A DNA stretch of 61,510 bases, the filler included, from Dugesia japonica (lineage: Eukaryota), in the NCBI GenBank assembly GCA_001938525.1. It is 4 parts of 4 records of this genome, joined end to end, with 100 filler letters (N's around TTAATTAATTAA, not from the genome) between each part and the next. Parts side by side here need not be neighbours in the genome. Positions count along the whole stretch, not along the records: positions 1 to 11,000 come from MQRL01637250.1; 3 more parts are not named here. One strand, given 5' to 3'. This document shows, in pieces, positions 1 through 61,510 of this stretch (positions within the stretch are counted from its first letter, which is position 1; the number at the start of each line of letters is the position of its first letter). A program made the translations under genes and the position numbers. The notes below the pieces were generated by a model that was not told where the DNA came from, did no database searches, and was given only the letters and a program-made list of their open reading frames with translations.

Positions 1-159
1 TTGGCAATCGATCAAAAGTCCTTACGTGATTGATTGGTAGATCGCGATTGACGTTATTGACACCCCTGATATATATTATTTAATTTCTACTAATCAGCTA
101 TATTTATTTTAAAAATAAGATACAATGGATGGACAAGTGTGACAATTAAAATAAATAAA

Positions 160-320
160 TAAGTATTTTGCAATTGCAATTATTGCGACAATAATTGTTG
201 GACGTAACCACTGATCGTTTTTTGAATTCATTTAAAATAAAAGCTTCAATCAAAAATTGTATTTTTGAGATTGAATCAATATTTTGACTTTGTCTTCGTC
301 AGGAATTGACTTTTTTTGCT
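160..320 (-). repeat. Copy of dispersed repeat with hammerhead-like core (Penelope pLTR/retrozyme-like)
   Basis: Reverse complement reads CTGACGA-A-GAC-AAA-GTC-AAAA (GAAA mutated). Flanks are shared with copies at ~1960-2040, 4585-4910, 18486-18615 and 43560-43775. Confidence 0.55.
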
Positions 321-329
321 ATATATATA

Positions 330-670
330 GTGAATTAGGCGTTAAATACTTTGCTTTTTTGATTTAATACGAAAATATCGAAAGACTTTTTACTCAATCC
401 AGTAAAATCAGAAGTTAATCTTTCTTGACTTTTCTAAAGTTCTTCAAATGCTTTCTTCCTTAATTAACTTACAAGATATTTAGTACTAAATGACGCGTGT
501 TTAGTTGTAAAGTGTTTCTCCAAATTTGAATTCTTTCTATGCACCAATATTTCCTGACAAATAAGACAGGCCAGAAGGTCATTTAAGTTTCGAACAAATA
601 CGAAAATTTTAGTCTAAACAACTTTAAATTCACGTGTTTCGACTTTCGTTTTTTTGTAGCCACATTAAAT
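330..670 (-). pseudogene. hAT (Buster/SPIN/GTF2IRD2-like) transposase N-terminal zinc-finger fragment
   Basis: Manual minus-strand translation gives FVRNLNDLLACLICQEILVHRKNSNLEKHFTTKH (CxxC...H...H), with stops downstream. Confidence 0.6.
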
Positions 671-2987
671 CAGATTGCATACAAAAGTTATTTCATTTTA
701 TAATAATAAAGATACAAACACAAAATAAATACAATTTTCAATGTATGACAAAATTATTTGTTGTATTTATAGCTGGTTGAAAACAATGCAGATAACTTCT
801 TGCTTTGAGTAGGGTACTTTTGGTACCAACGTGCAACTTGCAGATGTGANNNNNNNNNNNNNNNNNNNNNNNNNNNNNNNNNNNNNNNNNNNNNNNNNNN
901 NNNNNNNNNNNNNNNNNNNNNNNNNNNNNNNNNNNNNNNNNNNNNNNNNNNNNNNNNNNNNNNNNNNNNNNNNNNNNNNNNAAACCTTTTTGAGACCGAG
1001 TAAAAAGACTAAAAAATAACTGGCTAATATAAATTCATTGTAAAACTTTGAAAACAATTTATCTTGATAATTATTTGTTTCTAAAAAAATCGAACGAATT
1101 CCGTTCCCTAATTTTTGTCATTTAACTACCATTCATGAATATTAATGATTTTCATGTTTCGATACCGTTTTGCGTGCCTATTAATAAATAAATATTTTTT
1201 ATATTTTCAGCTGACCAGAATTAGCCCATCCCTGCTCTAAGGTAACAAAAAACGGTGGTGGTTGGATTTTTGAATCCAAGGTTATGAAGATATTTACGTC
1301 AGGTTGAAGGATTGAATTAGAAACATAAAATGAGTATCGTCATAAGATGAATGTCAAAATAGAATGGCAAGGGAATTGGTAAATGCAACTCTTCGAGAGA
1401 GAAACTTCAGATTGGGCCGAGATATTACAGGAGGTAGAAATCGAAAAATTATGCAACGAAGCAAAAAACAACACAAAAGAGAATGTAAAAGAAATGTAAT
1501 ATGAAGAAAAATTTGTTGTTTGAATATCCTACTTGATTTTTACAGAGTGGAAAAAGCTTGAATTAAACGTTTTTTTTCTAATGCAATTTTTCGCGAAATT
1601 TTAAAGTTTTACGAGTATTTCATTTCATTTTATTTCATTGTAATTTTATAGAACGGTAAATTTTAATATTGTACATTCAAGAATTANNNNNNNNNNNNNN
1701 NNNNNNNNNNNNNNNNNNNNNNNNNNNNNNNNNNNNNNNNNNNNNNAAGGAATATTCAATAGAAATTGATGTATGTATACCTCACAAATGCAACATTAAT
1801 AGGTTAAAAAGTTGATCATCAAAATATTTTTTAAAAAACCTTCAAAATGAAAATAATATTAATAAAATTAAATCTCATCATTAACCAATAACTTATTTGA
1901 ATTTACAATATTTTCTTTTAATACAATTAAGATATCAATTTCTTAACGTTATTTACAAATATTTTATAATTACAATTATTGTGAGAATAATTGCTGGACT
2001 TAACCATTGATCGCATTTGAGATTTCATTAAAATATTTATTTATGTAACAAATAAATTTTTTTTAAAAATTGAGATTTTAATGTGACATGAACAGTACAC
2101 ATATTACATATAACGATAAAGATAAGAGCAGAAAACAATTTCCTTTAAATTAAATAACTAAGTAACGAGTGATTTGATTAATTTAATATTGATTTGTACT
2201 AATAATTTTGTTTGATTAGTTGCGATAAAAAATGAATTTCTTTAATATCTATTATTTAATTCCCTCTCTATATAGAGGTAGCACAACAAATATAAACAGA
2301 AATCCTCAGATCATTTCCCATTCGACTAGAACATAAAGGAAAATTATGATTAAATTTTAGATTTATAAATATGAAAATACGAAAAATATTTTTCTAAATT
2401 ATTACGTAATTAGTCGTTTAAACAAATTAAAATTTTTATTAAAATTTTTTTATTTGATTAAAATTTCTTAAATTAATAATCGTTTTTAAAATTTTAGTCT
2501 ATTAATTATAAACAAATTTATTAAAAAATCTTTTTGATAAAATTCAAGTCATTTACTTTATGTAAAAAATATTTGAAAAATTCATTAAAATTACTAAAAA
2601 TTCTAATTAATATTTTTACGGATAGTTTTTCAAAAAAAGATGAATTTTTTACCATTTAAAAATATATTTTAATTAGGCATGTGTATCGAGAATAGAACAA
2701 TCCCTATATTTCATTAATCAATTATTATTTTTAAATTAATATTTTATCAATATTAATTAGCTCATCNNNNNNNNNNNNNNNNNNNNNNNNNNNNNNNNNN
2801 NNNNNNNNNNNNNNNNNNNNNNNNNNNNNNNNNNNNNNNNNNNNNNNNNNNNNNNNNNNNNNNNNNNNNNNNNNNNNNNNNNNNNNATAAACAAATTCCA
2901 TTGATCAGTTGTTGGAGCAAATTTTATTGTCATTTAATTTCAATTGGTTGAATGGATTTGCTAAATAAAAATTTATTTGATAATTCT

Positions 2988-2994
2988 TATATAA
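2988..2994 (+). promoter_or_regulatory. Candidate TATA box of bHLH gene
   Basis: TATATAA ~30 bp upstream of ATG 3024; weak evidence in AT-rich DNA. Confidence 0.3.
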
Positions 2995-3023
2995 GGCCAA
3001 GAGAAAATTAATTTATTATTGAA

Positions 3024-3488
3024 ATGAATGAAATAGAAGATTGCTGCGGATCGACTGCTATTAGTCAGTCAGAATCGGATTCAAATCAAAATACCATGAT
3101 GATTAATAAAGTAAATGGACAAAAATATTCTACTGACAGACGATATGCTGACAGTATTTTCAAACCATTAAGATTGAGTATAAATGCCAGAGAAAGACGT
3201 CGAATGCATGATCTGAATGATGCATTAGATGAGCTGAGAAGTGTTATTCCGTATGCCCATAGTCCATCAGTGAGGAAATTGTCAAAAATTGCTACTTTAC
3301 TTCTAGCGAAAAACTATATTCTAATGCAAGCGAGTGCTTTAGAAGAATTGAGAAAAACAATAATGATAATGAATAACAGATACCAGTCAAGAAGTTATTT
3401 AAATAATATAAAATACGAACATTCTACTCAGAAAATTGCAAATAAAGAGTTACAATCGGATAATATATCTATTCAAAAACATCTCTGA
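3024..3488 (+). CDS. bhlhe22/23: bHLH transcription factor, BHLHE22/BHLHE23 (Olig/Beta3, Drosophila Oli-like) family
   Basis: [54 protein letters not shown] is the family signature. Uninterrupted ORF with AATAAA at 3545-3550. Confidence 0.95.
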
Positions 3489-4584
3489 CATCGATTTTTA
3501 TTACTATTATAATAATTATTAAGTGAAGTTTGTAATTTTATGAAAATAAATGTTTACTTGAAGATATCTGATTTATAGTTATTTTGTTGTTAAGAAATTG
3601 GTATTTAATGAATTTTTTTTGGAAATTTTTCATCAATTAATTTTGGTGTAATTGTTTTTTCAATAATAATCCTTGGATTTTTCTTAATTTTATATCTTAA
3701 TATCAAAGTTGATATTTGAAAACTAAAAATTCAAAATGGTTTGACAATAAATAAAAATGATAAATTAAAATTTTTATTTCCTCTTTTTTTACTGATAGAA
3801 GTGTTTTTTTNNNNNNNNNNNNNNNNNNNNNNNNNNNNNNNNNNNNNNNNNNNNNNNNNNNNNNNNNNNNNNNNNNNNNNNNNNNNNNNNNNNNNNNNNN
3901 NNNNNNNNNNNNNNNNNNNNNNNNNNNNNNNNNNNNNNNNNNNNNNNNNNNNNNNNNNNNNNNNNNNNNNNNNNNNNNNNNNNNNNNNNNNNNNNNNNNN
4001 NNNNNNNNNNNNNNNNNNNNNNNNNNNNNNNNNNNNNNNNNNNNNNNCAATTTAAATTTTTTTTATTTTAAAATAGTACAAATTGCACTTTTTACATATT
4101 ACGTTATATATTTTTGATTTTCCATGTACAAAAATCTCCCGGATAAGTACGCAAATAAAATGAAAAAAATTGGATCATTATTTCATTTAAAATAATTTAC
4201 AAATATTTTGTGCCTTGAATGATTTGATCGACATGTCATTTGCAAAAGATTTTGCTTTTGAAATAACTCGTATTGGTGGAACTGGTAGCTGAGCTCTTCA
4301 CTTCCCTTCAATTCACAGAAACAACTTGCCTTTAAGTTTTGAATACTGCAAAATGAAATGTTTTTCTTTTCGTTTTCTTCGACAAAAGAGCTGAGCCTTT
4401 TCCTACGATGTTTTTGTTTGACTGAAGTTTTCAGTAAGCTCATAATATGTTGCTAGAGAACGTTTACTTGGAAGATTTTGTGTGGTGAGCTATTCAATAA
4501 TTTCATTTTTTTCTGCTTCACTTAGGCGCTTCATTTGGAATAAAGATTTTTTACCAACCAAGTTATGTAAACAATAAACGTAAT

Positions 4585-4910
4585 TGTTTTACAATTGCAA
4601 TTATTGCGAGAATAATTGTTGGACATAACCATTGATCGTTTTTCAGAATTCATTTAAAATCAAAGCTTCGATCAAAATTTGTTTTTTTTTTGGTTTTTTG
4701 AGATTAATTCAAATTAATTTCAATTCGAATTAATCTCAGAAATTAATTAAAAAAATTAATTCATTAATTAAAAAAAAGTCAATTCAAAACGAAAACAAGG
4801 TCGAAATATTAATGAAAAAACATAAATTTTTATCGAAGCTTTTATTTTAAATAATCTCAAAAAAACAATAAAACAAATTTTGATCGAAGCTTTTATTTTA
4901 AATGAATAAA
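4585..4910. repeat. Inverted pair of the hammerhead-like repeat, upstream of the Penelope ORF
   Basis: 4585-4720 matches 160-275 in the same orientation. 4770-4910 is in the opposite orientation with a degenerate core (ACGAAAACAAGGTCGAAA). Confidence 0.55.
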
Positions 4911-5933
4911 CGTAATATCTGTACAGACGATTTGACTCTTTCGTTGATATTATGTGTAGACCAAAGAAGAATACACGTATCAGTATGATACTGACAAGTT
5001 ATTGCATCATATTGCACAATATTTAAAACAGAATTTATGTTAATTAAGAATTTTACCTCCACCGCCAATATGCGTACTTAACCGGGAAATTAATGCATTA
5101 CAAATAATTTCATATATATATATATATATATATATTCAAAAACATATTGAACAAATTGCTTTGATCTAAATAAAATGAGGAAACGCAATTTTTTAAAACA
5201 TTTATTCGTAAGACATTTTTCGGACAAATCTATGTTCGTAATCAGTTACTGTGGTTAAATAACAAGGAAATTGTTTATTTACTGGCCAATAAAACCTGTT
5301 ACGTTATCAATCCAATAAAATAAGATTAATTTTATAAGATAAACTTGCTAAACTTAAATTAATGTTTTATATTTCTGATTTTAATATTCAAAATACAATA
5401 ATAAATCATTCAAACTATACTGTAACTGATAATGAATTTGATCTCTTAAAACTTGGCCCATCACATTGTATTAAATATAAAATAGATGAACTTAATCTTA
5501 AGGCTCAAATTGAAGCGGCATTTTCTAAATTGCTCCTTTCAGAGAGTTCAAATAAACANGATTTGCTAAATAATAAGTTTAATATTCAATCCTCTGTTAC
5601 TAAATTTATTAACAAGAATAAACACCTTAATTTTAAGGATGAAAAAATATTGAAATGAATAAAAAAGAAAGATTTGAGAATTTGCAAATTTGATAAAGGT
5701 GTTGGAGATCCACCTGAGTCACTTAACAAAAAGTGGTTGGCTGAGGAAAAAACAGCCCTCAGGGGACCATTTCAAGAATTTAACCTAAAGCCCCTAGTTT
5801 AGGTATTCAGTGTAGATTGGTTGACTTCCTACTTCATGTGAGGTGCACACACGTACACCTTTAATTTGGGTTCATGATTTTCCCTTAAATAATTCAAACA
5901 AAACATCATTTCAAAGCATCTATTATTAAAACA

Positions 5934-6883
5934 TTATAATTCATCCAAAACGCCAGGGTCGAGCCACTGGGCTGGGTCAGTTAACAAGAAATTGAACGAA
6001 GCTAGGTCATCGTTGTCGTCNCATTGCTCCCAAGTGGNNNTCCCGCCAAGTTGGCGGGAGAGGTCAGAAATATATTGTTTTAAGAAGTCAATTTTCCTTT
6101 GCAAGGATTGTTTAATCTCCTCCTCGAGGGCTTTTGTTTGGATAGCTAGCTCACTTTGTTTTTTAACTATCATATCAAGTTTCTTCATCAGTTTATCTCG
6201 CTGAGTAAGATGATTTAGGAGTGCCCTGTCTGTTTTCCGTTTAAGGTGCCTTTCTACTAAGAGACGGCGTATTATTCTGTGACAACGTCGAATACTATTT
6301 GAGAAGATAATTTAAGGCACTGAAAGAAAATTATTAATGACATTCATATTTCGTTCATGATAAAACTAAATATAAAGACGGAAATAATTCAGACGAAATT
6401 AAACACAATAGACAAATATATTAGATTGCAGTAAAACAAGGTTTACGAACGAGAGGTCTGGACCCCTTTATCCACCATCAGTGATATTAGGGGCATGATT
6501 TTTCTCAAGTTCATAATATCACCCACCAGTTTATTCTCTCGGTCTTGGTTGGACCGGATAATATCGGTAAGGGNNNNNNNNNNNNNNNNNNNNNNNNNNN
6601 NNNNNNNNNNNNNNNNNNNNNNNNNNNNNNNNNNNNNNNNNNNNNNNNNNNNNNNNNNNNNNNNNNNNNNNNNNNNNNNNNNNNNNNTCGCTTGGCCAAC
6701 TTATAGAGATCCCAAGTGATCTCGGTTTCGTCACTAGAAGCCCTCACTTTCTTGGTCGGGGACGCAACGCGATTCAGTGAGGAGTGCACTAGAAGAAAAC
6801 GAAATTGAGTAAACACGATAAAAAGATTGGGTGAATAGCACCAACCACTTACACCTATGGTTACTCAGTGGACATTTATTCAT
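5934..6883 (-). pseudogene. Predicted 3-exon gene: NLS, basic region plus leucine-zipper-like coiled coil, acidic tail (one in-frame TAA, N gap)
   Basis: Exon 1 6883-6853; intron GTAAGT...TTCTAG 6852-6789 (64 nt, frame preserved); exon 2 6788-~6451; intron to TTTCAG 6320; exon 3 6319-5934, in frame with ORF 5934..6188. Confidence 0.55.
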
Positions 6884-6992
6884 CGTTAATGTTATTTTTA
6901 ATAAAAGGAAAATTTACGTGACAAAAAGATTTGGTTAAAATTCCGGAACAATTATGTATTTTATTGTAACACACCAAAAAAAATATAAATCA

Positions 6993-7340
6993 CTAATGAG
7001 TAGGTGCTGAATCAGCCACGGGTGCGGTATTCTCTGAATCTTCGCTACCCGAGGGTTCTCTTACATCCCATAATAAATTGTTAATAAATGCCTGCACCGC
7101 TGGGGATGTGGGTAAAGGTTGGTACTGAAACGACGTGGCAAGGGTTTGGGCAGGCCCCGTCCAGTTCTGGTAACTTTGTCGTTCACCAAAGTCTTGGATT
7201 CTGGCCACCATGGCCTCTATCGGAGGTAAGTTAGACCGATCGGATAAAATACCGGCATCCCGACGATGAGGGTTTCTATGTCGTCGGAAAATGATGCGAC
7301 GAGTCCTGCGGTCAATCACTCATTCCCATATTGATTCCAT
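6993..7340 (-). CDS. Small Arg-rich hypothetical protein within insertion (stop near N-terminus)
   Basis: MESIWE*VIDRRTRRIIFRRHRNPHRR...; AATAAA ~30 nt after the stop codon. Confidence 0.35.
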
Positions 7341-10300
7341 TCTGGAACATAAAATTGAATTTATCATAACATGCGAGTATATTCATCAGTAAACAGATCA
7401 GATAAAAATAAGAAATAAAAATTTAAATTAGACATTTGCTCAGGCTTGAATTTTTTATTTCAATTAAATTAATTGTATTATCGCAAAGACCCTTCTTCCT
7501 CATCTACATCTACTTTCGCTGTCAACGGAAACATCTCGGTGAAGCAAATCAAATCCGTTTCGTCAGGATGCAAAATCAGGCTGGGAGCTATGAGATGCCC
7601 GATTAATTGCCTTTTGCGTTATCGTTCGCGCTCTCGTTGAATGAATTGGAGAGTCGTTAAGAGTATATCCGACACGGAATATCTGAAACAGATTCACATT
7701 ACTATACCATCCGTAAGAAATCATTATTCCCACAAATTTTACTGGTAGAAGTAACACTCGTGACTTTACTATAATCGAAAATGCCAAGAATAAATTCACT
7801 CTATGGAGTTCTCACGAACCTGAATATAATAGTTAAGGTGAGTAGCAGGGATAGACGCAATAGCACTATTTCCTTTTTCCCATAATTTTAGTAAGATTTG
7901 CTTCCACAGGATCCAGCTAATAATGCTAGTCAATGGTATCAGTGGTGATGCCAGTGAAAGGAATAATATGAGTTTTAATATCACTAATAGTAAATGTTTT
8001 AACCATCAACTAATACACTAATAGTATATCCATCTATTATTATTTTAATATTTCTACTGAGGTTTATAATATCTATATATGATTATATATCATTATTATA
8101 ATGTTATTTTAATGTTATTATATGTTGTTAGATATAGTTATACTCATAATTATTTATAATTATTTTTATTCCTCTTATATTAGTTGTTAAAAAACAAATA
8201 CAAATATTTGGTCTTATAGTGTGATTTTAATTTTAATTAAAATTGGGCGTTACTGGTTACCTAGCACCTCGAAGGTCATATCTGGTTTGGTGGTAATAAT
8301 TCCGATACAAACTGGCGCGTAGAAAAATAACTGTGGGTGTGCTGGATAACAGACTAATGTTATTTTATAACGATGATTAAAATAATTTATCACTATCACT
8401 ATGGTAGTAATTTTTGTTAGTTAATATACCTACTATGTCGACTTAATTCACTGACGATGTCAGTCAGTCATTGCATATACATATTAATCTTCAGTTGAGA
8501 TTAGCTTTAACAAATTTACTCATTTTTTTCAGATAAAGCTTGTAGCTTGGTAGTAAATTGATCTATGCGTGATAACTAATCACGGTTTTTTTTCAACGAT
8601 TATAATGGTGGTAGAATTTCGTTGATAACTGTTCTCGGATAATTGTCAAATTCGCGGCTTTTGATTTGAATTTTTTAGTTATTTGTGGTTTGTAGTTGTT
8701 TTTTTGTAGTTGTTTCTGCTAATTCCATGATTCATTTTATAAGATTTTTCTTCACACCCCAACTTCTTTCATATTCGCTGGTTATTTTTAATTCGAGTTT
8801 ACTGCTTCCTATTGGTTCTACTGGCAATTTTCTGAAATTTTTTCAGAGTTTTAGAATTATAATTGGCGGTTATTTTTAAATCATCAGGTGAGGCTTAGTG
8901 CTTTGTTTTATTTTTNNNNNNNNNNNNNNNNNNNNNNNNNNNNNNNNNNNNNNNNNNNNNNNNNNNNNNNNNNNNNNNNNNNNNNNNNNNNNNNNNNNNN
9001 NNNNNNNNNNNNNNNNNNNNNNNNNNNNNNNNNNNNNNNNNNNNNNNNNNNNNNNNNNNNNNNNNNNNNNNNNNNNNNNNNNNNNNNNNNNNNNNNNNNN
9101 NNNNNNNNNNNNNNNNNNNNNNNNNNNNNNNNNNNNNNNNNAAATAGTTATTTTGATTAATGATTTTCTTGTTTTTATTATTGGTTTTGGTAATTTTCCT
9201 AATTCATGTGGTTGATGAACATCATCTTTATTCGCCCAATTTTTTCTATGGCTATCTTCTGAATTTTCATTCTTTTAAGGTTTATATGTAGCGTCTGGTT
9301 TATGACCGGGACTGTTTTTTTCTAACGGGCCCTTGTGACGCCCTTACTATTCTTCTTTACTGATTGGAGCTTATGNNNNNNNNNNNNNNNNNNNNNGTGT
9401 TTCGCCCCAACAAAGGCAATAGACTAATTATCATGAACAAGAATGATTATAACAGTAAAATGATGATGATATTGACTGCAAATAAATTTGAACGATTAAA
9501 CCTAAGAAAGAATATCGTACCATCCTCAATTAATGATGAAAATCGACTATTAAAATTTTAAATAAATTAAAAAAAGGAAATCACATAAATAGTTTAATTT
9601 CAAATTCTATATTATGCTATGGAAATCAGCCTGCAAAGCTTTATGGCTTACCAAAAGTACATAAACCTGACGTCCCTTTAAGACCCGTTTTATCAATGAT
9701 AAACACAGTGCAATACAAAGTTGCTAAAATACTTGAAAAAATGGTTAAACCATTAATATTTAATGAGACACTGTAAGGATACTTTTGAATTCATAAATTT
9801 CTTAAAAAATAAACAACTGATCTGAGATAAGGGAATTACGGTTTCATTTGATATAGTTAATCTGTTCACAAACGTTCCTATAAATGAGACTATCAATATA
9901 TGTGTTGATCTCTAGGAAAATCATTACGCAAATTTAAACTATAAATTTGATAAAACAGCTATGAAGGAACTGTTGAACTTTTGCTGTAAAGATGTTAATT
10001 CTTTATTTAATAATAATTGGTTCTCTCATAAAGATGGTGTTGCAATGGGTTCTCCGTTGGCACCGACATTAGCTTCATTATTTTTGTCTAAATTAGAGTC
10101 ACAAATTACTAATTTTTTCGTTACTCAACCCATAGAATACAAAATATACGTAGATGATATCTTCCTTATTTTTAAAGATCAAGATGATATACTACCTTTC
10201 CTTGAATATATGAACAGTCTTCATCAAAATATGAAATTCACTATAGAAGTTGAAAAAGAAGGTAAACTATCATTCTTAGATGTTCTTGTTTGTAGATAGG

Positions 10301-11000
10301 GTTGCAACTAAATACTTCACTTTATATAAAATCAACAGACACAGGAGTTTATACCACTCCTAAAAGGTTTTGTGATGATCGATATAAGAATGGATTAATA
10401 AAAGGTTTGGTTCATCGAGTGTGGTATATATCATCAAGCTAATGGATATTATCAAAAAATGATGTATAATAATATAAGGAGTACTCTAAAAAAACTGGGC
10501 TCAACATCAAATAATGACCAAGAAGAAAACATTAAAAATAATCAAGACAAATTAACTATAAAACTATTATTCTCGGAAGGATTAAAATCATTAAAATGCT
10601 CCCTCATGAAATTTTTTGATGATAATAAATTTAGATTTATTTTCACTTCAAAGAAAGCCTCAAGTTATTTAAGTAACAAATCTACTACACCAAAAGCTTT
10701 GATCGCTAACCTAGTATATCAATTTAATTGTAACGGGTGTGATGACACATACATTGGAGAGACAAAACATCATCTTCACACACGTGTTAGCGAGCATATG
10801 CAATTGAGTAGGAAAAGTTCGGTTTTAGATCATGCCTGTTGCTGCAAAAAATAGAAAAGGCAAAAAAAGAATTAATGAGATTACAGTTTTGAACAGCGGT
10901 TTTTGTGACTATTTTGAAAGAATGGTGTGTGAAGCTTTGATAATTGGGTTGCATAATCCGATTCATAACACTCAAATTGACACACATTCACTTTTAAGTT

Positions 11001-11100
11001 NNNNNNNNNNNNNNNNNNNNNNNNNNNNNNNNNNNNNNNNNNNNTTAATTAATTAANNNNNNNNNNNNNNNNNNNNNNNNNNNNNNNNNNNNNNNNNNNN
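11001..11100. other. Artificial contig linker
   Basis: 44 N + TTAATTAATTAA (stop codons in all six frames) + 44 N. Confidence 0.9.
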
Positions 11101-11235
11101 TATGATATGTAAAGGTTCCATAGTAATATGGTCAATTATGTTTAAAGGTTCCATAGTTATATGGTCTATGATATGTGAAGGTTCCATAGTAATATGGTCA
11201 GTTATGTTTAAAGGTTCCATAGTAATATGGTCAAA
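11101..11235. repeat. ~33-bp minisatellite, about 4 units
   Basis: Recurring AAGGTTCCATAGT(A/T)ATATGGTC. Confidence 0.9.
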
Positions 11236-11399
11236 ATGTGTCAAAGATGTCTAATATGTGCTAATTAATATAAAAAAAATGTCATGTATTGAATAAGTAA
11301 CAGTTGTCTTGGAATTCCTGACCATTTTGCGGATCTGAGTCTACTCAACTATTGACGATGATGACTGATTATTTTTTTTAAAACAATTGTAGCGGTGTT

Positions 11400-11630
11400 C
11401 AAATATGTCCGAATGTGAACGGATAGAAATACTGCTACCGGAGATGCACATACTGTAATTGAGCTTAGTCTTGTTAAAACTACGCAAGCTAATCAATAAG
11501 TTCAATTATGAGCGGACTCGAATTGGATGCTAAAGATCTTGATGGATTCGCTCCGTCGAACTGTACATGTCGGAGGAGGTAATGTAATGGTATGGAAGGT
11601 AAACAAGACTGTTACTGAAACATTCATGAA
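11400..11630 (+). pseudogene. Tc1-like transposase relic
   Basis: VGGGNVMVW resembles the Tc1 GGGSVMVWG motif. Confidence 0.4.
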
Positions 11631-11779
11631 AATAATTAATAATAATTAAAACTAATCTACATAATAAAAAGAAANNNNNNNNNNNNNNNNNNNNNNNNNN
11701 NNNNNNNNNNNNNNNNNNNNNNNNNNNNNNNNNTGCATAAATATATAAACTGTCCATAACATGCATAAATTTCTTCTAA

Positions 11780-12050
11780 TATTATCTTAAAAAATATTAA
11801 GACTGCCCATATCTTGTTATAAAATCTTAAAAAAATATCAAGACTGCCCATATCTTGTAATAATATCCTAAAATATCAAGACTGCCCATATCTTGTAATA
11901 ATATCCTAAAATATCAAGACTTCCCATATCTTGTTATAAAATCTTAAAAAAATATCAAGACTGCCCATATCTTGTAATAATATCCTAAAATATCAAGACT
12001 GCCCATACCATGCATAAATATAGAGACTGCCCATACCATGCATAAATAAA
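11780..12050. repeat. ~38-41-bp tandem repeat
   Basis: Recurring AAGACTGCCCATATCTTGT units. Confidence 0.9.
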
Positions 12051-12104
12051 TTAATTGTATTAAATTTAATTATATTAAAAAGATTTCTCCCGATTGAAAT
12101 GAAA

Positions 12105-12230
12105 AACTTTGAATTTCCCATCAAAAATATTTTTTGAATTTCCCGCTAAAAATTTTTTTTGAATTTCCCGCCAAAAAGATTTTTTTGAATTTCCCGCCAA
12201 AAGTTTTTTGAATTTCCCACCAAAAAATAT
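12105..12230. repeat. ~23-25-bp tandem repeat with TTTCCCGCCAAA core
   Basis: Five TTGAATTTCCC units, several continuing GCCAAAA. Confidence 0.85.
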
Positions 12231-13239
12231 CAAGACTCCCCTCTTNCCCGTTCGAAAAATATGAAACTTCACTCTTCCCAGTCAAATAATACTCAAAAAT
12301 ACATCATTTTTACAAAAATAACATTACTTTCATCAAATTCATCAATGTAAGCAAAATACAGCATTTTTACTTAAAATAAAGATTTCAAACCCTTATGACG
12401 TCACACATACCCGTCAGAAGAAATTCAAATAAATATCCAAAATTCCGATAATTAATTGTCTTTCCACACATACCACTCTTCCCGCCCAAAAACGTTTTTT
12501 AAAACTTTTATACTACTTACAAATATCAACCAATCAAATTAAAGGTCTTAAAATAAAAAATCAAAGCACATTCGACATACAAAATCTTTTCCATCACATT
12601 ACGTCTCCAACAAACTATCAACCAACAAATTCCAACAAACACATACAAACCTAAAGCCTTCCTAAAAAACAACCCGTGATAACTGCTTAAAAAAAAGTGT
12701 TGCAGTGCTCCACCATAGTTGTAGGACAAACCATCCATCCAATCTCATAAGTCATTTAGACAATTTATAGACAATATTTTTGTCCAACATCAGCCAAATC
12801 ATAAAAACTCCATAAAAATTATTTCCAAGATCTCCAGCTCCTCCTCCTCCTTTTTTTCACTCTTTCACACACACACAACCACACACACAAACTCAACTTG
12901 ACCTACTTTTTAAAAACCACCTTAACAACCCAAACACACATAAATTTTAAAATNAAAAATACACACACACACCACCAGAATGATAAAAATCTGATCCGAT
13001 CAAAAAAAAATTTGATCCGATCAAAATTTTTTGATCCTAAAAATCTTAGAAAAAAAAACCAACCCAAAAATCATGGTTAAAAAAACGCAGCTAAAGCGTA
13101 ATGTGTTTCCGAGCCCCGGGGGGGGGGTCCCCCGCGATAACTGCTTAAAATAAGTGTTGCAGTGCGCCACTATCCCCCTACTTACAGAATTTGTGAAGGA
13201 TGAAGAAATAAAAACATGTAGATTATCGAAAAGAGCTTT

Positions 13240-15420
13240 ATGGACTATTTAAAAACTATAAGTCCTCCATTCATCATATACGCTGATTTTGAATCAGTAT
13301 TATTACCGGATGAAGATTATCATAAAAAACATTTACCTATTACAGCTGGACTTTTGCTAGTTAACAATTACACTAAAGAAACAAAATATCAAGAATTTAT
13401 CGGAAACGACTGTTTTCAAGTTTTTGAAAGAGATTGAGAAAATCAATAAGAATATAGTATATTCATATTATATGAATAATGGAAAAAAGAAGATGAATAT
13501 AACTCTGGATCAAGAAATTTCTTTTGCTGCTACCAAAACATGTCATTTATGTGAGAAATTATTAATAAATCCTGTTAGAGACCACAATCATTTACAGGGG
13601 AATACATAGGTGCAGCATGCAACAGTTGCAATTTAAGCAGAAGAATGAATACGCAATTACCTGTTGTATTCAATAATTTAAGAGGATATGACATGCACCA
13701 TATTCTTAAGAATGGACTCTGTCAACTCCCACATTGGAACCTCAGCTGTATTCCCACTACAAGTGAAAAGTTATTGTGTCTTATTGCGTATCAAACGAAA
13801 TCACCTACCATTCGATTTATTGATTCATATTAATTTATCAATTCATCTATGGATTCAGCTGTTAAAATTATCAAAACAACTCCTTTAACCTTACAGGAAT
13901 TTATCGACAGCAAAATTATAATGACAAAAAGGATTTCCCCATAAAATCACGCTTTCAGTTTACAAGTCTTTGTTAATACAAAGGAAATACCACTAAAGTG
14001 GGATGGATGATGAAGAACATGAAAAATCTGTAGAGATGTGGAAAGTCTTAAAATGCAAAAACTTGCTGGACTATATGTAGGTGTACATGAAGTTGGACGT
14101 CTTTTTCCTAGCTGACGTTTTTCAGCAATTCCAAGCCAAGTCATTAGCTCACAACCGTCTGAAACACTTAAATTTCTTTTGCATTCCAGGTATGAGCTGG
14201 GCATCTGCTCTGATGACACCATGTTATATCAGATGAAAACACNNNNNNNNNNNNNNNNNNNNNNNNNNNNNNNNNNNNNNNNNNNNNNNNNNNNNNNNNN
14301 NNNNNNNNNNNNNNNNNNNNNNNNNNNNNNNNNNNNNNNNNNNNNNNNNNNNNNNNNNNNNNNNNNNNNNNNNNNNNNNNNNNNNNNNNNNNNNNNNNNN
14401 NNNNNNNNNNNNNNNNNNNNNNNNNNNNNNNNNNNNNNNNNNNNNNNNNNNNNNNNNNNNCAATGTGCTCCAGGAAGCAAGGTCAAGAAATTAATGTTGA
14501 CTCATTATTCAAAGTTCAATTACGTAGTGCACTGAAGATTACTGCAAATGTACTTGCAATTAAGAATGCAAGTTACAAATGTTCACATGGCAGTTAGATT
14601 TACACAAGATCATATTTTCAAGCAATATATCGATGAAAACATCAAATTAACGGCTGAAAGTGTGAATGAATTAGATAAAAATTACTATAAGCTCATGAAC
14701 TACAGCTTGTATGGCAAATCAGTTGAAAATCTGAAGAAACGAATAAACTTGAGAATATGTAATTCAGCAAAGAAGTTAGTGACCTATATATCAAAACCAT
14801 GGTTTACAAGAACCATTAAGATCGATATAGATTTAATAGCGGTACAATTAAATAAAGACATTGTGTGTCTCAAAAGACCGAGTTAATTAGGACTGACTGT
14901 TCTCGATGTAAGCAAATTACGAATGTATCGACTTCAATACATTGAGTTAGAGAAGTATAGGAAACAAGAAAATTGTGCGATAGCAATAGTAGCTGGGGAT
15001 GCCGATAGTTTTTTTCTTAGAGGTTAGGAACATTAAGTTGGAAAAGTTATTGTCACTGATGGTAAAAGACCGATTATTAGATACTTCAAATTACTTACCA
15101 GACCACACTCTTTATAACATGGAACTCAATTCGGTGGTAGGAAAGTTTAAGGACAAAAATAACGGAAGGAAATATAAAGAATGGGTTTTCCTGAGACTGA
15201 AGTGTTATGGCTTACTTAGCGAGAAGGAATCGATGAAGGCTAAGGGCATAACATTAAATGGTACGAACATAAATCATCAATCGTACTTTGATTGTTAGAA
15301 TAACAGACAATTTAGAATAAGAACGAAAAACTACCAGTTGTACAGTTTCTTAAAACCAAAAGTCGCATTAACTAATAATGATGACAAAAACATAAGCATA
15401 CCATACGGGCATTATTCTAT
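13240..15420 (+). pseudogene. Polinton/Maverick protein-primed family B DNA polymerase (degraded)
   Basis: YADFES; CHLC..VRDHNH..GAACNSCN (endonuclease VII-like); NLRGYDMH; IRFIDSY; KLMNYSLYGK; GDADS; GKFKD; KAKGI. Confidence 0.92.
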
Positions 15421-15839
15421 TTCATAATAAATAAGAGTTAAATGAAAAGAAATGCATGTGCAGGTAAATTATTTTGTTATTTGAAATTATTAATTTTTAC
15501 TATTAAGATCTAATTTGCAACAAAGATCCCGATTGAAATGACTATAATTATTTGTGTGTTATCGACATTTTGTGTTTTGATGTCTTTTGATTTTCTCATT
15601 ATTATTATCATTACTATTATTATTGTCCAAGACTTATTAATGTTAAAACTTCCAAAAGATGACCGTTTCACTACTTAAAAATTTGAAAATGTTGTTTAAT
15701 TTAGATAAGAAATCATAAAAATCAATTAATTTAAACAAAAGCAATTATTTTCACTTAATTTAAACAAAAGTAATAAATTGCATGTTATCATCCGCCACGC
15801 GCAAAATTTAAAATTCTTCGAGAAAAAAAAATTCTAAAA

Positions 15840-15927
15840 AAAGTGAGGAAAAAAAATTGACCAAAGAAAAATTTTTCTCTCGGGGTTGGGGGGGGGGTGG
15901 TGTCCCCGTCACTACTATCTATCTACT
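15840..15927 (-). repeat. Candidate Polinton terminus (AGTAG...) downstream of pPolB
   Basis: Reverse complement AGTAGATAGATAGTAGTGACGGGGACACCACCCC...; a similar AGTAG/G-run end lies at 13110-13182. Confidence 0.5.
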
Positions 15928-16892
15928 TTCCTCCACATGGCAGGGTAGATACAACATTACTAAGTTCACTCAATGTATTAGATTGAAATGTTGATAGTAA
16001 TTTTACATCGTTAGCTAGTAGTAACTGAGTAGTTTTCATACGAGCATTTAATAATTCATTAATAACAACATTTTTGGTGAATGTGTGATTGTCATTTAAA
16101 ATCGTTTCTTGATAAACAGATAAATAACTAATAGATTTCAGGAATTTTTAATAATTACAATCAATACAATAATTTGATAGAACCTTATATTTTAATGAAA
16201 TTTTAGGAATTGTTTTAAAAATAAATAATATTTTAATTTTACTTAAAAAATAAATTAATATTTTCAAAGACATTTAATTGAAAAAAGTTTAAAAACCATT
16301 CTCGCTGATAAAAGCCTTAAAATTATTTATATTTTTGAAATTTTCAATTCTCTATCTTTTTTAATTACTTTTAAAAATTAGAATAAATGTAATTTTAACA
16401 TTTTTTAGAGAAAAGATTAATTGTAGTTTTGATATTTTAAAAAAAATAAAAGTATTTTATTCAAAATGTTTAAATATATTACAAATTTTATGTTGATTAA
16501 AACACTTTTAAAAAAAAATAATGTTAAATATAACTCAAATTTTAGTACATTTTAATGATTTTGACTTTATTATAAAATTCGATCCAAAACTTTATTAATT
16601 CATATTTTTTATGTAAAATTATCGTAATTTTTAACAAATTCTAAATTTAATATTAACATTTTCTAATTTTGTCATTTATTGAGTTTAGAAATAGAATTTT
16701 CTAATCTTATAATTCTACACAATTATGAAATAAAGCTTTATAAAATTTCAATTTATGCTTTAATAAGTTTTATTTTACTTTATTTTTATAATTATTATTT
16801 GTAATTTAATTTAATTTAAATTTATTATTTTTGATTATATTTAAAACAAAATAATAAATTTGTTTTAATTCCAACAATAATTTGATCTTAAA

Positions 16893-18431
16893 ATGGAAAA
16901 ATTTTGTACAATATGTTTTGAAGTGGTTAATGAAAATTACGCAACAGTAAATGAGTGTAATCATGTGTTTTGTTTTAATTGTTTGAATAATATCATAATT
17001 ACACATAATCCCAAATGTCCATTGGANNNNNNNNNNNNNNNNNNNNNNNNNNNNNNNNNNNNNNNNNNNNNNNNNNNNNNNNNNNNNNNNNNNNNNNNNN
17101 NNNNNNNNNNNNNNNNNNNNNNNNNNNNNNNNNNNNNNNNNNNNNNNNNNNNNNNNNNNNNNNNNNNNNNNNNNNNNNNNNNNNNNNNNNNNNNNNNNNN
17201 NNNNNNNNNNNNNNNNNNNNNNNNNNNNNNNNNNNNTTCAACAAAGGAGAACGAAAATACAGATGTATTGAAACTTTATCGATCAATCAGAATAATATAT
17301 GGCTTAGCATTCAGACCGATAGCAAATCTTGAAGAGATATTCCAGTCCGAAGAAACTTCTCCGCTTTTAGTAAATTTAAAATACTGGGGCAGATTAACTT
17401 CTAGTGTCGATTATTTAAATAACCGTTTACTATTAGGCGGATTTAGAACTACAAATAATTGGTTACATGAAAATAAAGATAAAATCAAAATGGAAATTCA
17501 AAAACGGAAAGAAATATTTCCAATTTTAAATGCATTTATTATTTCCTATCCAGTTAAGAATCAGTTTATCTATAAATCTCTCTGCCCTAATAATGACACG
17601 AGAAACATAAATCAATGTTTGATTTGTTTAAATGAAGTAGATAAAAATATTTATGGAAAATTTAAAACTTGCAATCATAAATTATGTTTGAAATGTGTTG
17701 AAAAATATTGGATTTCTCATGGAAACTGTCCATTGGATTCTGAGAGAAGTGAAGAATTTAATATAAAGATTCATGACAATCATGATTCGCGAGAACAAAT
17801 CGATATGGCTCATGATTATTTATTGGGAAATTGTGAAAAAATTATTTATAGAAATATTCACGACTTAATCAATGATAAAATCAGATTAATCGATAAAATA
17901 TTGAACAACAAAGAAGATTTCTTTAAATATGTAAAGCTATTGATTTGTTCATATCGAAACATCCGAGAAAAAGAAAATGGTCAAAGTGAAATAAATTATT
18001 TTGCAGACTTCAAATGGAATCCTGAAATATCGTGTTTGTGGGAACAATATAAATTGTGTCTAATAAAAGAAGATCCTTTTCATCACTTCACCAGGAGATT
18101 TTGTTTACATTATTCTGAAAATACTTATCAAAATATTTTTGAATTGTTTATTAATATTAACGAAAAATATTTTTATATATTTTTGGATTTTGATTTTTAT
18201 TTTAAATTGGAATCTCAGCACAGTTGCAAAAATAGAATAAGAGGAATATTCGAGTTGAAAAAGTTTATTGGATATATTTATATGAACATCGATTGGAGCG
18301 TTTTAACGGAAACTGAATCTTATCATCAATCAATGAAATCATTCATCGATTTCTTAGGAAGTGTTAGTGAAATATTATCCAATGATGATTTGATCAGAAA
18401 TGATTTGTTATATGATTTATTATTATTGTAA
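16893..18431 (+). CDS. Intronless protein with two C3HC4-type RING fingers (putative E3 ubiquitin ligase)
   Basis: CTIC..CNHVFCFNC..CPL and CLIC..CNHKLCLKC..CPLD. About 1.2 kb is stop-free after the N gap; frame across the gap is unverified. AATAAA at ~18440. Confidence 0.8.
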   Translation: MEKFCTICFEVVNENYATVNECNHVFCFNCLNNIIITHNPKCPLXXXXXXXXXXXXXXXXXXXXXXXXXXXXXXXXXXXXXXXXXXXXXXXXXXXXXXXXXXXXXXXXXXXXXXXSTKENENTDVLKLYRSIRIIYGLAFRPIANLEEIFQSEETSPLLVNLKYWGRLTSSVDYLNNRLLLGGFRTTNNWLHENKDKIKMEIQKRKEIFPILNAFIISYPVKNQFIYKSLCPNNDTRNINQCLICLNEVDKNIYGKFKTCNHKLCLKCVEKYWISHGNCPLDSERSEEFNIKIHDNHDSREQIDMAHDYLLGNCEKIIYRNIHDLINDKIRLIDKILNNKEDFFKYVKLLICSYRNIREKENGQSEINYFADFKWNPEISCLWEQYKLCLIKEDPFHHFTRRFCLHYSENTYQNIFELFININEKYFYIFLDFDFYFKLESQHSCKNRIRGIFELKKFIGYIYMNIDWSVLTETESYHQSMKSFIDFLGSVSEILSNDDLIRNDLLYDLLLL

Positions 18432-18485
18432 AAACAACCAATAAAAAGAAGAATTAAATTGAAACTAGAAATAAATATTAAAATT

Positions 18486-18551
18486 TTTCATTAAAATAAG
18501 ATAAGGCTTCGATAAGGCTTTTGATCGAAGCCTTATCTTATTTTAATGAAA
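18486..18551. repeat. Perfect 28-bp inverted repeat with 10-nt spacer, at the end of a dispersed repeat copy
   Basis: TTTCATTAAAATAAGATAAGGCTTCGAT / ATCGAAGCCTTATCTTATTTTAATGAAA. Confidence 0.9.
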
Positions 18552-19294
18552 TCTCAAATCCGATCAATGGTTAAGTCCAACAATTATTCTCACAATAATT
18601 GTAATTATAAAATATTAAAATTTTGTTTAATAAATTTCTCTTATTGCTTTGTTGTTTTTTTTTGGTTTTTCTTAAATTAGTTGCGCGGAAAATATGGAAA
18701 ACTTCATTGCAATTTTGATAATTTAAAATTAATATTGACATTTTACCAATTTCGTTACAGTCACGATGAATTTTACAGAAATTTAAAATATTGAAAATTA
18801 TTAATTGACATCATTTTATAAATTAATAATAAATTATAGTAAAATTAACATTTAATTACCAACATAAATGAAAGATCCACCGATTGCAGCAGAACAACTG
18901 ACAATACGATATCGATCTATCGCAATTGATTCAACTAAGTCATAACGATAAAAAAAAATCTTCTTTCAATATAGCTAAAAATAATTCAGAATTTAAATCC
19001 AAATTTTCAATTTTTAGAAAATAATATAATTTTTCAGGACGAAATATTTAAGTTATTTCCACAAAATATGTGTTGGAAAGAAATAATAAATAGATCGACA
19101 CCATTCGATAAACAAACAAATTTTTTATGAACAGTAGATGTAAAAATGCGTTCGCCTGTCACGGTTGTACCATTTTGTCACGTACACGTATAATAGTGCA
19201 TTGTGCAAATAAAAAAACAATATTGCAGGCGAACGCATTTTTACATCTACTTATTGGTTTGATTTTTTAATTTTTTATTAAATTATTATTTTAC

Positions 19295-20375
19295 AAATTA
19301 ATTACCTTTTGTAATTTATGGTGATTTTGAAAGTTGAACTAATTCCAACACAAATAAACCAAAACCTTTATCACTTGGAATTTACATAAAAAGTAAATAT
19401 CAACATTTAATTAAAAATGAATATAAAGTATTTTATGGAGAAAACATACACGAACAGTTTTTTGGATTTTTAGAAGAAATTACCAAAGAAACTATCATTT
19501 CCATATGAATATGTAAAAGGAGAAAATATTAATCAAGTGATTCAATTATTAAAATCAAATAATATTCCAACAAGAGAAGATTTCAATAATAAACTAAAAC
19601 AACAAAAAATAAGTGATCAAGAATATAATGAATTTATACAAGATTTTAATCAATTTGGGAATTTATTTGATTATATGATGTATTACATGAAATTAGATGT
19701 AATTATTTTAGCAGAATTCTTTGAAAACTTTAGAGAGATTTGTCTAAATAATTATCAAATAGATCCTAGTTATTGTTATTCTGCACCAGGATNNNNNNNN
19801 NNNNNATGAACAAAATTTACACAAGTAAAATTAAAATATGCAAAAGAAGATACATACAACACATTTTTAAAAATAGAAAGAGGGGTTAGAGATGGTTTCT
19901 CAGGTTTTTATGGAGAAAGACAAGTATTTATTCATAATAAAAATGAAAATCCTAGTTATAAAATATTAAATAAAGCTCAATTTGAAGATTAAATAAAATT
20001 AATGAAAGAAGGAAAAACAATTCCAGAAGAATATTTTGAGGATACATTTATAAAATATTTAGATGAAAATTCATTATACGCATCTTGCATAACTAAGCCT
20101 TTACCAACAAGTAGAATTAATGAATCTGATAACTTAGAATATAAAAAATCAACAGATAAAATAAATTACATTTTTGAAGTTGATTCATGAAAAAACAAAA
20201 TATTTTCCTTTAGCACCAGATAGAATAAATATAACTGAAGAAATGTTAGGACCATATCAACTAGGTTTTAATAAGAAATTATCTAAGAAAAATGTAAAAT
20301 TAACTTTAAACCAATTTGACAAAGAAAATTATATAGTTTTAGGAAGTACATTAAATTTGTTTTTAAGTTTTCAAT
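19295..20375 (+). pseudogene. pPolB fragments (second Polinton family; internal deletion and C-terminal truncation)
   Basis: LPFVIYGDFES; FPYEY; YMKLDVIILAEFFENFR..IDPSYCYSAPG; YLDENSLY; FPLAPD. Confidence 0.9.
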
Positions 20376-20379
20376 TGCT

Positions 20380-20534
20380 TTAATCGTAGGCTGTTGTTGT
20401 GTAGTTAAAGAATCTTGTAAAGTTTTTGATTCAATTACTCCTGTAGTAAATAAATTATCATAGTCATCTTGAGCTTTAATTAATTCTTTCAAAAGTTTTA
20501 TTCTTTCTGTCATTTGTTCACCATCCATTTTCAT
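20380..20534 (-). pseudogene. Truncated Polinton accessory ORF
   Basis: Overlaps the stop of the upstream ORF; QQQPTIKAIE fuses into the antisense of polB at a deletion junction. Confidence 0.4.
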
Positions 20535-20997
20535 AAAGTTTTAAATACAAACCACCACCTTTTACTTTAACTAGTATTCTATTTTTAAAGTTTTTAGTAA
20601 TCATCTTCAACTCTGAGTTTGGTAAACTATTTTTTAAATATTTATGAATTGCGCTTCCTTGATAAGGTTTTAAATATAATCCACTTCCAGTTTTATTTTC
20701 ATGTGCTTCTTCTTTTTTAATTTTATTTTCTAAACCTTTTTTCTGTAATTCAACTAACTCATTTTCTTTTTGTTTTTTAATTGCATCTCTGGAATTACTT
20801 ACTGTACTTGCTACCACGGTAGCAGCTATTATCCCAGGAATTAAAGGAAATAATCCACCTTCATGTTCTTTTGATTTCTTTTTTATTTCTTCTTTAACTT
20901 GTTTAGCAATCCAATAGTTTTTACCATTAATTTTTACAGATTTACATTTATTTGAATTTACAAAATCAATTAATTCTTGTTCTGATATTGAAGACAT
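20518..20997 (-). CDS. Polinton virion core/membrane-active-like protein (adenovirus pX-like hydrophobic segment)
   Basis: EGGLFPLIPGIIAA followed by two G(S/G)GLYLK repeats; ORF intact. Confidence 0.6.
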   Translation of the reverse strand: MSSISEQELIDFVNSNKCKSVKINGKNYWIAKQVKEEIKKKSKEHEGGLFPLIPGIIAATVVASTVSNSRDAIKKQKENELVELQKKGLENKIKKEEAHENKTGSGLYLKPYQGSAIHKYLKNSLPNSELKMITKNFKNRILVKVKGGGLYLKLYENGW

Positions 20998-21282
20998 TTT
21001 GTTAAGCTAAATATTTTTATTAATAAAAATGAAATATGCTGATAAGGAAAGTATAATGGAGAAAGAAATAACATATTTTTTCAAGATATAAATAATTTAG
21101 AAATTTTTATCGAAGATTATAAATTAGTAATTTTTTTAAACATATATATGAATATATTAAAAGATTTAAAAATGAAGATTTGAATTTAAAGATGAAATAA
21201 GATTTAAAGGTTAAAAGATGATGTAAGATTTGGAAATAAAGTTGAATTTGAAAATATAATTGAAACTGAAACTCCAAAAGGT

Positions 21283-21783
21283 ATGTATGTATTTAAACCT
21301 GAATCTAGATCAATACTTGAATATAATGTTAAACGTGAAATTCCCAAAGAACTCGAAAATATGGATAAAGTATTTATTGAATATAAACTAGAACAATCAT
21401 TGCCTTCAACAAGTATTCAATCTAGAAATAAAGATTTCAAAGAATTATTTTTAAAATCCTTCAAAAGTATGGAAAATGATTTACCTGAGATTATACCTAT
21501 TGAAAAGAATACATGTATAGATTCATTAATTATTAATATTAAAACATTAGATTCCAATTTAATTAATTTTAAAAATAAATCAAATGATGATTATTATAAT
21601 TTAAGAAGAGACTATAAAATTTTAGCTAAAGGAGTTGAAAGAAAAAAACATGAACTTTTAAAAATATTACAAAATAATGATAATAAAAATTCTTATCTAT
21701 ATATTACTAAATTATTGAAATATTATAAGTTATGTAAACATTTCCCAATTTTATTTAATTGTACATTATCTTGGCATAGATAA
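21283..21783 (+). CDS. Polinton hypothetical protein (probably extends past the stop)
   Basis: 166-aa ORF inside the element; no motif recognised. Confidence 0.45.
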   Translation: MYVFKPESRSILEYNVKREIPKELENMDKVFIEYKLEQSLPSTSIQSRNKDFKELFLKSFKSMENDLPEIIPIEKNTCIDSLIINIKTLDSNLINFKNKSNDDYYNLRRDYKILAKGVERKKHELLKILQNNDNKNSYLYITKLLKYYKLCKHFPILFNCTLSWHR

Positions 21784-22139
21784 ATAATAATTTAAAAAGA
21801 ATAGAAGAAATTTTAAATCAAGATCATGAAAAAATAATTTTAGATGTAGTAATTTTAAATAAAGAAGAAGAAGACTTTGAAGGACTTCATGAAGATCCGA
21901 AAGGACCCCATGAAAACTAAAAATGTTTTTCAGTAGGAAATTATTACCTCTTACCTCCTCTTTTTACTTCTCTCCTATTTCCTCGTACCTCTCTCCTCTT
22001 TCCTCCTAACCCTCTCTTCCTCTTTTCACCTCTCAATTTAAGAGGTAGAAAAATGTTAAAAGAGGTAGGAAGATTTTTAAATTACACCTATCACCTCTTT
22101 CTCTTTCTCTTTCATCTTTTTCTCATCTTCGAATAAATC

Positions 22140-22872
22140 CTCCATTAAAATTTCAGCTTCTCTATCCAAATAGTAATAATTATACTTTGTTTTTCAATAT
22201 AAATTTACATTATAATCATATTCCATTTTACTAGAAAATATATTACTAAACAAATCATAATAAACATTGTCTTTATCAGTTTTATTTAATTTGAAAAATA
22301 TAAAACAGTTACAATTATTTCTAATAGAGTTTTTATCTAAATGAAAATATGTTTGGGAAACATAAATTAAATTACAATTAACATGTCTACCTCTAGTAAA
22401 ATAACTTTTTTGAATTTTTTGATCTTTCACATTTACAAAAACATCGAAAATTATTAAATTCTTTTTCTATTTAGATAATTTATCACAAGGAATAATTTCA
22501 TTTGCTATATTACTTAAAACTACATTAATTAATTTTGGTTTGTTTATTAAATACTTTTTTTATAAACCACTCAATAACTTGTAATGGTGTTATTAAAGAA
22601 TCAGGAACTATGTTTTGGTGTAAAATAAAAATGAAATCTTCTTTTGTTAATCCATTTTCAAAACCATGATAAAGTAATTGTAATTCAAATTGATTTATAG
22701 TTGTGGAATAAATTATCAAAAAGTCATAATCCAAAAACTCTGGTGTTAATATCATTTTCATAAACAAAACATTTTTACTTTATCCAGAAAATCCTTTTAA
22801 TAATAATCTAAAATTAGATGGAAAGATTTTATTATTAAATATGTTTTTATTTTTATTCCAAATTAAAGCCAT
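22140..22872 (-). pseudogene. A32/FtsK-like packaging ATPase
   Basis: RLLLKGFSG*SK (Walker A); LIIFDV (Walker B); FTRGRHVNCNLIYVSQTYF..IRNN. Confidence 0.88.
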
Positions 22873-22899
22873 TTTTATTTATTAAAATTTATAAATTAG

Positions 22900-24157
22900 T
22901 TTTCTGAAGTTCATTACTATAAAATCTACCCAAAATCTTCTCATTTTCTTAATCAGAAATTCCATAAGTAAAAGGATTTGTTTTATAAACTTGAGTTACT
23001 ACAAATATTTCATTTGTCCATTTAGCTGTAAAACATTTTTCAAATTTATATTTTCATTTAAAGATTCTAACTCGATCTCCAATTTTAAATTTCTGTTTCT
23101 CTTTTATAAAATCATTTTCATGATTATGCTGATTTATTATTGCTTCAATTATTTCAAGATTTTCTGATGCTTCTTTTGCAATTATTTTTATACTAGAGTG
23201 AATTGTATTATTATAATAATTTAAAATTTTATCCAACAAGTTTCTTTTCCATTTTTGGTTTCCTGTTTGTAAGTAGTTTCCTCATAATCTTCTGTGTGAT
23301 TATTTGTTTCCATAAAAAATTAACACTTGAGTTGTAAATATTTATTATAATCAACATAANNNNNNNNNNNNNNNNNNNNNNNNNNNNNNNNNNNNNNNNN
23401 NNNNNNNNNNNNNNNNNNNNNNNNNNNNNNNNNNNNNNNNNNNNNNNNNNNNNNNNNNNNNNNNNNNNNNNNNNNNNNNNNNNNNNNNNNNNNNNNNNNN
23501 NNNNNNNNNNNNNNNNNNNNNNNNNNNNNNNNNNNNNNNNNNNNNNNNNNNNNNNNNNNNNNNNNNNNNNNNNNNNNNNNNNNNNNNNNNNNNNNNNNNN
23601 NNNNNNNNNNNNNNNNNNNNNNNNNNTTAAATTATTATTCTTTTATTGATTTGCCACATAAAATTCCCCGAATCAACCTGTCTATTTAATTTACCTCACA
23701 CTGTTAATGTAAAATATTTCCACATTTTATTTTATAGAGTTCTAATAAATCTTTCAGTAAAAACCGATTTACATTCGTTTTCAGTGTGATACAAATTAAT
23801 ATCATTTTCTTTAAGAAATTTATCAAAGTATTTTGATCTAATTGCTGATTCTTTGTCAAACCATATTTTACTTGGTACCCTGTTACTAGTTTCAAATATA
23901 TTTTCATAAGCTTCTCGTAGAGATTCTTGATTTTCATTTTTCATTGGAATACAAAAGCCAAATCTAGACTATAAATCAATACAAACTAAAATATATCTAA
24001 AGCCTTCGGTATATTTTTTAAGCATATCTATAATATCACAACCCCAAGTATTATCTTTTTCTTTTATTATTACTTTTAGGAAATGGTTTGGTTTTCTATA
24101 ATTTTTAGGAAGTTCATTTGATAATATTTCTTTATTTTTAATATAGATGGAACTCAC
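22900..24157 (-). pseudogene. Retroviral-like (rve) integrase of Polinton, interrupted by insertion
   Basis: WGCDIIDM; YILVCIDL; KIWFDKES; ERFIRTL; YNNTIHSSI; KFKIGDRVRI; WTNEIFVV. Confidence 0.92.
23268..23700. mobile_element. Probable solo LTR (TGT...ACA) with 5-bp TSD
   Basis: CTGTT(23263-23267)|TGT...ACA|CTGTT(23701-23705). Removal restores integrase FTLTGNQKW. Confidence 0.8.
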
Positions 24158-24540
24158 TTAGTTCGTTCCTCCACCTAAAATAATTTTACCTTTCATTGCT
24201 AATTTTAATAAACCTCTTTGTATTTTTTCAGAAGTAGTTGGGTTTTCAATTTTGTTCAAATCATGAATTAAATTTACATTAGCTAAATGTCTATCTCTTA
24301 AATCTTCTGATTTATAAAATAAATCATGTTTTAAAGCCGCTTCATCAACTCTATTAATAGGTTCTTCTACTGGTTTTGGATTATTATTTTCATCTAATCT
24401 TATATCTAATCTTGTTCCAGGGCCAGTATAATTATGTTTAAACAAATTTCTTTCTCCTGGATACTTTTCCCAAGTAAATGATTTTAAAATTGCTGAAATT
24501 AATTTAGAAGATTGAAGATCTCACCCTTCAGTCTTTTTAC
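24158..24540 (-). CDS. Parvovirus VP1u-type phospholipase A2 (adintovirus PLA2X-like)
   Basis: YPGERNLFKHNYTGPGT (Ca2+ loop) ... VDEAALKHDLFY (catalytic HDxxY); 5' end degraded. Confidence 0.9.
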
Positions 24541-24673
24541 ATATTTTTAAATGTCTTGGTTTATTTTTTAAGTAAATTTTTGTTACAATTTTCAAAAATA
24601 CATTTATTATTCTGAAAGTCTATATCCATTTTAGAATTATAGAATTTTAGGACTATTGCAATAACCAAAAATA

Positions 24674-25540
24674 TTAAACATAACTTTCACCTCGCTTATT
24701 TTCAATCATGACGATTTTAGAATTAGATAATTTCATTTTAATATGTTTTTCTTCTAATATACACCAACATAAAGATCCTTTAAAATCAGGATCTTTAGTT
24801 ATATGTAAAGTTATATCTACGGTATTTATATTTAATTTATCTTCTTGGGAACTAATATCAAAACAAAAGTTTGTGTACAAATTACCAAACTCTTGTAGTG
24901 ATAATTCTTTGTGTTAATTCTTTCCAACAGTTTTACTTCCTTTTTGGAACTAATCTACATTCTGGTATATGTAATTCTAGAGTCAATAATTTTAAAGTTG
25001 CTGTTTTATCTTTATCTCCAAAGAATAATAATTTATCATCTATTTGTCAATTACATATAAATTCAATCTTTGTATTATATAATAATCTATTGTAACATTG
25101 TAAAAATCCAAATAAATGTTTCAAAGGAAAACAACCATCACATTTCATTTTTGAATTATAAATTTATTTCTTTTATAAAAGCCTGTATTTGCTCCCCAAC
25201 TAGTAACATCTAAATCACCATTATTTGCATCAGGAATCCATCCTGATAATTCACCATATATCTTTTTATAGGTTGAACTGGTTGTTATAAAATTTAATAT
25301 TGCTGGTGAAATTCCTGGGTCATTGATTGTTTCCACATCTGAAGATCCTAAAGTTAATCTCATTGATTTAAATAAACCAATTATTTTCCAAAGTTATTTT
25401 ATCTCCATCTTTAACATCAATCTCTATTTTAAAATACAACATTGAATTATAAATATCTAATGGATTTGATGATTGTAAAGATTGAAAAACTATATCTCCA
25501 GAAGTCATTAAATTATTAATTAACCAGATGATTGTGAAAT
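24674..25540 (-). pseudogene. Polinton major capsid protein (double jelly-roll) fragments
   Basis: DVETINDPG; LKHLFGF; FCFDISSQED; position within the Polinton; colinear homologue at 49530-50850. Confidence 0.65.
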
Positions 25541-26699
25541 TCTTAAAACATCATTTTTCAAAAATAAATGTTGAAAATTAATATTATTATCAAGATCAAG
25601 TTTTGTTGTAACCATTTTCTAGTGATAAAAAATAACAAAAATCAAACCAACAGCCCAAGTAAAAGTAAAAATGCGTTCGCCTGCGATATTGTTTTTTTAT
25701 TTTCACAATACACTATTTTATCCCATGTATTATACATGTACGTGAAAAAATGGTACAACCTTGGCAGGCGAACGCATTTTTATATCTACTATGAACACTT
25801 ACAAAAATTATTATATTTGATTAACTAAACACATAAAATATTTGGAAATGCCGACGAAATAGCTTTGAAATGATAAACAATTTTTTTAGATATAAATTTG
25901 AGAAATAAATAATAATAATTAAATTTCAGTTTTTCTAAAATAATGACAATTGAAAATAACTGGGTATGCTGTTTAAAGTTGTGATTTAACTAAACAATAG
26001 ATTAAATTTGCATTAATTAATAGATTAAAGTATAATTATATAATTATATGGATAAATTTAGAAAGATTTAAATATAAATATAAAATGATAAAGAAAGTGT
26101 TTTTAATAAACTTTTAAATTATGATTAATTTCGAAATTTCAACCAAGAAAATGTTATTAACACTATCCATTTAGTTCGTAATATTTTAAAAAATTAATTT
26201 TTATAATTAAAAATGTAACCAAATTCTGCAAAATATAATAAATAAACCAAAACTCTAGCACAATCAAAGAATAACATTCAAAACCCAAGAACATTTGGGT
26301 ATCCAATTGCAAAAACCAAGGCAACACATTTGTGGTACCAAATCCATTGTTATAGTTGAAACATATTTAAATATATTTACATACAATCTTAGATGTTTCA
26401 ATCTATCTATTGATTGACAATGAAACCTCATAATTTTAATATATTTGTCTCAAAGAAATTTTATCTGTGAGTCCAGAAATTATTAGCTCATTGTCCAGAT
26501 CAAAGAATAGCTCGTATTCATTATTCAATTACATCTACAGATGATTTAGGGGTTATCTGGTATTGACCACTTAGGTTCATCTTTCTATAACGACAGTCAA
26601 TCAATTCAATACCCGTTTACTCGGAACGACTCTTATTATCCCATAGCACACTTGTCTTCATTTCTTTTTCGGTACTGGTGTGTGAGCAGTGGTGTGTGA

Positions 26700-29090
26700 G
26701 TATATATTGAAAAAAACGAAATTTGCGACAGATTGAGTGTTTAGGTATATGAGTGTTATTGATTTTTGAGTTTTTCGAGTGGATTTGACCGGCATCTCAA
26801 AATCTATATATTGCCAAAGGTAATTATGTGTTAATAGGTGCCTGAGAAATACAGACTTAGGTCAGCATGACATCCAGTGATGAGTTATAGTACATTTTGG
26901 GTAACAAAAGTGTGGTATTATGTGTATTAGTTGGGTTTGGATGAATTTGGGCTGGTTGGAAAGAGGGGGAGTTATGGTGCTGAGTTTGGGTTAATGTTTT
27001 GGATTATTGGTTTATTTTTTGAGAGTTGAATGTTAAAGGTTTTTAAGTGAGTGTATGAAAAATGTTTTGATGGGACGTGCATTATTTTTATAAAATAAAG
27101 GAAAGAATGTGGAATAGGAAAAAGTAAAGTTTGCATTTTTTTAGTGTGTGTGTACATTTTTGAAAATCATTGTTTAAAAAAGGTGAGGGAGTTTTGTTTA
27201 CATTTTTTTTCGAGCAGTCTAGGGACCTTATGTTTGAGAAGTCTAGAGGTCCTAGTGGTGTGTCTGTGTGTTGCAATTATTCAGCTTTTGTGTTGCAAAA
27301 GTGAGTTATAAGTATATTTTAATGGTTTGATGAGTTTAAAAGTTATATGACTATCATAAAATTATATTATTTTTGGATGATTGTTTGTTACACACGTGTT
27401 GCATTCTTATTGCATTAATTACTACTTTTTACATATTCTTTTCTACAGGGGTCTCAAACTCAAATGATCTCTCCGGCGGCATTAGTCAAAATTCGTTAGT
27501 AAGCTGAACGCACTAATACTTTAAAAAAATCAGTAATCTAAATTTGACATATTTGAGATATTATTCATGCTTAACTACCATAGTTACCTACTGGTGATAT
27601 ATTCAAAATAAATGTATGCATTTTGTTCAAAATATATCAAAAAAAGAGTATAATTAAAATAATGTTAAGCGTATTCTATCTATCTTATTTTTATTCTGCG
27701 TCGATTTATTATTTTATTATATATTATTGTGAGGAAATATATTGGCCAGGCTGCTAAAATGTGGGTTGGTTCCGTGAGTTAGATTTACTGCTTATAAAAA
27801 GAAAAACAATATTTAAAATAATGAACATTTATTAATAAAATATTAAAATTTTTTATTTTCATCTTCAGGTTTTTGCTCCTCTAAGTTTTTTTCATTAGTT
27901 CCATGTATTTTCTGTCCATTCTAGAACCAATAATGTTTTATACGCACCATAACAAGTATATTAAGAAACATTTGATGCTATATTTCATTACTTTATTACT
28001 TAGAAGAAATAAATGATAGACTCAAATTTTGGATAGGATAAAAATCGAAAAATATTTTATTGTTGTTTAAATTTACATGGAAATTTTGTGGGAATTTTAA
28101 ATTTTGTTTTAAGTTTTTTAAAATTTTTTTATTTGCAAATGCACATTTAGGTGCACTTTGTTTTGTTGCTGGTTTTTGTATTTAAGTATATACTAAAAAA
28201 CGAAATTTGAGAGAGATTGTGTATGTGTGAGTTATTGATTTTTGGGTTTTGAAGGGTGGATTTCACCGGGCCCTTTAACTCGGTCTACACATTGCCAAAA
28301 GTAACTATGAGCTAAAATGCACCATAGGTCATCATGACATCACAGTGATGAGTTATTATGCGTTTGGGTTAAAATGGTGTGGTGTTGTAGGTTTTTATTG
28401 AATTTTGGACAATTTTGGCTTGTTTAAAATACGAGAAGTTTGAGTTGGGTTGATTTTTTGGATTATTTATTTCTTTTAAAGTTGAATATTAAAGGTTTGT
28501 AAGTAGTGTAGCTGAACGAAAAAAATATTGATGGAATGTGCATTATTTTACCTAGGAAGAGGGAAGAATGGGAAATAGGAAAAAGTATGATTTGAATTTT
28601 TCAGCTACTCAGACAGGGTCAAATTGGATAAAAGAAATAAAAAGAAATATAAAAAGAATACTTAATATTAATATTACCAGGGAGAAAATCACATTCGATA
28701 ATTTTTTGGTAATTTAAAGAAACTTATGCTTTTCCATCGATTTTCCATAGAAGAACTCAAACAAATTAGTAATTTCGTTTAATTTAAACAAAGATTAGGA
28801 TTTCGATAAATTAGAGCTTGTTGGAAATAGGGTTAGTTGTGTTAGATGTTGGTGTTGAGTTGAATTGTTGGAACATTGATTTATTTTTTAGGCTTGAATG
28901 TTAAAGGTGTGTAAGTAGTGTAGGTGGATGAAAAGAATTTTGATTGGGTGTACATTATTTTTCAAAGGTAGAGGGAAGAATTAGGAATAGGAAAAGGTAC
29001 GATTTTTATTTATCTGGGGTGTGTGAATTTTTGAAAATCATGATTTGTAAAGATTGGGGAGTTTTCTTTAGATGAATGTTTGGGCAGTCT
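26700..29090. repeat. Diverged GT-rich direct repeats (~26700-27230, ~28195-28610, partial ~28820-29090)
   Basis: Shared blocks AAAAAACGAAATTTG, ATTGCCAAA.GTAA, AGGTCA.CATGACATC and GGAAAGAATG..AATAGGAAAA. Confidence 0.75.
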
Positions 29091-29327
29091 TAAAACCATC
29101 AAAACCTATATAATACCCCGATAAATTCAACAAAAAATCTTTAAAACCCTAAACAATTCCATTAAAACCCTGTAAAACTCAATAAATTAAATTAATTTAT
29201 TAAAATATTACTACTCCTTGAGCAACATTAATGTCACAAATCAGTATAACTTTCATCACGTTTATTACTATGATAAATTTGTTACCATTCGACTCAGCAT
29301 AAAGAGTCACGTATTCATTGTCTAAAG

Positions 29328-29553
29328 CAGTGGTTTCCAACTCCTTTGCTTCTTAACCTACTGTCGTGCCGCGAATATAAGGATATTGAAAAAAACCCAT
29401 ATTTTTGACTTTTTTAAAACCTAAAAAATTTGCAAATTCCCTCAAATAAATTAAGTTTGTCAATAAATTAATATCATAAAAACCTTAGTGGTCGGCGAAA
29501 AAAATTTTGAACGCTGACCGGTCAGTGATCGAAAAAATGGTTGGGAACCATTG
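29328..29553. mobile_element. hAT (Charlie-like) MITE
   Basis: CAGTGGTTTCCAAC...GTTGGGAACCATTG with perfect 8-bp TSD GTCTAAAG. Confidence 0.9.
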
Positions 29554-30055
29554 GTCTAAAGAACTACTATCGAGAAATGTATTTTCTCAAAATAATACAT
29601 AATGATAATAGTTATACATAATAATAATATTTCATAAATATTTTGTTACAGTTCGAATAAAAAAATGCAGAATTAAAAACTGCATATATTTTGTAAAATT
29701 ACGTAAAAATAATTATTTTTTATTTAAAATTATAAATTATATTCTTTAAAAATAAATAATTAAACTAAAATTTAAAAGTAAAATTTTTTTACATATTTAT
29801 GAAAAACGTTTTTGATTTATAGATTATGAAAGTAATTTTAATAAAATATTATTGTAAAAAAATTATTAGATTATAAATTAATTTTGAATTTAAAAAATTT
29901 AAAAACTAAGAATTTTTAAAATTCAGATTTATAGCCATATTATATTCAGCATAATCGCATTAATCTTTGTTTAAATAATACAGACTGAATAAACTCATTT
30001 TTTACATTTTTGTCTGATGATGACGGTTGATCAATCAAATTATATAACAATAAAG

Positions 30056-30155
30056 NNNNNNNNNNNNNNNNNNNNNNNNNNNNNNNNNNNNNNNNNNNNT
30101 TAATTAATTAANNNNNNNNNNNNNNNNNNNNNNNNNNNNNNNNNNNNNNNNNNNN
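30056..30155. other. Artificial contig linker
   Basis: N-TTAATTAATTAA-N, 100 bp. Confidence 0.9.
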
Positions 30156-31995
30156 CAAATGGTCAATAATAAATATTGACACAAAATACAAATAATAAAA
30201 TTTAAAATTTGACAACTTGGCAACCGCCAATAAAATATTAAAAGAAAGAAAATTACTGGAATGTTGAAAAAATTAAATTGAACTTAAATACTCGCCAACC
30301 GCCAGAAAGAGGAAAAGAAAACCAGATTGTATTCTTTAGAAAACTTGGGATACGAATATTGTCTATTGTCTCTTTCGTTAAAAAAAAACCAAATACGTTG
30401 AATAACTGTGTTTTGAAGCTATATTTTACAATTATTTTCGTTGACATTTTTGCTTATTGTCAATTATTGCTCAACTAAATACATTGGATAAAGGATATGT
30501 GATAATAATTATATTAAGCAAAAGTTGAAGCTATATTTTACAAGTATTTCAAATTTTTATCTTGTCTTAGCGCTTAGTTAATTTTTTTGTTTCTCTATAT
30601 ATTTTTAAATAGTAGTAATTTACCAACCAATTCATTGACAATTTAATATTTACCTCGCATAGCACACATCTTAAGTGTCCCTACGTAAACATTTTTTTGG
30701 TGACTCTTGGGATCTACAAAATTTCCTCACAAATAAAATAATCGGTATAATACTAATCAAAACTTATAAATATAAAATAACTAATTTCTAAGTAGAAATA
30801 GGAAATTAAATATCCTTAACTAGTTTAACAAATAGAATAACGCCCCACTAGATAAAATTTACCATACAAAAAAAACTTATTAAATTATTTTCGTAAAATT
30901 TGAAACATTGTAAACCTACATGATTGTTGTGATAAAATGCAAAACATAAAAAAATTATAATAAAACGTTAAGAAATTNNNNNATTATTTCATAAAGTATT
31001 AAATATTGTAAACATTGTAAAAAAGTGTTAATTTAATGTGAAAAAGTGTAAAAAAAACCTAAAAATAAAATTTATAATAAAATGCTTAAAACATGTTTTA
31101 AAAAGATCAAAATTTTTAGACACTTTTTCTCATCAAAATCCAACTGGTTAATATTGGAAAGTAAAAAATTTTTTATTAAAATTATTTAATATAAATATAA
31201 ATATGGCGGAAAAGATCTTATCCCGGCCATCTATCCGTCATAGATAAAATAATTAGTTTTATTTTCTATTCAATTTAGAAATTTAAAATGCTTTGATAAG
31301 TGAATATTTGTTTCGACGATTCCTGCCAATTTGCTTTAACCATTATATTTTTGTATTATTCCATGCCAATAAAGTCGACAAATGAAATAATATTATTTAT
31401 GAAACCCTAATTAATTCAGAAATGTGCCACGTTTCCTTAACAGTCTAAATTTTATTAAACTATGGCTTTCTCATATTTCATATATACTTTTTACTAATAC
31501 TAATAAAATAAGTTATAATGGTGGATTAGGAACTATNNNNNNNNNNNNNNNNNNNNNNNNNNNNNNNNNNNNNNNNNNNNNNNNNNNNNNNNNNNNNNNN
31601 NNNNNNNNNNNNNNNNNNNNNNNNNNNNNNNNNNNNNNNNNNNNNNNNNNNNNNNNNNNNNNNNNNNNNNNNNNNNNNNNNNNNNNNNNNGTTAAAATTG
31701 CATCGTATAACTGTTGGAGAATTTTAGTTTAAGCATTTTTTTTCTTTCCTATTCCTTTCCTCATTTTTTTCCTACTCTATTTACTTTACTCCTATAGTAT
31801 ACAATACACACAAAAATATTTAAGTTATAAATCGTTAAATGAACAATATAATAGCATAAGAGACTATACTGAATATATTATAGTTGATTTATGATTATAT
31901 TATATACATACTAAAAATATCAATANNNNNNNNNNNNNNNNNNNNNNNNNNNNNNNNNNNNNNNNNNNNNNNNNNNNNNNNNNNNNNNNNNNNNN

Positions 31996-32089
31996 AAAAC
32001 CGCGGTTTTTAGAAGCGGTTTTCGGTTACGATTTGGTGAGGCGAAAACCGCGGTTTCGGTTTCCGGTTAACCAAACCGTGCAAACTCTA
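31996..32089 (-). repeat. hAT-type terminus with subterminal AAACCG motifs
   Basis: Reverse complement TAGAGTTTGCACGGTTTGGTTAACCGG; clustered AAACCG/CGGTTT. Confidence 0.55.
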
Positions 32090-35000
32090 ATAATGTTGAG
32101 CTCCAATGCTAAATAATGGGAAACAAAGGTGTGCGAGATATAATTATCTATAGAAAATATCATGTTATATAAGTAGTTGTATAAAGGGTTTAATAATAAC
32201 GGTATGTAGAATAATTTAATTTATGCAGTATAATTATGATTATAAGTTTTTAGAAACGCAGCCACTTGATTTCATTGTTAGCAACCCAAGGCAACCTATT
32301 TATAAATTCTCTGAAAAGTCTGTTTTGGAAAATCCAAAACAATTTGTGTTGAACAAACCAACACGTTAATTCACTTACTAGTTATTTTCAATCTATTTTG
32401 TGAGGCTAATTCATTGGAAAAAATAATTGTTCAAAAACTTGGAAAACAGTAATTTTTATTTTTTGTAAACATAATTTTAATATTTAATTTTATTGGAATG
32501 ATGAAATTTAATTGGCCTCCCAAACCTCCGGTCCCTCCTTTATGTCAAACAATTAATGGTAAATTGATATGAAATGTTATTCTATCACAATTGTCCTACG
32601 GATGATGCTTCCCTCATACATTTATGATTATTTGTTTTGTTTTTTTTGAATGCTATGTTTTGGAGGTCATGGTCGGGTGACTTTATTTATTTTCAATATT
32701 ACAATAAAATTTATTTTGAAATAAAACTTCAGTTATTTATTATTTTTGTTGCTTTATTAATGTTATACTCAGATTTACTAAAAATTAAATTCTTGTTTGG
32801 GAATAATTCGGGGTTTATTTAAATTTTTGGTAACATTACAATAAAAACTCTTAAATTTAAATTTTAATTGTTGATTATTACTTAGGAACATAACGAGGTT
32901 GCAATAAATCTAAAGTCCTATATAGTATGATTAAATATTGCTTCTTGAATTTTATAATCTAATTGTAGAGATGTTTTTGTACATCTGATACATGCAGAAT
33001 ATCAGATCCCTAACGAGTAATTCAGTTTAAGTCTAAGTTTAAGATTCTTGGATTTTAGGTCACATTCCTAAGCCAAGTATCAATTTAAGAGACTGAAGTA
33101 ATTCATTTTAAAGTTTTTCGAATGACAAATTATAAATCGTTAAATAATAATAAATTATCAATTAAAATTACTGCTCAGGAACTAAACCTCATAAATATTA
33201 AGTCTTCCAATAGATATGACCTAAATTCAGTCGCATTCTGAAGTCATATAGTATAAACTTTTTGATTTTCGAATGAGCAGGCTTATCGATTGACGACCAA
33301 CGATAGAATCATTAACAATACATAAAATTAGTTAAACGAACTATGATAATTCCGTCATCAGCTTTTATAAATAAAATTAATATTAATTAACATTAGACGA
33401 TCCGAAACACCAATGTACAAACTCTTCAAACGGCTATAAAACCCATGGTCAAGGAGTTTTATCTAATAGAGAATTAAAGAAAAATCATAACTTCCAAATA
33501 GGGTTTTACAATACTGTTTAACAGTAACAGTAAAACAACTGTTTTTTGCCAAAATCAAATAACAGAAAACAGCCTTTTTCTGCTTAGCTGTTATTATTGT
33601 TTTTAAAAATTTATTAAATAAGAAAATTGTTTTTAAATTATAAATATTTTTTAAAAAACTTCAATTAAAATAGGATTCTTTACGATGAATACAGTATATT
33701 TAACGAGAAATTATCAATTTTGAATTTATTACACCGTGCTTAGTTAAATTAAAAAATATTACGCCAATGTTTAGTAAGAAAATAGTTTTAATAATTACAA
33801 AAATAAGTATATATAAGTATATATATTTTGAAAATAAACAATAATTTTTTTATTTACCAATGTCGAAAGTCTGGTATTATGATGAAAAACTTAAAAATCC
33901 AAAAATAAAGAGTTAGAAGCTATGTAAACGCTGCAATAAAATTATCAAATGCTCAATAAATTCTACGACTACATTAAAGACTCACCTTAAAATCCATAGT
34001 ATTGATGTCAATAAATCTAATCAAGATACAAGTTATAATAAAGAATAAGTAATTGAAAAGACCGAAACAATAGCAATTCTCCTAAGTCGTAAAAGCCTCA
34101 AAGAAATTATAACAGGCCTCGCAACAGATGACTTAATTTTTTCAGCCATCACTAGAAATAATTACTTGAGACAATAAATTTCTCTTAACGGCTACAAACT
34201 TCCCAATAAAAGCAAAATAAAATATATCCAAAATTCATTAGATGGGTTACAACGAAGATATGCTAGATCCGGGGAAAAGGCGAACGCACAAGTGAGTGCT
34301 AATCCTGTGGTTTCTAGGTCATACCATAGAATAATTAGCGCAAAGCTTGCTCGAAGATTTTATGTCTAGATATGTCAGCCAGCAGAAACACCCACTAACC
34401 AATCGCAAGCATTAACATCCAAAGCTCAGAAGCCCAACAATAATCCTACATCTGACTTTAAGAAAACACTTTTTTCACCACCTTGAAAATAGTAAACATA
34501 AAGTTTTTAAAAAGTTTGAAAAGGATGAGTCATAGGGAGTCCAAGGTGGGTTAGTTTAGCGCGCATATATATACCTACTGAAGTATGTACTGTTGCTGCT
34601 TGTAAACATAATATGCACCTCTGTTCAAAAACTCGCCTAAGAGAAAACCCAGATAACATCAAGATTTATTTAAGTTCCTTATTTTGATTTTTCTTAAAAT
34701 TAAATTGTTGAACATAAAAAATTTTATCAAGATGTTTATCCATTTAATTTTCGGATTTCTTAGATAATATCTATTTTTGACTAAATAATTACTTTGTTGT
34801 TGAAACTTTTCGATCAACAATATGTATTTAATTTATTTTAAAATCAAATTTTTGATATGATTCTTTTTAACTAATTACAATAAATAAGTCACTAATATAA
34901 ACCGATTTCGCCTCAATAATCTCCGAATAACCCGGTTTCAACCATAATTCACAAATCATTTTCACTTAAAAAGATCTTTATTGTAAATTGACTATAGATC

Positions 35001-35928
35001 GTTGAGATTTTGTTATTTACATTAGATAATTGAAACTTAATAGATAAATTTAGGGATATACAGAAGTTTTAGGTAATTAGTTTTTCACAAGTAAATTCGA
35101 TGAATGGAATAAAAATTAAAATTTTTATATAATATTTGACCACAGATGAATGATAAACGGGAATTTGTTCAGCTTAAGAAGTTTGAAGATACCGATTTGT
35201 TATTTCGATAAATTTGAAACGTCAACTGAAGTAGCACTATAAAAAGTTTATTCTAATGAAAACATTGGTCAATAGTTCTAAGTGAAAGGAAAAGATTTGC
35301 CAAAGGATGCATACACTGTTAAGAGTCAACAAAGTATACAAAGCCCAGTAACTCAAATTAATAATGAGTAAGCATAGTGCATTATCAATTATATTCACTG
35401 TACAACATGAATAGATCTTGAAATTTTTAGATAAGCGGGGTTAATATGAAAATAATATAAAATACACATACAATCATAACATCTTTCCTCAAAGTAAAGG
35501 AAGCAATTATATTAGAATCCATAACTTACATTGTGTCGATATCTACAAAAATTTAAATTTTAAATCAATGTTCACCAAAAACATTTAGACGTTATTTTAA
35601 AATTCATTTTACATTAATTTAGAATCTAATAAAATATCAAGTGTAATATCTTGTGGGAAAATGTATGCAGCGTAGCTATTTAATGAACTCTAATCCAAGA
35701 TTACTCATTTTACAAAATCTATTAATGATTTTTATAATACAATATTACTATCTATGTAATAGCGAGCTGGTTAGGCCTTCTTAAGAATTTAGATACTATT
35801 AGCTGGATGTGTAAGGAAAGATCAAGGAATTTTAGAAGTTGACCTATCGAGCAATTAAACCTTAACTGCGAACGTTATTGCAGTATTGAAGTTAAGAGAG
35901 CATCTCATAAACTATAGTAAAGATTAGG

Positions 35929-38200
35929 GGTTTACTATAATAAGGGCACCTTCAAAAGGGAGACATTAAATTGACATTGACCGAACAATAATAAATATTA
36001 TATTATTTTATTATATTATATAATATTATTTGAAAATATTATAATATTATTATATATTGAAATATTATATAAATTTTAAACTACGTACATTTAAAGCATT
36101 TCGATCGATATAATACTAATTAAATAGAAGTATTAGGATAAATTATTATAAGCAATTACTTTATAAAGCAGTTAATTAAAGACATTTAAGGTTACAAATT
36201 TTATGAGTAGAAATTAATGATATTTATCTGTATATATACACTAGAATGGAAAGAAAAAAATCGAAACCCATATGACAATTGCAACGTAGAAATGGTATTG
36301 GAGTTTGTTAGAAGCAACAAATATGCTTCTTATTTAGTTAAAAATGGCTACACATTTCGTAAAGAAAAAATAATAAAATATAAACAGATTTGGAGATGCA
36401 CAGATTATCGCAAAGCTAAATGTAGGTCACGCTGCCATACAAGGAATGGTGTTTTTACATAGGAGCCAACTGAGCACAATCATTTGCCTGATATAGCAAA
36501 AGCGGAAGTAAGGAAAACCATGTCTTATCTCAAAGTTCGGGCTACAACAACAGAAGCAACTCATCAGATTGCATCAAATACATCGGTTGGATTAACTGCT
36601 GCAGTGTCAGGTCAATTGCCAAATGTTGTCGATTTGAAACAAACGATTAATTTATGTGAAATATTTAAACAAATTGAAATTATGACGATATTAAAATATT
36701 ATCTTAATTAGGGCGTTGAAAAATAAATTAAACGTCTTTTAAAAATTAAGACTTTTGTCTTTTTCTTAGTTTTTGTTTATTTCAATTTGTAGAGTTTTTA
36801 ATAAGAAAGTTTATTAAAATTATAAAATTCTTTTCACTTTTAATTTCATGTTAAACAAAAATCTACTCAATAATTATTTGAAATTGTTGAAAATACATTT
36901 AAAAGTGCTGGTCAATTATGCAATCTCATCAACAAATTAAATTAATAAAAAACATCCAATAAAGATGTTTTATAAAGATGTTTTATCGACGCGTTCGTCA
37001 TCATGTGCAGGCACCACGGCCAAATCCAACCAGTTTACATGAACTTACATTGCCTGCTGAATATACAACAACGTTAAAAGGAGATAGTTTTTTGCTGCAC
37101 GATAGTGGTCCTGGTTTGCAACGATTCTTGATTTTTTCTAAAACTCGCAATCTGGTACTTTTGTCTAGATGTCCAAACTGGTATGCGGACGGAGCTTTTA
37201 AAACAGCACCTCCTTTATTCCACCAAATCTACAGTATTCATGTATTGAAACAGGGTATTATAATTCNTGTTGTTTTTGTGCTGATGAGTGATAGTAGCAC
37301 AAATAGTTATGTTCGTGTTCTAACAGAAATCAAAAATTTTCGTGCTGATTTAAATCCAAAGACATTGATAACAGACTTTGAGCATGCTACACTTCTTGCA
37401 TTTAAAAGAGTTTTCCCAAATGCTGTGCAACAGGGTTGCTTATTCCATTTAAGTCAATGTGTGTGGCATCGTTTACAGCAGATACCAAATTCCTAAGCCA
37501 GATACGCATCAGAGGCGCAATTTGCGCTTGAAATAAGTCACTTGGTTGCACTCGCATTTGTTCCTGTTGATAACGTTGTAAATGAATTTGAAGCACTCCT
37601 GGATTGGGAGTTCTACACTGATAACGAAGTTGCCATTCGTGAACTGATTAATTATTTCGAAGACACCTGGATTGGCCGACCAAATAGACTAGAAAAATCC
37701 ATTGATGTCGTTTTCCCACTAACGTTATGGAACGTGCACAATGCAGCGCAACAGAATCTGCCAAAAACCAACAATGCTGTGGAAGGATGCCACAGAGGAT
37801 TTGCACAAATTTTCGGATCTTACCACCCGACGATATGGAAATTTATAGATGGATTAAAAAAGGAGTAAAGCCTCAATGAATTGAAGCTTGAACAGTATGT
37901 GGCTGGTCAAGAACCTCCTGCTGGAAGGAAAAAATACAAGGATTCATCAAATCGCATAAAAACAGTTGCTGATTATAACAATCGACCAATTATTGAATAC
38001 TTGCTTGGGATTGCCCATAAAAGGAATCTACAAGCTTAAAGCCTATGTTAGCAGAATTTGACGCATAATAATAAAATACATTCTATAAAATACTATACTT
38101 CATTTTATGTTTATTGGAATGCACCTTTTTTAATGTCGCCGTTTTAATGAGCGCTCTTTTTAATTTTGTCCTTTTAAAAGGGCCCTTATTATAGTATACC
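35929..38200 (+). mobile_element. Mutator-like (MULE) transposon with FLYWCH-type transposase
   Basis: TIRs GGT(T/A)TACTATAATAAGGGC; flanks AAGATTAGG / AAGATTGNN, consistent with a ~9-bp TSD. Confidence 0.9.
36292..38040 (+). pseudogene. FLYWCH + MULE DDE transposase (stops, ~340-bp insertion)
   Basis: NGYTF..WRC..CRSR..HNH; WYADGAFK; TDFE; GCLFHLSQ; PKTNNAVEG. Confidence 0.92.
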
Positions 38201-38392
38201 AAGATTGNNNNNNNNNNNNNNNATTGAATTTTTTATTAGACCTGTTTAGTATAGTGAACATCGAAATTGTTCATGCTTTATTGGGAATTGTTTCTAAGTT
38301 CAGAAAGAGACCAAACTATTTTTCAGATCCAACTAATAGAAAAATCATATTAAATTTATTGTTAAATAAATAATCTATCCGTTTCTTTACTA

Positions 38393-38748
38393 CCATCTTT
38401 TTCCGAAAATAAGACAGTCTTACTTTAAATTTTAGGCCAAAATACGTGCTAGGGCTTATTATCAAAGGATGTCTTATTTTTCAAGTTTTTCAAGATATAT
38501 TCGTTTAATATTTATTTATATATAAGAATTTCACATTTATTACTTTTATTTTAGCTAACATATGTACATATTAAGTAAATTTAGGTATAGGTTTATGTAA
38601 ATTTAAATTTATTCGAATAAAGTTGTTATCTTCTTCTGAAACATCGTCATAACTTATAATATAAATAAAAATTTTAAAAAAATGTCTTTTTGATAATCTT
38701 ATATTTTTCACATTATTTTAACTAGGGCTTATTTTCGGCAAAAGACGG
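38393..38748. mobile_element. pogo/Tigger-like MITE
   Basis: TA|CCATCTTTTTCCGAAAATAAG ... CTTATTTTCGGCAAAAGACGG|TA. Confidence 0.8.
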
Positions 38749-40944
38749 TATTTGGAAAAAATCATTTTCGCTCATTTAAGTGTAGAAAAGCTCCGCTCTA
38801 TTAAGACAACACCTACCGACAGTAAAATAAATTGCTAGTAATGAACTTATTGTTAAGGTTGCAAGCTAGGCTTACATTAATAATATAATAAATTTAGTTA
38901 ATTATTTCATTTGTTTAAACCCATAAATTACATTAATTTCAAGGTTATTTTAATAAACAAATTTAACATAAATATAATTATTAAAGGTCAATTGGAATTT
39001 TAGTATAACTACTGATTTCAAATCAGTTGAAAAGAAAGGGCATAAACAAAAAATTTCTAGTGATAAAATTTCCAATTTGCGTAAGTCATTCTCAATTTAT
39101 TATTTGAATTTTTATAATTATTTGCTATTATTTTATTATTATTCAAAACTTGAATTTTATTCAATTTATAAGTCAAAGTTCTAGCAATTTACAATTTTTT
39201 TATAAATTGTTGCAGAATAGATTTTTGAATCATAAAACCTAGTGGTTTACAATTTTATAAATTGTTAAGCCATTGTATATGTTAAATTAATATTCTCGCT
39301 TGCGACCGCTATTTTTAAAAATTGTTTGAGTCGTTGAAGCATTTAGGCAATACGATATAGCAATAGTAATATCCTATTGACTTATCGCTATTTTAATTCA
39401 ATTAATTTTTAAGTAAATTATAACTGTAAAATAAAACAGTTATTAATTTACTTTTTATTATTGTCATAAATTTCTGCGCCAATTTATTTTAAACATCTTG
39501 TTATAAGTGGTGTAACGCTTTTAGGCCCACCATTCGAAAGCTTTGGGGACGGGATTGTAGTACCCGTTATCTTTCAGTAAAATCAATATAGAGGGTTGTA
39601 AGCGCTACTACTAAAATCACTGCACCACCGTATTTATATCGTTGTAGTTTTACTTAATAATCTTATAAATTTATTATAAATAAATTTTATAATCACAATA
39701 CGGTTTCTTCTTAATTATTATTAAATTTTTTCATCTATAATAAAATCACCTACACGCGATTTTAGGTACATTTATTTGGAGTCAGAAATATTGTTGAAAT
39801 TATTGTTAAATCTTAACCACGAGACTTAAGATTATCGTTGAAAATATTTTATTGCATTCTAAAAGTGAATGCTCTAAAACAGTGGTGCCCAACCAGTCGA
39901 TCGCGACACGAGTTTCGATCGATCTTCTACTACAAACTTTTAAATATATGTAGTAAGTTTTTCTAATTTGTTCTTGGTTTTGATGCATCAATAAACTTTT
40001 ATTAAAATGTCGCTAATTTGAAAAAATAAATTAATACAAGAAACTGAAGTGAAATAAAATTCTAGTTTAGTGGTTGATGACCTATGGTCATTCATATTCC
40101 ATGTATACATTTTTACTTCTAACACTATTCTGTCAGGTTTGCAAAGTTTATACAGCTTGACAACTTACTTATACCGTTTGTTTTTTGTATATTGTCGAAA
40201 AATCAACCTCCCTCGACAGAGAAATATTGCTTCATCAGCACATCGGTTTATAAATGCGGTCTACAGTTTCATTTAAGTGTTTGGATGCGGAATTAATCTT
40301 ATATATTTCTCTCATGTAAACGAAAAGATAAAAAGAAGAAGCATTAAAACAAATAAATTTATCTAAATCCAAAATAATAAAACGAGAAATATAAGAAATC
40401 ATTTATAAGAATGATTAGATAAAGGCTGCTCAGAAAAAAAACGGAAATAAATAAGAAAAAGATACCAGGTTAATTAAAAAACTGACGAAAAAAAGAAAGA
40501 AAATAATAAAATTCGAAAACGACGAATAAAATAAAAGCCGAAAATGGAAATGGAATCAGAGAGATATTACATTATTATTTATAATTCATATGGATGTATT
40601 AAAAGTAGAATTGTAATAAAATAATTATTATAATAATGTAGAATTAAAACAAATAATTATTAGAAATGTTTTAGAAAATATTACACGAATGAGAATCACG
40701 AAAGAAATAGGTATCATTATTATTATGAATAAAATACGTTAGTAGTAATATAATTTATTTGGAAAATGTCATTATTATCAGGTCTGGTAATAAGTAGTTG
40801 TGGTTTTAATATTATTGAATATCTATTGATATTATTGATATTTTTTATGTATTATTATTATAGTATGATAAAAATTTATTAAGGCTTGAATTTGATTTAA
40901 TTTATAAGTATTTCTTTAGATTGAAATAAGGGTGAAACCAACAT

Positions 40945-41200
40945 ATGTTTGAAAAAAGAGTGAAAATTCATATTCCACACTGCTTAAGTAATGCAACAGA
41001 AGCTCAACAAAACATCATTACTATCTACCCGAATAAAAATCTGTCTGAACGAACTTGTCAGTAGTGGTTTGCAAGATTCAAATTCGAAAACCTAACTGTT
41101 GAAGATGAGCCTCGCTCAGGATGTCCAAGTGATTTTGGTGAAGATGCATTACGAAATGTCATCGAAAAGATCAAAATGCAACACAAGATGAAGAAAAACA
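40945..41200 (+). pseudogene. mariner transposase N-terminal HTH relic
   Basis: LSERTCQ*WFARFKFENLTVEDEPRSGCP. Confidence 0.85.
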
Positions 41201-41539
41201 GCATAATACACATTCCAAAACTTAACCTAAAAACATCACTAACGATAATGAAAATAACGTTTGCTTAGATTTCTTCATGTGTAATATGCACATGTNTAAT
41301 ATCTTTTTTGCACTATTCAGTGATTCTTAAACTATTGATTGTTTTTTCCTCGATTATTTTTGAATAGTATTTTCATTATAAAATATAAGTTGCGCTGCAA
41401 CATAAAAAAACTTTGTTTATTGTGATAAATAAAAATATTGTGAATGTGGTTTATACTAAAATATGTAAGTTTTAATCATTTAATTCAATTGATTTTATCA
41501 AAAATTAAATAAATATTATTGTTCATAGCAAATCATTAT

Positions 41540-42990
41540 GTTGTATAGTTCGGAAAATCGGAAGTATTTTAAAAGACATGGTGATCGAGCGTGTTAACTA
41601 AAATTCCATGCAAAGAATCTATAACATCAGCTCTTTTCAATCAAATGAAATCAAAACATGGAATAGTATTGAAACGTAAGACCGAAAATGGATCAGAGAT
41701 TGAATTATACTCAACTACACATAAAAAATTAATCTACAATGAGAGTTTCCCGATTGGTAGCTAAAGATGGTTTTACTGTGAACAGTATCACAAAAAGTAT
41801 ATTTATTAGAAAACCGATTGCTTATCTAGTTTATTCTTTGCAATCAAATTCAACTACAAACATGAATCTAGTTATTTCGTTTTTCGAAAAAATTAAAATC
41901 GAACAAATTATTATCATCACAAATAAAAAACACGGCAATAAACGATTAAGCATAACTTTCAATAAGTGGATTAGTGTAGGACAAAACGATACTTTAATAT
42001 TAACTTGCACTCAAAACTAATTACATAAATTTTGGGTTTGTGACAATTCCTGAGAAATGTGATGCCAAAGAAACACAAAAAAACTGTTGCGGAACATTTA
42101 GCTGAGTATATAATTGATTTTGGCATTATACCAATGGTTTCTCTTCTAAAATATTTACATGATCCAAATTCTATGAAAAAAACTAAATGGCTGGAATATT
42201 TTTCTGAGAAACAAATACTTGATTACACAAAAACTCAAATGAAACGTTGATAACATAAATGATAATGGAGACTATAAGGTTATAAATCAAACTAATAATG
42301 AAGTTAGAGTTGTACTCAGCATTGAACTCAAATTAAATGAAACTTCTACAGAAACTTCTATATCAATTCCACAAAATAACCATTTCAAATTGAATTAAAA
42401 TTGTTTGAGGCAACAGGAAAGAGGACACCTAATTTAGATTTACTGTAAAATCCCGAGTATAAGCTGCAGCAGGGTGGTTATTTTTAAAGATGTGTTTTAT
42501 AGTTGTATAAATTGAACAATTTTCATATGAGAGGCATTGTAGTTGGACTGAAAAAAATAACCAAAAACCCATTTTTTATAAATTTTCACTGTAGAGAAAT
42601 GCTACAAATAGATTTTTATTAATTATTATTTTAAAATCATTAAACTTTCATTAAAAACCAAATCAAATATTCATAATGATAATTTTTATTCTGTTGTTTA
42701 TATTTTCTGCAAAAATTGTTGTGTTTTTTTTAGGGGAATATGAAAAGCGCTGACTGGGATATTATTTTTAACTGGATCGTCTCCTCATGGAAAGAAGTTA
42801 ACATATAAGTTAACTTATACTCGGGATTTTACAGAAATTATATGAAGATTTCCTAACAATTAAACCTACATCAATTGAAAGGGAGCGTACCATTTACTAG
42901 TGCTGGTGTGTTTGCTACAAAATTATGCTGAAGACTAGATGACAAACATGAAACGCTATTATTTGATAAAAAATCATTTTATTAAAGAAA
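41540..42990 (+). pseudogene. Internally deleted hAT transposase
   Basis: VSRLVAKDGFTVNSI; SITFNKW; LFEATGKRTPNL; hATC TIKPTSIERER..SAGVFATKL. Confidence 0.8.
42443..42834. mobile_element. pogo/Tigger-like MITE inserted in hAT ORF
   Basis: Perfect 21-bp TIR CTGTAAAATCCCGAGTATAAG; left flank TA. Confidence 0.9.
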
Positions 42991-43644
42991 AAGTAAAAGA
43001 AATATATGTGATAGTATTAATAAATGAACATTAAATAATAATAATATAAATAATTTTTATAAAAAATTACTTAAAAAATTATTATTTTAAAAATTTTTTT
43101 TAAAGTATTCGAATCTATTCAAATATTCAAAAAAAATCGACTTTTCAAATATTCAAAAGACGAATATTTAGTGTTAGATGAGTTTGAAGTACTCATTTGG
43201 TAATTAATGTCAAAACTCGTTTCCATAAAAGATTTTTACACAAAACAAAACTATATGCATCACTATTTGTTTATGCTCTAATTGGAAATCATTTTTAAAA
43301 TAATAAAATTTTAGATAAATTTTTACTTTATTATTAAATCTTCGTTTGAAATATTTTTAAAATTTAAAATAAAATAATCATTCGTTATAAAATTTTCCTT
43401 TAAAATTTAAATAAAAAGATTTTAAGAAAAATGATCTCCAACCATACAGAAAAATTTCAACTCGCTTTTCAAAACTCACATTTAGAATCCCTATATAAAA
43501 TTAAGTTATTTTTCATGAAATAAGAATTAGAACAAAATATCCGGAAAAACATTTCTACTTTTCACTGAAATAAAAGCTTCGAAAATTTGTTTTAAATATT
43601 TTTTAGTTCTTGATAGTTTTTCCAATTTTCGGCAGAAATTGACT

Positions 43645-43685
43645 TTTTGTCCTGACGAAGACAAAGTTGAAAATTTAAAATACTA
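43645..43685 (+). ncRNA. Minimal hammerhead-ribozyme-like motif
   Basis: CTGACGA-A-[GAC AAA GTT]-GAAA; stems I and III not confidently resolved. Confidence 0.5.
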
Positions 43686-44569
43686 TCAAGAACTAAAAAA
43701 AAGAAAAATTTGATCGAAGCTATTATTTCTATGAAATTATCTAAAATACGATCAAATTATTCTCGCAATAATTCTATTTGTAGACTAGATGACAAGCATT
43801 AAATGCTATTATTTCTTTTATTATTTATGACTTTTATTATTATTTCTTTTTATTTTTTTCTTTTTATCATTTTATTAAAGAAAAGAAAAAAAATATAATA
43901 TTATAGTATTAATAAATAAACATTAAATAGTACTCCATTATTAATAATATAAATAATTTTTACAATAAATTACTTGAAAAATTATTATTTTGAAGATTTA
44001 TTTTAAATTTAATTTGGAAATTCATCTATTGTTAGATACAGACAATATTTTCTTTGTTACTAATTCTCCTTTGGAAATCATTTTCGAAATAGCCATTAGT
44101 ATCACCATGTTTTTAAACTACAGGCCACGGGAAAAAACAGGTTAATTAGTGGAGTGCGGATTATTAATGGAACTAACCAAATTTTTTAACTCAATTTCCA
44201 ATAAAGACTATTTCGGTCGGCGATCACGTTTAGTTTTTTTTTTACTTTTATTCGGTAATTTAGCTAAATTATAACTTAGTTTTCTCCGATTTTTATTAAC
44301 TTCAAAATGAGACGTAGTTTTTCTATTTACATTTATTTCTGCGTAGTTAATGCTCGAATGATAATTCAATTGGGATGACGCAAAATCGTTTTGATTTGTT
44401 TTAATTCCAAATAATAATTATTTTGTAATTAATTAAAGAAACTATAAAATTTTTATGGCCAGAAAAACCGATGAACAATTTAAACATCATCTTTCATGAC
44501 ATTTTGCCTCGCAAATCATCTCGTTAAATCATCTTGCACACGGTTCAGCATATCGTCTCAGCCATAATC

Positions 44570-44930
44570 GGTGGATTCCACTACAACAATTCAACTATAC
44601 ACAATTCAACTATACACAATTCCACTAGATACAATTCCACTTGGTATAATTTAACTAGGTATCAATTATACTTGCGTAATTCCAATAATTTGGTAAAATT
44701 TGACTTTGGAATAAAATTTAATTTGGAGATGCAGTGGTTACTACAAAAAAAATGTAGTGCACGTATTTATACTAAAAATGGATCAATTTAGAAAATACTA
44801 AAAGACCATAATCATGCAGTCAATGCTGCAGAAGGGGAATCAAAAGAAGATATGGAAAATGTATGAGGTCAAAGCCAAATATCAAATATTGGTTCAACCC
44901 AGGAAATATTGACAAATGGGATGTAATAAT
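44570..44930 (+). pseudogene. MULE/FLYWCH relic with 15-bp subterminal tandem repeats
   Basis: ACAATTC(A/C)ACTA repeats, then WRCSGYYKK..CSARIY..DHNH. Confidence 0.6.
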
Positions 44931-46049
44931 TTTGATAATCATGATCCATTTGAATACAAATTTTTCGTAGATAAAGTTTTTTTCATTAAATTCGTATCTT
45001 TTTAACTCTTTTACTTTTTGAAAATATTATATAAATTTAATGAATAAATTGAATCAATTCCACTTTTTATTTGAGGAAATAAGTGGAATTCTTCTAGTTG
45101 AGTGACTCTAAAATCGTCTCAGCACACTGCTCTTTACTTTGATCTACTAAAGATGACCGATTAATTAGCTGACTTTTCAGCATGTGTATATTGAATTGGT
45201 TGATTTGATAGGCTGACTGAATTTACGCAGTGGAGTATGACAACTTGTATATTTTTAACATGTATATCTGCGACAGTTTAGAACCCAGTAAGCACATGGA
45301 GACGGAGGAGTAACCATGGAGGCTGCGATCAAAGGTCAACATTTAATGATACATTTAAGTTGGAACGATTGGATACTGCAAGTATATTATCAAAGTGTAA
45401 TAATACCTGTAGAGGGACAAATAATGTAGATTAACAGAGATAAGTGGTGGATGAAAGGAGTGCGGGAATTATAACCAAAATAAAACAATAATTCAGACGC
45501 ATACGAACAAAAACTATGGTACGAAATGAGTGGACAGCGTAACCTCTTAATTTACTATCTGAAAGACAACCATCATCAAAAAGGTTGGACGGCGATAAAG
45601 AGCGGGAAGAAATTAAAGATCTGCCAACAAAACGAATACATCTACCATTTCCAATTTTGGCAGAGAAAACAAACCAAGAAAACCGAGCTGGGGGGTAGAG
45701 AAAATCAGAAAGGAACAAACAAGTATAATCATAAATCGGGGAAAACGGTAGCATACAATAACCAACCATACATTTAAAGGATAGAAATGCTACAAATCAG
45801 GAAAAAACGAAACTCACCACCTACGAATCAACGAAGAAGTGAGACAACTAACAATACAAAAGTATGATAAGTTTAATCAATGGCCAGGGTCCATTAACGA
45901 AGAAATAGTCGGAAAGAAAAACGCAACGCATAAACAAGGAGTGAATATGGGGAAATTATGCATGGAGTTGTGGGAAATAGAATTCACTACAGTCATAAAT
46001 CAAGATAAGACATTTTATCACAATATAATCAACCCATCTTAGGTTAAGA

Positions 46050-46431
46050 CAGTGGTTCCAAAACTTTTGTGGGATTTTCTGAGCGGTCTTCGAATTTTCA
46101 TTGATGGCTCGCGGATCATTTTACAATTGATAATTTAATCATAATTAGAGTCGAAAATCGCCTATTTTGTTCCGTATTTTGACCAAAATCCATACAAATA
46201 TTCGCTGACTTTAAACTATACCAGATTGTTGAACTTCTTAGTCTAACGAAAGGTCAAGATTATACACTATACTAAAACAACAGCGCCATCCGGTAAATGA
46301 ATGATTGCTTAAGTGAGATATCTCGGGATAGCCGATTTACGAATGGATTGGAAAGTTGTTGGTAAAATATCTAGGGGAAGTAATCCCTTCACGGTCCACC
46401 TGAAACCGCGCCGCGGATCCTAGAACCACTA
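46050..46431. mobile_element. hAT (Charlie-like) MITE
   Basis: CAGTGGTTCC...GAACCACTA; TSD GGTTAAGA/TGTTAAGA. Confidence 0.75.
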
Positions 46432-47699
46432 TGTTAAGATGTTTGTATATAATTCTGTTCGTTTTTTTTTTGGCGTAAGATCGAACGTAATTTTCATATT
46501 TTATTTAAATTCAAAATAAGGGTGACGTAAAATCGAAATTTGCTTGTACCCACAAAATGAAGAGAAGAAAAAGTTAAACTATACCGTTTAAACTTCCCAC
46601 CATTAACTTGGCAGAATTAAAACAATAAAGAAAACTGCGTCTCATTTTGAAATTAATGAAAAATTGGAGAAAACTAACGAAGAATAATACCGAATAAAAG
46701 TAAAGAAAAACTAATAAACGTGATTGCCAACCGAAATAATCTTTTTTTGGAAATTGAGTTAAAGAATTTGGATAGATCCATTAATAAGCTGCACTCCACT
46801 AATTAACCTGCTTTTTTTCGCGGCTTATAGTTGAAAAACAGGGTGATGTATCTTCTTGATGTATTTCTTCAAGCTTTATTAATTATTAGAGTTTCAATTT
46901 TATTTATTATTTGGCAATGTTAAAAAGAAATTAGTTATCTAAATCACTGAAAAACTCCTTTTCTATTAGTAATTTGATCGCGTCGGTTTAATCTTTTTAC
47001 AGTATGCATTTTTACTGAAATATTAGTAAATCGTTTATCTATTTAGTTTAATATAAAAATATAATAACATTGAAATATAAATCACTAATTTTGTTTGCAT
47101 ATATATTAATATTTCACAGAACTATTTCATAATAAGCTTTTAGTTGTGTAATAACAATAAAATAAGCAATATACATGTAATACAGCTTTCATAATTTGTA
47201 ACGATATTTAAATTTACAAAATNNNNNNNNNNNNNNNNNNNNNNNNNNNNNNNNNNNNNNNNNNNNNNNNNNTAATTTGTAACGATATTTAAATTTACAA
47301 AATGATAAATTATTGTTAAAATCTTACATTCCGAGACATAATAACATCAAATAATATCTAATAAAGATTCACCGTTAAAACTGTTTATGATTCTAAATAA
47401 AATTTTCTTTAATTCAAACTTTAAAATTAATAATTTACATTATTATAATTAAATAAAAACCCACCATTTAAATTATAAAATGCTCCAAGGTCAAATAATT
47501 AATAACTCTTAATATAATACAAAGAAAATAATAAGTTAAAGTTATTATGTTTAAAACATTTATTTATTTTTTGCATTTTAAAAAAAGTAAATAATTATCG
47601 TATTAAAAAGTAGTGTTTATTATCATTTATTTGTGTTTAAATTTTATTTTTTATTATTACTAAAGTTTTAATTAGGAACTTCAACATTCCGATGACTAA

Positions 47700-48030
47700 G
47701 TTTGATGTTTCGACTTACACTGAAAATGGAGTGGTGCATAGATATGAAGGGGTTGATATATGTATCAGGGAACAGGTTTAATCAATTACTTCAATCACAC
47801 TGAACACTGCTTCTTAATAACTAAAAAACATGGTGGAGTTGGGTTAACTGAAGCCAGGGATGAGGATGCTATACAATCATTCAGGGGTTCAAGATGCTTA
47901 TTTGTCAAGATTTAATTGTTAGGGATATAGCTACAAATGACCTTATCCATGCTGCATCCAAATAGATTAATCATCCAAAGATATGCTCCATTGATGAGAC
48001 GCTCAACTTGCTTCAGACTCTTGTCACCCG
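47700..48030 (+). pseudogene. Non-LTR retrotransposon (RLE-clade-like) RT thumb relic
   Basis: YEGVDI (YLGV-like) and KHGGVGL (GGLGL-like) in a GC-richer patch. Confidence 0.35.
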
Positions 48031-49529
48031 CACAATTGATATTATATAAATGGAAAGGATCAGCCCTATCTCATTTTTTTATTTTTTCGCCACCCTCAAA
48101 ATGATTATTTTTTTTAGGGCTTTTTGCTCTTCAAGATAAAAAAGTTAAGATTTCAAATCAAAATAAGATATTTCAATAAATTTAGTAAATTTTTAACTTA
48201 AATTTAGTAATAATCATTTAAAAGCGGCTCAAAATGAAAAGAGCGCGCCACTAGGATGATTCTATCCATTTTTATACTACTGCGCTTCAATAAATTTACA
48301 TTATTTTAAATAAATAGCGTAAATAATAAATAAAAAGTTATTTAAATAATAAAAGATTTTATTAATAAAACTAANNNNNNNNNNNNNNNNNNNNNNNNNN
48401 NNNNNNNNNNNNNNNNNNNNNNNNNNNNNNNNNNNNNNNNNNNNNNNNNNNCAAACTCATTTTTAAAAATTTATTAGTTCTGTGAAATGCACTTGAAAAA
48501 TTGTTCCAAAAAACGATTTTTATGATTTTATGACTTTATATTCCTGGATACAATACAAATTACTGGTATTTTTTCCTAATTATTATTTAATATTAAATTA
48601 AAATAAAGTTCTAAGTAATTAATAAGGCAACTTTTTTTAACCTTATAAAGAAGAAAAATTTGACTTTTCTGACCAATATTTTGACTTAATAATGAAAATT
48701 TTGATTAATATTTGACTTTATGTTTCTTTTTAAACAATTATCACTGCTTAGTAGTCTTAAAATTTATGAAAATTTAGGTTTGTAAATGAAAAATATATCA
48801 AGAGTTTACAAATTTCGGTCTTTTGCTAAGGGTTTATTCAACATAGAAAAACTTCTTTTGACACAAGCCTGAAGAAGTCTGAAATTTCATTAAAAAAATT
48901 CTATTGGGGTAATTGATTCTTTTTTCATGTCCCTTATTGTCATTATAAGGGCAATCTTTTATTTATAATGTTAAAAAAATTTGACTTCTTTGACCAAAAT
49001 TCGGACTTTATAATGCAAATGTTTTANNNNNNNNNNNNNNNNNNNNNNNNNNNNNTAATTTTTGACATGACATGGATCCTCAATGAATTGCAATTCAAAA
49101 ACTTCCTACGACAGACTCGATAGTGTAATCTGTAATCTCAGCCAGAATAATAAATTCAGCCGAAACCATATAATTTTGACAATCTCACGCAAACTCTTGG
49201 CTACTGTTGGATGTGAAACACTTTCTTTTGCCCGCTTTACAAGTTTTTCATCATCTTTAAAGTTGTCAATAGTTGCCTATTTAAAAGGAAATTAAAAAAT
49301 ATATTTAGAAAATGAACAATGTCAAAGGCGACTTAAAATAATTCAATTGATCGTTTAATTTTTAGAAAACGAACAACGTCGTTGTTCACTTAAATAACAA
49401 TTTGTTTGTTTGTTATTTTAGTAAGTGAACAACGCTGTTGTTTGGTTTTAATCAATTTAATTGGTTAATACGTTTCGAAGTGGAAATCCAATAAAATAAA
49501 TAAATAGTGAATTTTAACTTTAAAAAATG

Positions 49530-50850
49530 GCAGCATGCGAACAAAGATCAAAACTAAACTTGAATTGTAATAAGGAGTTTAAAAATGTCATACAGAAAAT
49601 GACATATTAAAGATTTTTTCAACATCTGGTTCTATTTCTAATTTAAATCAATATGAAGACATTGTTTTTCAATCATTACTATAAGTGTGTTAAAAAAGCA
49701 AGTTAAANNNNNTATGTGATTGGTGATCATATTTTTAAAATCTTTTGTTTAAAAGAAAGATTTAAAGTTTTGATGAAGAATTTAAATAAAAAAAAATTAT
49801 TTTCAATGGTAAATTAAAACTTTTTAGTAACCGGAAATTTATTTTATTTTTAAATAAATAAATAACATTGTTTGAAATAAATTAAATTAAAATTATGTTA
49901 AATAAATTAAGTTTCAATTTAAAAAATTCAAAAATGAGGATTGGATAATAAAAAAAAATCTTAAATAAATAAATATCTATGTTAAATTTTATTTTAACAG
50001 ACATTGATTATAAAAAGGAATCCGCAAAAATTACTGGTTGGTTACTCGATAATGGTGCAGGATCCAATGATGTTACAGGAGAAGATATCAATACGAGATG
50101 TTATAAAAAAAATTTTATATAATGCTGCAAAGAAATTTAAATATATTTTAATTTAAAATATTTATTCGGCTTTCTACAGAATTATGATAGAGTCATACAT
50201 AATTTATTTATCGAATTAATATGCAATAGAAAAATAAAAGATAACTTACTTTTTTATGTAGCAGCTGCCTTAGCAGCTAAATTAAAGCTAAAAACAATAG
50301 AATTACATATACCTGAGTGGACTGTTAATCCAAGATAAGAAGTAAGCTTATTAAAAAGATTAAATTCTAATAAATTAATTAAATGTAATTTGTTCTGTTA
50401 TTGATATGAGTTTTGGATCAGCTTATTCATTTACGTTAGGTAATTTAGCTTATAGACCTAGATACATTTTAATTGGTTTTAAAGATATTTTATATATATT
50501 TGTCTATATATTTTGGTTTTAAAGATATTTCTTTTCAAAATAATAGTAATTTATTTATAGTCAAAAATGGAACTAATAGTTTAAATTTTATAAATAATAA
50601 TAATAATAAAAATAATACATATTATCCAGTTGACAGAATGGAATTTAATGTTGAAAATTACGAAATGTTATTTACATTAGTTCATTTGTAAATTGTTGTA
50701 AATATTTTAAAGTTTAACCATAACTTAGTTTACAAGATTTTAACAAATAATATCCAACTCTTTGTATTGTTACATCAGCGCAAGACTATAAATTAGCGAT
50801 AAATAATGTTGATGTAACTTTACATTTACATCAACTAAATTCATCAATTT
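49530..50850 (+). pseudogene. Polinton major capsid protein relic
   Basis: Colinear with 24674-25540: GWLLDNGAG~GWIPDANNG; IELHIPE~LELHIPE; FCIVTSAQDYKLAINNVDVTLH~FCFDISSQEDKLNINTVDITLH. Confidence 0.65.
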
Positions 50851-51339
50851 TAAAATTACCATTAAAATGAGTAGATACATGTTATAATGACAAGCTTAGT
50901 ATCGTTGGACTCGTAAAAGCTTGAATACATAACTGCTATCTCAGAATTGTAACATAATGTTTTAGTCGCGGTGTTTTAAAGATTTAAAGTGTAAATGTCG
51001 CGCACAGAATCACATTTTTATCTTATATTAGACATTCTCTATTAGATTTGTTAAAGCTGAGGATTTAATGTCTTCCAAATATTGAATTAGAGAGATACCG
51101 TAAGGAGAAGAATTTTTCTAAACGTAATGTTAGATTCCGAGGGTGAAGATATCTAACTAAGATTTTCTGATTGAAAATTAATTTTTAAAAATGCACGTAG
51201 GTAATAGTTATTTATTTATAAACTAATTTTATAATAAATAACAATAATTTAATTAAGAAAATGATGTATTAATAAAAATCTTTATTGAATATAACAAAAT
51301 AATTACACTTGTATAAATATCATATTCATATAAATGAAA

Positions 51340-52080
51340 ATAGAATAGATTAAGTTTTGTGATATTCCACATTTCCACCGCTTTTTTGTTTTCATCTTCA
51401 TTAACTTCATCCCATCTCGGTGGCATGGATTTTGTATCTTCCAACACTTGCAAACTTGTAGCAAGATTATACGGGAAAATACCCTTTGTTGTATTTATAT
51501 TATTATTTTTAAATTCATTTACAGTTAATGGTGTTGATCCTAGAGATTTAACTGTTGCATCTAGCGAGGAATTTATAAATTGATAACTATCAATAAACTT
51601 GATAGTCGCAGTTTTACTCTGATGTACAATCAGACATAGAAATTGTTCATTAGTTGTCGGAATACAACTCAGATTCCATTTTGGAAATTTTCTTAATCCG
51701 TATTTTAGAACATGATGAAGATCACACCCTTTTAAATTGTGAAATACAACTGGTAGCTGTATTAATTATCGTCTGCTTAAATTACATTTTGAACAGGCTG
51801 TTCCTTTAAATTCACCTGTAAAATGGTCATGATCTCGAACGGGGTCGATTATCTCCTTTTTACACAAATAACAAATTNNNNNNNNNNNNNNNNNNNNNNN
51901 NNNNNNNNNNNNNNNNNNNNNNNNNNNNNNNNNNNNNNNNNNNNNNNNNNNNNNNNNNNNNNNNNNNNNNNNNNNNNNNNNNNNNNNNNAAAAATCATAT
52001 ATCCAATCATTTCCAACAAACTGGCTGTATTTCGTTTCATTGGAAAAATTATTTACCAACAACAGTCCAGCTGAAACCTC
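51340..52080 (-). pseudogene. pPolB N-terminal/exonuclease fragment, same family as 13240-15420
   Basis: AGLLLVNN; CYLC..VRDHDH.TG..GTACSKCN; FHNLKGCDLH; IKFIDSYQF; KGIFPY. Confidence 0.9.
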
Positions 52081-52710
52081 ATCTTTAACAAATTCGACAT
52101 TGATGCCAAATTGTATTTTAGCATCACGTAGCTCCTCTATTGCTCTGTTTAGTTCCGCAATCAATGAATCGGGTAAAATTATTTCCTTCGTATTCTATGT
52201 TGATATCAATCACCACATTGTTTATCGATCCACCGACAATACATTCATCTGTCACTTCATCCAAATAAACAACGTGATTATCTTCTCCATCGTCCGTCTT
52301 TGCATCATACTCGTACAACACTTCAAAATTGTTTCAATCTTCTACGTCATTCTCTTCTTCACTATCTTCAATTATAATAACATCCATAATTTCTTCACTA
52401 TCCTCAATTAATATCGGTATCTCTTCATCATCTTCAATCAATATTGGTTCCTCTTGCTTTGGTTCCCCATCTTCAATAATTATTGTTTCCTCTTCATTCG
52501 ATTTAATTTTCTTTGATGCAGGACCTGGTATTTCATTACTTAATATTATTTTTAATAGTGTTTTCTTATTTTTAGTAAACTGTGCAAGGTGGTCTGCATG
52601 CAAGCTATACAATCTTTTATATTTTCCTTATTCTATAGACCGACAAGTCGGACATATGTAGTACTTTTTCCCATAAACCTTTTGCCCATAATAGATTTTC
52701 ATTATTTTAT
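52080..52710 (-). pseudogene. Acidic, zinc-finger-like ORF upstream of pPolB
   Basis: YICPTC...HADH; repeated I(L/I)IED units. Confidence 0.5.
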
Positions 52711-52860
52711 GGCAACCACTTTCATGGGAAGAATTAGAGCAGTAGGTTTTGTAAGTCAAACATTGTTCTAAAATTAATTTAACTCTTTAATATTTAGTAT
52801 CATAATAATATTTAATATTTTATTACTTTTATTAATTTAAATATTATTGATTAAAAAAAA

Positions 52861-52960
52861 NNNNNNNNNNNNNNNNNNNNNNNNNNNNNNNNNNNNNNNN
52901 NNNNTTAATTAATTAANNNNNNNNNNNNNNNNNNNNNNNNNNNNNNNNNNNNNNNNNNNN
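52861..52960. other. Artificial contig linker
   Basis: N-TTAATTAATTAA-N, 100 bp. Confidence 0.9.
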
Positions 52961-53819
52961 TATTTCAAAAAAAATTTTTCCCAAAACAACAACATTTAAG
53001 GGTTATCAATTTTATGTCCAGATTTTATATTTACATGATATTTACGAGAAGTCATTAACAAATTTCTTTGGAAATATATCTTACGTTTAAGTTATTAGTT
53101 CAATTATATTATTGGTGTATTATTCATTCGTCATAAAACCTACAAGATTATTATATAACGATCGTTGTATAAATTTATATTATAAATAAATATTTCTCGA
53201 ATATATTTCATTTGTAGTTTATGAAAAAAACTATTTCTAAAATATTGATATAGTTAATATTGTTGATCTCTTTCATCTGCATTTAAAAAAAAGCCAAATT
53301 AATCTATTACAGAGATGTGATAAACGAAAAATATATTTTACATAGAAAAATATAGAAATATTATAAACATAATGAATTTTCTTTTTAAATAATTCGATTA
53401 ATAATAAATTATCATGATATTAAAGATAATTTTTATTTATTTAATAATTATTTATTTATTAATTTATTATATAATTTAGATTTGATGTAAAAATAGAACA
53501 ATTCNNNAAAAAAAAACGTTTTCATTTGAATAGCTCATTTCTTCAAAAGAAATATATATTTCAACAAATTTATTGTTGTCAGTAAATAATAAAAAAAAAC
53601 AATTCTAACGGTTTTGTAAATATTTATATTCTTTAAAAATGTAAGTTATTAATGTAATAACAGCACTTAATTAAGCAAAAATTCTTTCATAAATATGTCA
53701 AACCTGAATATATTATATCAATAAAATTGCTATTCTTAAGTCTTACTAATTTCATACATACAAATCCAAAATAATATAAATACAAATTTTGTAAAATTAA
53801 TAATAAAAATAACAACAAT

Positions 53820-53820
<1 letters not shown>

Positions 53821-53881
<61 letters not shown>

Positions 53882-54050
53882 NNNNNNNNNNNNNNNNNNN
53901 NNNNNNNNNNNNNNNNNNNNNNNNNNNNNNNNNNNNNNNNNNNNNNNNNNNNNNNNNNNNNNNNNNNNNNNNNNNNNNNNNNNNNNNNNATAATAATGAT
54001 AGTACTGTTAATGATAATGATAATAGTAATAATAATAACAATAATAATAT
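53821..54050. repeat. (AAT)n microsatellite
   Basis: Direct read. Confidence 0.95.
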
Positions 54051-54439
54051 TGATTTTAAGAGAAATTTATGACAATGTCTAATGGACATGTCATATTTGA
54101 CAAGTTAATTGAAACGTTTCAACACTCACTCAAGATTCATTATTCATAAAGCCACATTTAATCAAAATGCCGCAAAATTGCTATATCTAAATGAAACAAT
54201 GAAATTTATCAACATCCTGAAATTTTAAAGTAAAGTATTTTTTAAACATTTGTTTTCATATTTTTATAAATACAATATTTCAATGTAAATACTTTAAATT
54301 GACGTATTTAATTTCTTTAACACTTAATATATTTACAAAGTAGCTTTTCATTAAAAGTTTTCATTTGAAAATTTATAAATTTATATAATTAGGTTTAGTG
54401 TTCTTAAGGTTATTTTTAAAAATAGTAACGTTTTATTAT

Positions 54440-54563
54440 TATTTATATAATTATTATTATTAATATTATTATTATTATTATTATTATCATTATTATATGA
54501 AAATAAAATCCAACTTTCTAGCATAAAAATTATTGAAATTATTTAATAATAATTATAATACTG

Positions 54564-54637
<74 letters not shown>

Positions 54638-54687
54638 NNNNNNNNNNNNNNNNNNNNNNNNNNNNNNNNNNNNNNNNNNNNNNNNNN

Positions 54688-54752
<65 letters not shown>
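54440..54752. repeat. Compound (ATT)n/(ACT)n/(AAT)n microsatellite
   Basis: Direct read. Confidence 0.95.
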
Positions 54753-54753
<1 letters not shown>

Positions 54754-56894
54754 TATATATAAGAATAGTCTTATTTTTAGCTTAAATGGAATTTTAAGTA
54801 TTACTTGTTAGTTATAAAAAGACAAAAAATTAAAAATATGTTTCGCAATATTTTTAAATTGTTATATAATCGTTTACTATTAGCTCAAATGAATTTTGTA
54901 TAATGAATTAATTTTTTTGATCATTAAAACTAAATAAATTTGACCATTATCAAACATCAAAACAACAGGTTGAGTTTTTTTGATGTTCTGTCATTCACTG
55001 GTTTATTTGCGTGTACCATATAAGAAAATACATTGGTTCATTCAGTAGTTATTATTGAAAAAAATAATTAAATGTATTTATTATAACTTAAAAAAATTAT
55101 AATTCTTTTCACATAAGAAACATTCGTAAATTTTGGCAACGAATATTTGATTATTAAACTAAAGGTTGAATATTTTTAAATTATTTTATGTTTTTAATGA
55201 AATTAAAAGACCACCATTTAATAAAATATTTATTTGCAATATTATTATTAATAATCATCAAGCAAAAAAATCATTTAATTTACTACTTAAAAAGTTTAAA
55301 TAATTAAGAACCTTCAATTATGCAATATCAATAATAATCAATAAAATCATTTTAAAAGCAGTATTAAATCCGCCAATTGAAATTATTATTAGGATTTATT
55401 GTCCTTATCAACAAGTCTTCTATCTAAATAATTATTATCTATTATTATTACTGCACAAGACTTTAAATTCAGAAAACCCCATTGAGTTTATACATTTTTT
55501 TTGATGTTCAGCAATATTACTATTTACACTTTTTTGACTATACTGTTGGACTTTGGTGCAGAAATGACGGCAGTCTATCACATGTATGAGGCGTTAAACG
55601 CATTACACAATATTAAAGGAGTTATAGATTTATTATTGAACATATTTATATGATGTGAAATGTATTGTTATCTATATCTTATTTACATTTTTTATATTGT
55701 TTTCTTGTTTCACATAGGTTGACAGTTCTTTATCTCTAGAAAACATTATATATTAATTAAATTATTATTTATTATTAATTAATTACTTTAATATTTAAAT
55801 TAAATTAAAATAAATAAATGTTGTTACAAGTTAGTAGAATTATAACCAAATAATTACAATTAAATTATTTTGTATTTTATTTTTGTTTTTGTAATAATTC
55901 ACTACTAAGTTAGTCATTCATTTGTTAAAAATCAATAAAGTTAATTAGCATAAATAATTATGTATTTAATTAAAATTTTAGAATTGTTTTAAGAATTCAA
56001 TTTTTCTTATAAATATTACTAAATTAAGTATAGATAAGATTCAGATATATTAGGATTAAATTTCCTTTTATTAAATCTACAGCGAATTAGCTTTTTTATT
56101 GAAAACTACAGTTGATATATATATCAATCATTTGCTTTGAGTATTTCCTGACAAATGAATGAAATTTACAATTTTTATTGTATTTTAAACATATTTAATA
56201 AACAAACTAAAATGCACAATTGAAACAAACTAATTCTCAATACCTTTAGAATTTTAATCTTTTTTAAATCACTGCAATAGTTTTTTTTTAACATATTTTT
56301 TTAAATATTACAAATTTAACTTTCAAAGAGAGAAAAAATTAAAAGTTTACAATTAAACCAAATTTCTCGTATTATTCAGTTTTATTTCATTAAATTATTA
56401 GTTAACAAAATAATCGCGTTGCATGAATTTATTTAATTATTTTTTGTTCATTGTTTTTAATTATTAAATAATCAATAGATTAGCGTATTTTGATTTCAGT
56501 TAATTTAAACAAATAAATATTACGATTTTTACTAATATTTTCAAATTGATACTATTAATTAATTATAAAAAACAAATTCTGTCAGTTTTCATTCTTCATT
56601 GATTTGATTTGTACTACTTCCTAGCTCATATGCACAATCGACTAATTTTCATAGAATCATCACTGATAAATCATCAAACACTGAAATGTCTTAATTGAAT
56701 TATAAATTTTATAACATTTTTTTTTGTTTTAATTAATTCAGTATATGACTGAAATAATTCATAAATTATTATGAATTTATTTTCATTTATTAAAATAACT
56801 TAAAAGTAGTTAATAATTTTTTGTTTTAAATAAATGAAACTATTATTGTTTTAATATATACATTTTTAAAATATTTTTGTTTTGCATATTTTTA

Positions 56895-57670
56895 TTACTA
56901 GGTTACCTAGAAAGGTCGTTCGGTTTTTGTATATACATATCATAAATAAGCATAAGTGCGTGTATAAATATTTAAATGTCATAAAGGTAATATATCGAAA
57001 ATTTATATTTAGATTTTATAAAAAGGAATTGACCACTTTTTTTAAAATTCAAAATATTCGTTGATTCAGATATAATTTGAGCATTTGTGCTTTTGAAGTT
57101 CAAGCTCAAGTCCAAAATCGCAGAGACATTTCGTAGGATATGTCTAGCCTTTGGAAATAATGTCCTAACAGAAAGACATACACAAAAGTAGTTTTTAACA
57201 TTCATGAAAGTCAATGAATTTCTTGAAAATGGGCCATGTTCCAGGACACCATCAAAGATCAATGAAAATCATTTACTAGAAATTATTAAAAAGCATTCAA
57301 GTTTAATATGTGGAAAGTTATGTGAAAGCAATGAAATATTTACTCATTTGTATGTATTGGCAAAATTATGTTAGCTAAGTAAGATATTTCTCTAATTGAC
57401 CTCCACACCTTTTGTCCCGAGACAATATTATCAATTAAAAGGTGTTCAAAAACGGAAAAAAGATTGAATTGGATGTCTGACGTTTTTCGTTTCAAAAGAT
57501 TCGAAATTCTACAAAAAGGGATTTGTAAACTATTATCTCGTTGGAAAAATTTGGTAGAATGTAAACGAGATTATTTAATGAATGAACTTTTATTTGCTTT
57601 TATTTTTTATCATTCTTATTTGACTTCATTATTTAAGTTTAAATCCAAACGAACTTTCTTTCATTGCTTC
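56895..57670 (+). mobile_element. Internally deleted mariner element
   Basis: AETFRRICLAFGNNVLTER HTH; C-terminal KGICKLLSRWKNLVECKRDY; degenerate TIRs GAAAG.TCGTT.GG. Confidence 0.75.
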
Positions 57671-57673
57671 ATA

Positions 57674-58144
57674 GATGGGTGGCCAACCCAAATGATCTTG
57701 TGGGCTACTCTGGAAATACATCATGACTTTGCGTGCCGCAAATCATATTATAACCCAATGTTAGATTTAGACTCACTATAGACATTTTTTTCGAGTGAAA
57801 AATTGTAACATAAAGAGTTATTTTTCTTGTGTTTACTAATATTCTTACATGTATGCATAGATAATATAATAATGATGATTTTTAACACACATATAATTCA
57901 ATCTTATAATTACAATTATTTTAATAAAAAGGCTTAACTTAAAAGAAATTATTCTCAATTTAAATGATTTTGCTGGATTATAATGAAATTCTTAGTTCGT
58001 ATGATTTTAATGAACATATGACGGTTTATTACACGTTGGTTTTCACTACTTTGACTACTATAAGATAAATATATTTTACAAAAGTGTGATGAATCTTGCA
58101 GGCCATCAAAATATTCAAGAAGGGCCTCGTGGTGGCCACCCATG
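57674..58144. mobile_element. hAT MITE
   Basis: ATGGGTGGCCA...TGGCCACCCAT; partial TSD GCTTCATA/GCTTAAAT. Confidence 0.6.
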
Positions 58145-58984
58145 GCTTAAATTATTTATTTTTTAATTTTTAATATTAAACAATTTGTAAACATATTTCA
58201 TTAAATATCGATATAATTTATATAAAAAAAGGCAATTAATAAATCAAATTATATTTTCATAAAATTAATAACTTGAGAAAATTTTCATTTAATCTTCTTA
58301 ATTTCATTTTGCTTTTAACACATTTTATAAAAGTAGTTTAATATTAAGATAAACTCAATTATTATATTAATTAATGTCAACAATTAAAACGATATTGATA
58401 AAATGCATTTGAAAAAAAAGATGAAAATATATGCAATTAATATTAATGCATAATTAAAAACGTACTTAATTAAAGGTTATGCCTTACTGACTTGTTTGAA
58501 AATAAAGATGCTTGAAGAGAAGAAAGTTGAGAAATTGGTATTGATATATAAATAATAATACATTATTAAACATACTCAATTATACAAGAGAAAATTGTCG
58601 TGAAATAAATTTTTCATTCTGATTATTAAACTTTATTAATATAGCATGTTGATAGAACGATAAAATTTTTGAACAGTTAAACATTATAATGAATGGTTGA
58701 CAATAATACAACTTATTTATATAAATTTTTAATTATCTATTAGCGGTATTTTAAAACGTTTTTTTCAACTCAATTTAAAATAAAACAGTTGTAAAAAAAT
58801 ATTCTATAAATACCAAGCAATATATAGTAGCGGAATAGTGAAGTACCATATTAACCCATTGCTTCCTTACGTAATGAAATTAGTATGAAAATTTACCATG
58901 TATTTAGGAAGCGATTATATTTTGTGTGTGATTACATAACTTTGGCTAAATTTGTAAGTGTGAATATTTCAAATGATTTTAGAT

Positions 58985-59640
58985 TGGATAACACATTGGA
59001 TAGTGATGATTTATGGTAAATGGATTTGATGGAGATGATACGTTATTCAAGAATTAATAAAAGATAAAACTATATATTCATATATGTTGATATATTTAGT
59101 AAATTTGCCAGAATTGTACCTATTAAAAAAAAATCTGCTATTGAAATGGATTCTGTAATCTGGGTAATGTCCAAAACTGCGCATCCAGATAATTTACAAT
59201 TGGAAAGTCAAGAATATTATTTCACATCTCAAAATCAATAATTATTATGTATTCTTGTAATACAAAGCGGACTATGTAGATAGATTTAATCAAAAATTAA
59301 GAAATGGAATGAAAAACTACATTGTACATATTGACAGCATGTATTACCAAATTTAATTTGATAGTTATAATCATTCAAGTCACAAGGCATTAAATTAATC
59401 AAGATCCTTTGGTAATATAATAAAATTATGGTTATTCAGACAACAATTAAAAGCAATTAAGAAACCCAATTATAAAGTTGGTGATCTTGTTAGAATATCA
59501 CAAATATCTGCTTAATCATTCTTGAAGAATTTCAATAGTATTTCGAGATATGAAGTGTTTTGACAAGAATCAATGCTAAGCATAACTCAATCATGTATGT
59601 GATTGAAGATTATGAAATCGATTTGATTGGAGAATCATGA
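58985..59640 (+). pseudogene. Polinton-type integrase relic
   Basis: DDLW*MDL; VDIFSKFARIVPIKKKS; DRFNQKL; SYNHSSH; YKVGDLVRIS. Confidence 0.8.
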
Positions 59641-61510
59641 ATATGATAAAGTTGATCAGATAGAAATCAGAAATCCAATGTGTCTACCAGTTTACACTTA
59701 ATGCCGTCGATCCATTCAATTTATAGAGGCAATTGGTTTTGATTTTTTAATATAAATTAATATAATTATTTTTAGATTACCAATCCAGCTCAAATAATTT
59801 ACCAAAAACTGTAATAATGGTTTAAAGTAAAATAATGTTTTATTATTATAATGTTTTATAATATATTATTAATATATTATATTATTATAATGTTTTATAA
59901 ATAATGTTTTATTGATAGATTTTTTCGATTTATGATTATTTGAGTAAATTATAACTGTAAATAGTAGATAATTGAATTTTTAAAATTAAAATAACATTTA
60001 AAACACATGCAATTAATTTCCAACATAAAATAAATTAATAATTGTTAATTAAAAACTTTCATCTCTTAAAATTTATTATTTTCAAAAATAAAACTTTAAA
60101 CTAAAATTTAAAAACTTAAATTTTTAAACTTATTTTATTTTCTTTCAAACTTTTTATTATTTAAACTTATCTGTTATTATTATTATATTTTTAATTATTA
60201 TATTCATTATATATAAATATAAATTGAATAATAAAATATTTAAAACTAAAGATAAAAAAATGTTAAATAAACTGATAAATTAGAGTTCGAAAACTATTTC
60301 CTTTCATCAAACATAGAATTAAAATTTAAAAACAAGGAAACGAAATTAAAAGATTTTATTTCATTAGTATTTCCATTTCAGGTCAAAGTGAAATATAATA
60401 CAAGGAAGCAATTAGTTAATTACAAATTTTTAAAATTTTAAACATAAGCAAATGATCTTTTAATTCATGAGTAAGAAGCCGATAATTCATTATTTTAATA
60501 ATTTATAAGAACAAAAACAAGTTGTCGTGTATTAATATTATTTTCATTTATTTAATATAAATAAATATTCTAGCTTGATAATTATTAAAGTTGATTGATA
60601 AATCTCTTAAATTAATAATTATTTGGCGCTGATTGTTAAACAATATTTATTTAATATTTATTAAACAAATAATTTGGTTTTTAAGCAAGCAATACAAAAG
60701 CACGCATAAATAAATTGCTTGAAATAAGATACAGTATCTATATAAAATTGAGGATTCATTCTACAGTTGTTAAAATATACGAATTTATCGTTTTTAAGTA
60801 AATTACACCATTTTAAACAAGAAATAATTTTTTATTTAAAAAACTTATTTAACAAGAAAACATCAAAACAGCTGTTCTTTTATTTTCAATATTTCGGCAT
60901 AGCCTTCACAAAAAATATTGTTCAGTAAATTCTTATTACAAACTTTGAAATAAAGATTTTAATTGTAATATAAAATTAAGTGAAGATTTTTTCGGTTAAT
61001 TGCTACATTATGATAAATCTATTTTTTAAAATAAAACCATTGATCTGCAAGAAATAAACTCGTTTTAAACAATACATTATTTTTTTTTGAAAAATTTCAA
61101 ATAATTACACCAGCTTCTATTAACAAAAAAGGCCAAATTATCGAAAATAATATGTAGTAATTATAAAAAATTCAATAATAAAGAAAGATTTAACAGAGAA
61201 ATTATATTTTGTATTTTGCTTTCATCATGGAAAATTTCCACTTTATTTTATTAAATTTTTATTGATTTTCTATTTTATCAATTTTTTTGTTTAAAATAAT
61301 TAAATTATTTCTCACCTTATTCAATAAAGAAAAGAAAACAACCATCTATTATGAAATCAAAAAAATCAAAGCTGAACCATAGGATAATATAAAATTAGGG
61401 TAATCGCCATATGTTTTTGGAATAACCTTTTTACTCAATGAAACGACACAAACGGTTCTACATTAAAATACATGTTTTCTCTATATAAAAATTATTTATT
61501 TATTTTTTTT

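Follow-up and report, generated by a model that had tools for sequence, protein, structure and literature searches.

What is the 3.7-kb sequence that interrupts a Penelope-like element in the planarian Dugesia japonica, and does it carry genes of its own? The window analysed here, a 61,510-nt stretch joined from four parts of assembly GCA_001938525.1, has a GC content of 26% and carries an animal-type bHLH gene, both in keeping with a planarian host. Within it, a first-pass annotation had proposed an integrase-type insertion with a row of minus-strand genes, either a gene-bearing solo LTR or a mobile cassette.

An insertion with LTR-type ends

The left part of the host Penelope-like element (5338..5699, plus strand, recognised by translation) ends at a DKG motif, and its decayed right part (9413..10990, plus strand) holds a reverse transcriptase at 9919-10296 (Pfam RVT_1, E 1.7e-9) and a weak GIY-YIG region at 10405-10851 (E 0.014, below cut-off). 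When the flanks are translated separately, the left ends in ICKFDK and the right restarts with GNRLIIM, so that the insertion splits the host DKG motif, a motif described as characteristic of Penelope-like elements in the available part of the source (PMC8557442). The claimed restoration of FDKGNR is thereby borne out, its basis at the junction being the DKG motif and the reading frame of each side. The claimed boundaries hold equally well: TGTTGG begins at 5700, CCAACA ends at 9412, and AAGG is found on both sides (5696..5699 and 9413..9416, plus strand).

On the plus strand, the left terminus TGTTGGA (5700..5706) and the right terminus CCCAACA (9406..9412) agree in full with the LTR integrase consensus TGTTRNR...YNYAACA, as that consensus is given in the portion available of PMC3601003, and the 4-bp duplication falls in the 3-6-bp range expected of a Gypsy-type solo LTR. 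Among 89 TGTTGG/CCAACA pairs spaced 0.2-20 kb in the window, only the pair at 5700-9412 has a 4-bp duplication. The looser TGTTRNR/YNYAACA pairs show one in 28 of 2635 cases, and of the pairs with any 6-bp TG..CA inverted ends, 261 have such a duplication, so the terminal motif alone is weak evidence. Decisive instead is the interrupted Penelope-like element: the insertion is real and has LTR-type integrase ends.

This copy is decayed and contains no intact system. Its 3713 nt include 365 N, with 361 nt lying in three gaps of 114, 226 and 21 nt; GC content rises from 23% and 29% in the flanks to 35% within the insertion, and composition is patchy along its length. Fragments of Polintons with small genes lie near it. 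With a gap-rich scaffold and three gaps inside the insertion, the assembly could have collapsed the two LTRs of a full-length element or hidden pol in an under-sized gap. We regard such an artefact as improbable, given that each inner gap has a size of its own (114, 226, 21) and none contains the TTAATTAATTAA linker marking three other joins, and that in a copy this decayed two LTRs should have diverged too far to collapse. The gene content described below would stand even then.

Anatomy of the readable sequence

For the readable part of the insertion, the reported absence of an LTR pair, a long terminal inverted repeat (TIR) and any RT, IN or transposase motif was upheld. Compared end to end, the insertion scores 36 and 42 for an LTR pair or long TIR, on a par with the window background (means of 38-40), where 29-63% of segments score as high. 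Its two ends share 9 of their outermost 16 nt and, deeper inside, 16 of 83. The 21-N gap masks positions 17-37 at the right end, and no TIR was found in the remainder. Neither terminal 16-mer recurs inside the insertion at up to 4 mismatches. The lack of both TIR and internal repeat gives the insertion the anatomy of a solo LTR. Two candidates, a 343-bp LTR pair suggested by a 24-nt repeat of 79% identity and a subterminal inverted motif, passed simple shuffles yet lay at window background and were rejected.

Six-frame scans of the readable insertion revealed no HHCC, YxDD, CCHC or protease motif, the sole motif-like trace being a GPF tripeptide near the left end, and neither gag/pol nor a PBS or PPT was seen there. 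No Pfam family scored above cut-off in the nine pieces scanned, and no Rfam match or tRNA was found. Self-BLAST and tblastn detected no further copies within the window.

The same searches bear on whether the insertion might be a rearranged remnant, that is, a shorter gene-free LTR or internally deleted provirus with ends made by an integrase but genes derived from an internal accessory region or a later nested insertion. The patchy composition and the nearby Polinton fragments with small genes would suit such a history, as would the internal position of accessory ORFs in Burro (PMC6431247), bdelloid LTR elements and Retrosat2 (PMC3485330), so far as the available parts of these sources describe them. 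We nonetheless think it unlikely: in the readable insertion neither terminus restarts internally, there is no purine tract followed by TG, no internal TIR rises above background, and tblastn shows no similarity to other window sequence, although the 226-N gap may conceal a junction.

Genes and RNA signals

The clearest gene is ORF C (6993..7340, minus strand), 115 codons with one in-frame stop at codon 7, a splice acceptor 2 nt upstream and an AATAAA 27 nt downstream. Among 1.84 billion proteins it aligns without gaps to P0002, an unnamed 94-aa protein, with 29 of 81 residues identical (36%, E 3e-9). Furthermore, its first eight residues, which lay outside the query, also align with P0002 from a shared start Met, at a score reached by a fraction of only 3.4e-5 of 116,134 window 8-mers. 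To judge from this conservation, ORF C is a real gene of a conserved small-protein family, now broken. One of the homologue searches gave five matches and the others none; four of the five were tandem-repeat proteins aligned through several short stretches, which we dropped as artefacts, and the homologue count is thus one. As P0002 shows, ORF C also occurs, as a stand-alone ORF, in a distant lineage; P0002 sits on a 512-bp contig without gene context, and therefore nothing links ORF C to a retroelement.

Neither P0002 nor the two-row alignment of ORF C and P0002 matched anything in viral contigs, prokaryote genomes, phages or the PDB, a 23-nt pattern from ORF C occurred in 0 viral contigs, and the family has no match in Pfam, PHROG, NCBIfam or the PDB. 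The structure model of P0002 is poor (pLDDT 52) and hence uninformative on fold, with no Foldseek match at E 0.001 and a best VIA Z of 3.9. None of the analyses run predicted a function. The N-terminus of ORF C has a WW-like appearance that Pfam does not support.

Downstream on the minus strand lies gene D, which is probably a real gene and likely a spliced one. Its likely last exon (5934..6320) opens at an acceptor at 6320, the strongest on that strand, and after a stop or frameshift near 6320-6295 continues for 124 open codons laid out as a basic third, a heptad helix and an acidic tail. Open frames as long arose in 16 of 500 shuffles, frame periodicity gave p 0.037, and the heptad score was reached by 3 of 990 pieces in a tiling that includes the gene D region itself; the end is predicted as one 87-residue helix (pLDDT 81). 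No homologue emerged from the searches (8 and 166 candidates in two of them), the helix has no PDB match, and weak family matches far below cut-off were set aside as coiled-coil noise. Upstream, a T-rich stretch (6321..6446) with a weak donor may be a second intron, preceded by a middle piece of 42 open codons (6446..6571) downstream of the 114-N gap, across which the frame is not readable. The tentative start (6688..6883) consists of an ATG at 6883, a 31-nt exon, a 64-nt GT..AG candidate intron (6852-6789) and a frame open to the gap; the intron is a weak call, a comparable model appearing in 58 of 600 shuffles.

The other two segments, also on the minus strand, are less gene-like. Segment B (7478..8006), possibly a gene in decay, interrupted by several stops and shifts of frame, is marginal as coding sequence (as open in 8 of 200 shuffles; periodicity p 0.34). 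Segment A (8575..9270), whose minus strand is 49% A, includes the 226-N gap and short repeats, shows no coding signal (openness p 0.87, periodicity p 0.35) and is probably non-coding U3-type sequence. Both were compared with family libraries. Length (p 0.11) and periodicity (p 0.44) fail to single out even ORF C, which has a homologue; these tests are therefore insensitive, and B or A may still be heavily decayed genes. Thus, of the four coding segments originally claimed, C is upheld by its homologue and D in its last part as a likely gene, while B is marginal and A drops out; the broader proposal of an integrase-type insertion and long gene-bearing solo LTR fits all tests run, with its gene content reduced to this extent.

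RNA signals were weighed with hand-set rather than trained splice scores. The two best minus-strand acceptors lie at most 12 nt ahead of the C and D open frames (64/5000 and 9/5000 local shuffles), and none precedes segment A, segment B or the gene D ATG. Plus-strand donors at 7226 and 7838 are stronger than any minus-strand donor, so the orientation of the insertion is tentative. An AATAAA does follow two segments, as had been noted, 18 nt after B and 27 nt after C; it is uninformative alone, with eight on the minus strand and five on the plus strand of the element. A candidate LTR polyadenylation signal, ATTAAA followed by a GT-rich stretch (5840..5865, minus strand), lies 166 nt before the 5700 end, and no such combination occurs in the last 270 nt at the 9412 end; polyadenylation hexamers are common throughout the insertion, and this one is the ATTAAA variant.

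Taken together, we lean modestly towards the view that a large Gypsy-type element, with two or three small spliced accessory genes in its LTR, left this insertion behind as a solo LTR that has since decayed. A full-length element would have integrated into the Penelope-like element through a retroviral-type integrase, and LTR-LTR recombination would then have deleted gag-pol, leaving one 3.7-kb LTR between AAGG duplications. That LTR would probably be read on the minus strand, with U3 running from 9412 and a polyadenylation signal near 5865, and the genes, lying within U3, would be expressed from the 3' LTR as spliced RNAs via the acceptors before the C and D exons. From its basic-heptad-acidic layout, the gene D product may act in the nucleus as a regulator, perhaps as a dimerising transactivator. 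Against such a reading and expression of the LTR, an intron in the sense strand, if real, would tend to be lost from genomic RNA by splicing, and the AATAAA signals that follow B and C, if real, would tend to end that RNA early.

Introns and separate AATAAA signals pose no problem for a DNA element, and it is possible, if quite unlikely, that the insertion is a non-autonomous cassette with ends of only about 7 bp, moved by a Ginger- or Polinton-like helper integrase and bearing genes that contain introns and have polyadenylation signals of their own. The stand-alone ORF C of a distant lineage would fit such a cassette, as would the TGTNR ends and 4-bp duplications of Ginger elements (PMC2836005); a solo LTR, however, accounts for the ends without a new mechanism. 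Ginger1 and Ginger2 have TGT..ACA ends, a 4-bp duplication and lengths of 2.6-7 kb, with a 40-270-bp TIR and CCGG or CCGT duplication in Ginger1, and a 50-180-bp TIR and RTATAY target preference in Ginger2/TDD (PMC2836005). The Ginger-type option raised earlier fails on these defining features: the insertion has AAGG and no such TIR for either group, and no counterpart of their transposase. GingerRoot/IS3EU and Polintons (6-bp duplication; TA..TA or AG..TC ends, long TIRs) fit no better. IS481EU, with TGT..ACA ends, a 4-bp duplication and a TIR under 50 bp, agrees in ends and duplication (9/16 terminal nt match); it has a DDE transposase and a parabasalid host, whereas the insertion has no transposase and its host is animal-like.

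Likeness to giant LTR elements and its implications

The favoured solo LTR has closer parallels among giant LTR elements. Ogre LTRs measure 1.9-6.5 kb (PMC6431247), and Retrosat2 has an LTR of more than 3.2 kb and 429 solo LTRs (PMC3485330). Like the insertion, these solo LTRs have TG..CA ends, short inverted signals, a short duplication, multi-kb length and no pol; in the available parts of both sources their extra ORFs are internal rather than in the LTR, whereas the insertion holds at least one conserved gene between its ends. Among planarian giant Gypsy elements, Burro has a 25-kb interior and a total of more than 30 kb, and decaying Burro/GYPSM1 fragments are reported in D. japonica itself, according to the accessible text of PMC6431247. 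By our own arithmetic from these partial figures, Burro LTRs would be about 2.5 kb or more, so that Burro/GYPSM1 resembles our reading in implied LTR length (at least 2.5 kb) and accessory ORFs. The likeness is one of description; Pfam finds none of their BIR, ankyrin, MATH or BCL2 domains in the pieces of the insertion scanned.

Retroviruses place genes in U3 as well, namely MMTV sag, HIV nef and foamy virus bel, one gene each in LTRs of ~0.6-1.8 kb. As in the proposed LTR, these are accessory genes in or overlapping the LTR, spliced and ending at the LTR polyadenylation signal; the proposed LTR would differ in fitting two or three genes into 3.7 kb, one of them possibly of several exons, and no sequence similarity was found. 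Our literature search returned no paper on LTRs that carry genes in invertebrate Gypsy elements; such LTRs may be described in sources outside it (Repbase Reports, the 2018 planarian genome paper and its supplements).

There is also a small chance that a family of integrase-moved gene cassettes without long TIRs or paired LTRs, or of giant LTRs acting as such, spreads its own spliced genes in an animal genome, encoding a conserved protein of no predicted fold and a basic-zipper-acidic regulator. ORF C and P0002 together define a small protein family. LTRs are usually regarded as regulatory, largely non-coding DNA. If the gene-bearing solo LTR reading is true, an LTR of several kb, together with its accessory genes, would be copied at each replication and retained after each LTR-LTR recombination, such LTRs would scatter complete small genes across the genome, and an animal Gypsy lineage would resemble complex retroviruses.

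Boundaries and host element

The insertion at 5700-9412 is real, and the ends that the first-pass annotation had assigned to it, TGTTGG...CCAACA with an AAGG duplication, hold up: the sequence passes from GATAAAGG to TGTTGGAG at 5700 and from CCCCAACA to AAGGCAAT at 9412, both copies of the target duplication are identical, and this is the only one of the 89 TGTTGG/CCAACA pairs in the window with a 4-bp duplication. The end motif does not prove the boundary, because the looser TGTTRNR/YNYAACA gives many chance pairs (28 of 2635 with a duplication); the proof comes from the host, since the flanks meet inside a Penelope DKG motif with reverse transcriptase (RT) beyond. When each side is translated on its own, KKDLRICKFDK closes the left flank and the right one picks up at GNRLIIMNKNDY, which places the insertion point within a motif diagnostic of Penelope-like elements, according to the available text of PMC8557442. 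The right part of the host has an RT match (Pfam, E 1.7e-9) with a weak GIY-YIG match downstream, and GC content is 35% inside the insertion vs 23% and 29% in the flanks.

Several other features share the window. About 1.9 kb upstream of the host lies an intact single-exon bHLH ORF (3012-3488, plus strand; Pfam HLH E 8.5e-18; best PDB match NeuroD1), which we take to be Olig/bHLHe22-type. A short MITE-like repeat family recurs at 154-317, 1958-2035, 4560-4907 and 18519-18636, with an inverted pair at 4648-4907, and tandem arrays (11101-11234 and 11769-12021; period 33/66 plus a degenerate ~40-nt array) lie just past the Penelope end. A plus-strand ORF of 516 codons (16881-18431) spans a 210-N gap and has two RING-like Cys clusters, the second matching Pfam zf-RING_2 at cut-off; it is either a host gene or Polinton/viral cargo. 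Decayed Polinton-like pieces (13200-15400, 19474-19809, 20518-21783, 24158-24520, 51253-52194) match protein-primed PolB at E 1.2e-4 and, at E 4e-7, a PLA2-like domain, and include inverted copies 68% similar (13563-14043 vs 51365-51851). A MULE transposase at 36963-37868 on the plus strand (E 2.7e-14) is split by one stop.

Termini and class of element

The termini fit TGTTRNR...YNYAACA, the LTR integrase signal in the available text of PMC3601003. The two ends are unrelated past ~8 nt in direct or inverted orientation, neither terminal 16-mer recurs within the insertion, and no TG comes after either of its two purine tracts; an LTR pair is therefore excluded in the readable sequence. A 24-nt direct repeat, considered as an LTR pair, and an inverted motif near the ends were both at background level against real window segments. 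Pfam and motif scans of the readable sequence found no integrase, RT, protease or zinc-knuckle motif, and together with the end comparisons they confirm there the earlier observation of no internal LTR pair, long TIR or RT/IN motif. The three N gaps inside the insertion total 361 nt and, if sized correctly, are too small to hide an integrase; they lack the assembler linker (44 N, TTAATTAATTAA, 44 N) that marks joins of unknown size at 11001-11100, 30056-30155 and 52861-52960. Assembly collapse is a very unlikely explanation of the locus. Membership in Ginger, a type also named previously, is rejected, as the ends depart from the anatomy that defines Ginger1 and Ginger2 in the available text of PMC2836005; they likewise depart from that of GingerRoot and Polinton in the portions available of PMC6839031 and PMC10045372.

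We lean modestly towards a solo LTR, of which integrase-type entry, no pol and no second LTR in the readable sequence, and one conserved gene are demonstrated. A rearranged remnant or nested cargo would be an unlikely reading of the same sequence.

Coding content

Of the four minus-strand coding segments proposed earlier, the third, ORF C (7340-6993), stands, gene D (6883-5934) is likely, B (~8005-7478) is marginal and A (~9270-8575) has no coding signal (p 0.87). ORF C has a single stop at codon 7, and the 107 residues past it, searched with HMMER against 1.84 billion representatives, gave five matches; four were dropped as repeat proteins, leaving P0002, a 94-aa singleton from a 512-bp ENA contig (29/81 identical, gap-free). 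The N-terminal residues of P0002, outside the query, align with ORF C residues upstream of the stop and share its Met (background fraction 3.4e-5). Together these alignments make ORF C a real gene, judged from sequence to have been conserved as a stand-alone ORF and to be now broken. Openness of B is matched by 8/200 shuffles. The composition tests also missed ORF C, and so leave room for decayed genes.

D is likely an accessory gene. Its last 124 codons are open (as in 16/500 shuffles), its periodicity is weak (p 0.037), and its heptad pattern is reached by 3 of 990 pieces, the D region itself among them. Its predicted fold is one 87-residue helix. The first 40 residues are basic, with 12 K/R, a stretch of mixed charge follows, and the last 36 are acidic, holding 9 D/E but not a single K/R; homologue searches returned none. 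A candidate 64-nt GT..AG intron links ATG 6883 in phase to the open frame, equalled in 58/600 shuffles. By hand-set splice scores, the best two minus-strand acceptors lie directly upstream of the D open frame and the ORF C ATG (9 and 64 of 5000 local shuffles, respectively), with none comparable ahead of A, B or the D ATG.

Proposed mechanism and relation to known elements

A full-length Gypsy-type element would have integrated at this site, and recombination between its LTRs would then have removed the interior. An ATTAAA with GT-rich sequence, 166 nt short of the 5700 end, would make the minus strand the reading strand of the LTR. The accessory genes would then lie in U3 and be made from the 3' LTR as spliced RNAs, D perhaps encoding a dimerising nuclear regulator; MMTV sag and HIV nef, which are expressed in this way, offer a model. 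This scheme has a weakness: splicing should remove a small intron on the sense strand from the genomic RNA, and AATAAA after B and C should cut it. Either these signals are chance (the AATAAA reported after two segments is present, at B and C, yet the motif occurs 8 times on the minus and 5 times on the plus strand), or the LTR is on the plus strand, where donors are stronger, with the genes antisense, or the element moves as DNA. This last, a DNA-level cassette, is quite unlikely overall. Strong plus-strand donors and acceptors at 7226, 7838, 8888 and 8532, with no ORF assigned, may be relevant to which way the LTR reads.

There are precedents for long LTRs and solo forms in Ogre (LTR 1.9-6.5 kb), Burro (interior up to 25 kb, total >30 kb) and Retrosat2 (LTR >3.2 kb), and the extra ORFs of these and of bdelloid elements are internal, as far as the available text goes (PMC6431247, PMC3485330, PMC5408684). 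LTR anatomy is absent from the accessible parts of PMC11410931, PMC8532177 and PMC12801592. In the supplement of PMC8532177, one row gives a probe to GLT2, an element of planarians; the opposite strand of this probe has, by eye, an AT-rich intron-end look and then an open helical charged frame, a lead only. Literature search listings showed no paper on gene-bearing LTRs of invertebrate Gypsy elements; the 2018 planarian genome supplements or Repbase may already describe them.

The accessory genes, one proven and one likely, come from a single decayed copy, and on that one copy the choice between solo LTR and cassette tips towards the solo LTR. There is a small chance that it represents a family of integrase-mobilised gene cassettes with no long TIRs or paired LTRs, or of giant LTRs acting as such, with spliced genes.

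What the first reader, a model, noticed from the sequence alone, without database searches (positions are those of the whole stretch)
5934..6883. Spliced regulator-like gene hidden in the insertion (NLS, LC8-type motif, zipper, acidic tail)
Seen: ATG 6883 and a canonical 64-nt GTAAGT..TTCTAG intron that joins in frame (MNKCPLSNHRLHSSLNRVASPTKKVR). After the gap an open frame ends in VDKGVQT. A second intron to TTTCAG(6320) leads to RRCHRIIRRLLVERHLKRK, near-heptad leucines (L-AIQTKA-L...L-QRKIDF-L-KQYISD-L) and an acidic/aromatic end (DDNDDLASFNFLLTDPAQWLDPGVLDEL). Known: xQT motifs such as DKSTQT bind dynein light chain LC8 in viral proteins. Inference: an element-encoded bZIP-like transactivator or anti-silencing factor. 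Retained introns in a putative retro-LTR suggest it is transcribed antisense to the element RNA or that the element moves as DNA. One in-frame TAA (6314-6312) and an N gap weaken the model.
Basis: partly seen in the sequence, partly recalled or inferred. Interest (0 to 1): 0.75.

Follow-up and report, generated by a model that had tools for sequence, protein, structure and literature searches.

The report
Spliced genes inside a solo LTR
A 3.7-kb end-repeat left behind by an animal jumping gene carries two small intron-containing genes of unknown family, broken in this copy but not at the same places in its sister copies, which suggests the element brings its own regulator inside its end-repeat.

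Summary
The gene lies in a 3,713-nt insert (5700-9412, TGTTGG...CCAACA, 4-bp duplication) that splits a Penelope-like ORF and has no second repeat: most likely a solo LTR of a many-copy family. The gene looks real at family level. GC drops at 7 of 7 exon borders tested. The stop at 6314 is absent from 92% of sibling depth. A second spliced gene lies just upstream, and its two premature stops are also private to this copy (3 of 3). A diverged relative keeps the exon-2 frame with mostly third-position changes. Against: three RNA runs (5.2 billion letters) gave 10 partial reads and no splice joint. No homologue was found, and the frame across the N gap is unproven. The protein is not a bZIP member. 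It has a coiled coil, a strong LC8-type motif and an acidic tail. Best reading: an LTR-borne nuclear accessory protein, dead in this copy, probably a dimeric regulator of its own element; function and antisense orientation are inferred. It is a new variant of known retrotransposon accessory genes, unusual in lying wholly inside the LTR.

The parts
5700..9412 (.). 3,713-nt insert, TGTTGG...CCAACA, most likely a solo LTR; orientation of the parent element unknown
   Evidence: ends; no direct repeat between the ends; 2,535 DNA contigs laid on 6041-9375
5696..5699 (+). left copy of 4-bp target duplication AAGG
9413..9416 (+). right copy of 4-bp target duplication AAGG
5338..5699 (+). 5' part of the decayed Penelope-like ORF that was hit
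   Evidence: flanks read in one frame (...ICKFDKGNRLII...) across the empty site
9413..10854 (+). 3' part of the decayed Penelope-like ORF (RT, GIY-YIG-like)
   Evidence: RVT_1 E 1.7e-9; GIY-YIG E 0.014, under its cut-off
6853..6883 (-). gene B exon 1 (ATG 6883)
   Evidence: no difference listed in the ATG among the 40 rows shown
6789..6852 (-). gene B intron 1, 64 nt, GTAAGT..TTCTAG, 47% T
6688..6788 (-). gene B exon 2, part before the gap; NLS-like PTKKVR at 6759-6742
   Evidence: GC 0.52; the motif alone is weak
6574..6687 (.). gap of 114 N; frame across it unproven
   Evidence: one DNA contig links 6556 to 6703 with unknown letters between
6451..6573 (-). gene B exon 2, part after the gap; core 6525-6559 shared with a far more abundant relative; LC8-type VDKGVQT at 6475-6455
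   Evidence: (tables 2, 7)
6320..6450 (-). gene B intron 2, 131 nt, 48% T (alternative 6446-6295, 152 nt)
5934..6319 (-). gene B exon 3: stop private to this copy at 6314-6312; basic segment 6293-6225; coiled coil about 6221-6048; acidic/aromatic tail 6020-5937; stop 5936-5934
5860..5865 (-). ATTAAA, candidate poly(A) signal of gene B
   Evidence: consensus match only
7491..7682 (-). gene A internal exon; stop private to this copy at 7621-7619; start exon not located
   Evidence: (100% of depth, 23 contigs, differs at 7620)
7342..7490 (-). gene A intron, 149 nt, GT..CAG, GC 0.23, joins in frame; weak donor
6993..7341 (-). gene A last exon; stop private to this copy at 7322-7320; stop 6995-6993
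   Evidence: (99% of depth, 30 contigs, differs at 7322)
6884..6992 (-). 109-nt A/T-rich spacer between genes A and B with AATAAA at 6965 and no AG

Best explanation
The insert is a solo LTR of a many-copy Ty3/Gypsy-type retrotransposon of an AT-rich animal genome. It integrated into a Penelope-like ORF and lost its internal region by LTR-LTR recombination (inferred). The LTR carries two small spliced genes in tandem, A and B, probably in U3 and antisense to the genomic RNA, so that their introns and poly(A) signals pass unseen through reverse transcription (inferred). In intact family members gene B makes a nuclear protein of roughly 250 residues. LC8 binds VDKGVQT and clamps two chains, the helix behind it forms a coiled coil, a basic part holds DNA or RNA, and the acidic/aromatic tail recruits host factors, most simply to raise transcription of the element from its own LTR (all inferred from anatomy). 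This copy died after insertion. Shown: ends, duplication, many sibling copies, exon/intron composition, three private stops, a frame kept in a diverged relative. Not shown: RNA, protein, binding, orientation.
For: Ends, duplication and in-frame empty site; no second repeat. GC drop at 7 of 7 borders, 0 of 200,000 random sets. 3 of 3 premature stops in the model frames are absent from 92-100% of sibling depth, against 5 such hits on the other 177 stop codons of the six frames; 0 of 23 listed exonic differences makes a stop in a model frame. None of the 12 indels shown (of 16) lies in 6041-7796. A far more abundant relative continues exon 2 in frame with 8 of 10 third positions changed against 3 of 10 first and 3 of 10 second (table 7, read by hand; Fisher p about 0.013 by hand). 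LC8 consensus fit, and [DS]K..QT occurs 2 times in 117,624 six-frame residues, this site included. One long helix with hydrophobic a/d positions. Precedent for antisense, nuclear accessory proteins of LTR elements (passages).
Against: No expression seen: 1, 6 and 3 reads, all only partly aligned, and no joint in three RNA runs (1,592, 1,888 and 1,749 million letters); tissues unknown. No homologue in any protein or DNA collection searched. The exonic differences between this copy and the majority are 16 non-synonymous to 4 synonymous, which is neutral-like and shows no purifying selection by itself. Only 40 of 222 differences were shown. The frame across the gap is off if the gap is exact. Sibling depth follows GC (Spearman 0.55), so higher depth over exons is not evidence. 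Gene A's frames were partly recognised after seeing the table. No gag-pol was seen, so Ty3/Gypsy and the orientation are inferred.
Confidence: 0.5

Rival explanations
1. Same real LTR-borne gene, but the protein handles RNA or particles rather than transcription: a Rev/CERV-like export factor for unspliced genomic RNA, or an LC8-dimerised adaptor for transport.
For: Arg-rich helix, 10 K/R in 23 residues, fits RNA binding as well as DNA binding; CERV of Cer1 is a novel nuclear protein from a spliced mRNA needed for genomic RNA export (abstract); LC8 has viral and nuclear-transport clients (passages).
Against: The tail (8 D/E, 9 F/W/L, no K/R in 28 residues) looks like an activation domain (recalled pattern). 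No sequence likeness to any family.
Confidence: 0.17
2. Anti-silencing factor: the protein competes for LC8 or mimics an LC8-dimerised host silencing component and so relieves piRNA-guided repression.
For: In Drosophila LC8/Cut-up dimerises the PICTS complex through motifs in Panoramix and is needed for transposon silencing (abstract); strong motif here.
Against: That complex is described in Drosophila; the host here is unknown. LC8 is an abundant hub and one motif would not titrate it (inference). No RNA seen.
Confidence: 0.08
3. The insert is not an LTR but a non-autonomous DNA element with integrase-type ends (Ginger-like), or a deleted derivative of a larger DNA element, carrying captured spliced genes.
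For: TGT ends, 4-bp duplication and introns are Ginger features (passages); two compact genes with a 109-nt spacer resemble DNA-virus or Polinton layouts (recalled); Polinton-like debris lies elsewhere in the window.
Against: The inverted match at the very ends is 6 bp against 40-270 bp (Ginger1) or 50-180 bp (Ginger2), though 21 N lie 16 nt inside the right end; target AAGG is not CCGG/CCGT; no integrase or transposase in any of the six frames of 7346-8915 or the plus frames of 5700-7346.
Confidence: 0.13
4. Chance or long-dead frames in a GC-richer LTR; the family no longer makes, or never made, these proteins.
For: No RNA and no joints; no homologues; 16:4 non-synonymous to synonymous; gap frame off by the stated length; one long ORF arises in 4% of shuffles.
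Against: Composition steps at 7 of 7 borders; 3 of 3 private stops; third-position bias in the diverged relative, and 3 RNA reads of such a relative in run X12 (table 7).
Confidence: 0.12

Closest known systems
Antisense accessory ORFs of Ty3/Gypsy elements: maize Grande gene23, Retand TRP28 ORFs (PMC11963269, PMC7264820; passages) and Botrytis Boty-like brtn (seen only as a reference title, and in unchecked scan notes)
   Same: Extra gene of unknown function carried by an LTR element in many copies; nuclear localisation and a regulatory role proposed; gene23 has its own promoter.
   Different: Those lie between pol and the 3' LTR. Here two spliced genes lie wholly between the TG and CA ends of one LTR-like unit, so solo LTRs keep them. 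No TRP28 or other Pfam family passed its cut-off; animal-type host; orientation not established.
HTLV-1 HBZ / HTLV-2 APH-2 (passages; domain layout recalled)
   Same: Nuclear protein from an LTR-driven antisense gene; basic segment and leucine-rich helix.
   Different: No bZIP signature here; the acidic part is C-terminal; an LC8-type motif is present; the coding exons are inside the LTR.
CERV of C. elegans Cer1 (PMC10309623; abstract and outline)
   Same: Novel protein from a spliced mRNA of an invertebrate LTR retrotransposon; nuclear regulator of the element.
   Different: Sequences were not compared; CERV acts in RNA export; I did not see it described as encoded inside the LTR.
MMTV sag ORF in U3 (recalled, no call)
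   Same: Protein-coding sequence inside an LTR.
   Different: One ORF of a mammalian retrovirus, a membrane superantigen; here two intron-containing genes with their own poly(A)-like signals.
Burro giant Gypsy elements of planarians and plant Ogre (PMC6431247; passages)
   Same: Gypsy-type elements with multi-kilobase LTRs (Ogre 1.9-6.5 kb) and accessory functions; Burro is present in thousands of copies.
   Different: Their extra domains and ORFs are described in the internal region; the passages name no gene inside the LTR. No sequence link was tested, and the host here is not known.

Membership tests
solo LTR of an LTR retrotransposon | TG...CA ends with a short inverted match | tested here: met
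   TGTTGG at 5700, CCAACA ending 9412
solo LTR of an LTR retrotransposon | 4-6-bp target duplication with a clean empty site | tested here: met
   AAGG on both sides; the flanks read in one frame
solo LTR of an LTR retrotransposon | no internal gag-pol and no second repeat in the unit | tested here: met
   N gaps hide 361 of 3,713 nt in three runs
solo LTR of an LTR retrotransposon | same unit found as paired direct repeats round gag-pol elsewhere | not testable with these tools
   no genome held; longest listed piece of a contig 328 nt
Ginger1/Ginger2 DNA transposons | terminal inverted repeats of 40-270 bp | tested here: not met
   6 bp against the definition in PMC2836005; 21 N near the right end limit the view
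Ginger1/Ginger2 DNA transposons | Gypsy-like integrase gene | tested here: not met
   no such Pfam hit in the frames scanned; 9142-9412 was only translated by eye
bZIP proteins | basic region N-x7-R/K followed after 9 residues by a leucine heptad (signature recalled) | tested here: not met
   0 matches in the 90 residues of 6311-6042; no bZIP family at E up to 0.1 or 10
bZIP proteins | amphipathic heptad helix behind a basic segment | tested here: met
   helix 2-88 in a single-sequence AlphaFold2 model; L/I at 6 of 6 a/d positions in the last three heptads and 7 of 11 before, with one skip
LC8/DYNLL client proteins | [D/S]-K-x-[T/V/I]-Q-[T/V]-[D/E] motif | tested here: met
   V-D-K-G-V-Q-T-S fits 5 of 6 specified positions, misses D/E at +2, has the preferred Val at -5 (PMC3078936 passages)
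LC8/DYNLL client proteins | motif flanked by a coiled coil, in a disordered segment | tested here: inconclusive
   the helix follows in exon 3 if intron 2 is spliced as modelled; disorder was not predicted
LC8/DYNLL client proteins | measured binding to LC8 | not testable with these tools
   needs peptide binding or pull-down
antisense accessory ORFs of Ty3/Gypsy elements (gene23, Retand, brtn) | antisense to gag-pol | not testable with these tools
   no internal region in view
antisense accessory ORFs of Ty3/Gypsy elements (gene23, Retand, brtn) | located between pol and the 3' LTR | tested here: not met
   both genes lie inside the TG..CA unit
antisense accessory ORFs of Ty3/Gypsy elements (gene23, Retand, brtn) | kept in most copies of the family | tested here: inconclusive
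   3 of 3 stops private, no indel shown in 6041-7796, but only short contigs and 40 of 222 differences seen
Penelope pseudo-LTR | repeat of the element's own end, often with a hammerhead ribozyme (recalled) | tested here: not met
   the insert interrupts the ORF and has its own duplication; 0 Rfam matches at E up to 1 in 5000-12000
Burro elements | sequence likeness to Burro LTRs or polyprotein | not testable with these tools
   no eukaryotic repeat library on hand; the primary paper is not held

The most novel reading that the evidence does not exclude
An animal Gypsy lineage has moved a whole two-gene, intron-containing regulatory cassette into its LTR. Every solo LTR left by recombination then remains a complete gene able to act in trans on full-length copies or on host silencing, and one product uses the host hub LC8 as its dimerisation clamp.
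Probability: 0.3. Interest if true: 0.75.

Novelty: new variant of a known kind. Interest (0 to 1): 0.52.

Why it matters
Solo LTRs are usually treated as promoter debris. If these LTRs hold complete spliced genes, the many solo copies are a reservoir of trans-acting genes that repeat annotation would mask. The function of retrotransposon accessory genes is an open question in the reviews read (passages). Gene B gives a direct test through a short LC8-type motif, a coiled coil and an acidic tail. My searches (listings only, open-licence papers and preprints) showed no animal LTR retrotransposon with whole spliced genes inside the LTR and no retrotransposon-encoded LC8 client. Subscription journals and repeat databases were not searched, so the family may be described there.

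Tried and rejected
No RNA holder was listed among the indexed runs; this is not evidence either way. Protein searches: exon 3 gave 0 of 7 and 0 of 158 candidates, gene A last exon 0 of 1. HMMER over 1.84 billion representatives gave 1 hit at E 9.6e-4, an unrelated coiled-coil protein P0001. Viral contigs gave 0 of 44. Metagenomes gave 1 of at least 594, L001, whose ORF looks by eye like a pyruvate dehydrogenase E1 alpha subunit and is a chance helix match. Atlas top scores were 0.80 and 0.86, leads only. DNA patterns gave 0 matches in viral contigs and prokaryote genomes. Pfam hits on exon 3 are generic coiled coils under their cut-offs. Homodimer prediction of the helix: no answer, score 0.00, no evidence either way. 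No fold search was run, since the model is a single helix. Rfam: 0. Sibling depth over exons against introns was rejected as evidence because it follows GC. The 'up' row used a wrong frame and was redone. Trans-splicing of gene B behind gene A was rejected for this copy (no AG in the spacer). A-rich, coding-looking stretches on the minus strand of 7900-8915 gave no Pfam family. The planarian literature was read on a guess from base composition; the host group was not established. Earlier scan notes had nothing by place or sequence. No supplements were read; repeat libraries in supplements could hold this family.

Full report
Setting. The window is about 25% GC and full of decayed mobile elements; no genome is held. 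The finding lies in an insert from 5700 to 9412 (3,713 nt) that begins TGTTGG, ends CCAACA and has AAGG on both sides. With the insert and one AAGG removed, the flanks read in one frame; the downstream part has a reverse transcriptase (E 1.7e-9) and a weak GIY-YIG match, a Penelope-like layout (recalled). The two ends of the insert share no direct repeat, the inverted match is 6 bp, and no integrase or transposase was found in the frames scanned. Ginger transposons have TGT ends and 4-bp duplications but 40-270-bp inverted repeats (PMC2836005, passages). A solo LTR is the simplest reading. One DNA run laid 2,535 contigs on 6041-9375, with summed depth mostly 120-3,950 against 13-24 for the single pieces listed; the tool warns that this is no copy number, but the unit is clearly a many-copy repeat.

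Observation. All the features named are present at the stated places. Intron 1 is the only 1 of 24 GTAAGT sites in the window with a pyrimidine-rich AG 50-90 nt on. Exons have 41-52% GC (the 31-nt first exon 35%) and 22-26% T; introns, spacer and 3' end have 22-36% GC and 39-48% T. At 7 of 7 borders tested the exon side is GC-richer, and 0 of 200,000 random border sets reach the same sum. Two weak points stand. If the 114 N are exact, exon 2 does not continue into the VDKGVQT frame, so the gap must be inexact or hide an intron. Intron 2 has alternatives: 5 donor/acceptor pairs, among them 6446 to 6295, join in frame and skip the stop.

A second gene. Upstream on the same strand lie an exon at 7682-7491 and an exon at 7341-6993, joined in frame by a 149-nt A/T-rich intron with a weak donor; AATAAA follows at 6965 and gene B starts 109 nt after the stop. 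Its first exon was not located. It has no Pfam family or homologue.

Sibling copies. The model frames hold three premature stops. At each, most sibling depth carries another letter and has no stop: 6314 (92%, 11 contigs), 7322 (99%, 30 contigs), 7620 (100%, 23 contigs). The six frames of 6041-7700 hold 180 stops, and the 29 listed differences in that range touch only 5 times one of the other 177. None of the 23 exonic differences makes a stop in a model frame, and none of the 12 indels shown (of 16) lies in 6041-7796. The loose end at 6045 shows siblings spanning the small N runs of exon 3 in register and without a stop (read by hand). Limits: 40 of 222 differences were shown, and the exonic ones are 16 non-synonymous to 4 synonymous, as expected of a copy decaying neutrally, which is no proof of selection on the family. 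Better evidence comes from a more distant relative. The bin 6489-6600 has depth 58,932, and contigs match about 6525-6559 and then diverge. Read by hand in the exon-2 frame, the 30 letters beyond 6525 (56 contigs, agreement only 0.65, register approximate) differ from the window at 8 of 10 third positions against 3 of 10 first and 3 of 10 second (Fisher p about 0.013), keep 4 of 9 residues and have no stop. On the other side three consensus ends are open in that frame and differ from each other largely by synonymous changes; one comes from 3 RNA reads of run X12 (table 7).

Expression. Three RNA runs with the same species label (5,229 million letters read, likeness from 87%) gave 1, 6 and 3 reads, all only partly aligned, and no joint. 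Close copies are therefore silent or very rare in those samples. Tissues and strains are unknown, and transposon genes are often restricted or silenced (for one animal model: PMC8532177, passages). Splicing remains unshown, and this is the main result against the reading.

The protein. Exon 3 folds as one long helix in a single-sequence model, with L/I at 6 of 6 a/d positions in the last three heptads and 7 of 11 before, with one skip. A basic segment (10 K/R in 23) precedes it and a tail with 8 D/E and 9 F/W/L in 28 residues follows. The bZIP signature (recalled) is absent and no bZIP family is hit, so it is not a bZIP member, though it may work like a dimeric activator. [quoted passage not shown] [DS]K..QT occurs twice in 117,624 six-frame residues of the window, this site included. 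The NLS-like pattern is too common to count for much (187). No homologue was found.

How it most likely works. Shown: an LTR-like unit, many copies, two exon/intron patterns, private stops, a kept frame. Inferred: the genes sit in U3 antisense to the genomic RNA, which would explain why introns and an internal poly(A)-like signal survive reverse transcription. Protein B goes to the nucleus, is clamped as a dimer by LC8 and its coiled coil, and activates the element through its acidic tail. I put 0.85 on the genes being real in the family, 0.8 on the solo LTR and 0.5 on the whole statement. Antisense is not forced: Cer1 keeps a spliced accessory gene by exporting unspliced RNA (PMC10309623, abstract), which also gives the RNA-export rival (0.17). 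Anti-silencing (0.08) has a precedent for LC8 in Drosophila piRNA silencing (PMC7861614, abstract) but no support here. A non-autonomous DNA element (0.13) and chance or long-dead frames (0.12) remain.

Comparison and novelty. Antisense accessory genes with proposed regulatory roles are known in plant Grande and Retand elements and in HTLV (PMC11963269, PMC7264820, passages), and brtn in Botrytis (reference title only; unchecked scan notes). The plant ones lie between pol and the 3' LTR. Multi-kilobase LTRs are known in Ogre, and Burro elements carry accessory domains internally (PMC6431247, passages); the primary Burro paper was not held. An ORF inside an LTR is known from MMTV (recalled). 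The listings showed no animal retrotransposon with whole spliced genes inside the LTR and no retrotransposon-encoded LC8 client; subscription journals, supplements and repeat databases were not seen. Verdict: a new variant of a known kind, real at family level, dead in this copy, function inferred. Interest 0.52.

Noticed in passing
window 6525-6559: A 35-nt core of exon 2 is shared with a far more abundant, diverged family (bin depth 58,932) that keeps the frame and has a few RNA reads; it may be the live branch of the same gene.
   Followed up: partly
window 8729-8952: Depth spike (3,955 and 2,189 against 120-360 just before): a conserved LTR signal or another shared repeat.
   Followed up: no
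window 7900-9375: Minus strand strongly A-rich with coding-looking stretches, no Pfam hit in 7346-8915, and all 12 indels shown lie in 7797-9272.
   Followed up: partly
window 5712-5725: AP-1-like TGAGTCA close to the left end of the insert (motif recalled).
   Followed up: no
window 6798-7920: One DNA contig joins 6798 to 7920, a possible sibling lacking gene A and the start of gene B; 4 other single-contig skips are listed.
   Followed up: no
window 16881-18431: Intronless ORF with two RING fingers (zf-RING_2 E 2.1e-12), interrupted by an N gap.
   Followed up: no
window 14116-15298, 19474-19809, 20518-21783, 24158-24520, 51253-52194: Polinton/Maverick-like debris: polymerase-like pieces (by eye) and a phospholipase A2-like domain (PF08398 E 4.2e-7).
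   Followed up: no
window 36963-37868 and about 59000-59500: Decayed MULE-like transposase and integrase-like remnant (by eye).
   Followed up: no
window 11001-11100, 30056-30155, 52861-52960: Artificial scaffold spacers: 44 N, TTAATTAATTAA, 44 N; neighbours across them need not be adjacent in the genome.
   Followed up: no
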